DNA of 63,762 nt, filler included, from Coriobacteriales bacterium (lineage in GTDB: Bacteria; Actinomycetota; Coriobacteriia; Coriobacteriales; UBA8131): assembly GCA_031263105.1 (NCBI GenBank). It is 6 parts of 6 records of this genome, joined end to end, with 100 filler letters (N's around TTAATTAATTAA, not from the genome) between each part and the next. Parts side by side here need not be neighbours in the genome. Positions count along the whole stretch, not along the records: positions 1 to 19,586 come from JAISGJ010000047.1; 5 more parts are not named here. The stretch is one strand, 5' to 3'. Numbering within the stretch: the stretch's first letter is position 1; every line of letters starts with the position of its first letter. The notes below the pieces were generated by a model. The model had not been told where the DNA came from. It saw only the letters and a list, made by a program, of their open reading frames with translations, and ran no database searches. Positions 1 through 63,762 of this stretch are shown piece after piece. The position numbers and the translations under genes are program-made.

Positions 1-171
1 TTCGTCGCGACGAGTGGTGATTTACAAGGGTACGGTGAGCGGCTATACTGGAAAAGGTTTTTGTTCGAAAAATGTCAATTCAATGGTATGATATGCCTTT
101 GAGGTGGTATCATAAGGCCTTGGTGTGCGTGGAAGGTATGCGTGGACTGGGGCAGTAGCAGGGGGTACCGA

Positions 172-1095
172 GTGGGTTCATCTAACGATATAACGCCGCG
201 GCAGGATGACGCGCCACAGTCAGCGGACGTCGGTCGCCGCCCCTCTGGGTCCCCCGGGCAGAAGCCGACATCCGCACACCCCTCTTCCCAGATAACAACC
301 CGTGCCCGCCATGCCGCGAGCACCAGCGAGCCCCAACACGGCCGTCCTCGCGCCCGCCGCGCCAAGGCAGGCGCAGCCGGCACCGCTGCCAACAACGACT
401 CCCGCACCGGCAGCGGCGCAGGCACCAAGCCCACGTCCGCGCCGGCCTCCCTCCGCGCGGCCTTTACCCGCATGTCTCCGCGCACGCGAATCGTTGCCGC
501 TGCGCTCTCCCTCGTCCTGGTCGCCGCCGTGTCCACTGCCGCCATCGCAACGGCCCTCTCCACGCGGGACAGCCTGGCCGCGACCGGCCCCCTGACCGCC
601 GTCACGGTTTTTGCCCCTGGGGAGGAGATCGGCACGTCCGGCGACGAGGCCTCCGACCCCGCCGCCGTCGGCTCCGATCCCGCCACCGACCCCGCCCTCG
701 CCGACCCGGCCGACCCGGCCGCAACCGACCCCGCCGCCGACCCGGCCGCAACAGACCCCGACACCCCCGCCGACCCGGCCGACCCCGACCCCGCCGCCGA
801 CGACCCCGACGCCCGCGACCCCGATGCCCCCGTTCTCGACCTTGCGGACAGCGGATCGCAGGCAGCGGGCACGGACGTCCCCGAGCAGCTCGAGGACCAG
901 CTCAATGCGCTGGTCGAGGAGAAGCGTGAGGAGAAGGTCAAGACCCAGACGGAGTATGGCGACATCGAGAGCATGCTCGCCTACGTCACCGAGAACGGCA
1001 CGCAGGAGGAGATCGACCGCTACACGAACCTCCTGAACGAGTACGCGCAGAAGCTCACGAAGCTCGACGAGGACATCGAGCTGTACACGCAGTAG
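172..1095 (+). CDS. Hypothetical membrane-anchored protein: basic N-terminal region, one TM helix, Asp/Pro/Ala-rich linker, helical C-terminus
   Basis: ORF 142..1095. GTG at 172 follows AGGGGG. Hydrophobic stretch IVAAALSLVLVAAVSTAAIATAL; DPA/DPD repeats; host-like GC3 bias. Confidence 0.7.
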   Translation: MGSSNDITPRQDDAPQSADVGRRPSGSPGQKPTSAHPSSQITTRARHAASTSEPQHGRPRARRAKAGAAGTAANNDSRTGSGAGTKPTSAPASLRAAFTRMSPRTRIVAAALSLVLVAAVSTAAIATALSTRDSLAATGPLTAVTVFAPGEEIGTSGDEASDPAAVGSDPATDPALADPADPAATDPAADPAATDPDTPADPADPDPAADDPDARDPDAPVLDLADSGSQAAGTDVPEQLEDQLNALVEEKREEKVKTQTEYGDIESMLAYVTENGTQEEIDRYTNLLNEYAQKLTKLDEDIELYTQ

Positions 1096-1814
1096 AGTAT
1101 CCGGCTCCGAGGCCGGCCCTGTCGGCTTCGGAGCATTCTCAACGGCCCCTGCTTCAGGGGGCCGATAGCAGGACCCGGCTCCGGTACCAGGGGGCCGGCC
1201 GCACGACCCGGCTCCGGTACAAAGGGGCCGGCCGCACCACCCGGCTTCCCGGAGTCGGCCTCGACCCCAAACGGGGTCGGTGCCACCGCTTCGCCGGTAG
1301 CAACACCGCCCGGCACGTCGGCCCATGCCGACGCAAACCCTGGACCCGCCAACGCCAACCGGTAGGGGAGAGGGGGCCGGGGCCGGTGGAGCCCCCGGAA
1401 GTCGGCAACAGTGCCCAGCAGCGCCGGGATACCACCCTTCCCCCCCGGCAGTGTTGGGGTGTTACCCAGCAGCGCCGGGATTGCTCCTTTCTCCTTGGCC
1501 TGCTGGGCGGCGCCACCCAGCAGTGCCATCCATCCTCGTCACTGCTGGGGGAGCGCCACCCCTCCCGGTCTTGCTGGGGGCCGCTGTTGCCGCCCCCAGC
1601 GAGCCACCCCCTCCCAGCTCCGTCGGGAGCCGCTCCGGCGACTCCCGGCGGGGCCCCCCCGCGTTACCGCACCACCCCGCACCACCCCGCACCACCCGCA
1701 CCACCCGGCCCGCCCCAGCGGGCGGCCCGGCCACCGCATCGTCCGCATCACCCGGCCCCGGCCGGTAGCACTGCCCGGCGGCCCCTGGGGCCCGCAGAGG
1801 AAAAGGAGTGTCCC

Positions 1815-4800
1815 GTGTTACTCAAATCAAGGAGCGTCCTCGTAATCATCGCCCTCGCGCTGGTGGCTGCCATCGCGGGGACCGTCATCGTCCTCAACAC
1901 GGGCAAGACGGCCACCACCTTCCCGGAGGACGGCTACGTCTTTGCCGAGCCCCAGGAGGGCGAGGAGGGCGGCTACACGTCGCCGCAGATCCGCTTCAAG
2001 GCGGGCAGCGCCTACGAGAACAACTTTGAGCAGGACCTCGTCTTCACGGGTGAGGAGGGCCAGAAAGAGGCCCTTGCGGACTACGGCTTCGTCCATTACA
2101 CGAGCGGCGCGATCTCCACGCTGAAGCCCGGCGTCGTCATGAGCCTCTCCAACCTCGACAACGAGGGCTTCACGGGCTACTCGGTCACCCCCGCCAACGT
2201 CATCGAGAAGGCGGGCAACGGCTACGCGATCAGCCACTTCGACAGCAGCATCCCCTTCGAGTCCCTCGTCGTGAAGCTCAACGAGGGCCAGTACCTCTTC
2301 GCGGGCGCCAGCCTCGAGGTCAACCAGGGCGAGTCCGAGACGCCGGTGCCCAACGGCTTCGTCGAGGTCAACTACATCGACAACGGCGTCATCGAGATCG
2401 TCTCCGACGAGCAGACCATCCTCACGGTCGCCAACGACACGAGGCTCACGATCAACGACGACATCGTGGTGGACCTGAGCAAGCGGGAGATAGAATCGGG
2501 CGAGACGGGCCTGGGGCTCTCCCAGATCGTCGTGGACGGGACGGACAACATCGAGGTCACCGAGGTCGCTGCCAACGAGGTCACGGGCGTCAAGCTCCCC
2601 ACCTTCACGGTGATCGACGGCACGGACGGCTCGGCAGGCTCGGCGGGCACCTCCGGCACCTCGGGCACGGGCGGCGCGGACGGCGCCGAGGGCAGCTCCG
2701 GCGGCGGCGGCACGGCGGGCAGCGCCGGCCAGGCCGGCCAGGTGGGCGCGCCCGGCGCGGACGGCATCTACGGCGTCGACGGCGCCTCGGGTGCGGACGG
2801 CGCGGGCGGCACGGGCTACGAGGACCCTGACGACCCCGGCACGGGCGACGACCCGGGCGACACGCCCACCCCCGTCAAGCCGAACATCCCCAACTACGAG
2901 CTGCCGGTGTTCACGCTGGCCAGCTGGGACGTGACGGCCATCACGGCGCGCGGCAGCATCGCGCTCGACGACCAGGGCAAGGTCCAGCTCGACGGCGACC
3001 CCACGCTCACGATCCTCAACACGGCGACGGGCCAGCCGCTCACGGGCGTGACCTTCTCGCCGGGCGGCGACGGCTACATCGTCTCGACGGACAGCCTGGT
3101 GCCGGGGCAGTCCTACCAGCTCATCGTCGAGGGCAGCTACACGATAGACGGCATCTCCTACAACCGCCAGTTCCTCACGAAGAACTTCATCGCAGACAAC
3201 ATCGGCCTCTCGCTGCTCTACGACAGCGCGACGGACAGCGAGATAACCGTCAACGCCTACAAGGAGGCCTACTCATACGCCAAGAGCGTCAAGGTGAGCA
3301 TCTTCGACGTGAAGACCGGTCTGGAGGTGGGCTCGGACACGGTCTCCCTCGACGCGGGGGACAACCTGGTCACCTTCTACGGCCTCAACAACGTCGAGCA
3401 GTACCGCATCCAGATGAGCGACCTCGTCTACGAGACGGCGGAGGGCGACACGATCACCCAGCCGGTGGGCACGGCCTACGGGGACGCGGTCGTCGCCTCG
3501 ACCGTCCAGAACCTCACCTCCATCATGGTGGCGACCCCCAACTTCAACACGGACCGCACGGCCTCGACCTTCACGCTGTGGCCTGGCACGACCTCGGGCC
3601 TTGAGATGAACCGCATCCAGGCCTACCGCTACGAGTACTACCAAGGGGATCCCTCCGCGCCGGGAAGTGCACAGAACCAGCTTGTCTTCGATGCTAACGG
3701 CGTGGTAACGGGGATAAAACCGAACGAGACGGCCGTGAAGGTCGTCACGAGCAACACGCGCTCGGCCACGATCACCGACGTGAGTCCCGTCGCCCAGGCC
3801 GACAGGTCCAACCTCACGTGGAACACCCAGTACTATGCGCGCGTCGTCGTCGAGTACAGCGACGGCCAGTACCTCCACGACCTTGCGAGCCCCTTCACGA
3901 GCCTCATCCAGCTCACGGGCTCCAGCATGCCCCTCATCAAGTGGATGCCCATGTACCTGCCGGGCCAGTTGGTGGCCGCAGAGTACTACGATCGCGTGGT
4001 GGGCAACATCGAGGTCACGAAGAACGGCGCGACCGTCGAGCCGGGCCAGCCCTTCACCATCAAGTTCGAGAACACGGAGATTGACCATATCCTCGGGATA
4101 CCCGTCAACGGCAACCCGTCCGCGAGCGCGGACGCGAAGATGGAGATGAGCAACTTCGACGACACCACGGTGCTGAAGTTCGACATCATAGTCAACACGC
4201 CCAAGCTCGCGCAGGACGACCCCTACGTCATCAGCGTCTGGGGTTCGGTTGATCTCCATGACGGCAAGGGCTACCGCCTCATGTCCCTCGGCCGCATCCC
4301 TGTCAACACGACGGAATCCCAGGTGCTCGCCGTTGCCATGCAGGAGCTGGACTCCGCCGTCCCAGGCGAGATGTTCACCTTCAACACCTGGATGACGGAC
4401 GTCGCCAACGGGGCCGACGCGAGCTACGAGGGCAGCAACCTCGCGAAGGTCACCTACAAGCTCTACTCAGGCTACGGCGACCCCGACGTGGACACGCTGC
4501 TCGGCGAGTACACGGTCAACAGCACGACGGGCACCCAGGGCAAGCCCGAGATGAGCAGCCTCCCGGGCCCCTACTACAAGGGCGTCTACACGGACGACCT
4601 CAGCACCCTCACGGATCCCGACCCTGCCAAGCAGACGGCGCTTCGGACCCCGTGGCAGATCAGCAACAGCGACTTCTCGGTGACGAACGCCGAGCTTGCG
4701 AACCACCCTGTGGTGACGGTCGTGGTGGACAAGCACGAAGGTGCCGTGGACTACACCTCGGGCCTTGGCACCTCCAACATCTTCGTCAACAAGTTCGAGC

Positions 4801-7800
4801 TCCAAGACGCCGACCCTGCGAAGCAGGGCACGGCCCAAGAGCTCAAGCTCGAGCTGACCGTGGCACAGACGGCCCCCACCCCGCCCGAGAAGGGCAAGAA
4901 CGCCCTCACGACGGTCGTGCTCACGGAGGGCACAGCCAAAAACTACGTCCCCACCTATGCCATGCGCGAGGGCGTTGACCCCGACACGGTGGTGGGCTTC
5001 CAGATCAGGGCAGACTTCGCGGCACCGGAGCTGGCGCTCCAGGTGAACTACTACCTGCGCCAGAACAAGCTGCACTACACCCTCGCGGGCGAGGTGGACA
5101 ACCCCGTGGCGGACATCCAGGACCCCCTGCCCCACAGCGCGGCGACCTCGGAGCTCGTCGCGGGCAACGTCAACCAGATAGAGCTCTCCCCCACGGCTTC
5201 CGACCCCTCTGACAGGGAGAAGATCACGCTGCCCGTGCGCCGCAACGCACAGAACCAGGCGACGATTCCCACGCTCGTCCTCATGTTCGGCAAGGGCCTG
5301 GACATCCTGCCGGGGGACGGCGGCTCGGGCGACGCCACGGACACCACCACCTTCTACAAGTACCTCGCCAACGACGACACGTCACTCCCCTCGAATCCCA
5401 CCTTGGCAGAGCTCCTTGCGTCCGAGGCGCGCTGGCGCGGCTGGACCTACTACGCCACCTATACGGCCCTCCTCACCCTCACCCCTCCGGGCGGGGTCGT
5501 CGGCGACCCCTACCTCTATCCCTTCAACTTCGATGCCTCGGGCTGGCGGGCCGACTCTGCGGACGGCACCAACCCTGAGAACCTGCTCTACTCCCGGCGC
5601 ATGGTCGCCCGTAAGGTGGCGGCGGCCTTCGAGCGCTACGCCTCCGTCTCGGACGCAGGCTCCGAGACCTGGAAGTTCCGCCTGAAGGACCCCGACGGCG
5701 TGATCCCGGAGAGCTCGGCAGACAAGTTCGAGCTCACGGTGACGAGCGACCCCGAGGCCAGCCAGCCGGGCAGCCCCGTCGTCGGCACCGTCGAGGTGGG
5801 CATCCCCGCCGACGAGACCGCGTGGGAATCGATGGAGCTGCGGCCCGGCGCAGGCGTCGACCTCGTGGCGGACGCGACCTACAAGACCTCCTACCAGCAG
5901 AGCCTGTGGAACCCAGCCATCACCCAGAACATGGCCGGCCTCTCCACGGAGGCGACCCAGGAGTTCATGCCGCGCTACCACCAGCTGGTCATAGACGACG
6001 CCACGATGAAGGGCACCGGATATATCGGCGACGCCGGGACCGGAAACTGGGCGATCGTCTCGGACCTCTCGCGCAACGCCGTCTTCTTCACGCTGCACAG
6101 CCTCGGAGACAACACTACCGAGGGCCTCAAGAAGTTCAACCGCGTGGCGGCCCTGAAGGTGACGACGACAGGCTCCATAACCAGCACCCCCAAGACCTTC
6201 ATCGTGCCCTTTGTCAAGGACACCGTCAACAACGCCGAGGAGCCCTGCGTGTCGATAGGCTACGCGGCCCTTGCTGCCGCAGGCTATATCGGCGGCGAGA
6301 AGATCACGTGCAGCGTGGAGGTCGTCTTCGACACCGGCCTGCGCGGCCTTGGTCTGGGCACGGGCTTCGACGCCTTCGCCCTCCAGACGATAGGGGAGAA
6401 CAACGTGACCCCCAACGTCCCGGGCAAGTACTACCTCCTCAACGCAGGCGGCGACTTCCTGCCGCGCGGGCCCGCCAACGCGCCGAGCGGCCAGTACTAC
6501 GACACGGCCAACAGCGGCTTCACCCCCGGTGCGACCTTCAGGGCCATCGGCACCTTGGCCTATCAAAGCGTCGCCAACAGCGCCGACGGCCTGGCGCACA
6601 ACTCCACGCGGGCCCTGGCGGCAAGCGCCGACGGCCCGCGCCTCGGGGCGGAGTACCCGGCCTTCAAGGTCCTGGACACGGTGAAGCTCTCCCAGCACGC
6701 GACTTTGAGCGAAGACCAGTTCGACATGGAGACCGTGGTGCCCGAGGTGCGCAACGTGACCACGGCGACCGGCCTCACCGACGCCACGATACGCTTCGAC
6801 GTCTTCGGCGGCAACGCCCTCGACCAGGTGGACGGCCTGCTCGGGGACACCAACTATTCTAGCCCCGAGAATCACACGGGGGATGCCGACTACCCCGACC
6901 TCACCGCAGGCACCCTCGGCAGCCCCACGATCTTCACGGCCCCGGACACCTTCACGAAGCTGACCACCGCCGGGTACAACGGCAAGAGGTGGATCCTCGT
7001 CAACGTCACCAAGAGGAGGACGAACGGCACGACGCTTGACCGCGAGGTGGACGGCTCCCCCTTCCTGCTCGAATGGGTCAACCAGCCGGTCACGAACACC
7101 AACAGCTACACGCTCCCGCTCGCGAACCTCGACCAGGAGCGGACCTACCAGTTCACCATCAAGGGCGTGGTGACGGGCAAGGGCAATCCCGGCGACTTCT
7201 CGGGCAACACCGCAGTCGACGACGGCGGCGTCATCTCGCCCTTGCTCACCATCACGAGCCGCGCGGATATGTACTTCCTCGACCAGGCCATAGGGAGCAC
7301 GGGGCGCCGCTACACCTTCTCGACGAGCAAGGCGCTCGGCGTCGGCACGGTGGACAACCCCGTGAGGCTCACCTACACGGCCACCGACTACTACACCAAG
7401 AACCTGCGCATCGACTACGGCATCACCCAGGCAGGCTCCTTCCTCGTCGAGTACGTGTTCACGGACACCACGTCCGGCCTGACGAACGGCCAGACCTACA
7501 CCTACACGAGCCTGAAGAGCGTGCAGACGACCTCCATGACGGACACCATACCGCTGCCTCTGGGGATAGACGACGACATCAACGACGGCGATCCCCTGAC
7601 ACTGCCCAACAACCCCTTCTGGTACTATGACAACCACACCTACACGGTCGAGGTGGTGTTCCGGGACAAGGGCATCGTCGGCAACCCGGAGCTGGCGCGC
7701 TCGGCCGCCACGGCCTTCACGATGCGCAGGCTCAACGTGCCGCAGTTCGTCGTGGCTGCCACGCCTGACGAGAACAGCGCCGCCGTCACCTTCGCCATCT

Positions 7801-8567
7801 CCCCCATCGACAACGACAAGGTGGTCGTGGACGGCACGTACATGCTGCGCCTCATCAATGCTGCGGGCACGGACGTCACCTCGGGCATCACGATCGCCGC
7901 AGGCTCCGGCGCCTACTCGGGCCAGCTCCTGAGGGACGCGGCCTTCACCTTCAGCGACCTCAACAAGATCCAGACCATCGTGCTGCCGGAGGCCTCGGGC
8001 TACCCCGGGACGCCCGGCACCGACGGCCTGCTTCGAGGCACGGACTACTTCCTCCAGCTCTACGCGGTCAACGACATCGTCGATTCTTCGGTGCCACCTG
8101 GCACCTTTGGCAACACCGGCGCCCTGCCGAACGTCTTTGAGCTCTACGAGAACGGCGGCGGGGCCAACCCCAAGGTCGATGTGGGCGACCCGCTCTTCGA
8201 CGCCACCTTCCAGCGCACGCTGCGCGTCACCACCCTGGGTCCCGACATCGTGAGCTTTGGCGACGCGTGGACGCAGACCGCTGCGAACAACACCATCCGC
8301 GTGAACTTCGAGGGCGCGAAGAACCTCGGTCAGGCGACACAGGTCCGCTACACGGTCTACTCCAGCAACGCGTCCTTCACCTGGACCACGCCTGCCCCGA
8401 TCGCCTTCAACCGGCAGACGGACAACAGCGTCAGCCCCTCGATGGACTACGTCGTGCTCATGGAGCCCAACCTTGCCTCCAAGGGCCTGTACTACATCAC
8501 GATGCAGTTCTACGACGGCTCGGGCAACGCCAAGGGCGAGGTTTCGACGACCTACCGCTTCAGCTGA
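1815..8567 (+). CDS. Giant (~2250 aa) N-terminally anchored extracellular protein with a Gly-X-Y tract and probable beta-sandwich (FN3/Ig-like) domains
   Basis: ORF 1386..8567; GTG at 1815 follows AAGGAG (1803-1808). N-terminal TM VLVIIALALVAAIAGTVIVL; 22 Gly-X-Y triplets at 2619-2816; T/V/D/G-rich beta-type composition. Fold assignment is inference. Confidence 0.85.
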   Translation: MLLKSRSVLVIIALALVAAIAGTVIVLNTGKTATTFPEDGYVFAEPQEGEEGGYTSPQIRFKAGSAYENNFEQDLVFTGEEGQKEALADYGFVHYTSGAISTLKPGVVMSLSNLDNEGFTGYSVTPANVIEKAGNGYAISHFDSSIPFESLVVKLNEGQYLFAGASLEVNQGESETPVPNGFVEVNYIDNGVIEIVSDEQTILTVANDTRLTINDDIVVDLSKREIESGETGLGLSQIVVDGTDNIEVTEVAANEVTGVKLPTFTVIDGTDGSAGSAGTSGTSGTGGADGAEGSSGGGGTAGSAGQAGQVGAPGADGIYGVDGASGADGAGGTGYEDPDDPGTGDDPGDTPTPVKPNIPNYELPVFTLASWDVTAITARGSIALDDQGKVQLDGDPTLTILNTATGQPLTGVTFSPGGDGYIVSTDSLVPGQSYQLIVEGSYTIDGISYNRQFLTKNFIADNIGLSLLYDSATDSEITVNAYKEAYSYAKSVKVSIFDVKTGLEVGSDTVSLDAGDNLVTFYGLNNVEQYRIQMSDLVYETAEGDTITQPVGTAYGDAVVASTVQNLTSIMVATPNFNTDRTASTFTLWPGTTSGLEMNRIQAYRYEYYQGDPSAPGSAQNQLVFDANGVVTGIKPNETAVKVVTSNTRSATITDVSPVAQADRSNLTWNTQYYARVVVEYSDGQYLHDLASPFTSLIQLTGSSMPLIKWMPMYLPGQLVAAEYYDRVVGNIEVTKNGATVEPGQPFTIKFENTEIDHILGIPVNGNPSASADAKMEMSNFDDTTVLKFDIIVNTPKLAQDDPYVISVWGSVDLHDGKGYRLMSLGRIPVNTTESQVLAVAMQELDSAVPGEMFTFNTWMTDVANGADASYEGSNLAKVTYKLYSGYGDPDVDTLLGEYTVNSTTGTQGKPEMSSLPGPYYKGVYTDDLSTLTDPDPAKQTALRTPWQISNSDFSVTNAELANHPVVTVVVDKHEGAVDYTSGLGTSNIFVNKFELQDADPAKQGTAQELKLELTVAQTAPTPPEKGKNALTTVVLTEGTAKNYVPTYAMREGVDPDTVVGFQIRADFAAPELALQVNYYLRQNKLHYTLAGEVDNPVADIQDPLPHSAATSELVAGNVNQIELSPTASDPSDREKITLPVRRNAQNQATIPTLVLMFGKGLDILPGDGGSGDATDTTTFYKYLANDDTSLPSNPTLAELLASEARWRGWTYYATYTALLTLTPPGGVVGDPYLYPFNFDASGWRADSADGTNPENLLYSRRMVARKVAAAFERYASVSDAGSETWKFRLKDPDGVIPESSADKFELTVTSDPEASQPGSPVVGTVEVGIPADETAWESMELRPGAGVDLVADATYKTSYQQSLWNPAITQNMAGLSTEATQEFMPRYHQLVIDDATMKGTGYIGDAGTGNWAIVSDLSRNAVFFTLHSLGDNTTEGLKKFNRVAALKVTTTGSITSTPKTFIVPFVKDTVNNAEEPCVSIGYAALAAAGYIGGEKITCSVEVVFDTGLRGLGLGTGFDAFALQTIGENNVTPNVPGKYYLLNAGGDFLPRGPANAPSGQYYDTANSGFTPGATFRAIGTLAYQSVANSADGLAHNSTRALAASADGPRLGAEYPAFKVLDTVKLSQHATLSEDQFDMETVVPEVRNVTTATGLTDATIRFDVFGGNALDQVDGLLGDTNYSSPENHTGDADYPDLTAGTLGSPTIFTAPDTFTKLTTAGYNGKRWILVNVTKRRTNGTTLDREVDGSPFLLEWVNQPVTNTNSYTLPLANLDQERTYQFTIKGVVTGKGNPGDFSGNTAVDDGGVISPLLTITSRADMYFLDQAIGSTGRRYTFSTSKALGVGTVDNPVRLTYTATDYYTKNLRIDYGITQAGSFLVEYVFTDTTSGLTNGQTYTYTSLKSVQTTSMTDTIPLPLGIDDDINDGDPLTLPNNPFWYYDNHTYTVEVVFRDKGIVGNPELARSAATAFTMRRLNVPQFVVAATPDENSAAVTFAISPIDNDKVVVDGTYMLRLINAAGTDVTSGITIAAGSGAYSGQLLRDAAFTFSDLNKIQTIVLPEASGYPGTPGTDGLLRGTDYFLQLYAVNDIVDSSVPPGTFGNTGALPNVFELYENGGGANPKVDVGDPLFDATFQRTLRVTTLGPDIVSFGDAWTQTAANNTIRVNFEGAKNLGQATQVRYTVYSSNASFTWTTPAPIAFNRQTDNSVSPSMDYVVLMEPNLASKGLYYITMQFYDGSGNAKGEVSTTYRFS

Positions 8568-8586
8568 TAACGAAAGGGAAGCAACA

Positions 8587-10697
<2,111 letters not shown>

Positions 10698-10726
10698 GCC
10701 CGGCGGCGTATGAAAGGACAGGTGCC

Positions 10727-11512
10727 TTGGATACCATAGGCATATTCATCGCGGTCGTGGTGATACTCCTGGTGATGGACGGCTTCTTCTTCCTCGCCTT
10801 CCGTGGCATCGTCGCCACGGTGGGCCGCTTCGCGCAGAACAACGTGCTGCGCCAGGCGGGCATCCTGGACGAGCTGATCTACAAGAAGGAGGAGACGCTG
10901 CTGAACCTGCAGCACGAGCTCGACGAGCGGCAGGCCCGCGTCGACGAGTTCGACGAGCTGGCGGCCCCCACCCAGGGCCCGCGCACGGCCGCCCCCGACT
11001 ACCAGACGGTGTCCCAGGGCACGTACAAGGACGCCGACTTCGTGCGCGAGTACCGCGAGATACGCAGCAACTTCGTCTTCGACAGCGGCCAGGTGGCGCG
11101 CGAGACGCTCGAACGTCTCCCCACCGAGCGCGACCCCAGGGTCGCCGCCGCACGGCGCATACTCGACGAGGTGGACCTCGAGGTCACCTACGGCCTCATG
11201 ACGCTCTCGGGCGAGGAGCAGCAGACGCTGCTCGCCGAGCTCTTCGAGGGCGAGCAGAGGGCCCTGCTCGACGAGTACGCAGAGAGAAGCGGCTACTTCG
11301 AGATATACGACTTCCTGGGCTGGCTCAAGCAGTACGTCTTCGCCAACGACGTAGAGGTCAGCATCCGCACGAGCCGCCCCGGGGAGAACTTCGACAGTCT
11401 GGACGAGCGCGTCCAGACGAGCTATGACGATACGCTGTGCGAGGGCATCAGCATAGTGTCGGCGGGAAAGCTGTATGACTTTTCCATTCGGAACAGGGAG
11501 ATCATTGGATGA
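10727..11512 (+). CDS. Subunit b/delta-like fusion (peripheral stalk)
   Basis: TTG at 10727 after GAAAGGA. N-terminal TM, coiled coil (KKEETLLNLQHELDERQARVDEF), C-terminus SYDDTLCEGISIVSAGKLYDFSI resembling the delta/OSCP C-terminal DxxLxGGxxI..G...D.S pattern; located between c and alpha. Confidence 0.65.
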   Translation: MDTIGIFIAVVVILLVMDGFFFLAFRGIVATVGRFAQNNVLRQAGILDELIYKKEETLLNLQHELDERQARVDEFDELAAPTQGPRTAAPDYQTVSQGTYKDADFVREYREIRSNFVFDSGQVARETLERLPTERDPRVAAARRILDEVDLEVTYGLMTLSGEEQQTLLAELFEGEQRALLDEYAERSGYFEIYDFLGWLKQYVFANDVEVSIRTSRPGENFDSLDERVQTSYDDTLCEGISIVSAGKLYDFSIRNREIIG

Positions 11513-12828
11513 GTACGAAACTGAACGACTCCATCAGCGAGAAGGTCGCCGCCATCAAGGAGGGCAGGAACGTCTACCAGGTGGGCCGTGTCACGAGGAT
11601 GCGCAACTACATCATCGAGGTCTCAGGCCTTGAGGAGGCAGGCTACTTCGAGCGCGTCACGGTCGCGGACAAGGCCGAGGGCTACGTCAGCCGCATCGGC
11701 AAGTACACCGTGACCATCGAGCTGGTGAAGGTCAACGGCCCCATCCATGTGGGCGACGAGGTGATAGCGACGGGCAAGCCCTTCGGCGCCTGGTTCTCGC
11801 CCGACTCCATCGGCAAGGTGGTGGACATGTTCGCGGAGGACAAGCTCACGGGCCTCATGTTCAAGGACCGCCAGCCCATCCCCGCCGTCGCCCCTCCCAT
11901 CCCCATCATCGACCGCACACAGGTCAACCGCCCGCTGTACACGGGCCTCGCGAGCATCGACCTCATGTACCCCATAGGGCGCGGCCAGCGCCAGCTCATC
12001 CTGGGCGACAAGAAGACGGGCAAGACCCAGATAGCCCTCGACGCCATCGCCAACCAGAAGGGCCAGGGCGTCATCTGCCTGTACGTGGCGCTCGGCAAGA
12101 CGAAGAAGGCCGTCAAGGAGATCTACGCCGAGCTCATGTCCCGTGGCGTCATGGACTACACCATCGTCCTCGCCGCTTTCCAGGACGACGGCGCGCCGGC
12201 CCTCTACATGACGCCGCAGGTGGGCGCCTCCATCGCGAACATCTACATGCGCCAGGGCTCCGACGTGCTCATGGTGCTCGACGACCTCACGCTCCACGCG
12301 AACATCTACCGCGAGATCAGCCTGCTCGTCGGCAAGGTGCCCGGCCGCGACGCCTACCCGCCGGACATCTTCTTCGTGCACGCGAGCCTGCTCGAGCAGG
12401 GCTGCCAGCACAAGGACGGCGGCTCGATCACCATCCTTCCCATCGCGGAGACGCGCGGCGGCGACATCACGGACTACATCACGACGAACATCATATCCAT
12501 CACGGACGGGCAGATCGTGCTCTCGGCCAAGGAGTTCGAGAAGGGCCAGAAGCCGGCCATCAACTTCGGCCTCTCCGTCTCGCGCCTCGGCGGCCAGGTC
12601 CAGGACAAGAGCCTCAAGCAGATAGGCGCCGACATCCGCCGCGAGCTGCTCTCCTACCTGGAGCGCCGCGAGGTCTTCGAGCTTGCGAACATCGACGAGA
12701 TGAGCGTCGAGATGCGCACGCAGATCATACGCGGCCGCGAGATACTCAAGCGCATGAACCAGTACAAGTTCACGCCGCTTGCGCCCGACGACATGCCCCC
12801 GCGCTTCGCGGACCTCGTGGGGGCCTGA
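11509..12828 (+). CDS. atpA: F1 ATPase alpha subunit, divergent and C-terminally shortened (439 aa)
   Basis: PIGRGQRQLILGDKKTGKT, PGRDAYPPD, TNIISITDGQI, arginine-finger motif GLSVSRLG. Confidence 0.95.
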   Translation: MSTKLNDSISEKVAAIKEGRNVYQVGRVTRMRNYIIEVSGLEEAGYFERVTVADKAEGYVSRIGKYTVTIELVKVNGPIHVGDEVIATGKPFGAWFSPDSIGKVVDMFAEDKLTGLMFKDRQPIPAVAPPIPIIDRTQVNRPLYTGLASIDLMYPIGRGQRQLILGDKKTGKTQIALDAIANQKGQGVICLYVALGKTKKAVKEIYAELMSRGVMDYTIVLAAFQDDGAPALYMTPQVGASIANIYMRQGSDVLMVLDDLTLHANIYREISLLVGKVPGRDAYPPDIFFVHASLLEQGCQHKDGGSITILPIAETRGGDITDYITTNIISITDGQIVLSAKEFEKGQKPAINFGLSVSRLGGQVQDKSLKQIGADIRRELLSYLERREVFELANIDEMSVEMRTQIIRGREILKRMNQYKFTPLAPDDMPPRFADLVGA

Positions 12829-12830
12829 GC

Positions 12831-14974
<2,144 letters not shown>

Positions 14975-14983
14975 GCGCCCCCC

Positions 14984-15412
14984 ATGGCCCAGACGACCAT
15001 AGCACCGCCGCGTGACGCGGCCCTCGACCCCAACGCACCGTCCTCACAGGTGCGCGAGTACCTTGCATCCAGCACCAGCAGGATACAGGTGCAGATATCG
15101 TCGTTCGCCGAGGGCCTGCAGGTGATCCGCGACGTCTCCATCGTGCGCGTGCGCGGCAGGGAGTCGCGCCTGCTCATCATGGAGGACTACATGCCCATCA
15201 TCGGCGAGATCGACGGGGCCATCGACGTCATAGGCAAGGACTTCTACCAGACCTTCGAGCCCATCCAGGGCTTCTTCTGCCACGAGCACAACGTCTTCTT
15301 CCTCCTGCTGCGCGAGCAGCAGATACGCGGCGACGGCAAGCTCCTCATCTCCCGCGACCCCGACGTAGCCGCCGCCGACATCGAAACCGTAGCCGCCTTG
15401 GAGCGTGACTAG
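14984..15412 (+). CDS. atpC: Epsilon-like subunit (N-terminal beta-sandwich only)
   Basis: Directly follows beta. Pattern IQVQISS...VSIVRVRG...LLIMEDYMPII...GFFCHEHNVFFLL parallels the epsilon beta-domain; no obvious C-terminal helical hairpin. Confidence 0.6.
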   Translation: MAQTTIAPPRDAALDPNAPSSQVREYLASSTSRIQVQISSFAEGLQVIRDVSIVRVRGRESRLLIMEDYMPIIGEIDGAIDVIGKDFYQTFEPIQGFFCHEHNVFFLLLREQQIRGDGKLLISRDPDVAAADIETVAALERD

Positions 15413-15520
15413 ATGCCTGCGGCTGCAAACTACCGTCGCGCACTGCGTGCGCTCTCTATGCAGTCGGGCGCTGCCGCGCCCGACAGGCACTCACTGTCTG
15501 CCGCGCCCGACAGGCACTCA

Positions 15521-15702
15521 CTGTCATTCCGAGCGGAGGGGCGAAGCCCCGCAGCCGAGGAATCTTCGACCGCGCCAGCGGTCGACCGTGGCCGAAAGGC
15601 GCTTCTGCCTGCGATCGGCTGCCCCGCAGCCGAGGATTCCTCGGCTGCGGGGCTTCGCCCCGGAGCCTGTCCTGAGCGCAGCCGAAGGACTCGGAATGAC
15701 AG
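15521..15702. repeat. Palindromic MITE/REP-family element
   Basis: Ends CTGTCATTCCGAG...CTCGGAATGACAG with inner GAGGAATC/GATTCCTC arms; immediately after the ATPase operon. Confidence 0.85.
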
Positions 15703-15792
15703 GAATGACAGAAAGGAAGAGCTGCCACAAGCAGCCGAGCAGGCGGACAGATAGACGAACAGACAGACTGCGTTTCAGGAAGAAGGAACGAT

Positions 15793-16380
15793 ATGGCTCC
15801 CCTTGACAACCTGGCATCCAGCAAGGTGCCCGACCATCGATTCAAAGAACTCGCCCAACGCATCGCGGGACTCCGCGACGCCTGTGGCTACTCCCTCGAG
15901 GAATTCGCCGACAAGCTGGGCGTGAGCCGCGAGGCCTATCGCGCCTATGAGGAAACGGGGTTCGACGTCCCGGCAAGCCTGCTCATGCATATTGCCCACG
16001 TCTGCAACGTAGACATGGCCGTCCTTCTCACCGGCGGTTCCACCCATTTGGACACCTATCAGGTCGTGCGTGCAGGCAAGGGGCAGGTCGTCGACCGCTT
16101 CCCGGGCTATCACTTCCAGGACCTCGCCTACGCCTATACCGGCAAGGTCATGCAGCCGCTCCTCGTCACGCTGGATCCCGGCGACGAGGCCGCAGGACTC
16201 GTTGCCCACGCAGGCCAGGAGTTCAACTACGTGACGCAGGGCACGGTGATCCTCGTGTTCGCCGACCGCGAGATCGAGCTGAATGTGGGCGACAGCGTCT
16301 ACTTCAACCCCCAGATCCCGCATGGCCAGCGCTGCGGTTCGGATGGGCCGGCGGTATTCGTGACCATGATCACAGAATGA
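15793..16380 (+). CDS. XRE-family HTH / cupin transcriptional regulator
   Basis: HTH (SLEEFADKLGVSREAYRAYE) plus cupin motifs HAGQEFNYV and GDSVYFNPQIPHG. Confidence 0.9.
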   Translation: MAPLDNLASSKVPDHRFKELAQRIAGLRDACGYSLEEFADKLGVSREAYRAYEETGFDVPASLLMHIAHVCNVDMAVLLTGGSTHLDTYQVVRAGKGQVVDRFPGYHFQDLAYAYTGKVMQPLLVTLDPGDEAAGLVAHAGQEFNYVTQGTVILVFADREIELNVGDSVYFNPQIPHGQRCGSDGPAVFVTMITE

Positions 16381-16437
16381 CCCCCACCACGGCACAGTCC
16401 CGGCACAGCCCCGCCGACCCTCTGCAAAGGAAGTAGC

Positions 16438-18228
16438 ATGAACCATATTCTCAAACAGTATTGCCCTCGCATCGACTTCACGTCCTATGAGGACTTCTTC
16501 GAGAACTTCAGGATAGACGTGCCCGCAGACTTCAACTTCGCCTATGACGTCGTCGACGAGTGGGCGCGCGTCGAGCCGGACAAGAGGGCGCTCGTCTGGT
16601 GCGACGACGCGGACGACGAGCGCATCCTCACATTCACCGACGTCTCGCGGCTTTCTGACCGGCTCGCCAACGCACTGTGGGACATCGGCCTTCGCAAGGG
16701 CGACATCGTCATGGTCGCCCTGCGTCAACGCTGGGAATACTGGGTCACAGCGACGGCGCTCTGCAAGCTAGGGGCGATCGTTATCCCTGCGACGACCCAG
16801 CTCACACAAAAAGACATCGTCTACCGCCTCAACGCCTCCGGCGCCAAAGCCGTCATCGCCCTGGACGACGAGTACGTGCGTGCACAGATGGAGCTCGCCC
16901 TCCCCTCCTGCCCCGAGATCGAGTGGCGGATACTCGTGAACGGAACGCCCGCCGAGGGGGCTGCCGCTGCTGGGGCGCCCGCCGTCGAAGGCTCTGGGGA
17001 GAACATCGGGGGAGACGCCGCCGGAACGTCCGCCGGGGGAAGCGCCCGCCCAGAAACCGACGGCTGGCTCTCCTTCGAGCGGATGCTCGCGGGTGCCTCC
17101 GAGGACTGGACCCGTCCCACGGGCGAGGCGGCAACGCGCAACGACGACATCATGCTCATCTACTTCACTTCCGGCACCACGGGGCCGGCCAAGATGTGCG
17201 AGCACAACTTCGTGCATCCTCTCGGGCACATCATCACCGCAAAGTACTGGCAGCAGGTTCAGGAGAACAGGCTGCATTGCAGCGTGAGCGACAGCGGCTG
17301 GGCGAAGTTCGGCTGGGGCAAGATATACGGCCAGTGGATCGCAGGGGCGACGGTCTTCGCCTATGACGCAATCCGCTTCAACCCGCTTGAGCTGCTCAGG
17401 CGCATCGAACGCTACCAGGTGTGCACCTTCTGCGTGCCGCCGACGATGTACCGCTTCATGCTGCAGGAGGATCTCTCCTCCATCGACCTGAGCAGCGTCG
17501 AGAACTACACGACCGCCGGCGAGCCGCTCAATGCCGACGTCACCAAACGCTGGTACGAGACGACCGGCAAGATGATACGGGAGGGCTTCGGGCAGTCGGA
17601 GGGGCCGGTGCTTCTCGCCACCTTCCCCTGGGTCGAGCCGCGCCCCGGCTCCATGGGCAGGCCCTCGCCCCTGCTCAACATCCAGCTGCTCGATGCCGAG
17701 GGCGCACCCGTCGCGGACGGCGACGAGGGGAGCATCTGCGTCACCCGCCTCAAGGAGGCCTACCCGCCAGGGCTCTTCGTCGGCTACTACCGCAACCCCG
17801 AAGCCACCGAGACGGCCGTCGGCGGCACCCACTACGACCTGCACGACGTCGCCTGGCGCGACCCCGACGGCTACTACACCTTCGTGGGGCGCAACGACGA
17901 CGTCATCAAGTGCTCCGGGTATCGCATCGGACCCTTCGAGGTGGAGAGCGCGCTCGTCGCCCATCCCGCCGTCCTCGAATGCGCCGTCACCGCCGCCCCC
18001 GACGAGGTGCGCGGCAGCGTGGTGAAGGCGAGCATCGTGCTCGCACGCGGCCTCACGCCCTCCGACGCCCTGGCCCACGAGCTCCAGGAGCACGTGAAAA
18101 CCACCACGGCCCCCTACAAGTACCCGCGCATCGTCGAGTTCGTCGACGAACTCCCCAAGACCATCGGCGGCAAAATAAAGCGCGCCCAGATCCGCACCCT
18201 CGACGAAGGCGGCTCCTGGGAGGAGTGA
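16438..18228 (+). CDS. AMP-forming acyl-CoA synthetase
   Basis: YFTSGTTGPAK, EGFGQSE, GRNDDVIKCSGYRIGPFEVES, LPKTIGGKI. Confidence 0.93.
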   Translation: MNHILKQYCPRIDFTSYEDFFENFRIDVPADFNFAYDVVDEWARVEPDKRALVWCDDADDERILTFTDVSRLSDRLANALWDIGLRKGDIVMVALRQRWEYWVTATALCKLGAIVIPATTQLTQKDIVYRLNASGAKAVIALDDEYVRAQMELALPSCPEIEWRILVNGTPAEGAAAAGAPAVEGSGENIGGDAAGTSAGGSARPETDGWLSFERMLAGASEDWTRPTGEAATRNDDIMLIYFTSGTTGPAKMCEHNFVHPLGHIITAKYWQQVQENRLHCSVSDSGWAKFGWGKIYGQWIAGATVFAYDAIRFNPLELLRRIERYQVCTFCVPPTMYRFMLQEDLSSIDLSSVENYTTAGEPLNADVTKRWYETTGKMIREGFGQSEGPVLLATFPWVEPRPGSMGRPSPLLNIQLLDAEGAPVADGDEGSICVTRLKEAYPPGLFVGYYRNPEATETAVGGTHYDLHDVAWRDPDGYYTFVGRNDDVIKCSGYRIGPFEVESALVAHPAVLECAVTAAPDEVRGSVVKASIVLARGLTPSDALAHELQEHVKTTTAPYKYPRIVEFVDELPKTIGGKIKRAQIRTLDEGGSWEE

Positions 18229-18492
18229 GGCGAAGCAGGAGCGAGCAGGTTTGGTTAGGGCATAGGTGCTGCGGCAACGACCATGCCGCGTGGCCGCTGT
18301 CAGGTTACTATCACACCCACTGTCATTCCGAGCCCCGCGAGGAATCTTCAGCGCAAAAACCACCGTCCCCTTTGCGCTGTCTTTGCGCTCATAGTGACGC
18401 CCGCCCTGCTTCGCCGGACGGGCTGCTCGGCGGCTTCGCCGCCGTCAGTTCAGTAGGAGGACACAGCAGGAGGACACAGAGGGACAGACCGA

Positions 18493-18570
18493 CACAGAGG
18501 GACGGTTCTTTTGTGCAGCCGGATTGCCCTCGACTCTCTTTCGGTAGCACAAAAGAACCGTCCCTCTGTG
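18493..18570. repeat. Perfect 24-bp inverted repeat with 30-bp spacer
   Basis: CACAGAGGGACGGTTCTTTTGTGC (18493-18516) / GCACAAAAGAACCGTCCCTCTGTG (18547-18570). Confidence 0.9.
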
Positions 18571-18724
18571 CGTCCACCGAAACCCTGTCAAGGCCGAGAT
18601 CTGCGCGGCAGCGGGAGGCTGCCCGTGGAGCAGCTGTCCCGCCTACCTTGGAAAGGGAGGCGACCTGGTGGAGACCGGCTTCCTGCTCTCCCTCCGAGGA
18701 CGACGACAGGGCGCTTGGGCTGTT

Positions 18725-18979
18725 TCAGGAACTCATGGACGAGTACGGCGACGTATTGCCCATACTATGAGTAGTCGGACCACGCGCTCCTTCGCTGTCG
18801 TCGCTGTAGCCCTTAGCATGCTCATACATTCCAATCGACAGCTTAGGATTTTGTCGATCGTCTTGATCGGCATACGCTGCCGTCGGCACCGACACCATCG
18901 TAACCACCATTGCGATGGCCACTATTGTTGCCACACACAGCTTGAACAGTCGCCTGCTCGTGGTTGATGACACCACCAT
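18725..18979 (-). CDS. Short putative secreted protein or 5' gene remnant
   Basis: Signal-peptide-like N-terminus (SRRLFKLCVATIVAIAMVVTMVSVPTAAYA) followed by only ~47 aa. Confidence 0.35.
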   Translation of the reverse strand: MVVSSTTSRRLFKLCVATIVAIAMVVTMVSVPTAAYADQDDRQNPKLSIGMYEHAKGYSDDSEGARGPTTHSMGNTSPYSSMSS

Positions 18980-19176
18980 AGCTATCACTTCTTTCTTTTG
19001 AACGAGCTTCGGTGACAACCACCGACAGTTTATGTCGATTTCGGCACTGAGGTTTTGCAATGGGGCAGCCATTGTCAAAAAGTGTACCTTCTGACAGTGC
19101 GCTGGTGCTCCTCAGGCAGCGCCTGGCTATATAATGGCAGAGTCGCATTTCCCAAGCCGAGCGAATCGAGGAGACC

Positions 19177-19467
19177 GTGCACAGCATCCCCGAAATCTCA
19201 AAGATCGTATCGCCCGTGGCTCGCTCCTACGGCATCGACCGCCTGTCGGTGTTTGGCTCCTACGCGCGTGGAGAGGCGACGTCTGACAGCGACATCGACT
19301 TCCGCATCGTCGAGGACGGCAGCCTTCGCGGCCTGATCAAGCTGGCCGGGTTTTGCCGTGAGCTGGAAGCCAGCCTTGGAACGCCCGTGGACGTGCTGAC
19401 CAACGACGCCGTCGACGACGGCTTCCTGCGTCGCATCAAGGACGAGGAGGTCATCGTGTATGGGTAA
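19177..19467 (+). CDS. Minimal nucleotidyltransferase (MNT) antitoxin
   Basis: VFGSYARGEATSDSDID motif, 96 aa. Confidence 0.9.
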   Translation: MHSIPEISKIVSPVARSYGIDRLSVFGSYARGEATSDSDIDFRIVEDGSLRGLIKLAGFCRELEASLGTPVDVLTNDAVDDGFLRRIKDEEVIVYG

Positions 19468-19586
19468 CGGCCAAAAGAACACCGAAATCCTCAAAAGGAT
19501 CATAGAGTACTGCAACCGCATCGATGCGACAAAGGCACGGTATGGAAACTCGGTCGAGGCGCTGGAGAATGACTACGACTACACAG
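19460..19586 (+). CDS. HEPN (DUF86-like) toxin, truncated by contig end
   Basis: Overlaps the MNT stop; N-terminal LKRIIEYCNRI pattern typical of HEPN partners; runs into the gap. Confidence 0.6.
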
Positions 19587-19686
19587 NNNNNNNNNNNNNN
19601 NNNNNNNNNNNNNNNNNNNNNNNNNNNNNNTTAATTAATTAANNNNNNNNNNNNNNNNNNNNNNNNNNNNNNNNNNNNNNNNNNNN
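19587..19686. other. Artificial contig linker (others at 41334-41433, 48421-48520, 54245-54344, 60919-61018)
   Basis: Identical 44N-TTAATTAATTAA-44N structure with stops in all six frames. Confidence 0.98.
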
Positions 19687-20156
19687 TTCGACATCCAGGT
19701 GGTGGCCTTCGGGGCCGTGGAGGCGGGGTTCACTATGGCGTAGTACAGGTTCTGGTAGTAGGCGTTCGTGTCCTGGTTGACCGACGTGGCCCAGATCGCG
19801 AGGCCGGCGCCCGCGACGCCGGCCAGCTGGGCGGGCGTCGTGCCCGTGTACTGGTCGGGCGAGGTGATGGGCCCGCCCGTGAAGTCGAAGTTGGTGTTGG
19901 TTATCCCCAGGAAGTCCGGCCCCGCGCTGCCGTCGCGCACGCCGTAGGTCTTCAGCAGCTTGGGGTCGACGGTCTTCGCGGCGGCGGGCGTCGACCAGTG
20001 GGGCACCGAGGGGGCCGCGGACGCCGTCCCCGCGCCCGCGAGGGCGAGCGAGGAGGCGAGGAGGCAGGCCAGCGCCGCCCTCCCGATGCGGCCGGGGGTC
20101 GAGCTCCGTTGCTGCTTCATGCGCCCCTTCGCGCCTGCGCGCTCCTTCGTGCCCAT
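19687..20156 (-). CDS. Secreted protein paralog C (N-terminal part only, cut by contig end)
   Basis: Signal peptide and motifs GVRDGSAGPDFLGI, LAIWAT, NAYYQNLYY shared with 24521..27142 and 30022..32478. Confidence 0.9.
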
Positions 20157-20209
20157 GCGCCCTGCCCCTTCCCGTTGTCTCCGTCCGAGGACAATCGTGC
20201 CGCCTGTCC

Positions 20210-20238
20210 AGTATGGGACTTGCCTCAGGTGAATGCAA
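20210..20238 (-). promoter_or_regulatory. Putative sigma70-type promoter of paralog C (equivalent copies at 27196-27224 and 32532-32560)
   Basis: TTGCAT-N17-CATACT on the minus strand, conserved upstream of all three paralogs while spacer bases vary. Confidence 0.65.
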
Positions 20239-20279
20239 GGGGGGCCCTTTTTGACACGGCGTGCATGTCGGGCGAACAG

Positions 20280-20557
20280 CTACAGTTCACACCCCCACTG
20301 TCATCCCGAGGCTCGCCGAGGGATCCTCGGGTCCGGGAGCCCGGGAAACAGTCCGGCGGACTGGGAAACAGTCCAGTGGGCTGTTTCCGGGCGAAGCTGT
20401 GTATGAGCCCCTGAGCGGGTGAGCCCATGGAACCGGAAGGCCCACGGGACGCGAAGCAGCCGACCGCAGGCCGAAGGGGCTTCCACCGCGACCGGCCGCT
20501 GGCGCGGCCGGGGATCCCTCGGCAGGCTCGGGATGACAGTGGGGTGCGAGCAGTAAC
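20280..20557. repeat. Long MITE/REP-family element
   Basis: Termini TACAGTTCACACCCCCACTGTCATCCCGAG...CTCGGGATGACAGTGGGGTGCGAGCAGTAAC; interior shared in inverse orientation with 57345-57734. Confidence 0.85.
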
Positions 20558-20663
20558 CTCCCGGTCGCCCGCTCGACCGGCTTGTCAATGTTTGTGGGCT
20601 TTCACAAACCAGAAGGCTCTGATACACTGGGTAAGGAACAAGGTAAGGATTCGGAGGCGCAGC

Positions 20664-20930
20664 ATGGCAAGTGCCACGGTCACCAGCAAGGGGCAGGTCA
20701 CCATCCCCGTCGACGTCAGGCGCGACATGGGCATAACCGCCGGCACGCGCCTGGACTTCATCCCGAACGGCGACGGCTCGTACCGGGTCGCCCGTAAGGC
20801 GGGCTCGGTCATGGACATGTTCGGAATGCTCAGGCACGACGGGCCGCCCGTCCCGGTCGAGGAGATGGACGAGGCGATCGCGGCAGCGTTGGCCGAGAGG
20901 CACGATCGAATCTCCCGCGAGCACCTATGA
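20664..20930 (+). CDS. AbrB-family antitoxin (VapB-type)
   Basis: ATG after GGAGG; ATVTSKGQVTIPVDVRR motif. Confidence 0.9.
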   Translation: MASATVTSKGQVTIPVDVRRDMGITAGTRLDFIPNGDGSYRVARKAGSVMDMFGMLRHDGPPVPVEEMDEAIAAALAERHDRISREHL

Positions 20931-21316
20931 TCGGCATAGACACGAACGTCCTTGTCCGGCTGGCAACGGCGGACGACGACGGACAGACCGAAAAGGCCCG
21001 GAGGCTCTACTCCTCGTTGAGCGCCTCCGATCAGGGCTATCTGGGCCTTGTCGCGTTGGCGGAGGCCTACTGGGTCTTGAGATCCGTCTATCAGAAGCCG
21101 AAAGCCGAGATTCTGACGTTTATCGACAGGCTGACCGAGACCAAGGAAGTCGCCATCCAGGATGCCGAGGTCGTCCAGCTTGCCCTTGAGGCCAGCGCAG
21201 GGGGCGCAGACTTCGCCGATGCGCTGATAGCCTGCTCCTGCAAGGCGAAAGGCTGCTCAAGGACCGTCACCTTCGACCAACGCGCCGCAAGGTCATTGGG
21301 CATGGAACTGCTGTGA
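20927..21316 (+). CDS. PIN-domain toxin (VapC-type)
   Basis: IDTNVL, E, DFADALI, TFD motifs; ATGA overlap with the antitoxin. Confidence 0.92.
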   Translation: MIGIDTNVLVRLATADDDGQTEKARRLYSSLSASDQGYLGLVALAEAYWVLRSVYQKPKAEILTFIDRLTETKEVAIQDAEVVQLALEASAGGADFADALIACSCKAKGCSRTVTFDQRAARSLGMELL

Positions 21317-21350
21317 CGGTGCAGGGCAAGGCATGCGAGCCTCGCGCCCT

Positions 21351-21629
21351 TCATTCGTAATGGCCCCACATGCTCAGCACCTTCACGGTGCGCTCCTGCT
21401 CCAATACCTGGTACACCAGCCTGTGCTGTATGTTGATCCGTCGCGACAGGGCACCTCTGAAGTCCCCTGTCAGCCTCTCGTAGTTCGGCGGCGTCTTGTA
21501 CGGATCCTCTTTCAGGAGGGCGACGAGCGACCTCGCCTTTCCGGCGTAGGGGCTTCCCTCTATGCGTGCACGGTCCTTCAGCGCATCCCGCGTCCAGGCG
21601 ATGTCCCAGGCCGGCACGGCCCTCACCAC
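21351..21629 (-). CDS. Txe/YoeB-family toxin
   Basis: PPNYERLTGD, SRRINIQHRLVY, MWGHYE; GTG start overlapping the antitoxin stop (21629 or 21626). Confidence 0.9.
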   Translation of the reverse strand: MVRAVPAWDIAWTRDALKDRARIEGSPYAGKARSLVALLKEDPYKTPPNYERLTGDFRGALSRRINIQHRLVYQVLEQERTVKVLSMWGHYE

Positions 21630-21865
21630 TCGTTGTCCACTGTGCACTCGTCGAGGGGGGTCTCCATCCCGCGCAGCACCTTGTCCCGCATCCCCGGGAC
21701 AGAGGACAGGTAGAGCGTCTCCTGGAGCGCGTTGTAGTCGCTCTCGCTCATGACCACGGCGTTGCCTTCCCTTGTGGTGACGAGCAGGGGGCTCGAGTCC
21801 CTGATGGTCTCTGAGAGCAGCGAGAATATGTCTTTCCTGAACCTTGTGGCGCTGACCGTCGGCAC
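21623..21865 (-). CDS. Phd/YefM-family antitoxin
   Basis: GTG after GGAGG; NAVVMSESDYNALQETLYL motif; GTACAT repeats upstream at ~21889-21906. Confidence 0.9.
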   Translation of the reverse strand: MPTVSATRFRKDIFSLLSETIRDSSPLLVTTREGNAVVMSESDYNALQETLYLSSVPGMRDKVLRGMETPLDECTVDNEW

Positions 21866-22007
21866 GGGCTCCTCCGTTCTCTGTAAGCGTACATCATAGC
21901 GTACATAAATGCGCAGGACAAGGCCTCGCCGCCGCAGGGCAGGACGATGCGATGTAGGCTTTCGTCCACTCCGCGTCTGCCCTCTGGCACGAAAGGTCGT
22001 GAGCACA

Positions 22008-22650
22008 ATGGCGCGTGCGCCCCGCAGGCTGAACTCAACCGGAATCTACCATGTCCTCATCAGGGGCATCAACCGGCAACGGATATTTGAAGACGACGAG
22101 GACTGTCTCCGGTTTCTTGACGACCTGCGTGTCGCCAAGGATCGCTCCGGCACCCACGTGCTCGCATATTGCCTGATGGGAAACCACGCGCACCTCGTCG
22201 TCGGACAGGGCGACGGGACGCCCGGGCGGGCCATGGAGCGCCTGTCCGTGCGCTATGCGGCTCGGCTTAACACGAAATGCGCGCGGGTCGGGCGCCTGTC
22301 TCAGGACAGGTTCAGGAGCGAGACGACCGAGGCGGATCCCTGCCTTGTCGCCGTCTTGCGCCACCTCCACCGAAACCCGGTGAAGGCCGGCCTGTGCGAG
22401 CGTTCGCAGGATTACCGCCGGAGCAGTCGCCGCCTGCCGGGAAAGACGGGCGACCTGATCGACATCGGCAGGCTCGCAGAGCTTTGCGACATCGAAGACC
22501 TTGTGCGAACGGAGGGAGAAGACGCGGACGCCCGCGCCCTCGAAGCGGATGAGGGCCCAAGACGCGGCAAGACCGATGCCGAGGCCGTGCGAGGCATGCG
22601 CAACGCGAGCGGGGCAGACACCTCCTCATGGCAGCCTGTGGTCGCGCTCA
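22008..22650 (+). pseudogene. RAYT/IS200-like Y1 (HUH) transposase, probably inactive; end approximate
   Basis: YHVLIRGINRQ and AYCLMGNHAH are present, but the catalytic YIHxNP reads HLHRNP. The open frame runs on to 22769 inside the convergent gene. Confidence 0.75.
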
Positions 22651-23526
22651 TGAGTCGAACGCGCTCTCGATGCGCGCCAAGTGGGGCCTTGCGGCCTCGC
22701 CCAGGGCTGCGGCCGTCGCCTCGTCCATCAGGTAGCCGTGCCGATACAGCGAAAACGTCGGGGACTTGACCTGGGCATGGAAGTCAACGTCCTCGGTGAT
22801 GACGCTGAACGTGTACTCGTAGTTGCTGTAGATGTCCCGCACGGGCGCCGACCCCGTCGCGTAGCGCTCCTTGACCGCGATCCCTTCCAACAGCTCGATG
22901 AACACGGCCGCCTCTTCGGGGTCGTCCAAGACGTACACCTCCCCAAAGCGGTTGCCGAACTGCACCCCCTGTATCCCATCCGTCAGCAGGACGTCGAAGG
23001 GCCTGTCGCCCGGCTCAAAGACGACCTCGGCAAAACCCGTCATGAGGGCGTTGTTGGCAAAGCGCCTCATCGCAGAGCCGGAAAGGGAGTCGGAGCGGTA
23101 GCTCGCGCCGTCGATGCTCAGGTGCCCGGCGAACGAGAAGACGACGCGTTCTTTCCCGTCCTTCATCCGCAAGGTGTATGCCACCGACTGGCCTGCCATG
23201 CCCTCTGGCGGCTCGCCTTGCTCGTAGGTCCTTGCCTTTTGCAGGATGCCCACCATCTCCGCTATTGCCCCCTCGTCTTCAATGACCTTGCTCCCTCCCG
23301 GCTGCAGCAGGATGTCGACACTTGCCACCTCGTCGGCAGCCAAAGCTGCGAAGGGGGCCTCGCCCTCGGCAGCCAGAACCGCAAAGCCGGCCTCGCCGCC
23401 GCCCAGCATCTTGCACGACGCCAGCAGCAGGGCAGTGCCCACGGCAAGGCAAAGCACTGCCAAGAGAAGATGCTCCCGTGCAACCGACCGCCCCTGCCCA
23501 CCGGGCGCCTTGGGCTTTTGTGCCAT
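22648..23526 (-). CDS. Putative lipoprotein/membrane-anchored protein (second partner of paralog B)
   Basis: Hydrophobic N-terminus ending LLLASC; two loosely similar halves; co-oriented 17 nt after the upstream gene. Confidence 0.7.
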   Translation of the reverse strand: MAQKPKAPGGQGRSVAREHLLLAVLCLAVGTALLLASCKMLGGGEAGFAVLAAEGEAPFAALAADEVASVDILLQPGGSKVIEDEGAIAEMVGILQKARTYEQGEPPEGMAGQSVAYTLRMKDGKERVVFSFAGHLSIDGASYRSDSLSGSAMRRFANNALMTGFAEVVFEPGDRPFDVLLTDGIQGVQFGNRFGEVYVLDDPEEAAVFIELLEGIAVKERYATGSAPVRDIYSNYEYTFSVITEDVDFHAQVKSPTFSLYRHGYLMDEATAAALGEAARPHLARIESAFDS

Positions 23527-23543
23527 GTCTTTTCTCCGCCCTT

Positions 23544-24473
23544 TCACCTTCCCAGCACCTCAAGGCAGTCTATCTTCTCTCTCTTCGCGCTGATCGTCCC
23601 GTCCATGGCGTCGACCGCGCGGTTGTCGACGATGTAGAGGTACAGCCTGCCGGTCTTGAAGACATAGCCGTAGTACTCCGAGTACTCCAGCTGGGTCGTG
23701 CCCGTCCCGTCCGGCCACATCGAGGCCTTCGTGCGCTCGATCGCCTCCCCGCTCGCGGGGCTGGCCTCGAAGTCGGCCCTCTGCTGCCTCGCCTGCCCCA
23801 CCTCGGCGGCGGTGGGGTGGTAGAGACCCGTGATGTTCACGCGCTGGATGTCGCTGCCGTCGATAGTGACGTAGCAGCTCGACGACGTCTTGATGTCGTC
23901 GACGTAAAGCGTCACCCATACATCGCCGTGGTCGGAGACACCGTTCTCGTCCTGATGGGAGACGTGTTCCTCCACCCTGTACCCTTCGGGGTCGAAATCC
24001 GGGTCGGCGCTTCTGATGGCCGCGATTATCGCCGCATACCCGTCCGCGCTCTCGGAGAGGTCGAGCTCCCTGCCCTCGGGGACGCTCCCCAATGCGAACT
24101 CCCCTGATGCCGGGTGGACGCCCGGCAGGTCCAGCAGCGACGGCGGGGGCGCGTCCGGGTCGGCGAGGCCCTCCCCTGCCTCTGCCCGAACCTCCCCTTC
24201 GGCGGCAGGCGGGTCCGGCTGCGGAGGGGCCGCGTCCGGGTCGGCGCTGCCGTCCCCGGCATCGTCCTCGGCGACGGGCGAGACCCTGCCCTCCGGCCCG
24301 TTCGGCGGCACCTTGAGCGGAGCCGTGCTTTTCGGCGGCGCCTCGAGCGGCGCCTTGCTCGTCGGCGGCGCGGGCGCGAAGAAGAGAAACGCCGCCGCTG
24401 CGGCAGCGAGCAGCACGACCAGCCCTGCGATCAGCGCCGCGAGCCCCGCCTTCCGCCTTTTCCTGTCTCCCAT
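23544..24473 (-). CDS. Membrane-anchored protein with Pro-rich linker (first partner of paralog B)
   Basis: ATG after AGGAAGGAG; RKRRK plus TM helix, Pro-rich stalk, acidic globular C-terminus. Confidence 0.8.
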   Translation of the reverse strand: MGDRKRRKAGLAALIAGLVVLLAAAAAAFLFFAPAPPTSKAPLEAPPKSTAPLKVPPNGPEGRVSPVAEDDAGDGSADPDAAPPQPDPPAAEGEVRAEAGEGLADPDAPPPSLLDLPGVHPASGEFALGSVPEGRELDLSESADGYAAIIAAIRSADPDFDPEGYRVEEHVSHQDENGVSDHGDVWVTLYVDDIKTSSSCYVTIDGSDIQRVNITGLYHPTAAEVGQARQQRADFEASPASGEAIERTKASMWPDGTGTTQLEYSEYYGYVFKTGRLYLYIVDNRAVDAMDGTISAKREKIDCLEVLGR

Positions 24474-24520
24474 TCCTGTCGGCTCCTTCCTGCGAGGCCG
24501 TGCCGTGCCCAGCCCTTCGA

Positions 24521-27142
24521 TCAGGCGGGGGCTATCGTCACCGTCGTGTCCCCAAGAACCTTGGCGTACTGCACCAAGTTCACAGGCACTAATTCGCCGT
24601 GCTCGTCGGCATAGGCTTTCGCGCAAGTATTCGCATAATCGACCGCCCCTTGGACGGTGTAGCCGAACGCCAGGCCGTCGTTGTACTTCTGCTTCCAGTG
24701 CAGCCCCGCCGGGGTCAGCCCGTCTATCGAGCCGGTGAAGCCCAGGACGGCCTGTGCGCCGCAGTCCCGCGCGGCCTCGCAGAGGTTGTCGCCGAAGTGG
24801 TCGTCCCCGTCGTCGTCGCCCTCCAGGTAGCCTGCCGTGTTGCAGCCGACGAAGGAGATGAGCCTCGTGGCCGAGAGGTCCCTGCCCAGCAGCCCGGCGT
24901 AGTTGACCAGGGTGTCCGCGGACTGCCCGTCGCCGCCGCACCAGACGCCGCACATGTACGGGGACCCCGTGGGCTCGTCGCCGAACAGGGACGCGTACTC
25001 GTAGTCGCCGCAGACCAGGCTCATGTAGTTGGCGTGCCCGTCCAGGTAGACGACGTCGCTCCCGAGCCTGTCCGCCCCGGCCGGGTTCTGCCCCTTCAGA
25101 TAGCTGTCCGTCGGCTTGAGGTTGTAGTAGCTCTCGTAGCCCAGCTCCCCGTAGGTGTCGGCGGCGTAAAGGATGCTTGGGGTCAGGTCGCCGCCCAGGT
25201 CCTCCCTTCTCGCGACCCAGACGTTCCACCAGCTGACCCCCTTGAAGTCGCACCCTATGGAGTAGGCGTACTTAGGGGGCGAGGCGGGCGGGCCGGTGTC
25301 CACCCACCAGAACTGCGAGGGCGCGAGGATGCCGACGATGTCCGTCTCCTCCTCGCTACAGGGGTCGTCCGAGTAGTAGGACGCGCGCGAGGAGCCGTTG
25401 TAGTACGCGAACTGCGACCAGTAGGGGTCGGCGGAGCCTGTGGCGTCCCACCACGCACGGCCCGCCGCGAAGCACGCCTCGAGGAAGGCGGCGGTGGCGG
25501 CGCCGTAGGTGACCGTGCCGGTCTTGTTGAGCATGTACTGCGCGACCGTCGGCACGTCGGCGAGGTTCACGTGGTAGACCCTGTCCACCCAGTAGCAGTA
25601 GGTGGCGTCGGGGTTGCCGCCGTAGAGCGCGGGGTAGACCCGCGCGAAGGCCCAGGCCGCCTTGGCGCTCTTGTCGGCGGTGTAGTTGCGCTGGCAGTAC
25701 AGCAGGGGCGACATGCCGTCCGCCGTCGTGTCGACGAGGCCGAAGCCCTGGTTGGAGCTCGTGCCGAAGTCGTCGCCCGCTATGACGGCGCTGGCGGCGG
25801 GCAGGCCGTGGGCGGCGAGCCAGTTGGGCACGAAGCTGGGGACCCGGTAGTTCGCGTTGATGCCCACGCCGGAGGTGTTCCTGCCGCCGGTGGTGCCCGA
25901 GAGGTCGGTGAGCACGGTGGCGTTGTAGACGACGGCGTCCACGTTGGCGAGCGCGCCCGGGCTGCTGGCGGGCACTATGCAGGCGGGGTTGGACCTGACG
26001 ATGTCCTCCACCTGCATGGAGATGCCGCCGACGAAGGGGATGCCGGAGTCGAAGGTGTCGGTGACGAGGGGCAGCGTGGCGCGGTAGCCGTAGCCGATGG
26101 TGCCGTTGTTGGCGGCGTAGCAGGCGGCGGAGGCGGGGGGCGCGCCCGTGTCGTCGCCTGCGAGCAGGCCCGAGGCCTGGGGGGTGAGGAAGTAGCCCAC
26201 GCCGGCCTGGTCGATGGAGTAGAGGTAGGCGACGGTCTTCCTCCGGGCGTTGCCGAGGTCTATCTGGGAGGCCACCCAGAGCAGGTTGCCCCTGATGGCC
26301 TTCTCGTAGTCCACGGCCGCGGCCACGGCGTCGTTGCCGTAGCGGGTCTCCTTGTCCTGCTCCACGGCCTTGACGCCCTCGGCGACCTCGGCGAGCCGGC
26401 CCATCGTGTAGACCTGGGCCCAGATGTTCGTGGCGTCGTTGCTCGTGAAGGCGGGTTCGTAGCCCGGCTCGGCGCCGCCCGACAGGTAGCTGTAGGTCTC
26501 GGTCTGCGAGTTCGAGCCGTCCGGCAGCTCGTCCTGCCAGTTGGTGTAGTGGTTCGCCCCGAAGAGGATGTCGGGGTCGTACTCGAGGCCCGCGACGGTG
26601 GGGGCGCCGCCGGCCGCGTTGCCCTTGGTGCTGGCGGTCCCGTTGGAGTCGCCCCAGGAGGCGAAGGGGTTGGACATCCAGGTGGTGGCGTGCAGGGGGG
26701 TCGGGACGGGGGCGAGCGCTATGTTGTAGTACAGGTTCTGGTAGTAGGCGTTCGTCTCCTCGTTGACCGACGTGGCCCAGATCGCGAGCCCCGCGCCCAC
26801 GTAGGTGGCCAGCTGGCCGGCCGTCGTACCCGTGTACTGCTGGGGCGAGTCGGCCGGCCCCGCCGTGAAGTCGAAGTTCGTGTTGCTGATCCCCAGGAAG
26901 TCCGGCCCCGCGCTGCCGTCGCGCACGCCGAAGGTCGTGAGGAAGTCGGGGTCGACGGCCTTCGCGCTCGTGGGCGTCGACCAGTAGGGCACCGAGGGGG
27001 CCGCGAGGGCCGTGCCCGCGCCCGTGAGGGCGAGCGAGGCCGCGAGGAGGCAGGCCAGCGCCGCCCTCCCGATGCGGCCGGGGGTTGAGCTCCGTTGCTG
27101 CTTCATGCTCCCCTTCGCGCCCGTGCGCTCCTTCATGTCCAT
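24521..27142 (-). CDS. Secreted protein paralog B: shared 616-aa N-terminus plus C-terminal caspase/gingipain-fold-like domain
   Basis: Sec signal (…GTALA); C-terminal DVVYLDGHA, ISFVGCNT, GAQAVLGF suggest a His-Cys dyad (inference). Confidence 0.85.
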   Translation of the reverse strand: MDMKERTGAKGSMKQQRSSTPGRIGRAALACLLAASLALTGAGTALAAPSVPYWSTPTSAKAVDPDFLTTFGVRDGSAGPDFLGISNTNFDFTAGPADSPQQYTGTTAGQLATYVGAGLAIWATSVNEETNAYYQNLYYNIALAPVPTPLHATTWMSNPFASWGDSNGTASTKGNAAGGAPTVAGLEYDPDILFGANHYTNWQDELPDGSNSQTETYSYLSGGAEPGYEPAFTSNDATNIWAQVYTMGRLAEVAEGVKAVEQDKETRYGNDAVAAAVDYEKAIRGNLLWVASQIDLGNARRKTVAYLYSIDQAGVGYFLTPQASGLLAGDDTGAPPASAACYAANNGTIGYGYRATLPLVTDTFDSGIPFVGGISMQVEDIVRSNPACIVPASSPGALANVDAVVYNATVLTDLSGTTGGRNTSGVGINANYRVPSFVPNWLAAHGLPAASAVIAGDDFGTSSNQGFGLVDTTADGMSPLLYCQRNYTADKSAKAAWAFARVYPALYGGNPDATYCYWVDRVYHVNLADVPTVAQYMLNKTGTVTYGAATAAFLEACFAAGRAWWDATGSADPYWSQFAYYNGSSRASYYSDDPCSEEETDIVGILAPSQFWWVDTGPPASPPKYAYSIGCDFKGVSWWNVWVARREDLGGDLTPSILYAADTYGELGYESYYNLKPTDSYLKGQNPAGADRLGSDVVYLDGHANYMSLVCGDYEYASLFGDEPTGSPYMCGVWCGGDGQSADTLVNYAGLLGRDLSATRLISFVGCNTAGYLEGDDDGDDHFGDNLCEAARDCGAQAVLGFTGSIDGLTPAGLHWKQKYNDGLAFGYTVQGAVDYANTCAKAYADEHGELVPVNLVQYAKVLGDTTVTIAPA

Positions 27143-27463
27143 GCGCCCTGCCCCTTCCCACTGTCGCCATACGAGGATAATCGCGTCACCTACTCAGTAT
27201 GGGATTTACCTCGGGTGAATGCAAGGGGTTCTTTTTCACGCGATGCGCAGATGCGCCCATCCGGTGCACGCGCGGTGCATCGGGCGGGGCAGGATGGACG
27301 CGCATGCGTGTCAGGTGGACAGGGTCGGTCGGCAGCGCCCTTGCGCAGGGAGGGCTGTCAGGGCTTGCCCCCGCATTCAGGGCACTTGCCCCCGCATTCC
27401 CAATGACGCGGAGGGCACGGTTTCACAAAATGAGTTGCTGAATATCCATAAATCGAGTAGTGT

Positions 27464-28771
27464 ATGGCTATCAAATTGAGTAACGCTACAGAGAGGGACA
27501 GGGTTTCACGCATGGGAGACGACCAGTATATCAGGCGCATAGTCGATGTGGAGCTTGCAGAGCAGTTGGAGGCTATGGGCGCCGTTCTTGTCGAAGGGCC
27601 AAAATGGTGCGGCAAAACGCGCACTTCGCTGGAGGCGTCAAAGAGCGCCTTTTATGTGTCACGGCAAAGGGCCCTGGCGATGGATCTGCCTGACGTGGCG
27701 CTGAGCGGTGAGACTCCTCGCCTGATCGATGAGTGGCAACTGGTGCCCAAGCTGTGGGATCATGCCCGTGCGATTATCGACGAGCGGTCTGAGCCGGGAC
27801 AATTCGTCTTTACAGGCTCGGTGGTTCCCGAAGACGCGAAGCCGGTGCACAGCGGGGCGGGTCGATTCGCGCGAGTCACAATGCGCGCGCTGTCGCTCTA
27901 TGAGTCCGGCGAGTCCAACGGCACGGTATCTCTTGCCGCATTGTTCGATGGCGATTCTGTTGCGCCACAGGAAACCGCATTGCCCGCTATCAGCGACCTG
28001 GCATGGGCGTTGGTGCGCGGCGGATGGCCAGCGTCATTGAGGCTGTCCAAGGATGCGGCTGCTCGTATCCCGCGCAATTACCTCGATGCCATAGAGAACG
28101 CGGACGTGGAGTTCATAGAAGACGAGAGCATTGCATGGGACAAGATCAAAATCAGGCTGCTCCTGCGCTCCCTGGCAAGGGTCTCGGGTCAAGGCGTCAA
28201 TCTGTCGAAAACCGTGGAAGACGTGCGCTCCCAGACAGGCATCCTGACTCGAAAGACCGCAGCATATTATGTCAACGCGCTTAAGCGTCTGTTTGTCATT
28301 GAGGACCAGCCTGTCTGGAGGGCATCATTGCGGTCCAGGGCGATACTCCGAGAAACGCCGAAGCGACATTTCATAGACCCGTCCCTTGCCGCTGCTGCCC
28401 TGGGCGCGTCTGCCGGCAGGCTCTTGCAAGACCACGCAACCCTGGGACTGCTGTTTGAGACACTTTGTTATCGGGATTTAAATGTCTACGCCCAACCCAT
28501 AGGAGGGCAGCTGTATCACTATAAAGACAGTTCGGGGCATGAGATCGATAACATAGTCGTGCTCCCCGACGGCAGATGGGCGGCGATTGAGGTCAAGCTG
28601 GGGGACACGTTCTTGGAGAATGCGGCGGCAAACCTCGCCTCTGTCAAAGAGCGCATCAATGCCGAATCCGTCGGCGACCTCGCTTTTATGGCCATCCTGT
28701 ACGCAGGCAGATATGCCTATATGCGACGCGACGGCATACAGGTAGTGCCCATAGGTTGCCTTGGGCCGTAG
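27464..28771 (+). CDS. AAA_14 ATPase with DUF4143 / PD-(D/E)xK C-terminus
   Basis: GPKWCGKT, LIDEWQ, TGS, PKRHFIDP, EID…IEVK; lower GC than flanks. Confidence 0.9.
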   Translation: MAIKLSNATERDRVSRMGDDQYIRRIVDVELAEQLEAMGAVLVEGPKWCGKTRTSLEASKSAFYVSRQRALAMDLPDVALSGETPRLIDEWQLVPKLWDHARAIIDERSEPGQFVFTGSVVPEDAKPVHSGAGRFARVTMRALSLYESGESNGTVSLAALFDGDSVAPQETALPAISDLAWALVRGGWPASLRLSKDAAARIPRNYLDAIENADVEFIEDESIAWDKIKIRLLLRSLARVSGQGVNLSKTVEDVRSQTGILTRKTAAYYVNALKRLFVIEDQPVWRASLRSRAILRETPKRHFIDPSLAAAALGASAGRLLQDHATLGLLFETLCYRDLNVYAQPIGGQLYHYKDSSGHEIDNIVVLPDGRWAAIEVKLGDTFLENAAANLASVKERINAESVGDLAFMAILYAGRYAYMRRDGIQVVPIGCLGP

Positions 28772-28894
28772 TTCACGGAAAGCCTGCATCTCGTCAATCC
28801 GCCCTTGCGTGGACGGGAGCGGCATGATCGCCGATGTGCGAGTGGGGCGACAAGGAGGGGCGGGCGGGGCGTTGACGGTCGTGCAGCCCCTTTG

Positions 28895-30010
28895 TCAGTT
28901 CGCACCCGGCCGCCCGTCCCCCTGGGCGGAGGAGGGGGCCTTCGCCTTGCGGCGCCTCGCGCACAGGGCGAGGGCCGCAGCGAGGGCCGCGACGGCTGCG
29001 AGGGCGATGGCGGCGGGGAGGAGGGCGGGGGGCGGGGCGGGCGCGTCTTGCGGGGGCGGGGCGGGATCCTGCGCCGCGCCGCCGGGGGGCGGAGGGGCGG
29101 AGGCGCCCGGCGTGTCGGCTGAGGCGGGGCCGACCGCCGCGTCCGTGCCCGAGGGGGACGACGGCCCGCCGGGCGGAGAGGAGGAGGGGCTTTCCGCGCC
29201 TGTGGTCGCGGGCTCTTGGCCTGTCTGGCCCCCGGGTGTCGTGGCCGCCGGCTCGTCGGCGGTCTTCTCCGGGGGCAGGGAATCGACCTTCTCCTTGACG
29301 TACCCATAGTCGAAGACGAACTCGGCGTCCTCGCTTGGCCTCTCGATGCCGAGGGCCTCCCAGGGGGCGGTGGCGGGGTGGATGACGGTCATGGTGCCGA
29401 GGTTGCCCTCGTCGTCGGGGTAGATGGCGACCGGGGAGTGGAAGTAGGGCAGGCCGCCCACCAAAAGGGGGATGCGGTCGTAGATGCCGGTGCGCTCGGC
29501 GGCTACGGCGTAGTAGTCAAGGTGCCTGTCCTCGAAAAGGTACGAGCCTTCCGCATACCACTGCCCGACGCGGCTTTCCTGAAGGGACAGCCACTCCGTG
29601 TTGGCGAGCAGCTCTTCGCCGATTTTTGAATAGTCGAGCGGCTCGCCCTTGCTGACATTGACGCACACAGTGTCATTGCCGATATAAACCGGCACCTCGA
29701 GGATGTACCCGCCTGCCTCCAGTGCCTGCTGAACTTCCTCAAAACCGCTCTCTTGAAGGCTGAAGATGTCCGTCGTGTTATAGAACTTGAACGACTTGGC
29801 GAGATCGATGTCGGCAGCAGTCGCGGGCCTCTCGATCTCGCTTCCCCAAAGGTTCACCTCATAGACGCTCTGCTCGGTTATCTCCTCCTGGTTCAAGTCC
29901 GTCGGCAGTCCGGCATCGTATTCCATGCCATACGAGGCGCTCGGGCCCTGGAGCAGCAGGGCCGCCAGCAGGGCCGCCAGCAGACACGGGATGCCTCGCT
30001 TATGTCTCAT
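28895..30010 (-). CDS. Secreted surface protein with C-terminal Pro-rich stalk and TM anchor (partner of paralog A)
   Basis: ATG 11 nt after the paralog A stop; signal peptide MRHKRGIPCLLAALLAALLL; C-terminal TM followed by RRRK. Confidence 0.8.
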   Translation of the reverse strand: MRHKRGIPCLLAALLAALLLQGPSASYGMEYDAGLPTDLNQEEITEQSVYEVNLWGSEIERPATAADIDLAKSFKFYNTTDIFSLQESGFEEVQQALEAGGYILEVPVYIGNDTVCVNVSKGEPLDYSKIGEELLANTEWLSLQESRVGQWYAEGSYLFEDRHLDYYAVAAERTGIYDRIPLLVGGLPYFHSPVAIYPDDEGNLGTMTVIHPATAPWEALGIERPSEDAEFVFDYGYVKEKVDSLPPEKTADEPAATTPGGQTGQEPATTGAESPSSSPPGGPSSPSGTDAAVGPASADTPGASAPPPPGGAAQDPAPPPQDAPAPPPALLPAAIALAAVAALAAALALCARRRKAKAPSSAQGDGRPGAN

Positions 30011-30021
30011 GCAGGAACCCC

Positions 30022-32478
30022 CTAACCCGCTATCCAGACGCTGTGTGTGTAGACGGCGCCGTTGCCGCTTTGGATGTTCCATCCGCCTCCGGTGAGGCTG
30101 TAGTACGGAAACAATGCGGTGCCGCAGTCGTACCAAGGGTCAACGAAGGTCACGCGGGGGCTTGCCGTGTTCGCGTCGCTGTACCCCTTCACCACCACGG
30201 CGTGCGCGCCGCCGCCCGCCCATTCCACGAAGGCGACCACGGGCTGGCCCGAGTCTATCTCGGCACAGTGCGAGGACAGGGACAGAACGGCCCCCGAGCC
30301 TGCGCTCACCGTGCCATGGGCGACGTGCTCGATGCCCGTGGCGATGTCCGTGAGGGTGCCCCCCTCGTCCAGCGCCCATTCTGCGTCTATGCCGACGCCG
30401 AGCAGGAAGTCGTAGACGTAGCCGTAGGCGCGGTTGAGGAGCTGGTCGTGCCAGGCAGTGACGCCGGCCCTGTCGAACACCACGTCCCACTGCGTCCTGT
30501 AGGTCTGCGGGTACAGACGCTTGCCCACCATCTCGGCGGAGGCGGCCCAGCACCACTTGTCCATCTCCTGCTCGACGCGCGTGACCGAGACGCTGTTCGA
30601 CGAGGGCGGCGGTGGGGGCTGCGGGGGGCTGGTGTCCACCCACCAGAAGACCGAGGGGGCGAGGATGCCGACGGCGTCCACCTCCTCCTCGCTCTCGGGG
30701 TCGTCCGAGTAGTAGGACGCGCGAGAGGAGCCGCTATAGTGGGCGAACTGCGACCAGTAGGGGTCGGCGGAGCCGGTGGCCTCCCACCACTGGCGGCCCG
30801 CCGCGAAGCACGCCTCGAGGAAGGCGGCGGTGGTCTGGCTGTAGGTGACGCCGCCGCTCTTGTTGAGCATGTACTGCGCGACCGCCGGCACGTCGGCGAG
30901 GTTCACGTGGTAGACCCTGTCCACCCAGTAGGCGTAGGTGGCGTCGGGGTTGTCCCGGTAGAGCGCGGGGTAGACCCGCGCGAAGGCCCAGGCCGCCTTG
31001 GCGTTCTTGTCGGCGGTGTAGTTGCGCTGGCAGTACAGCAGGGGCGACATGCCGTCCGCCGTCGTGTCGACGAGGCCGAAGCCCTGGTTGGAGCTCGTGG
31101 CGAAGTCGTCGCCCGCTATGACGGCGCTGGTGGCGGGGAGGCCGTGGGCGGTGAGCCAGTTGGACACGAAGCCGGGGACCTGGTAGCTCGAGTTGATGCC
31201 CACGCCGGAGGTGTTCCTGCCGCCGGTGGTGCCCGAGAGGTCGGTGAGCACGGTGGCGTTGTAGATGACGGCGTCCACGTTGGCGAGCGCGCCCGGGCTG
31301 CTGGCGGACACTATGCAGGCGGGGTTGGACTTGACGATGTCCTCCACCTGCATGGAGATGCCGCCCAAGAAGGTGGCGCCGGAGTCGAAGGTGTCGGTGA
31401 CGAGGGGCAGGGTCGCGCGGTAGCCGTAGCCGATGGTGCCGTTGTTGGCGGCGTAGCAGGCGGCGGAGGCGGGGGGCGCGCCCGTGTCGTTGCCTGTGAG
31501 CATGTTCTGGGCGGTGGGCGTGAAGAAGTAGCCCACGCCGGCCTGGTCGATGGAGTAGAGGTAGGCGACGGTCTTCTTCTGGGCGATCCCGAAGTCGATC
31601 TGGGAGGCTATGTAGAGCAGGTTGCCCCTGATGGCCTTCTCGTAGTCCACGGCCGCGGCTATGGCGTCGTTGCCGTAGCGGGTCTCCTTGTCCTCGTCGT
31701 CGGCCTTGACGCCCTCGGCGACCTCGGCCAGGCGGCCCATCGTGTACACCTGGGCCCAGATGTTGGTGGCGTCGTTGCTCGTGAAGACGGGCTCGTAGCC
31801 CGGCTCGTCGCCGCCCGACAGGTAGCTGTAGGTCTCGGTCTGCGAGTTCGAGCCGTCCGGCAGCTCGTTCTGCCAGTTGGTATAGTGGTTCGCCCCGAAG
31901 AGGATGTCGGGGTCGTACTCCAGGCCCGCGACGGTGGGGGCTCCCGTGGCGACGTTGCCCTTGTGGCTCGCGGTCCCGTTGGAGTCGCCCCAGGACGCGA
32001 AGGGGTTCGACATCCAGGTGGTGGCGTGCACAGGGGTCGGGATCGGGGCGAGCGCTATGCTGTAGTACAGGTTCTGGTAGTAGGCGTTCGTCTCCTCGTT
32101 GGCCGGCGTGGCCCAGATCGCGAGCCCCGCGCCCACGTAGCCGGCCAGCTGGCCGGCCGTCGTGGCCGTGTACTGCTGGGGCGAGTCGATGCTCCCCAAC
32201 GTGAAGTCGAAGTTCGTGTTGGAGATGCCCAGGAAGTCCGGGCCCGCGCTGCCGTCGCGCACGCCGAAGGTCTTGAGGAGGTCGGGGTCGACGGCCTTCG
32301 CGGCGGCGGGCGCCGACCAGTGGGGCACCGGGGGGGCCGCGAGGGCCGTCCCCGCGCCCGCGAGGGCGAGCGAGGCTGCGAGGAGGCAGGCCAGCGCCGC
32401 CCTCCCGATGCAAGCTGGGGGCCTGCCCCGCCCCCGCCCCGTGCGCCCCTTCGCGCCCGCGCACTCCTTCGTGTCCAT
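30022..32478 (-). CDS. Secreted protein paralog A: shared 616-aa N-terminus plus C-terminal papain-like (C39/AvrRpt2-like) domain
   Basis: Q-x5-C motif QEMDKWCWAAS, GAHAVVVKGY, FVDPW (Cys-His-Asp). Confidence 0.88.
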   Translation of the reverse strand: MDTKECAGAKGRTGRGRGRPPACIGRAALACLLAASLALAGAGTALAAPPVPHWSAPAAAKAVDPDLLKTFGVRDGSAGPDFLGISNTNFDFTLGSIDSPQQYTATTAGQLAGYVGAGLAIWATPANEETNAYYQNLYYSIALAPIPTPVHATTWMSNPFASWGDSNGTASHKGNVATGAPTVAGLEYDPDILFGANHYTNWQNELPDGSNSQTETYSYLSGGDEPGYEPVFTSNDATNIWAQVYTMGRLAEVAEGVKADDEDKETRYGNDAIAAAVDYEKAIRGNLLYIASQIDFGIAQKKTVAYLYSIDQAGVGYFFTPTAQNMLTGNDTGAPPASAACYAANNGTIGYGYRATLPLVTDTFDSGATFLGGISMQVEDIVKSNPACIVSASSPGALANVDAVIYNATVLTDLSGTTGGRNTSGVGINSSYQVPGFVSNWLTAHGLPATSAVIAGDDFATSSNQGFGLVDTTADGMSPLLYCQRNYTADKNAKAAWAFARVYPALYRDNPDATYAYWVDRVYHVNLADVPAVAQYMLNKSGGVTYSQTTAAFLEACFAAGRQWWEATGSADPYWSQFAHYSGSSRASYYSDDPESEEEVDAVGILAPSVFWWVDTSPPQPPPPPSSNSVSVTRVEQEMDKWCWAASAEMVGKRLYPQTYRTQWDVVFDRAGVTAWHDQLLNRAYGYVYDFLLGVGIDAEWALDEGGTLTDIATGIEHVAHGTVSAGSGAVLSLSSHCAEIDSGQPVVAFVEWAGGGAHAVVVKGYSDANTASPRVTFVDPWYDCGTALFPYYSLTGGGWNIQSGNGAVYTHSVWIAG

Positions 32479-32598
32479 GCGCCCTGCCCCTTCCCGTTGT
32501 CTCCGTCCGAGGACAATCGTGCCGCCCGTCCAGTATGGGGCTTGCCTCAGGTGAATGCAAGGGGCCCTTTTTCACGCGACGTGCGTATCGGGCGAACA

Positions 32599-32743
32599 GT
32601 TACACCCCACCGTCATTCCGAGGCTCGCCGAGGAATCCTCGGCTGCGAAGCAGCCGACCGCAGGCCGAAGGGCCTTCCACTGCGGTCGACCGCTGACGCG
32701 GTCGAAGATTCCTCGGCGAGCCTCGGAATGTCAGTGGGGTTGT
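32599..32743. repeat. MITE/REP-family element
   Basis: GTCATTCCGAG…CTCGGAATGTC arms with GAGGAATC/GATTCCTC interior. Confidence 0.85.
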
Positions 32744-32782
32744 GAAGAGGGGCGGTCGGCAGCGCTCCGTTGCGAAAGAGAT

Positions 32783-33298
32783 CTACCGCCCCTCGCCTCC
32801 GGCGTCGCTGACGTCCCCATCCCCGGCATCACCGTCGCCGACCTCCTTGAAGCCCCCGCCGTCGCCCGCACGTCCCGCACGCCTGCGCGGGAGCAACGAC
32901 AGCAGCTGCCGTGCGTGCAGGGCCACGTGCAGGACGAGGAGGGCGAGGAGCAGCTTGGCGGAGACGGCGTGGAGGGGCTCCCAGACGAAGTAGCCCTGCG
33001 CCACGAGGCCGAGGGACGGGAGCACGTGGCGCGACACGAAGAGGCCGGACACCGTGACCGCCATGAAGCACAGGAGCAGGGCGACATCGAGCACGAGGCC
33101 GAGCACGGAGGAGGCGGCACGCCTCCGAAGCGCGCCGACGACGGCATCGGCGTTGACGGCGCAGTGGACGACGAAGGCCACGACGACGCCGAGCGACAGC
33201 CACTCGTGGACGGCGAGGCCGCTGAGGGAGGGGTTCGCGGCGACGAGGTAGAGCAGCGTCGCCGCGAGGTCGATGACGGCCTTGGCGCGTGACGACAC
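32783..33298 (-). CDS. Small cytochrome-b-like membrane protein (DUF4405-like)
   Basis: Four hydrophobic helices with His residues (HEWL, VVHC, LHAVS, LHVALH). Confidence 0.7.
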   Translation of the reverse strand: MSSRAKAVIDLAATLLYLVAANPSLSGLAVHEWLSLGVVVAFVVHCAVNADAVVGALRRRAASSVLGLVLDVALLLCFMAVTVSGLFVSRHVLPSLGLVAQGYFVWEPLHAVSAKLLLALLVLHVALHARQLLSLLPRRRAGRAGDGGGFKEVGDGDAGDGDVSDAGGEGR

Positions 33299-33313
33299 GA
33301 GCGCCCTCCTTCC

Positions 33314-33730
33314 TTACAGCTTCCTGACCAGCGCGACCAGGCCGACGACGAGGACGACTGGCGCGAGTATCCAGAGGTTCATGCTGGCGTCGCTCGGCTT
33401 GCCGCGCAGGGCGCCCGCCTCGATGCGCTCCCAGGCGTGGCAGGCCACGTCGGTGCAGCCTGCGACCTGCGGGCACTGCATCGTGAGGCTGCCGTCGGGC
33501 TCAGGCGCGGGCGCGGCGGCATGGCAGGCGCCGTCGGGCTGCACACAGCCCGCGACGGGACAGGGCGTCGTGGCGGCGATGCGCTGCGGCAGGCCGACCT
33601 CCGGCGACGCGCTGAGGGCGACGCCGGAGTACACCAGCGCCCCGACGAGGGCGAAGAGCGCCGACGTCGCCACGAGCCTCTTTGTCAGAGAGGGGCGCAC
33701 GCACTCAGCCCTTCGTGTCCGGGAACGCAT
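33314..33730 (-). CDS. Small two-TM protein with duplicated Cys/His motif
   Basis: CPVAGCVQPDGACH and CPQVAGCTDVACH between N- and C-terminal hydrophobic segments. Confidence 0.7.
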   Translation of the reverse strand: MRSRTRRAECVRPSLTKRLVATSALFALVGALVYSGVALSASPEVGLPQRIAATTPCPVAGCVQPDGACHAAAPAPEPDGSLTMQCPQVAGCTDVACHAWERIEAGALRGKPSDASMNLWILAPVVLVVGLVALVRKL

Positions 33731-33765
33731 CTGCCACAGCCGTTATGAGGGACGCCCGCACGCGC

Positions 33766-35064
33766 TCAGGCCTTCGGCGAAAGCGGCAGGACGCGGAGGC
33801 CGAGCAGCAGCAGGAAGGCACCGAGGGCGAGCACTCCCACGACGACCCCGAGCTCCAAGGGCGAGGGGACGTAGACCAACTGGCCCCCGAGCGCGGCCAG
33901 GCCCGCCCCTGCATCGCTCAGCGGAGGACCCGTCGTGACGCCCGCGTTCGTGATGTTCTCGATCTGGAAGCCGCCGACGAGCAGCTGCACGCGCTTGCAG
34001 AAGATGGCGAGGACGGAGAGCGCTGCAGCGAGCACGACAAGGCCCGGCCGCCTGAGCGAGGGGCTGAACGCGATGAGCATAGTGAGGATGCCGGCGACGA
34101 CCTCGCACCAGAAGAAGGCCGCCAAGGGCCCGCTCACGAGCATCGCCACCACCTCGCCGCCCCCTGCCGCCGGGAACCCCGTGGTGAGGAGGTCGCAGGC
34201 GAAGAAGTACAGGTCGATGGCCGTGAACACGCCGAGCAGCTTGAGCATCTTCACAAGCGACGACTCCTCGAGCGCAAGGTAGCCGCTCTTCCGCAGCACG
34301 ACGACGACGAGCAGCACGAGCGCAAGGCCGCTGAGGAGGGCCGAGGACACGAACCAGGGGCCGAGCAGCGCGGTGTACCAGAACTCGTGGGCGTTCTGCA
34401 GCCCGAATATCCACGCGGTGACGGTATGGACCATGACCGCGCAGACGAGCGCGACGACGGAAAGGACGCGCAGGCCCGTCTCCGAGCCCTTGCCGGACTC
34501 CGCCCTCAGCGTCGCCCACAGGTATATGAGGGAGACGACGAGGTAGAGGGAGAGCACGATGATGTCCCACATGAGCGGCGAGCTCATGTTCGCGTAGGCG
34601 AACAGGTGCCAGAGCCGGGCAGGCCCGCCGAGGTCCACCACGACGAAGCCCACGGCCAGAACCGTGCAGCAGACGGAGACCCAGATGGCGACCTTCGATA
34701 TGCCCCCGAAGCCCGCGATGCCGAAGGCCCTGGGGACCGAGGAGATGATGAGCCCCCCGGCGGAAAGCCCCACGAAGAGCATGAACATGACGAGGTAGAT
34801 GCCCCATGCATCGAGGTTGCGCATGTTGGTGTTGACCATGCCGCCGCCCAGCTGGAACATCCACAGCCCTATGCCGACGAGCGCGAGCACGGCCGCCGCC
34901 ACGATGGCGACGAGCTGCGCCTTGGAGCGCGGGGCGGCAGGTGCGGCGGACGCCGCAGCGGACATGCCGGCCTCCGTGGCCCCCGTGGCCCCCTCGACCT
35001 TCTCGCCCTGCCCGACCTTCCCGGCATGCCCGGTATTCTCGGTATTCTCGGTATTCCCAGTCAT
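33766..35064 (-). CDS. NrfD/PsrC-family membrane anchor subunit
   Basis: WGIY…FVGLSAG, DLGGPAR, SSPLMWD, HTVTAWIF; many TM helices. Confidence 0.92.
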   Translation of the reverse strand: MTGNTENTENTGHAGKVGQGEKVEGATGATEAGMSAAASAAPAAPRSKAQLVAIVAAAVLALVGIGLWMFQLGGGMVNTNMRNLDAWGIYLVMFMLFVGLSAGGLIISSVPRAFGIAGFGGISKVAIWVSVCCTVLAVGFVVVDLGGPARLWHLFAYANMSSPLMWDIIVLSLYLVVSLIYLWATLRAESGKGSETGLRVLSVVALVCAVMVHTVTAWIFGLQNAHEFWYTALLGPWFVSSALLSGLALVLLVVVVLRKSGYLALEESSLVKMLKLLGVFTAIDLYFFACDLLTTGFPAAGGGEVVAMLVSGPLAAFFWCEVVAGILTMLIAFSPSLRRPGLVVLAAALSVLAIFCKRVQLLVGGFQIENITNAGVTTGPPLSDAGAGLAALGGQLVYVPSPLELGVVVGVLALGAFLLLLGLRVLPLSPKA

Positions 35065-35082
35065 TTCTTCCTCCTCACATGC

Positions 35083-35712
35083 CTACACGAGATAGTAGAT
35101 GGACGGCTCCGTGCCCTTTTCCGGCAGGAGGCGGCGATGCTCGCGCTCGAGGACGAGGCGGGACACCTCGGACTCGGCGTCGTTGAGGTCGCCGAAATGG
35201 CGCGCGTCGGCGGGGCAGGCGTTGGCGCAGGCCGGCTCCTCCCCACGGGCCAGGCGATGTGCGCAGAGCGTGCACTTCTCCACGACATGCTTCTGGTGCG
35301 CGGGGGCGTCGATGTCGCCGACGGAGTAGTCCATGGCGTACTTGGGCTCCTCCCAGTTGAAGCTCCTCACCCCCGTGTAGGGGCAGGCCGCGATGCACAT
35401 GCGGCAGCCGATGCACTTGCCGTAGTCCTGGAAGACCACGCCGTCCTCCTCGCGCTTGTAGGTCGCCCCCACGGGGCAGACGCGCGTGCAGGCGGGGTTC
35501 GCGCAGTGCTGGCAGGCGATGGTGACGTACTCGCGCTTGACCTTGGGATACACGCCGCTCGGGGCGTCCTGCGCCGGGCCGCCCTCGGTCGTGGTGCGGT
35601 TCCACCAGGTGCCGTCCGGCAGGTTGTTCTCCACCTTGCAGGCCACCGCGCAGGTATGGCAGCCGACGCAGCGGCTCAGGTCTATGGCCATTCCCCATTG
35701 CTTCTCAGGCAT
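35083..35712 (-). CDS. Four-cluster 4Fe-4S protein (DmsB/NrfC-like)
   Basis: CVGCHTCAVAC, CQHCANPACTRVCP, CIGCRMCIAACP, CTLC…CANACP. Confidence 0.95.
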   Translation of the reverse strand: MPEKQWGMAIDLSRCVGCHTCAVACKVENNLPDGTWWNRTTTEGGPAQDAPSGVYPKVKREYVTIACQHCANPACTRVCPVGATYKREEDGVVFQDYGKCIGCRMCIAACPYTGVRSFNWEEPKYAMDYSVGDIDAPAHQKHVVEKCTLCAHRLARGEEPACANACPADARHFGDLNDAESEVSRLVLEREHRRLLPEKGTEPSIYYLV

Positions 35713-35714
35713 CG

Positions 35715-38210
35715 TCACGCCTCCTCGTTCCACGGACGGATATCGCATACGGCATCGAAGTACGAGTCGTTCACTCCCACGGGGTCGAAGGCCGAGTTGT
35801 GCAGCGCGCCCCAGCAGCCGGACTTGAACTGGTAGATCTGCCAGCCCTTGGGGTACTTGACGACGCCTGGGCGCATCTCCTCGGAGAGGCGGGCGAGCGC
35901 CACCGCATGGCCGCGCGCGTTGAAGACCTCCACGTAGTCGCCTTCCTCTATCCCCCGCGCCTCGGCGTCGGCGGGGTTCATGCGTATGATGGGCTCGGGC
36001 TCGATCTCGCGCAGCCAGGTCGCCTCGTGGTCCTGCGTGTGGTAGCGGTTGCGCGCGCGCTCGGACATGAAGACCAGCGGGTACTCCTTCATCACCTCGT
36101 GCTCGTGCCATGCCTCTGTGGGCGGGAACCAGCGGGGCATGTGCTCGGCGTCGAAATCGATCTCCTGCCCGTAGTCGAGGCGCGGGAAGGGCGCATCGAC
36201 GTATATCTCCATGCGGCCCGTGCCCGTCGGCCACTGGCGCTCGGCCACGTAGCCCTCGGGCAAAAAGCGGATGCAGCGGTCGCGTTTGAGGTTCTCGACG
36301 GTCAGGCCGACGGCCCTCATGGACTCGGAGTCGAGCGCCTCGTGGAGGAACTCGTCGTCGGACATCTCGAAGTACTCCCCCGCCCCCAGCGCCTTCGCCA
36401 GCTCGATGGCTATCTGGCCGTCGGTCCTGCATTCGAAGGCCGGCTCGACCGCCCGCTCCATGTACAGGACGTAGAGGTCGGAGCCGAAGATGTCCTCCTG
36501 CTCGTAGTTGTGGGTCACGGGCAGCAGGAGGTCGGCGTACTTCGCGGAGTCGTTGAAGGTGAGGTCGGCCGCGACGATGAACTCGACCTTCTCCAGGTTG
36601 CGCACCACGCGGTTGGTGTCCAGGAAGCCGCCGACGATGGAGGAGCCGGACATGAACAGCGACTTGACGGGGAAGGGCTCGCCCTTGAACTCGCCGGTCT
36701 CCAGCACGTCGAAGCACAGGGCGAGCTTGGCGATGGCCATGGAGTTGAAGCCGGTGGGGTAGGTGTAGGCCAGGTTGTAGGTGGGGCCGTGCCAGCCCGA
36801 GCCCGTGCCCGCCCCCGGCTTGCCCGTGTTGCCGGTGACGGCCCCGAGAAGGGCCAGGGCATGGCCGTTCTGCACGCCGTTGTTGTAGGACTGCGAGCCG
36901 TAGCCCGTGTGATGGAAGACGGGGCCGGAGCAGATGACGTCCGCCAGCTCGTGTATCGTCTCGACGGGGACGTCGCAGACCTCGGCGGCCTTCTCGGGCG
37001 GGTACTCGTCGACGACCTCGAGCAGCATGTCCCAGGCCGTCCGGGTCTGGATGCCGTTGACGGTGCGACTGCCGCTGAGGGGCGGGTCGGCCACCGCGCC
37101 CAAGGCGCCGGGGGCGGAGGCCGCGTTGTCCCAGACAACCGGCGGGTCGATGACGGTGGGCTGCCCGGTCATGGGGTCGATGGGCCCTTCGGTGGGCGCC
37201 ACGCCCAGGTCGCTCATGCGCAGGAACATCTTGGTCTTCTGGTTGACGAGCACCGGCGCCACCGTGAAGTCGCGCAGGAAGTCCTTGTCGTGGCGGTCGG
37301 TCGCGACGATGTGCGAGGTCAGGGCGAACTGCAGGACGGTGTCGGTGCCCGGACGGGGCCGCACCCAGAGGTCGGCCTTCTGGGCGGTGCCCGTGTAGTT
37401 GGGGTCAACGACGACGAACTTCATGCCGTGCCTCTCGCGGTTCTCGGCGACGCCCCGCCAGTTCTGGGTGTTCGCCACCGTGAGGTTGCCCGACCAGGTT
37501 ATCATGGCCACGGAATTCTCCAACTGCACCCAGTCGAAGGGCGGGAAGCCCCAGGTGTTCAGTGCCGGGCCGAAGACCTTGTTGAGGCCCTTTGCCATGG
37601 CCATGTCGTCGCAGGAGGCGCTCTCGGTGAAGCCGACGATGTTGCGCAGCCGGGTGAGCAGGTAGCTGTTGAGGTAGCCGCCGCTCTTCGCGCCGCTGCC
37701 CTCGAAGACTATCGACTGCGGTCCGAAGTCCTTGATGTAGCCGCCCCACTTCTCGCCGATCTCGGCCATGGCCTCGTCCCAGCCGATCTGCTCCCACTGG
37801 CCTGCGCCGCGCTCGCCCGCTCGCCGCATGGGGTACTTGATGCGGTCGGGGCTGTAGATGCGCTGCAGGTGGGCGCGGCCTCGCAGGCAGGGCTTGTGGT
37901 GACGCGGATCCTCGGGCCAGGTGTTGATGGAGACGACCTTGTTGTCGCGCACCTTGACGAGCCCCTGGCACGAATAGCACCCTGCATACTGGCAGCCGGA
38001 GATGACGACTTTCTCCTCACCGCTGGGCGTGCCGTCGGCGGGGCCGAGGGAGCCGCAGCCCCCGAGGCCGCCTCCCAAGGCCGCCGTCCCTGCGACGAGC
38101 GCGGTGGCCTTGAGGAACCCGCGCCGCGTCAGGCCCGTCGGCGCCCTGCCGCCCCCTTCGCTGCCATTGCCGGCCCGGCCGTCCCGGCCGTCGCCCTTGC
38201 TTCTCGCCAT
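35715..38210 (-). CDS. Tat-exported DMSO-reductase-family molybdopterin oxidoreductase, substrate unknown
   Basis: TRRGFLK Tat motif; N-terminal Cys cluster; RIKYPMRR, RPGTD, MNPADAEARGI, FNARG. Confidence 0.93.
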   Translation of the reverse strand: MARSKGDGRDGRAGNGSEGGGRAPTGLTRRGFLKATALVAGTAALGGGLGGCGSLGPADGTPSGEEKVVISGCQYAGCYSCQGLVKVRDNKVVSINTWPEDPRHHKPCLRGRAHLQRIYSPDRIKYPMRRAGERGAGQWEQIGWDEAMAEIGEKWGGYIKDFGPQSIVFEGSGAKSGGYLNSYLLTRLRNIVGFTESASCDDMAMAKGLNKVFGPALNTWGFPPFDWVQLENSVAMITWSGNLTVANTQNWRGVAENRERHGMKFVVVDPNYTGTAQKADLWVRPRPGTDTVLQFALTSHIVATDRHDKDFLRDFTVAPVLVNQKTKMFLRMSDLGVAPTEGPIDPMTGQPTVIDPPVVWDNAASAPGALGAVADPPLSGSRTVNGIQTRTAWDMLLEVVDEYPPEKAAEVCDVPVETIHELADVICSGPVFHHTGYGSQSYNNGVQNGHALALLGAVTGNTGKPGAGTGSGWHGPTYNLAYTYPTGFNSMAIAKLALCFDVLETGEFKGEPFPVKSLFMSGSSIVGGFLDTNRVVRNLEKVEFIVAADLTFNDSAKYADLLLPVTHNYEQEDIFGSDLYVLYMERAVEPAFECRTDGQIAIELAKALGAGEYFEMSDDEFLHEALDSESMRAVGLTVENLKRDRCIRFLPEGYVAERQWPTGTGRMEIYVDAPFPRLDYGQEIDFDAEHMPRWFPPTEAWHEHEVMKEYPLVFMSERARNRYHTQDHEATWLREIEPEPIIRMNPADAEARGIEEGDYVEVFNARGHAVALARLSEEMRPGVVKYPKGWQIYQFKSGCWGALHNSAFDPVGVNDSYFDAVCDIRPWNEEA

Positions 38211-38313
38211 AGCTCCTCCATTCTCTCACCTTGTTCCTTGTTGCTTCGTGGACAACGGTAGGCGACGGGATAGGAGTAGGCAATTACCATAGCGGGGTAG
38301 TGGCTTATGTATT

Positions 38314-41088
38314 TTATGAATGATTTGATGTAGAGGACTGTGCAGGAGAGGACGACGGGGGCGAGAAGGAGGGCGCGGATGCGGTGGACGGGAAGCCGGA
38401 CTGGAAGTAGAGGATGAGCTGTGCGCGGGAGTGCACGGAGAGCTTGGCGTAGAGGTTGGCGATGTGCTTGCGCACCGTCTGGCGCGATATCCCCAAGCGC
38501 TCGGCGATGTCGGCCGAACGGTAGCCCGAGATGAGCAGATAGGCGATGTCGCTCTCGCGCGTGGTGAGGGTGGAAGGGGCCTCGCCCTGGGCCATGCCCA
38601 TGTCGCCCTGGGCGATGCGCGAGAGCTGGCTGAACAGCAGTTGGCAGAAGTCCCGGAGCCCGGGCGGGCATTCCCGCATCGACTCCCGCATCAGGCGGTC
38701 GAGGACGGGCAGGAGGGCGCAGTGCTCGTTGACGAACAGCTGGGTCATCTGCTCGGGCTGGGCCAAGGACAAGGCCTCGAGCAGGGCGTCCTCGGCAGCT
38801 GCGGAGTTACCGGCCTGCTCCTCGGCGATGCACAGGAGCAGGCGCGCATGGACGGCATCGATGCGGCGGGCCGGCTCGACCTCGGCGACAAGGGCGCGAA
38901 GCCCCGACAGGCACCCGTCGTCACCCTGGAGGACGCCCCACGAGAGGGCCAGGCGCCGCCAGAAGAGGCTCTCGCCGTACTCGGCGGCCGTGTCTGCGAG
39001 GAACGCTGCGACGTCCAGGGTGCCGCCCTCCTGCAGGCAGCGGAGGAAGCCTGTCGGCAAAGGCTTCGTCAAAAGGCCGTAGGGCGTGAGGGAGACCGCC
39101 TGGGCGGCCAGCTCGCAGGCCTGCTCGCGGTCGCCGCGCAGGTAATGGAAGAGCGCGTCGAAGGCGATGGCGGAAGAGAGTTCGCGGGCGGCGAAACCCT
39201 CCCGTGAGACGTCCTGGTAGAGCTTGCGGTGCAGCTCGGCCTCGCCCAGGGCGCTGCGGTGATAGGCCGCGTTGACCCGTGCGATGTACAGGTTCATGAA
39301 GGTGGGACGCAAAGGGTTGAGGCTCCGCTCGACGGCCATGGCCTTCTCCCCATAGGCCTGGGAGCTCCGGAAGTTGCCGAGGTAGCCCTCGGCGGCGGCC
39401 AGGAAGGCGTAGTGGTTGGCGACATAGCCACGCTTGCCATGTGCCATGACCTCGGGCAGGAACTCCAGCATGGCGTCGCGGTACTGGAGCCAGTCGGGCA
39501 CGACGGGCGCAAGGAGCAGGGCCTGGGTCGCCGCAGCCCGCAGGTAGTAGTCGTCCAAAGGCAGGAGGGCGAGGGCCGTCCGGGCGTCCTCCTGCGCCTG
39601 CCCGGGGTCTCGCACGAGGGTCCCCAGCTGGGCGCGCAGGGTCAGGGCCTCGGCATAGAAGGGCTGGCCGGGATCGACGTAGTGCCTCCGTGCCACGTCG
39701 GCGCAGAGCGCGCTCAGGGCCGTGTCCTCGCAGATCCTGGCCGCCAGCGACACCAGGCTGGCGACCTGCGGGTTGCCCACAAGCATCTCGTCTGGCAGCA
39801 TGCTGGCCCAAGAGTAGAACATGAAGAGATGGTCCTCCGCGAACATCTCCCGCCAGTGCGCGCACATGATGTGTGCGATGCGTGCGAAGTCGCGGATCCG
39901 TTGGGCGCAGCGCACCGCAAGGTTGTGGTTGCCGTTGCACTCGTACCAAAGCGAGGCCTTCTCCAGGAGCGGCCGCTGTTGCACCTGCGCCGAACGCTGT
40001 GCGCTGTGCCGCAGGGCGAGGGAGAAGGGCTGCCGGTAGCTGTACCACGGGTCGCCGTGCGCCTTGGGTATGGTCTCCAGGAAGACCTGGGCATCGACGA
40101 GCCGGTCGAGGATGCGGGCCACGTCCGTCCGATCGAGGCCCGTGAGCTCCTGTGCCAGGTCGGCGCAGAAGACGTCCAGCAGGCCCGTGGCCAGAAGGAA
40201 GTCACGCTCCTGCGCGGAGACCTGCCGGAAGACCTCCTCCGAGGTGTAGTCCGCTATCGCATGCAGCAGGCTCTGGGGCAGCCAGGCGTCGCCGTCCGCC
40301 GGGTCCTGGCCAGCTGTGTGCGGGACCGCAGACGCCGCCGCTGGGGCTGCTGGCGCCGCAGGGTCGTCGAAGACCTCAAGCAGGCGCACCGCCGCAGGCC
40401 AGCCGCCGGTGAACTCCCGGATGCGCTGGGCACGGGGCAGGGCGAGATGCCGATGCGCCAGGCCGAAGACGGCAACGACCTCGTCCGGGCTGAAGCGCAG
40501 GTCCTCGCTTGTGAGCAGATGCAGCTGCCCCTCCATCAGCAGACGGGTGAGCCCCAGATGGAGCGATGCACGGCTGAGCAGCAGCAGGTGCAGGCCCTTC
40601 GGCTGATGGGCGACAAGGTAGGCCAGCAGTCCGTGCGCCCCGCTCCCCTCCTCCAAAAGCTGGCAGTCGTCCAAGACGAGGATGTGGCGGGGGCCGGTCG
40701 TGCTGCGGCCGTCCTCGGGTTCTAGGCCGCCCTCCAGAGCACCTATCAGTGCGTCCATGTCAGGACTCGACCTACCCAGGACGGCCTTCGAGAGATAGGC
40801 CAGGAAGCGCTCGGGGTCGTTGTCTGCGGCATCGAGGCCGAGCCAGGCGACGGGCGGACAGGAGCGGTCGCACGGATCGCGCGAGGGGCGCCCCTGCGTC
40901 TGCCGCAGCGCCCATTGGGAGACCAGCGTGGTCTTCCCGAATCCCGCAGGGGCCACCAGGAGGGTCGCCCGGACATCGTGCGAGGCACGGGTGAGCCTCG
41001 CCGCCAGCTCGGCACGCCAAAGCGCATCGGCCGGAGGCGACGGGACGACGGACTTGCCTTTGAGCAGAAGAGGCTTCCTGGGCGGCAT
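38314..41088 (-). CDS. MalT-like large ATP-binding LuxR regulator
   Basis: APAGFGKTT, LVLDD, GWPAA, C-terminal LTTRESDI…IAERLGISRQTVRKHIANLYAKL; start taken at ATG 41088. Confidence 0.92.
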   Translation of the reverse strand: MPPRKPLLLKGKSVVPSPPADALWRAELAARLTRASHDVRATLLVAPAGFGKTTLVSQWALRQTQGRPSRDPCDRSCPPVAWLGLDAADNDPERFLAYLSKAVLGRSSPDMDALIGALEGGLEPEDGRSTTGPRHILVLDDCQLLEEGSGAHGLLAYLVAHQPKGLHLLLLSRASLHLGLTRLLMEGQLHLLTSEDLRFSPDEVVAVFGLAHRHLALPRAQRIREFTGGWPAAVRLLEVFDDPAAPAAPAAASAVPHTAGQDPADGDAWLPQSLLHAIADYTSEEVFRQVSAQERDFLLATGLLDVFCADLAQELTGLDRTDVARILDRLVDAQVFLETIPKAHGDPWYSYRQPFSLALRHSAQRSAQVQQRPLLEKASLWYECNGNHNLAVRCAQRIRDFARIAHIMCAHWREMFAEDHLFMFYSWASMLPDEMLVGNPQVASLVSLAARICEDTALSALCADVARRHYVDPGQPFYAEALTLRAQLGTLVRDPGQAQEDARTALALLPLDDYYLRAAATQALLLAPVVPDWLQYRDAMLEFLPEVMAHGKRGYVANHYAFLAAAEGYLGNFRSSQAYGEKAMAVERSLNPLRPTFMNLYIARVNAAYHRSALGEAELHRKLYQDVSREGFAARELSSAIAFDALFHYLRGDREQACELAAQAVSLTPYGLLTKPLPTGFLRCLQEGGTLDVAAFLADTAAEYGESLFWRRLALSWGVLQGDDGCLSGLRALVAEVEPARRIDAVHARLLLCIAEEQAGNSAAAEDALLEALSLAQPEQMTQLFVNEHCALLPVLDRLMRESMRECPPGLRDFCQLLFSQLSRIAQGDMGMAQGEAPSTLTTRESDIAYLLISGYRSADIAERLGISRQTVRKHIANLYAKLSVHSRAQLILYFQSGFPSTASAPSFSPPSSSPAQSSTSNHS

Positions 41089-41176
41089 GTGTGTTACACC
41101 ATTCAGACGGGTGACTACCTCAGACACTACCTCACAAGAATAGCACTCTACCCCACTGCCTGCCTGCAAGACAGAG

Positions 41177-41333
41177 ACCCACTGTCATCCCGAGCCTGTC
41201 GAGAGGTTGCTGTACACACCCCCACTGTCATCCCGAGCCCCCACTGTCATCCCGAGCCCCCACTGTCATCCCGAGCCCCCACTGTCATCCCGAGCCCCCA
41301 CTGTCATCCCGAGCCCCCACTGTCATCCCGAGC
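41177..41333. repeat. Tandem 20-bp array of the MITE terminus at contig end
   Basis: CCCCACTGTCATCCCGAGCC-type units repeated without spacers. Confidence 0.9.
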
Positions 41334-41433
41334 NNNNNNNNNNNNNNNNNNNNNNNNNNNNNNNNNNNNNNNNNNNNTTAATTAATTAANNNNNNNNNNN
41401 NNNNNNNNNNNNNNNNNNNNNNNNNNNNNNNNN

Positions 41434-41696
41434 GGGCCCCCACTGTCATTCCGAGCGTGCCGAGGAATCTTTGGACACGCAGTGTCCAACGGCAGGTCGG
41501 GGGGCCCCTTCGGCCTGCGGTCGACCGCTGGCGCGGTCGAGGATTCCTCGGCAGGCTCGGAATGACAGTGGGGGCCCGGGATGGCAGTGGGGCCCGGGAT
41601 GGCAGTGGGGCCCGGGATGGCAGTGGGGCCCGGGATGGCAGTGGGGGCAGGGATGGCAGTGGGGCCCGGGATGGCAGTGGGGGTGTGACGTGTAAC
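41434..41696. repeat. MITE/REP element with 19-bp tandem terminal array
   Basis: GTCATTCCGAG…CTCGGAATGAC followed by repeated GGCCCGGGATGGCAGTGGG units. Confidence 0.88.
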
Positions 41697-41792
41697 ATCG
41701 TACCGTCCTTTTGTCGGCTTTTCCACGCGCTCCCTTGACGTATGTAAGAGAATGTAAGAAGAAATAAGAGCTTCTTAGAGAAAGTGAGAGGC

Positions 41793-42890
41793 ATGGCTTC
41801 GGAAGCGGTTTTCTTGCCCGCGTTCGGTAATCGCCCGTCCCATCTTGTCGGGCGGGACGAAATCGTGGACGGCTTTGTCAGAGGGCTGCGGAGTCCCGTT
41901 GGCAATCCTGAACGCGCAACGCTGCTCATCGGACGACGGGGCATGGGCAAGACCGCATTGCTGCTTGCCTTTGCAGAAAGCGCCGAGAGCCAAGGCTTCC
42001 TCGTTGCGCGCGTAACGGCCGGAGACGAAATGCTCGCAGACATTGTCGGCACCATACAGCGGAAGGGCACGCCCTACATCAAGAAAAATCCCCAAGTCAA
42101 AGGTGTTTCGGCGGGAGCGCTCGGCTTTGCCTTCGGTCTGACCTTTTCCGACGAGGTAGAGAGAAGCTTCAGCTTCCTGAACAAGATGGCCCTGCTCTGC
42201 GACGCACTGGAGAAACACGACAAGGGAATAGTGCTCCTCGTCGATGAGATTCAGGCACACACGCCTTCCCTGCGGATCTTGACCACTACCTACCAGCATC
42301 TGGTGGGCGAAGGCAAGAACGTCGTTATCGCAATGGCCGGGCTGCCCCACGCCATCTCATCGTTGCTGAATGACGAGGTTCTGACGTTTCTCAACCGTGC
42401 CAGGAAGAACAGGCTCGGACCGCTTTCCCTCAGCGCCGTCAGCCTCTACTATTCGAGTGTGTTCGACGGCCTGGGGAAGTCCATCTCACCTGAGAACTTG
42501 GCACGGGCAGTCGAGGCGACCCGGGGGTATCCCTATCTCCTGCAACTGATCGGGTATTATCTCCTTGAGTATTCTGGGAACTCCAAGGGAATCACAGGCG
42601 ACCAGACAGAGCAAGCCTTGGCGAGCGCAAAACACGATTTGACCGAGAACATCTATGCCCCCGTTTTGAAGCCGCTGTCTGCCAGAGACCGACAGTTCTT
42701 GCAGGCGATGTCCAAGACCAAAGGGCCGGTCAGAGTGACAGATATCGAGAAGCGGATGAGAACAACGCGCGGCAACGTCCAGGCGTACCGCAGACGGCTG
42801 ATGGACGCGGGGGTCATTGCCTCGGAGCAGCGCGGAGAACTGGAGCTGGTAATCCCCTATCTCGGAGAATATCTGCGCAGAGAGTTTTAG
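41793..42890 (+). CDS. AAA ATPase with C-terminal winged helix
   Basis: GRRGMGKT, LLVDEIQ, GYPYLLQL, YRRRLMDAGVI. Confidence 0.88.
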   Translation: MASEAVFLPAFGNRPSHLVGRDEIVDGFVRGLRSPVGNPERATLLIGRRGMGKTALLLAFAESAESQGFLVARVTAGDEMLADIVGTIQRKGTPYIKKNPQVKGVSAGALGFAFGLTFSDEVERSFSFLNKMALLCDALEKHDKGIVLLVDEIQAHTPSLRILTTTYQHLVGEGKNVVIAMAGLPHAISSLLNDEVLTFLNRARKNRLGPLSLSAVSLYYSSVFDGLGKSISPENLARAVEATRGYPYLLQLIGYYLLEYSGNSKGITGDQTEQALASAKHDLTENIYAPVLKPLSARDRQFLQAMSKTKGPVRVTDIEKRMRTTRGNVQAYRRRLMDAGVIASEQRGELELVIPYLGEYLRREF

Positions 42891-43133
42891 GGGGAGGAGA
42901 GCGCCACCGAGATAGACCGCCTTACCGACACCTTCCTGTTCGCCGCAGACATTATCGAGCCACACGAGATAGCGCACTCCGTCCGCGATAGCAAAGACGA
43001 CCCGATTTTGGCGTTGCTTGTTGAGTCGAAGGCGGAAGCCCTGATAGCGGGCGACAAGGATCTACTGATTCTTGCCGACAGATATCCGATTCTCGCCCCA
43101 GCAGAGTTCTGGACACGATACGGGCTTTCATAA
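42891..43133 (+). pseudogene. C-terminal half of a PIN-family toxin, no start codon
   Basis: My translation: …VRDSKDDPILALLVESKAEALIAGDKDLLIL…ILAPAEF, the RDxxD / GDKDLL signature of PIN toxins. Confidence 0.75.
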
Positions 43134-43140
43134 GAAGCAC

Positions 43141-43311
43141 CTGCGCACTTCCGCCGGTCGCCCCGCTGCCGCGTTTTCCGGGCGCTCGGACCCAAGGATC
43201 CCTCGGCAGGCTCGGGATGACAGTGGGGGCAGGCTCGGGATGACAGTGGGGGCAGGCTCGGGATGACAGTGGGGGCAGGCTCGGGATGACAGTGGGGGTG
43301 TGAACTGTAAC
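43141..43311. repeat. Partial MITE with 23-bp tandem terminal units
   Basis: GGCAGGCTCGGGATGACAGTGGG x4, ending GTGTGAACTGTAAC. Confidence 0.88.
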
Positions 43312-43335
43312 CTGTCAGGGAACAGGGGGCAGGTT

Positions 43336-44328
43336 TTAGGGAAGCGCCTCCTTCATGCTCCGGGCGTAGGCGGTAAGGGCAGCAGGGGCACCCTCTGGAT
43401 CGGCGGCTATCATGCGCACGATGGCGCTGCCGACTATCACGCCGTCGGCATCGGCCACCTGGGCGATGTCGTGCGCCTGCTCGGGCGTATGCACGCCGAA
43501 GCCCACGGCGACGGGCACGTCGGTCGCCTCGCGCACGAGGCCGACCATGGCAGCAATCCCTGATGACGGGTCTATCTCACTGCGCACTCCCGTGACGCCC
43601 AAAGAGGACACGAGATAGAGGTAGCCCGTCGCGTCGGCGGCGATGGCGGCGACGCGCTCGGCGGAGGTCGGCGCGATGAGGCTGATGACGTCGATGCCGT
43701 TCGCCGCCGCTTCGCCGGAGAGCTCGCCCTTCTCCTCATAGGGCAGGTCGGGGACGATGATGCCGTCGACCCCCGCCTCGGCGCAGGCTGCGAAGAAGCG
43801 CCGATAACCGTAGTGGTGCACGGGGTTGAGATAGGTGAGCAGCACGATGGGCACCTGCAGGGGGGCCTGCGCCTCGCGCCCCTGCTGCGCCCCGTGCCCC
43901 TGCCCTCGCGCGTTCTGCGCCCCGTGCCCCTGCTGCACCTGCGCCCCGTGCCCCTGCCGCAGCGAGCGCACGAGCCCGAAGATGCCATCCAGCGTGGTGC
44001 CCGCCGCGAGCGCGCGCAGGTTCGCCTCTTGGATGACAGGGCCCTCCGCGATGGGGTCGGAGAAGGGAACACCGATCTCGATGAGGTCGGCACCGCCTTC
44101 GACAAGGGCGCGGATGTAGCGCTCGCTGTACTCCAATGACGGGTCGCCGCCCGTCACGAAGGCGATGAAGGCTTTGCTGCGGGCGGGCGGGGCGGGCAGC
44201 GGGACGTCGAGGACGCCGTCCCCTGCGGATGCGGGCACAGCATCCACAGTCGCCCGCACCTCGCCGCCGCCCGCCCCGCCGCCCGCGACCGCCGCACCGC
44301 TCCCAAATGCTGCCGCTATTCTACTCAT
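43336..44328 (-). CDS. trpA: Tryptophan synthase alpha chain (with two insertions)
   Basis: [40 protein letters not shown]. Confidence 0.96.
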
Positions 44329-45505
44329 GGACACTCACTCCTCGATATCGCGCGATGGCGGCCACGTCCTTGTCGCCACGACCGCTCAGGCAGATGATGA
44401 CGTTCTCCTCGGGACCCAGCGTAGGCACCAGCTTGCACGCGTGCGCCACGGCATGAGCGCTCTCGATGGCACAGATGATGCCCTCCGTGCGGCTCAGGCA
44501 CTCGAAGGCGCAGACTGCCTCCTCGTCGGTGACCGGCACGTACTCGGCGCGCCCGATGCTGTGCAGGTAGGCGTGCTCGGGGCCGATGCCGGGGTAGTCG
44601 AGGCCGGCGCTGATGCTGTAGACCGGCGCGATCTGCCCCTGCTCGTCCTGGCAGAAGTACGACTTCATGCCGTGGAAGACCCCCAGCTCGCCGGCGGCTA
44701 TGGTGGCGGCGTGCTGGCCGGTCGCGATCCCGCGCCCCGCCGCCTCGCAGCCGATGAGCCGCACGCCCTCGTCCCCCACAAAGTGATGGAACATGCCCAT
44801 GGCGTTGCTGCCGCCCCCCACGCAGGCGACGACCGCAGCGGGCAGCCTCCCCTCGCGCTCAAGCACCTGCTCGCGCGCCTCGGCGCTGATGACCGCCTGA
44901 AAGTCGCGCACCATGAGAGGAAAGGGGTGTGGCCCCATCACCGAGCCCAGCAGGTAATGGGTGTCCTCCATGCGGCTCACCCACTCGCGCATGGCCTCGT
45001 TGACCGCATCCTTGAGGGTCTGCGTCCCCGTGGTCACGGTGTTGACCTTCGCGCCGAGCAGCTCCATGCGGTAGACGTTGAGGGACTGCCGCTCGGTGTC
45101 CTCGCGCCCCATGAAGACCTCGCACTCCATGTCGAGCAGCGCCGCCGCAGTCGCCGCCGCCACGCCGTGCTGCCCCGCGCCCGTCTCGGCGATCACCCGC
45201 GTCTTGCCGCGCCTCTTCGCAAGCAGGGCCTGCCCCAGCACGTTGTTGATCTTGTGCGAGCCCGTGTGGTTGAGGTCCTCCCGCTTGAGGTAGACCTTCG
45301 CGCCGCCCAGCTCGCGCGTCATCTTGGCCGCGTGATACAGCAGCGACGGCCGCCCCGCATACCCGTCGAGCAGATCGGCAAGCTCCGCTGCGAACGCCGG
45401 ATCCTGCCGGTAGTGCTCATAGGCCGCCTCCAGCGCCAGCAGCTCGCTCATCAAAGTCTCGGGGATGTACTGCCCCCCAAACTCACCAAACCGTCCTCGT
45501 GTCAT
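44321..45505 (-). CDS. trpB: Tryptophan synthase beta chain
   Basis: [40 protein letters not shown]. Confidence 0.98.
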
Positions 45506-46128
45506 GCCTGCCTCACTCTCCTCACGAACTCGATGATCTTCCGTGCGTCCTTCAAGCCGTCGGTCTCGACCCCGCTGCTGACGTCAACGGCAAAGGGGGC
45601 AAGCGCAAGCGCCTCGTCGAGGTTCTCCCGCGTGACGCCGCCCGCCAGGAAGTAGGGCCGCTGCACCCCCTTGAGCAACCCCCAGTCGAAGCGCCTGCCG
45701 CTCCCCGGCCTCCGATAGTCGAACAGCAGGCAGTCGATGCCATGCGCAGTCGAGGTGTGTTCAACGGGGAGAAGTGCGGGGTCAAAGCCCTCGTCGACCG
45801 TCACGGCCCGGATTACCTCCAGACTCGCACCGCAACGCCGCTTGAGCTCGTCGATCTGCTCCGACAGGTAGGCCCCGTGGAGCTGCGCGTACTCGAAGAG
45901 CCCTTGGGCGTGCAGCTCGGCGATGCGCTCGATGCGCTCCTCGACGAACACCCCCACGGGCACGATGCGCCCGTCGAGCTGTGCCCGCAGACGCGCCGCC
46001 TCGTCCGGCGTGACCTGCCGCCTGCTCGGCGCGAACACGAAGCCCACGTAATCCGGCAGCGCGACGTTGACCGCCGCAACGTCCTCGTCACGGAACAGCC
46101 CGCATATCTTGACGCGTATCTCACTCAT
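45502..46128 (-). CDS. trpF: Phosphoribosylanthranilate isomerase
   Basis: VKICGL, QLHG, LAGG, DVSSGVE. Confidence 0.96.
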
Positions 46129-47158
46129 GACAGCCCCTTAGAGATACACCGTCATTGCGAGCGAAGCGAAGCAATCCAGTCGGAGGCTCGGAGATTACGG
46201 ACTGGATTGCTTCGTCGCTTACGCTCCTCGCAATGACGGAAGTAGCCGTCGTCTCCTTGGCCGCCTCGCGCATGCGAGCGAGCAGGGCGGCTTTGTCCTC
46301 GGAGCGCATGAAGGTCTCGCCGACAAGCACGGCATCAATGCCGGCAGCGGTCAGCTGTGCCACGTCCTCCTCGCTGCGGATGCCGCTTTCCGCAACGTAG
46401 GGCACGCCGCTCGGCACCAGCTCCCGCAGCCTGACGCTGGTCAGCAGGTCCACCTCGAAGCTGTTCAGGTCGCGGTTGTTCACTCCCACGATGCGCGCGC
46501 CCGCTGCCAGTACGCGACGGACCTCGTCGGCGGTATGGGCCTCGGCCAGCACATCCAGGCCGAGCCGGTCGGCACAGGCGACGAAGGCCGCAAGCTCGTC
46601 GTCGGCGAGCAGCGCGGCTATGAGCAGAACCGCCTGTGCGCCGAGCAGCCGCGCCTCGGCTATCTGGTACTCGTCGATGACGAAGTCCTTGCGCAGCGTC
46701 GGCAACACGCAGGCGGCGGCGATGTCTTCGAGGAAGCGCGGCGAGCCCTTGAAGAAGGTCGGCTCCGTGAGGACGCTGACCGCGTCGGCGCCCGCCGCCT
46801 CGTAGTCGCGCGCGACCTGCAGGTGGTCGAAGTCCTCGGCGATGAGTCCCTTGGAGGGCGACGCCTGCTTCACCTCGCAGATGAAGGAGAGTCCCGGGGC
46901 TGCCAAGGCCTCGGCGAAGGAGGGGGATGCGAGCGGGGCGGGGGCTGCCTGCAGGGCGGGGGCGGCTGCCTGCAGGGCGGCGGGCGGGGCGGTGGGGGCT
47001 GCCCGCGGGGCGGAGGTCGCAGCGGATGCGGAAGCGGGACGTGTACGAGGGGTGAGCGTGCCGATCTTCTCCCAAAGCACATCAGGGGGCAGTTCCTGCT
47101 TTGCTGCGGCGACGCGGTGACGCGTGTCGGCGACTATCTGTTCGAGGATGCTGTGCAT
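46121..47158 (-). CDS. trpC: Indole-3-glycerol phosphate synthase (with insertion and repeat-derived tail)
   Basis: EVKQASPSKG, SVLTE, LRKDF, GVNNRDL, AESGI, LVGE; start ATG 47158. Confidence 0.96.
   Translation of the reverse strand: MHSILEQIVADTRHRVAAAKQELPPDVLWEKIGTLTPRTRPASASAATSAPRAAPTAPPAALQAAAPALQAAPAPLASPSFAEALAAPGLSFICEVKQASPSKGLIAEDFDHLQVARDYEAAGADAVSVLTEPTFFKGSPRFLEDIAAACVLPTLRKDFVIDEYQIAEARLLGAQAVLLIAALLADDELAAFVACADRLGLDVLAEAHTADEVRRVLAAGARIVGVNNRDLNSFEVDLLTSVRLRELVPSGVPYVAESGIRSEEDVAQLTAAGIDAVLVGETFMRSEDKAALLARMREAAKETTATSVIARSVSDEAIQSVISEPPTGLLRFARNDGVSLRGCHE
46150..46238. repeat. CGTC-type palindromic element inside the trpC 3' end
   Basis: CGTCATTGCGAG…GAAGCAATCCAGT / ACTGGATTGCTTC…CTCGCAATGACG. 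Confidence 0.88.
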
Positions 47159-47181
47159 GGGGGGCCTTCCTGTCCTGTGCG

Positions 47182-48189
47182 CTATTCGTTCGACAAGGCG
47201 ACGAAGCGGTCGAGCTGGGCGAGGGCGGCACCGCTGTCGATGACCTGCTCGGCCAGCTCGGCCGCCTGCGTGAGCGAAAGCTCTGGGCGGGCGATATAGA
47301 TGGCGGCGGCCGAGTTCATGACGACGGCGTCGCGACGCGGGCCCCGTTGCCCTTCGAGGACGGCGCGGGTGATGAGCGCGTTCTCTGCAGGCGTGCCGCC
47401 TGTCAGCTCGTCTTTCGCGCAACGGGTGAAGCCGAAGTCCTCCGGGCGGATGTCGTAGGTCTTGAAGCGCCCGTTGCGCAGCTCGCAGACGCTGGTTGCC
47501 GCGCTCATCGACAGCTCGTCGAGGCTGTCCTGCCCATAGACCACCAGCGCGTCGGTGACGCCGAGATTGCTCAGCACCTGCGCCATCGGCTCCACGAGGT
47601 CCTCGTCGTAGACCCCGAGGAGCTCGCGCATCGCGCCGGCGGGGTTCACGAGCGGCCCCAAGATGTTGAAGATGGTGCGGATGCCCAGCTCTGTGCGGAC
47701 GGGAGCGACATACCGCATCGCGAGGTGGTAGTTCTGCGCAAAAAGGAAGCAGAGGTCAATGCCGTTGAGCATCTCAAGGCTCTTCTCGGGCGAGACCGCG
47801 ATGTCTGCCCCCAGCGCCTCGAGCACGTCGGCCGCCCCCGACCTTGACGTGGCGGCTCGGTTCCCATGCTTTGCCACGGGGATGCCCGCCGCGCTGATGA
47901 CCATGGCCGAGGTCGTGGAGATGTTGAAGGAGTTGGAGCGGTCGCCACCCGTGCCCACGATCTCGAGCACGTCCCTATCGTGCAGCAGGCGGACGCAGTG
48001 CCTGCGCATACCGACGGCCGAACCGGTGATCTCGTCGATGGTCTCGCCCTTGACCGCCATTGCCGTGAGGTACGCCGCCATCTGTATCTCCGTGGCCTGC
48101 CCGCCCATGATCTGGTCCATCACCCGCTCCGCCAAGTCGTAGCCGATGTCCTCTTTACGTGCCGCCCTCTGTATCGCTTCCTTGATCAT
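47182..48189 (-). CDS. trpD: Anthranilate phosphoribosyltransferase
   Basis: GTGGD, FNISTT, KHGNR, RTIFNILGP. Confidence 0.97.
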   Translation of the reverse strand: MIKEAIQRAARKEDIGYDLAERVMDQIMGGQATEIQMAAYLTAMAVKGETIDEITGSAVGMRRHCVRLLHDRDVLEIVGTGGDRSNSFNISTTSAMVISAAGIPVAKHGNRAATSRSGAADVLEALGADIAVSPEKSLEMLNGIDLCFLFAQNYHLAMRYVAPVRTELGIRTIFNILGPLVNPAGAMRELLGVYDEDLVEPMAQVLSNLGVTDALVVYGQDSLDELSMSAATSVCELRNGRFKTYDIRPEDFGFTRCAKDELTGGTPAENALITRAVLEGQRGPRRDAVVMNSAAAIYIARPELSLTQAAELAEQVIDSGAALAQLDRFVALSNE

Positions 48190-48239
48190 CGTCTTTATCC
48201 TTTCGTGTGGTCTGCCTCTAAGAAGACTGCTGTATTCAG

Positions 48240-48639
48240 ACCCCCGCTGTCATCCCGGTCCCCCACTGTCAGCCCGGTCCCCCCCTGTCATCCCGGTCCC
48301 CCGCTGTCATCCCGGTCCCCCACTGTCATCCCGGTCCCCCACTGTCTTCCCGAGCCTGCCGAGGGATCTTCGGCTGCGAAGCAGCCGACCGCAGGTCGAG
48401 TCCCCATCTGACGGCGGTCGNNNNNNNNNNNNNNNNNNNNNNNNNNNNNNNNNNNNNNNNNNNNTTAATTAATTAANNNNNNNNNNNNNNNNNNNNNNNN
48501 NNNNNNNNNNNNNNNNNNNNTGACAGTGGGGGCTCGGGATGACAGTGGGGGCTCGGGATGACAGTGGGGGCTCGGGATGACAGTGGGGGCTCGGGATGAC
48601 AGTGGGGGCTCGGGATGACAGTGGGGTGTGAGCAGTAAC
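48240..48639. repeat. MITE terminal tandem arrays on both sides of a contig linker
   Basis: CCCCACTGTCATCCCGGTC-type units before the gap; GGCTCGGGATGACAGTGGGG units after it. Confidence 0.85.
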
Positions 48640-48770
48640 AATTTCTTTCGTCAGCAGAGAAATGCCGCAAACAGGGTCTTGACAAGCGCGGCACCATAGG
48701 GCACACTTCTTTATGTAGCAAACTTATATGTTTACTGTATTTTAGAATCACACAACCAGGAGCGGGAAAG

Positions 48771-49856
48771 GTGGGCACCATGATTGACCACGAAACGGGA
48801 GGGCGCCTCCATCGCCGCCATGCCTCAGCTCGAAAGAGCGTCGCGTCCGCATGCGTGCTCGTCCTCGTCCCCCTTCTGCTCCTGTCCCTCTTGGCGTTGG
48901 GTGCCTGCAGCGCCCCTGAGGGCGCAACGGCCCAGCAGGAGACACAGGAAAACGAGCCTGCCGACCAGCAAAGCCGACAACAGCCACAGGGCACAGACGA
49001 GGCGGAGGCGAGCACTGCCATCGGCATCACCTACACACCGGACTACCGCTATGCGGACCTCGATACCGGCATCCGCATCGCCTACGTCGAGCTGGGTGAG
49101 CTCTCGGCACCACCGGTGGTCTTTTTGCACGGTGCCACGGACAGCTATCTCTCGTGGTCACAGATCGCGCCGCGTGTGGCGGAGGGCGGCTACCATGTCA
49201 TCGTTCCGGAGCTTCGCGGCCATGGGAGGAGCGACAAGCCGGAGACGGGTCCTTACACCGTGCAGGACCATGCGGCCGACATAGATGCCCTGCTCACGCA
49301 GCTTGATGTCGAGCAGGCGCATGTTGTGGGGCACTCGCTCGGCACCTTCGTCGCGCAACGCCTCGCGGCAGAGAACCCCGACAAGGTCAGGTCGCTCACG
49401 CTCATAGGCAGCGCGGCGACCGTCGAGGGCAACCCGACGCTCGACTGGCTCCTCAACGGCGACGGCGAATGGCCGGGCATCAACAACGAGCAGGAGCTGT
49501 CCGACGAGTTCCTCGTCGACTGGACGCTCTCGACCAACGGGGACCCCGCCTTCATCGAGGCGACCTACCAACATGCGAAAACCCTGCCCGTATACGTGTG
49601 GCGCAACATATTCAACGGCCTGAACGGCCCTGCCGCCGACCTCTCGAAGATCACGGTGCCCACCCAGATCATCTGGGGCACCGAGGACGGCTTCTTCTCC
49701 CGTGACGACGAGGACGCCCTTGTCTCCGGCTTGGGCACGAACCCGGCAGAGGTGGAGTTTATCGAGAAGCCCGGGGCAAGCCATAACACCCATTGGGAGG
49801 AACATGCCGACGAAGAGATCGCTGCCGACATCCTCCGCTTCATCGACGGCGCCTAG
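48771..49856 (+). CDS. Lipoprotein alpha/beta hydrolase
   Basis: Lipobox LGAC; FLHG, GHSLG nucleophile elbow, WGTED, C-terminal His. Confidence 0.9.
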   Translation: MGTMIDHETGGRLHRRHASARKSVASACVLVLVPLLLLSLLALGACSAPEGATAQQETQENEPADQQSRQQPQGTDEAEASTAIGITYTPDYRYADLDTGIRIAYVELGELSAPPVVFLHGATDSYLSWSQIAPRVAEGGYHVIVPELRGHGRSDKPETGPYTVQDHAADIDALLTQLDVEQAHVVGHSLGTFVAQRLAAENPDKVRSLTLIGSAATVEGNPTLDWLLNGDGEWPGINNEQELSDEFLVDWTLSTNGDPAFIEATYQHAKTLPVYVWRNIFNGLNGPAADLSKITVPTQIIWGTEDGFFSRDDEDALVSGLGTNPAEVEFIEKPGASHNTHWEEHADEEIAADILRFIDGA

Positions 49857-50329
49857 CCCCTGCCTGCGTCGCTGCCCCTGTCTGCGGCACTGCCTGGGCC
49901 CCTGCTCGCATCTCCCGCGAGCAGGTCGATGAAGACGTACTCGAACTCCTTGTGGTCGGCCTTCTTCAGCTCGCACTCCCAGATCACGAAGACCTTCCAG
50001 CCGAGTGCCTCGAGCTCCTTGACCTTTGACCGGTCGCGCTCCACGTTACGCTTGAACTTGGCCTCCCAGTAGTCCCGGTTCGCCTTGGGGAGGGGCAGGT
50101 CGCACCTCGGGCAGCGGTGCCAGAAGCAGCCGTTGACGAAGATGGCCACCTTGCGTCCCGGATACGCTATGTCGGGGCGCCCCGGGGCCTTCTTCCACTG
50201 GAGCCGGTAGCCGGGGAACCCCGCATCACGGAGCATCTTCCGCACCATGAGCTCCGGCTTGGTGTCCTTGCCCTTGTTGCCCTGCATGGACTTTCGAACC
50301 GCCGGTGTCGTTGCTGTTGGCGAACGCAT
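49853..50329 (-). CDS. vsr: Very-short-patch repair endonuclease
   Basis: KDTKPE, PGRPDI, FVNGCFWH, VIWECE. Confidence 0.93.
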   Translation of the reverse strand: MRSPTATTPAVRKSMQGNKGKDTKPELMVRKMLRDAGFPGYRLQWKKAPGRPDIAYPGRKVAIFVNGCFWHRCPRCDLPLPKANRDYWEAKFKRNVERDRSKVKELEALGWKVFVIWECELKKADHKEFEYVFIDLLAGDASRGPGSAADRGSDAGRG

Positions 50330-50520
50330 GGCAGGCCCTACGCAGACAGCCTCAGTGCCCGGTCGTGGTGCCTACGGTATGGGTCGAGCATGTGCATAAC
50401 GGCTCCAATCCGGGCCACCCGTTGCGAGGCAAAGGCTGTGCCCCGCGCCGTCCTCATTCCTCGCGCAGGAAGCGCTAAGCATAGGGGCAGGTGCGATGAG
50501 CATAGGGGCACGCGTCGCCC

Positions 50521-52056
50521 TCATTCCTCGCGCAGGAAGCGCTCGTAGAACGCGATCATGCGCCCGTAGTTCTCCACACTGAGGCACTCGTTGGTGCCGT
50601 GTATGTGCTGACGGTCCTCCTCCGTGATGTGTATCGGCGTGAAGCGCAGCACGTCGTCCGAGAGGGCGCAGAACTGCCGCGAGTCGGTGCCTCCCATCAC
50701 CAGATAGGGCACGACCAGCGCCGAGGGGTAGAACTCGGAGGCCAGACGCTCGACGGAGCGGTAGAACGCCGAGTCGTCCGGCGAGACCGGCGAGGGGTCC
50801 TGCGCAAGGAGCGGCCCGACCGTGGCGTCAAGCCCCGCACGCGCTATCAGCCCTTCGAAGTGCCGCTGCACGTCCTGCGTCGTCTCGCCGGGCAGGATGC
50901 GCACGTTGACGTTGAAGCTCGAGGCCTGCGGCAGCACGTTGCAGGCATCGGATGCGGCGGCCATCGTCACGGCGGAGGTCGTGCGCACCATGGCATTGGT
51001 CGTGGGGCTGCCGGCGAGTATCCTCAGCAGCAGCGGGCGGAAGAGCCAGAGGTTCGCCACCGCCATACGGGTCACAAAGCCCATCTGGCCGCAGAGCCTG
51101 CGCAACATCCCCTCGACCGGCACGGTGAGCCGCAGGGGCAAGGGCTGCCGCTCGATGAGCGCAATGAGCCTCGCAGCCAGGCCCAACGAGGTGCTCTTCG
51201 GCGGCATCGAGGAGTGCCCGCCGGTGCCCCTCACCCTGAACTGGTAGTTGCTGATGCCCTTCTCCGCCACGCCGATCAGGCCGATGGGCACGCCGACGCC
51301 GGACAGGGCGCCGGTGACCACCAGCCCGCCCTCGTCCAGCACGCCCGCGAAGCGCACGCCGCGCTCCTTGAGCCGCTCGACGATCAGCTCCGCGCCCTGT
51401 TCGCCGCCGACCTCCTCGTCGTGCCCGTAGCAGAAATAGATGTCGCGTTTGGGGACAAAATCGGTGCGCATCAGGTTCTCGGCCGCCTCGAGATGGGCCA
51501 TGAGCTGGCTCTTGATGTCCAGCGTCCCCCGGCCCCAGACCACACCGTCGACCAGTGCGCCGGAGAAGGGCGGCTGCTCCCAGTCCTGCTCCGTGCCCTC
51601 CTCGACCGGCACCACGTCGTAATGCGCCATCAGGGCCACGGGAAGCAGGGCGGCAGGGGGGCGGGGGGCCGCGTTTGGGCCGCCCGCCGGGGCCGGGGCC
51701 GCCGCGCTCGGGGCCGCCGCGCCGCCGCCCGCGCATGGCCAACGGTAGATCAGCGCGTGACCGTTGACCACCTCGAGCTCGCAGCGCTCATGGAACAGGG
51801 GGAACCGGTCGGCCAAGAACCCTTGGAACGCCTCAAAAGGAGCGAAGTCGGTCGCCTCGTACTCGAGGGTGCTTATGGTGGGGATGCGAATCGCCGCGCC
51901 CAGCCGCTCGATCGCCTCCGGCGCGACAGGGCCGGGGTCGAGGTCCGGGGCACCCTGCGCAGGCGCGACGGGAGGACGGAAGCCGAAGGTGCGCACCAGC
52001 ACCACGGCAACCAACGCGACGACGACTGCAAGCACTACAAGAAGTGCGACCTGCAT
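50521..52056 (-). CDS. M20-family peptidase/amidohydrolase with N-terminal TM
   Basis: AHYDVVP, GRGTLDIK, HDEE, GGHSS, GGTD, IHGTNE; start ATG 52056. Confidence 0.92.
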   Translation of the reverse strand: MQVALLVVLAVVVALVAVVLVRTFGFRPPVAPAQGAPDLDPGPVAPEAIERLGAAIRIPTISTLEYEATDFAPFEAFQGFLADRFPLFHERCELEVVNGHALIYRWPCAGGGAAAPSAAAPAPAGGPNAAPRPPAALLPVALMAHYDVVPVEEGTEQDWEQPPFSGALVDGVVWGRGTLDIKSQLMAHLEAAENLMRTDFVPKRDIYFCYGHDEEVGGEQGAELIVERLKERGVRFAGVLDEGGLVVTGALSGVGVPIGLIGVAEKGISNYQFRVRGTGGHSSMPPKSTSLGLAARLIALIERQPLPLRLTVPVEGMLRRLCGQMGFVTRMAVANLWLFRPLLLRILAGSPTTNAMVRTTSAVTMAAASDACNVLPQASSFNVNVRILPGETTQDVQRHFEGLIARAGLDATVGPLLAQDPSPVSPDDSAFYRSVERLASEFYPSALVVPYLVMGGTDSRQFCALSDDVLRFTPIHITEEDRQHIHGTNECLSVENYGRMIAFYERFLREE

Positions 52057-52346
52057 GAGAACCTCCGGTCCCGGCGAGAGGGCGGCCCTGCGCAGCGTGG
52101 GCAGTTTGCACAGCTTGCGCAGCGTGGGCAGCGTGGGCACCGAGGCCCCCGCGCACCCTGTGCGCCTAGACCCCTATGCACCTTGAGGCCCCTACGCTCC
52201 TTGGAACCCCTACGGCCCGTCCTTGTCGCCATAGCACTGATACGGCACCTGCGCCTTCTGAGGCACACGGCTGCTTACAGTGTACACGCCCCCTCCCGTC
52301 ATTGCCATCAGGAAGTTCCGACGCCTTCGGAACAATCCTCTGCGCC

Positions 52347-52627
52347 GTTACTGTGGTCACACACCCACTGTCATTCCGAGCCTGCCGAGGAATCTTCGAC
52401 TGCGAAGCAGTCGACCGCTGACCCATTGTCATTCCGAGCGCAGCGAAGGTCCTTCTCTACGCTCAGGATAAACTCCGCCGAGGAATCTTCGACTGCGAAG
52501 CAGTCGACCGCTGACGCGGTCGAAGATCCCTCGGCAGGCTCGGGATGACAGCGGGGGGCCGGGACGGCAGCGGGGGGCCGGGACGGCAGCGGGTGGCCGG
52601 GACGGCAGCGGGGGTGTGAACGGTAAC
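52347..52627. repeat. Composite/nested MITE elements
   Basis: Two GTCATTCCGAG left arms, one right arm, degenerate tandem termini; outer ends GTTAC…GTAAC. Confidence 0.85.
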
Positions 52628-52978
52628 TCACAGGGCCGCAGCGTTTTTGAGGTAGCGCTCAAGCGCCTCGCCCACGATGGCGTTCAACTTCTTGCCTGAC
52701 GCCTCAGCTCGGAGCACGAGGTCGCGATGCGTCTCCGATGGAACTCTGACCTGGAATAAGCCGGAATACTCCCTTTCTGGCGTAAGGGATCCCTCTTCGC
52801 AGAGCGCCAGATAGTCGTCGACGCTCGCGCGAAAGGCGGCCTCGATTGAAACGGCATCGATGCCTTCATAGGTAACGAGGGCGCGAATGCCCAGAACCTT
52901 GCCGTGCAGGCATTTGTCGGATGCGCTGTACTCCACGCTGCCGTGGTACCCCTTGTATTCCAGTGCGTTGTCCATCAT
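52628..52978 (-). CDS. hicB: HicB-family antitoxin
   Basis: YKGYHGSVEY, VDDYL, YSG.F.VR…H RHH-type tail. Confidence 0.9.
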   Translation of the reverse strand: MMDNALEYKGYHGSVEYSASDKCLHGKVLGIRALVTYEGIDAVSIEAAFRASVDDYLALCEEGSLTPEREYSGLFQVRVPSETHRDLVLRAEASGKKLNAIVGEALERYLKNAAAL

Positions 52979-53229
52979 ATCAACCCTTCGTCCTCCAAAA
53001 ACTGTGTCACGTCTTTTATCACGTAGGCCTTCACCTCGTTGCCCGGATGGGGCCTATGCAGGCTGATGGGCGGATGCGTAGCGCTCATGAACCGTATCCT
53101 TGACCCGGATGTCTTGCCGCCGATAAGCTCCGAATATCCCAAGTGTTTGAGTACCTTCTTCATATCCTGGTACTTGAAGGCGTCGGGCCTCGTCTTGAGC
53201 TGCTCTATCAGCTTTTCAATCTGGCTCAT
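52975..53229 (-). CDS. hicA: HicA-family toxin
   Basis: GKTSGSRIRF, HRPHP motif; overlaps the hicB start. Confidence 0.9.
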   Translation of the reverse strand: MSQIEKLIEQLKTRPDAFKYQDMKKVLKHLGYSELIGGKTSGSRIRFMSATHPPISLHRPHPGNEVKAYVIKDVTQFLEDEGLI

Positions 53230-53330
53230 GCAGTCTCCGTAATTGTAATTGAATATCAGTTACATAATACTACGAAAGCGGGATCTGTCAAGGCGTTACT
53301 GTTCGCAGGATGCCGATTCCCCTTTGCCCC

Positions 53331-54140
53331 TTACCTGCTCATGAGGGGGATGACCAGCGGGGTGGCGCTTATGGGGTCGGTGATGATGGTGTTGGCGAGG
53401 CCGAAGGCCTGCTCGATGAGCTCGCTGGTCACCACCTGCGCGGGCTCGCCCTCGACGAGTATCCGGCCCTCGGACATGACCACGAGGTTGGTGGCGTAGC
53501 GGAACGCGAGGTTGAGGTCGTGCAGGACCGCGACCACGGTGCGCCCCTGCCGGTAGAGCGCCCAGGCGAGGTCGAGCACCTCGACCTGGTGGGCGATGTC
53601 GAGATAGGTGGTCGGCTCGTCGAGCAGCAGGATGGGGGTCTGCTGGGCGAGCGCCATCGCTATCCACACACGCTGGCGCTGCCCGCCGGAGAGCGCGTCG
53701 AGCGTGCGCTCGGCAAGGCCCTCGACCTGCGCGTCACAAAGCGCCGCCCAGACCGCCTCCTCGTCGGCGACCGACCACTGCCGCACAAGGCTCTGGTGGG
53801 GATAGCGCCCGCGCGCCACGAGGTCGAAGGCCGTGATGCCGTCGGGCGCGTGCGGGTTCTGCGGCAGGAGCCCTATGAGCCGGGCGACCTCCTTGGGCCT
53901 GAAGCTACGGACGTCCTTGCCGTCGAGCACGATCCTCCCCTCTTTGAGCGGGAGCATCCGCGCAAAGCATTTGAGCAGCGTGGACTTGCCGCAGGCGTTC
54001 GGTCCGATGATGACGGTGAAGCCCCCGTCGGGCACGCTCAGGCTCACGTCGTGCAGCACGTCGAGCCCGCCGCCGTAGGAGACGCGCAGCCGCTCCGCGT
54101 ACAGGCGGGACGCGTATTCCGAGTCACTCCCCACTGTCAT
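53331..54140 (-). CDS. Iron-siderophore/cobalamin ABC transporter ATP-binding protein (FepC/FecE-like)
   Basis: GPNACGKST, GRYPH, LSGGQRQR, LLLDEPT, VLHDLN. Confidence 0.92.
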   Translation of the reverse strand: MTVGSDSEYASRLYAERLRVSYGGGLDVLHDVSLSVPDGGFTVIIGPNACGKSTLLKCFARMLPLKEGRIVLDGKDVRSFRPKEVARLIGLLPQNPHAPDGITAFDLVARGRYPHQSLVRQWSVADEEAVWAALCDAQVEGLAERTLDALSGGQRQRVWIAMALAQQTPILLLDEPTTYLDIAHQVEVLDLAWALYRQGRTVVAVLHDLNLAFRYATNLVVMSEGRILVEGEPAQVVTSELIEQAFGLANTIITDPISATPLVIPLMSR

Positions 54141-54344
54141 TCCGAGTCACTCCCCACTGTCATTCCGAGTCACTCCCCTCTGTCATTCCGACTCACTCCC
54201 CACTGTCATTCAGAGTCACTCCCCACTGACAATCCGACGGAACGNNNNNNNNNNNNNNNNNNNNNNNNNNNNNNNNNNNNNNNNNNNNTTAATTAATTAA
54301 NNNNNNNNNNNNNNNNNNNNNNNNNNNNNNNNNNNNNNNNNNNN

Positions 54345-54561
54345 ACCCGACACCCCCCAACGGCCACGTCACCCCCCCTGTGACATTCCGCCCCTGTCGT
54401 GGAATCTTTGGCCACGCTGTGTCCCACGGCAGGTCAGGGGGCCCTTCGACCTGCGGTCGACCGCTTGCGCGGTCGAAGATTCCTCGACAGGCTCGGAATG
54501 ACAGTGGGGGTGTGACGTGGCAGTGGGGGCGTGACGTGACGGTGGGGGTGTGTACAGTAAC
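54345..54561. repeat. MITE/REP-family element (degenerate left part at contig start)
   Basis: GATTCCTC…CTCGGAATGACAGTGGGG…GTGTACAGTAAC. Confidence 0.75.
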
Positions 54562-54572
54562 TCCCTGCGCCC

Positions 54573-63762: not shown

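What the first reader, a model, noticed from the sequence alone, without database searches (positions are those of the whole stretch)
1815..15412. Atypical rotary ATPase operon: no subunit a, giant surface proteins in its place
Seen: eight co-oriented genes with gaps of 74 nt or less, or overlaps, in the order giant protein, 597-aa protein, c, b/delta, alpha, gamma, beta, epsilon. No multi-TM ORF resembling subunit a occurs from the window start to the end of this contig. Established: canonical order is atp(I)BEFHAGDC, and ion flow needs subunit a plus the c carboxylate. N-ATPases (order atpDCQRBEFAG) keep subunit a. Mycoplasma F1-like X0 clusters have no recognised c subunit. This locus matches none of these. 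Inference: an ATP-driven rotary or ring machine uncoupled from ion transport, serving the extracellular proteins (export or assembly through a c-ring, or mechanical actuation of an adhesin/appendage). I cannot confirm it is undescribed without a search.
Basis: partly seen in the sequence, partly recalled or inferred. Interest (0 to 1): 0.95.

Follow-up and report, generated by a model that had tools for sequence, protein, structure and literature searches.

The report
ATP motor wired to surface giants
This gene cluster looks like an ATP synthase rebuilt as an ATP-burning rotary motor: its membrane ring cannot carry ions, and its genes always sit beside genes for giant cell-surface proteins, a design so far described only, in a different form, in mycoplasmas.

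Summary
The eight co-oriented genes are real. They are a 2250-aa and a 597-aa single-pass surface protein, a c-subunit homologue, a b-delta fusion stalk, alpha, gamma, beta and a short epsilon-like protein. The contig (window 1-19586) has no subunit a.

- The c subunit has no helix-2 carboxylate. This held in 80 of 80 family members.
- The cluster belongs to a large conserved family in gut Bacillota and Actinomycetota: 53 genome loci, 69 metagenome loci, and 608 clusters (50% identity) of the stalk protein.

Alpha and beta form their own clade, apart from canonical and Mycoplasma Type 3 subunits. Four of ten carrier genomes also hold a full canonical F1Fo operon. The other six show no subunit a and no other rotary ATPase.

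In relatives, epsilon is almost always followed by a 4-5-helix membrane protein, a 250-aa anchor protein and a second giant. This window lacks all three. Homology ends at a high-copy palindromic repeat, so the locus is either truncated or mis-joined.

Best reading: an ion-uncoupled, ATP-driven rotary actuator of surface proteins. It is a new variant of the Mycoplasma "F1-like X0" idea. Five literature searches found no description. The scan had noted the same system twice on other DNA.

The parts
1815..8567 (+). Giant surface protein (2250 aa). It has a short basic N-terminus, one N-terminal TM helix (N-in), a juxtamembrane module of about 240 aa, 22 uninterrupted G-X-Y triplets from residue 269, and then a long variable part with no Pfam family.
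   Evidence: (collagen-like hits below cut-offs). G-X-Y count. N-terminal 300 aa related by profile to the other anchor proteins of the family (probability 87-93%). tblastn relatives in 26 of 53 loci at 20-36% identity.
8587..10380 (+). 597-aa surface protein. It has an N-terminal TM helix, a conserved juxtamembrane module of about 230 aa, 24 Gly-rich G-X-Y (GGX) triplets, and a variable distal part with a Pro/Ala/Glu-rich tail.
   Evidence: no family; relatives in 34 of 53 loci; the conserved part is residues 2-270; 10 of 27 orthologues have 8 or more G-X-Y triplets at the same place.
10455..10697 (+). c-subunit homologue (80 aa hairpin) with the cytoplasmic GRNPETK loop but no Asp/Glu in helix 2. 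Thr stands in the canonical carboxylate column. The C-terminal FFNP motif is conserved.
   Evidence: PF00137 at 33 bits. All NCBIfam c models are below cut-off. Family alignment; alignment with canonical c subunits. Counts of 50/50 and 30/30 without D/E in helix 2.
10727..11512 (+). b-delta fusion peripheral-stalk protein. It has an N-terminal TM helix continuous with a long helix (to about residue 85 of the 270-aa model), a disordered linker, a helical bundle and a small beta domain of delta/OSCP type.
11509..12828 (+). Alpha-like non-catalytic subunit (439 aa). Walker A is GDKKTGKT and the Arg-finger motif SVSRLG is present. Its C-terminus is about 55 residues shorter than in canonical alpha.
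   Evidence: (best atpA model 405 bits against a 554 cut-off), and 87 (87 versus 142 residues after the Arg finger; Arg finger in 48/48 family members).
12831..13622 (+). Gamma-like central shaft (263 aa).
   Evidence: PF00231 at 65 bits. The TIGR01146 score of 34 bits is far below its cut-off. 35-65% identity across the family.
13619..14974 (+). Beta-like catalytic subunit (451 aa) with Walker A GGAGVGKT, the GER..E catalytic motif and a DELSEED motif.
   Evidence: atpD 449.7 bits against a 462.85 cut-off; own clade.
14984..15412 (+). Short epsilon-like protein. The conserved core is about 90 aa from about 15050, and the tail after 15332 is not conserved. It probably holds only the beta-sandwich, without the C-terminal helical hairpin.
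   Evidence: Position after beta in 54 of 55 loci. The only PDB profile hit is mitochondrial delta (the bacterial epsilon homologue) at E 0.3. 2 of 31 members hit PF02823, best E 0.0026. A colinear but non-significant hhalign match.
15440..15710 (.). Palindromic repeat element at the downstream boundary of the cluster. This is where relatives continue with three more genes.
   Evidence: Inverted repeats. The depth bin over the repeat (15318-15668) reads 648, against about 23-37 in most ATPase-gene bins, and no listed contig piece bridges 15208-16556. DNA homology with L001 ends at 15332.

Best explanation
The window holds the first eight genes of a conserved module of about eleven genes. The module encodes an F1-like rotary ATPase that no longer works as an ion pump or ATP synthase.

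Alpha3-beta3 hydrolyses ATP; the catalytic motifs are intact. Gamma and the short epsilon-like protein turn a ring of c subunits that has no ion-binding carboxylate. A b-delta fusion protein anchors the head to the membrane as a stator.

The membrane and outer face of this motor are shared with single-pass proteins. Each has a very short cytoplasmic tail, one TM helix, a related juxtamembrane module of about 230 aa and, often, a collagen-like Gly-X-Y stalk. There are two such proteins here. Relatives have four, plus a 4-5-helix membrane protein.

Torque or a conformational cycle of the ring is therefore spent on moving, tensioning or resetting giant surface fibrils (adhesion, release, or gliding-type movement). 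This resembles what Mycoplasma Type 2 and Type 3 F1-like ATPases are proposed to do.

Shown: the gene content, the missing carboxylate, the missing subunit a, the conserved linkage, the separate clade and the delta/OSCP fold of the stalk. Inferred: assembly, rotation, and what the surface proteins do.

In this contig the module stops after epsilon at a repeat. Here it is either truncated or the assembly is mis-joined.
For: Family and synteny.
- 53 of 80 genome loci carry a beta at 55-79% identity with the same gene order.
- In 69 metagenome family loci, c was found in 41, the stalk protein in 42, alpha in 44 and gamma in 44 of the 44 loci that reach far enough upstream. Epsilon was found in 54 of the 55 that reach far enough downstream.
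- The 53 genome loci hold 51 ORFs of 1200 aa or more.

Ion-blind ring.
- No D/E in helix 2 in 50/50 (genome set plus window) and 30/30 (metagenome set) c subunits. Two more with a GRNPG loop also have none.
- Canonical c subunits from the same genomes keep the Glu.
- c is nevertheless 49-86% identical to the window's c across the family.

No subunit a: for this contig. PF00119 is absent from 6 of 10 carrier genomes, which also hold no second alpha/beta pair. It is present only inside a separate canonical operon in the other 4.

Catalysis kept: beta Walker A in 52/53 and alpha Arg finger in 48/48.

Own clade: 31/31 atypical betas form one branch (SH-aLRT 96), apart from 20 canonical and 12 Type 3 betas. 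The alphas show the same three groups.

Stator: AF2 model with pLDDT 88.5, and the top 42 Foldseek hits are all delta/OSCP or b-delta chains.

Shared anchor module: pairwise profile probabilities of 87-93% among the N-terminal 300 aa of the four anchored proteins.

Precedent: the Type 3 F1-like X0 ATPase is needed for the MIB-MIP surface system, and Type 2 drives gliding (PMC12994834, sections 6, 8 and 12 read).
Against: - No experiment exists and no RNA data were available.
- The window lacks the 4-5-TM protein, the 250-aa protein and the second giant, which follow epsilon in 53 (54 counting one by position) of 55 metagenome loci. The machine may be incomplete here.
- The epsilon assignment is weak: E 0.3 and 2 of 31 members.
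- The profile similarity among anchor modules includes the TM helix, and the giant-1 alignment had only 4 sequences.
- Six carrier genomes have this as their only rotary ATPase, which leaves room for a housekeeping role.
- No sequence relation was detected between the membrane parts here and those of Type 3, so the analogy is functional only.
Confidence: 0.6

Rival explanations
1. Export or assembly machine. The F1-like head, homologous to FliI/FliJ/FliH of type III export, would energise secretion, unfolding or wall passage of the giant proteins rather than move them after assembly.
Against: The module keeps gamma, a DELSEED-bearing beta and a c ring, which are the torque path of F-ATPases. 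No export-gate homologue (FlhA/FlhB type) was seen in the loci. The surface proteins have ordinary N-terminal signal-anchor helices suited to Sec. The FliI-family scores are 225 bits or less, against cut-offs of about 380 to 700.
Confidence: 0.12
2. An unconventional but genuine ion-translocating ATPase. The 4-5-TM protein of relatives would replace subunit a, and ions would bind somewhere other than the classical helix-2 site. This would serve pH or ion homeostasis, above all in the small genomes that have no other rotary ATPase.
For: 6 of 10 carrier genomes show no other F/V-type pair and no PF00119. A multi-TM protein follows epsilon in 53 of 55 loci. Many of these proteins carry an acidic residue in the fourth helix.
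Against: No D/E anywhere in c helix 2 in 80/80. Helix 1 of the window's c subunit has no mid-helix Glu or Gln (read from the translation; not tallied across the family). The 4-5-TM protein has no conserved Arg, and its acidic residue is not conserved. hhalign against subunit a gives probability 0.1%. Its model is a generic four-helix bundle with no significant match. This reading does not explain the fixed linkage to giant surface proteins. The MAGs may be incomplete.
Confidence: 0.07
3. In this particular genome the cluster is a truncated, possibly non-functional remnant, or the contig is chimeric at the repeat and the missing three genes lie elsewhere.
For: tblastn finds none of the three downstream genes in the 63.7 kb. 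Homology to the closest relatives stops at 15332, and a palindromic element follows. The depth bin over that element reads 648, against about 23-37 in most ATPase-gene bins, and no listed contig piece bridges 15208-16556. 53-54 of 55 relatives have the 5-TM gene right after epsilon.
Against: All eight genes are intact with conserved motifs, which argues against long-standing decay. Depth on both sides of the repeat is of the same order (records at 22-28 versus 26-36), as expected for one genome.
Confidence: 0.15

Closest known systems
Mycoplasma Type 3 'F1-like X0' ATPase (MSC_0618/0619 family; the MIB-MIP partner)
   Same: An extra alpha/beta/gamma/epsilon-like set outside the housekeeping operon. 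It has no subunit a, is genetically tied to surface proteins, and is proposed to turn ATP hydrolysis into work across the membrane (PMC12994834; sections 6, 8 and 12 read).
   Different: Type 3 has seven genes with a 12-TM protein, a small cytoplasmic protein and a large protein with two C-terminal TM helices. It has no c subunit and no b-delta stalk, as seen in four of the five fetched loci (L097-L100; L096 differed). The window scores below its NCBIfam cut-offs (383 < 570 and 288 < 520). The betas form separate clades. No profile similarity was found between the membrane parts (a low-sensitivity test). Type 3 is restricted to Mollicutes in the papers I read.
Mycoplasma mobile Type 2 G1-ATPase (gliding motor; PDB 9io5)
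   Same: An F1-like head thought to drive giant surface 'leg' proteins. The beta and alpha are about as distant as from canonical F1 (325 and 266 bits).
   Different: G1 beta has a long N-terminal extension and forms twin motors in chains, and no c ring is described (PMC11864180, passages only). The NCBIfam cut-offs are missed by far (382 < 850 and 376 < 600). No Type 2 sequence was in my trees.
Canonical bacterial F1Fo ATP synthase
   Same: The order c, b/delta, alpha, gamma, beta, epsilon. A c hairpin with the RNPE loop. DELSEED, Walker A and Arg-finger motifs. A delta/OSCP fold at the top of the stalk.
   Different: No subunit a, no c carboxylate, b and delta fused, alpha about 55 residues shorter at the C-terminus, and epsilon reduced to about 90 aa. 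Alpha and beta fall in a separate clade, and surface-protein genes sit inside the operon.
N-ATPase (alternate F1Fo; atpDCQRBEFAG)
   Same: A second F-type set beside the main one, with no separate delta gene.
   Different: N-ATPases keep subunit a and an ion-binding c and add AtpQ/AtpR. The gene order differs. The NCBIfam models are missed (410 < 752, 333 < 750 and 15 < 131). No N-ATPase sequence was in my trees.
Mycobacterial b-delta fusion subunit (e.g. PDB 7nkq chain d)
   Same: One polypeptide with an N-terminal TM helix, a long stalk helix and a delta/OSCP domain. It is among the structural matches.
   Different: The mycobacterial protein is about 440 aa and part of a normal proton-driven synthase. 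Sequence identity is 13-20%.

Membership tests
Canonical F-type ATP synthase (F1Fo) | Subunit a (PF00119) encoded with the complex | tested here: not met
   No tblastn hit with three canonical a subunits in the window. No + strand ORF with 2 or more TM helices other than c in the contig. PF00119 is absent from 6 of 10 carrier genomes and lies only in a separate operon in the other 4.
Canonical F-type ATP synthase (F1Fo) | Ion-binding Asp/Glu in the middle of c-subunit helix 2 | tested here: not met
   Thr in that column here, and A/T/S/V/L across the family. No D/E in helix 2 in 50/50 and 30/30.
Canonical F-type ATP synthase (F1Fo) | Alpha and beta reach the NCBIfam equivalog cut-offs and group with canonical subunits | tested here: not met
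   atpD 449.7 < 462.85. atpA models 405 < 554 and 357 < 484. Separate clade with SH-aLRT 96, and one branch in 84% of 200 bootstrap trees in the mixture-model run.
Canonical F-type ATP synthase (F1Fo) | Catalytic core motifs (beta Walker A, GER..E, alpha Arg finger) and a gamma shaft | tested here: met
Canonical F-type ATP synthase (F1Fo) | Peripheral stalk with a delta/OSCP domain | tested here: met
   here it is fused to a b-like TM helix.
N-ATPase | Order atpDCQRBEFAG with AtpQ/AtpR and subunit a, and the TIGR03305/03324/03322 cut-offs | tested here: not met
   Different gene order and no a. Scores 410 < 752, 333 < 750 and 15 < 131.
Mycoplasma Type 3 F1-like X0 ATPase | MSC_0618 beta and MSC_0619 alpha family membership | tested here: not met
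   383 < 570 and 288 < 520. The 12 Type 3 betas form their own clade with support 100.
Mycoplasma Type 3 F1-like X0 ATPase | Seven-gene set with a 12-TM protein, a small cytoplasmic protein and a large protein with two C-terminal TM helices, and no c subunit | tested here: not met
   That architecture was seen in fetched Type 3 loci L097-L100. It is absent here, where a c subunit and a b-delta stalk are present instead. hhalign probabilities between the parts are 0.1-0.3% (sensitivity is low).
Mycoplasma Type 2 G1-ATPase | MMOB1670/MMOB1660 family membership and the N-terminal extension of beta | tested here: not met
   382 < 850 and 376 < 600. The window's beta is 451 aa and aligns to residues 312-754 of the 784-aa G1 beta.
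FliI/SctN type III export ATPase | Family cut-offs, and homo-hexamer genes without an alpha/beta pair | tested here: not met
   The best score is 225 bits, against cut-offs of about 380 and above. A distinct alpha/beta pair and a gamma are present.
F-ATPase epsilon subunit (PF02823) | N-terminal beta-sandwich that binds gamma and the c ring | tested here: inconclusive
   The only PDB profile hit is mitochondrial delta at E 0.3. 2 of 31 members hit PF02823. hhalign gives 81 colinear columns but probability 0.5%.

The most novel reading that the evidence does not exclude
A fourth, undescribed class of F1-derived rotary motor is widespread in gut Bacillota and Actinomycetota. In it, a carboxylate-free c ring acts purely as a mechanical rotor or clutch. 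The ring is held by a b-delta stator and a four-helix-bundle membrane protein. It drives trimeric, collagen-stalked giant surface fibrils through a shared juxtamembrane anchor module. This would be an ATP-powered surface organelle for adhesion cycling or wall-associated movement in Gram-positive bacteria, and it may share an ancestor with the mycoplasma Type 2/3 machines.
Probability: 0.3. Interest if true: 0.95.

Novelty: new variant of a known kind. Interest (0 to 1): 0.8.

Why it matters
Rotary ATPases are textbook ion-coupled machines. The only known cases where an F1 head does other work are the mycoplasma Type 2 and Type 3 systems, and the 2012 paper that defined them called them without equivalent in other bacteria.

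This family would show that the co-option is not a mollicute oddity. It is a common design in gut anaerobes, including a cultured Bifidobacterium. It also keeps a c ring stripped of its ion site, which offers a clean natural experiment on what a c ring can do besides carry ions.

The family ties hundreds of unannotated 'hypothetical' proteins and giant surface proteins of gut bacteria to one machine. It also names testable predictions: DCCD-insensitive ATPase activity, no ion pumping, and co-purification with the surface proteins.

Tried and rejected
- Own-genome searches: no genome is held for this window.
- 4-5-TM protein or c ring versus the Type 3 12-TM protein, and the stalk protein versus the Type 3 small or large proteins: probabilities 0.1-0.3%. 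The same test gave only 3.6% for canonical epsilon versus Type 3 epsilon, so it is insensitive.
- Direct BLASTP of the giant's N-terminus against the 597-aa protein: nothing. Only the profile comparison showed a relation.
- PHROGs gave only collagen-like tail-fibre hits on the G-X-Y stretch.
- PDB profile search with the stalk alignment gave nothing relevant.
- Deep branching among the atypical, canonical and Type 3 betas is unresolved. It is an open trifurcation under LG+G4. Atypical plus Type 3 are sister groups (SH-aLRT 98) in a quick mixture-model tree. That pairing was not recovered in the finished careful run. I claim no sister group.
- The trees used 30 of 53 atypical loci plus the window, 20 of 30 canonical loci and 12 of 12 Type 3 loci. 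There were no Type 2 or N-ATPase sequences.
- No RNA holder was listed for the stretch, so co-transcription is untested. The promoter/terminator scan found no promoter-like site on either strand and no terminator-like site on the + strand (three on the - strand), which proves little.
- Junction check: Logan contigs are too short, and no piece bridges 15208-16556. An exact-match scan of metagenome contigs for the epsilon 3' end found nothing. The metagenome scan with beta found no relative above 75% identity.
- Literature: five searches and passages of five papers turned up no description of this family. Supplements were not opened.
Full report
**What is in the window.** The region 1815-15412 holds eight + strand genes separated by at most 74 nt or overlapping by 4 nt. 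Pfam and NCBIfam recognise a c subunit (PF00137, 33 bits), alpha and beta (PF00006), and gamma (PF00231). Every curated NCBIfam cut-off is missed. This includes canonical atpA/atpD, the alternate N-ATPase, the Mycoplasma MSC_0618/0619 (Type 3) models, the MMOB1660/1670 (Type 2) models and FliI/SctN.

The two upstream genes encode a 2250-aa and a 597-aa protein. Each has a short basic N-terminus, one TM helix, roughly 230-240 residues, and then an uninterrupted run of G-X-Y triplets (22 and 24 triplets). A long part with no known family follows.

The public protein collection holds the stalk protein on a contig of 19586 nt, and blocks of N begin at 19587. Window 1-19586 is therefore one whole contig. 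That contig has no subunit a. tblastn with three canonical a subunits finds nothing in the whole window. The only + strand ORF with two or more hydrophobic helices is the c gene.

**The unnamed parts.** The 270-aa translation between c and alpha was folded with 30 relatives (AF2, mean pLDDT 88.5). The model shows:
- one helix from residue 3 to 85 (TM plus stalk);
- a disordered linker;
- a helical bundle at 112-216;
- a small beta domain.

The last gene is less certain. Its conserved core of about 90 aa gives a single PDB profile hit, to mitochondrial delta (the epsilon homologue), at E 0.3. Two of 31 members touch PF02823. hhalign aligns 81 columns colinearly with canonical epsilon, but without significance. 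It is probably an epsilon reduced to its beta-sandwich.

**The c subunit cannot bind ions in the known way.** Aligned with canonical c subunits taken from the same carrier genomes, the column of the essential Glu holds Thr in the window and Ala, Thr, Ser, Val or Leu in relatives. No Asp or Glu occurs anywhere in helix 2 in 50 of 50 sequences of the genome set (window included) or in 30 of 30 of the metagenome set. Two further sequences with a GRNPG loop also have none. The protein is nevertheless 49-86% identical to the window's c subunit across the family. It keeps the cytoplasmic GRNPETK loop and an invariant outer FFNP motif. The ring is therefore conserved for something other than ion carriage.

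**A large family, not a one-off.** A scan of one genome per species returned 80 loci. Fifty-three carry a beta at 55-79% identity with the same neighbours. They come from Coriobacteriales, Bifidobacterium colobi, Lachnospiraceae, Erysipelotrichaceae and small-genome 'Bacilli/Mollicutes'-labelled MAGs. The other 27 loci, at 42-47% identity, are canonical operons.

A second scan of metagenome contigs gave 69 family loci:
- Of the 44 that reach far enough upstream, c was found in 41, the stalk protein in 42, and alpha and gamma in all 44.
- Of the 55 that reach far enough downstream, the epsilon-like gene was found in 54.

A profile of the stalk protein finds 608 representatives of 50%-identity clusters (490 at E 1e-10 or better). 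All named hits are 'hypothetical protein' without Pfam domains. The window's own DNA is held by runs labelled termite gut metagenome.

**Relation to other rotary ATPases.** In a tree of 73 rows, the 31 atypical betas, 20 canonical betas and 12 Type 3 betas each form one branch (SH-aLRT 96, 99 and 100). The 10 alphas used as outgroup split into the same three groups. With a mixture model on 40 rows, the window always stays inside the atypical group (one branch in 84% of 200 bootstrap trees). The order of the three groups is unstable, however. They are sister to Type 3 in a quick tree (SH-aLRT 98) and unresolved in the finished run.

I used subsets: 30 of 53 atypical, 20 of 30 canonical and all 12 Type 3 loci. 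No Type 2 or N-ATPase sequences were included. By score, PDB canonical betas (up to 383 bits) and the M. mobile G1 beta (325 bits) are similarly distant.

Catalytic motifs are kept. Beta Walker A is present in 52 of 53, GER..E in 44 of 53, and the alpha Arg finger in 48 of 48. Alpha is about 55 residues shorter at its C-terminus.

In four of ten carrier genomes a complete canonical operon lies elsewhere, with subunit a next to its own alpha and beta and a Glu-bearing c. In the other six (1.2-1.6 Mb) there is no PF00119 match and no second F- or V-type pair. The atypical set therefore neither borrows a subunit a nor is simply the cell's synthase with a stray a gene. MAG incompleteness limits the strength of the second point.

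In relatives the epsilon-like gene is followed by three more genes:
- a poorly conserved 4-5-TM protein of about 180-280 aa;
- a protein of about 250 aa with one N-terminal TM helix;
- a second giant of 2300-2800 aa.

The multi-TM gene was found by BLAST in 53 of 55 metagenome loci with enough downstream DNA, and in one more by position. In some Lachnospiraceae it is fused to the 250-aa protein.

It is not a detectable subunit a. It has no conserved Arg. hhalign probability is 0.1%. The Foldseek match is not significant. The VIA wide search gives only generic four-helix-bundle matches.

The N-terminal 300 residues of the 597-aa protein, both giants and the 250-aa protein are related by profile (probabilities 87-93%, P 3e-7 to 4e-6). 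The giant-1 alignment had only four sequences, and the TM helix contributes to the score. G-X-Y runs recur at the same distance from the membrane in 10 of 27 orthologues of the 597-aa protein, and in a few giants.

**This window lacks those three genes.** tblastn finds none of them in the 63.7 kb. DNA homology with the nearest relative runs from 11400 to 15332 and then stops. From about 15440 to 15710 lies a palindromic element. After it come an XRE-cupin regulator and an acyl-CoA synthetase.

In the run that holds the window, the depth bin over that element reads 648, against about 23-37 in most ATPase-gene bins. No listed contig piece bridges 15208-16556. The locus is therefore either a real truncation at a repeat or an assembly join through it. 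I could not decide which.

**Mechanism.**
- Shown: an intact F1-type catalytic core and shaft, a delta-type stator anchored by one TM helix, a conserved c hairpin without an ion site, no subunit a, and an invariant genetic link to single-pass surface proteins that share a module just outside the membrane.
- Inferred: ATP hydrolysis turns gamma, epsilon and the ring against the stator. Because no ion path exists, the work goes into the proteins that share the membrane and its outer face with the ring.

The tails of the anchored proteins are only 6-12 residues long. Any coupling must therefore occur in the membrane or just outside it. The ring's conserved FFNP rim and the shared modules are candidate contacts (inference).

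The closest precedent is the Mycoplasma Type 3 ATPase, which is needed for the MIB-MIP surface system. The Type 2 gliding motor is a second precedent (PMC12994834: abstract and sections 6, 8 and 12 read; PMC11864180: passages). Those systems have different membrane parts and no c subunit.

**Novelty.** Béven et al. [quoted passage not shown] Five full-text searches found no description of this family. Passages of a 2026 preprint on rotary ATPase evolution and of a 2014 survey did not describe it either. Supplements were not opened.

Two earlier notes of this scan, on other genomes, describe the same system: the ion-blind c ring, and a shared anchor module in two of three proteins. I re-tested both claims here. 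The first holds. The second holds, and in my profiles it extends to the 597-aa protein, which that note had found unrelated.

**Verdict.** This is a real and conserved F1-derived machine, probably uncoupled from ions and tied to giant surface proteins. It is a new variant of the F1-like motor idea. In this contig it is seen in an incomplete form.

Noticed in passing
window 15440-15710: A palindromic element lies right after the cluster. Its inverted repeats are 15521-15533/15690-15702 and 15538-15574/15625-15661, with a 27-nt tandem duplication at 15471-15524. The depth bin over it (15318-15668) reads 648, against about 23-37 in most ATPase-gene bins, in the run that holds the window, so it is a high-copy repeat in that community or genome. 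Its core occurs only here in the window.
   Followed up: partly
window 19587-19686, 41334-41433, 48421-48520, 54245-54344, 60919-61018: There are five places with two blocks of 44 N separated by 12 bases. The first coincides with the end of a 19586-nt contig, so the window is probably several contigs laid end to end.
   Followed up: partly
loci L030, L032, L033, L037, L038, L041-L047; L024, L029: Gene order varies within the family. In one subgroup gamma sits after epsilon and the 4-5-TM gene, and the 250-aa protein sits before c. In L024 and L029 the c gene precedes the giant. The parts are the same.
   Followed up: no
loci L004-L008: The 4-5-TM protein and the 250-aa anchor protein are fused into one protein of about 410 aa. 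This argues that the two act together.
   Followed up: no
genomes G005, G306-G310 (loci L024, L020, L021, L029, L036, L016): These small genomes (1.2-1.6 Mb) show the atypical alpha/beta pair as their only F/V-type pair and no subunit a. They may have no ion-translocating rotary ATPase at all, if the assemblies are complete.
   Followed up: partly
window 142-1095 (+): An upstream ORF of 317 aa has one hydrophobic helix, a Pro/Asp/Ala-rich stretch and a C-terminal coiled-coil-like segment. It has no Pfam or PHROGs family. Whether it belongs to the system could not be checked, because related loci do not reach that far upstream.
   Followed up: partly
locus L001: The record is labelled Eubacteriales Family XIII, yet its ATPase genes are the window's nearest relatives (beta 79-80% identical) and group with Coriobacteriales loci. 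This could be a binning label or a recent transfer. The family as a whole crosses Bacillota and Actinomycetota.
   Followed up: no
window 15793-18228: An XRE-type HTH plus cupin regulator and an AMP-binding acyl-CoA synthetase follow the repeat. They are unrelated to the cluster.
   Followed up: yes
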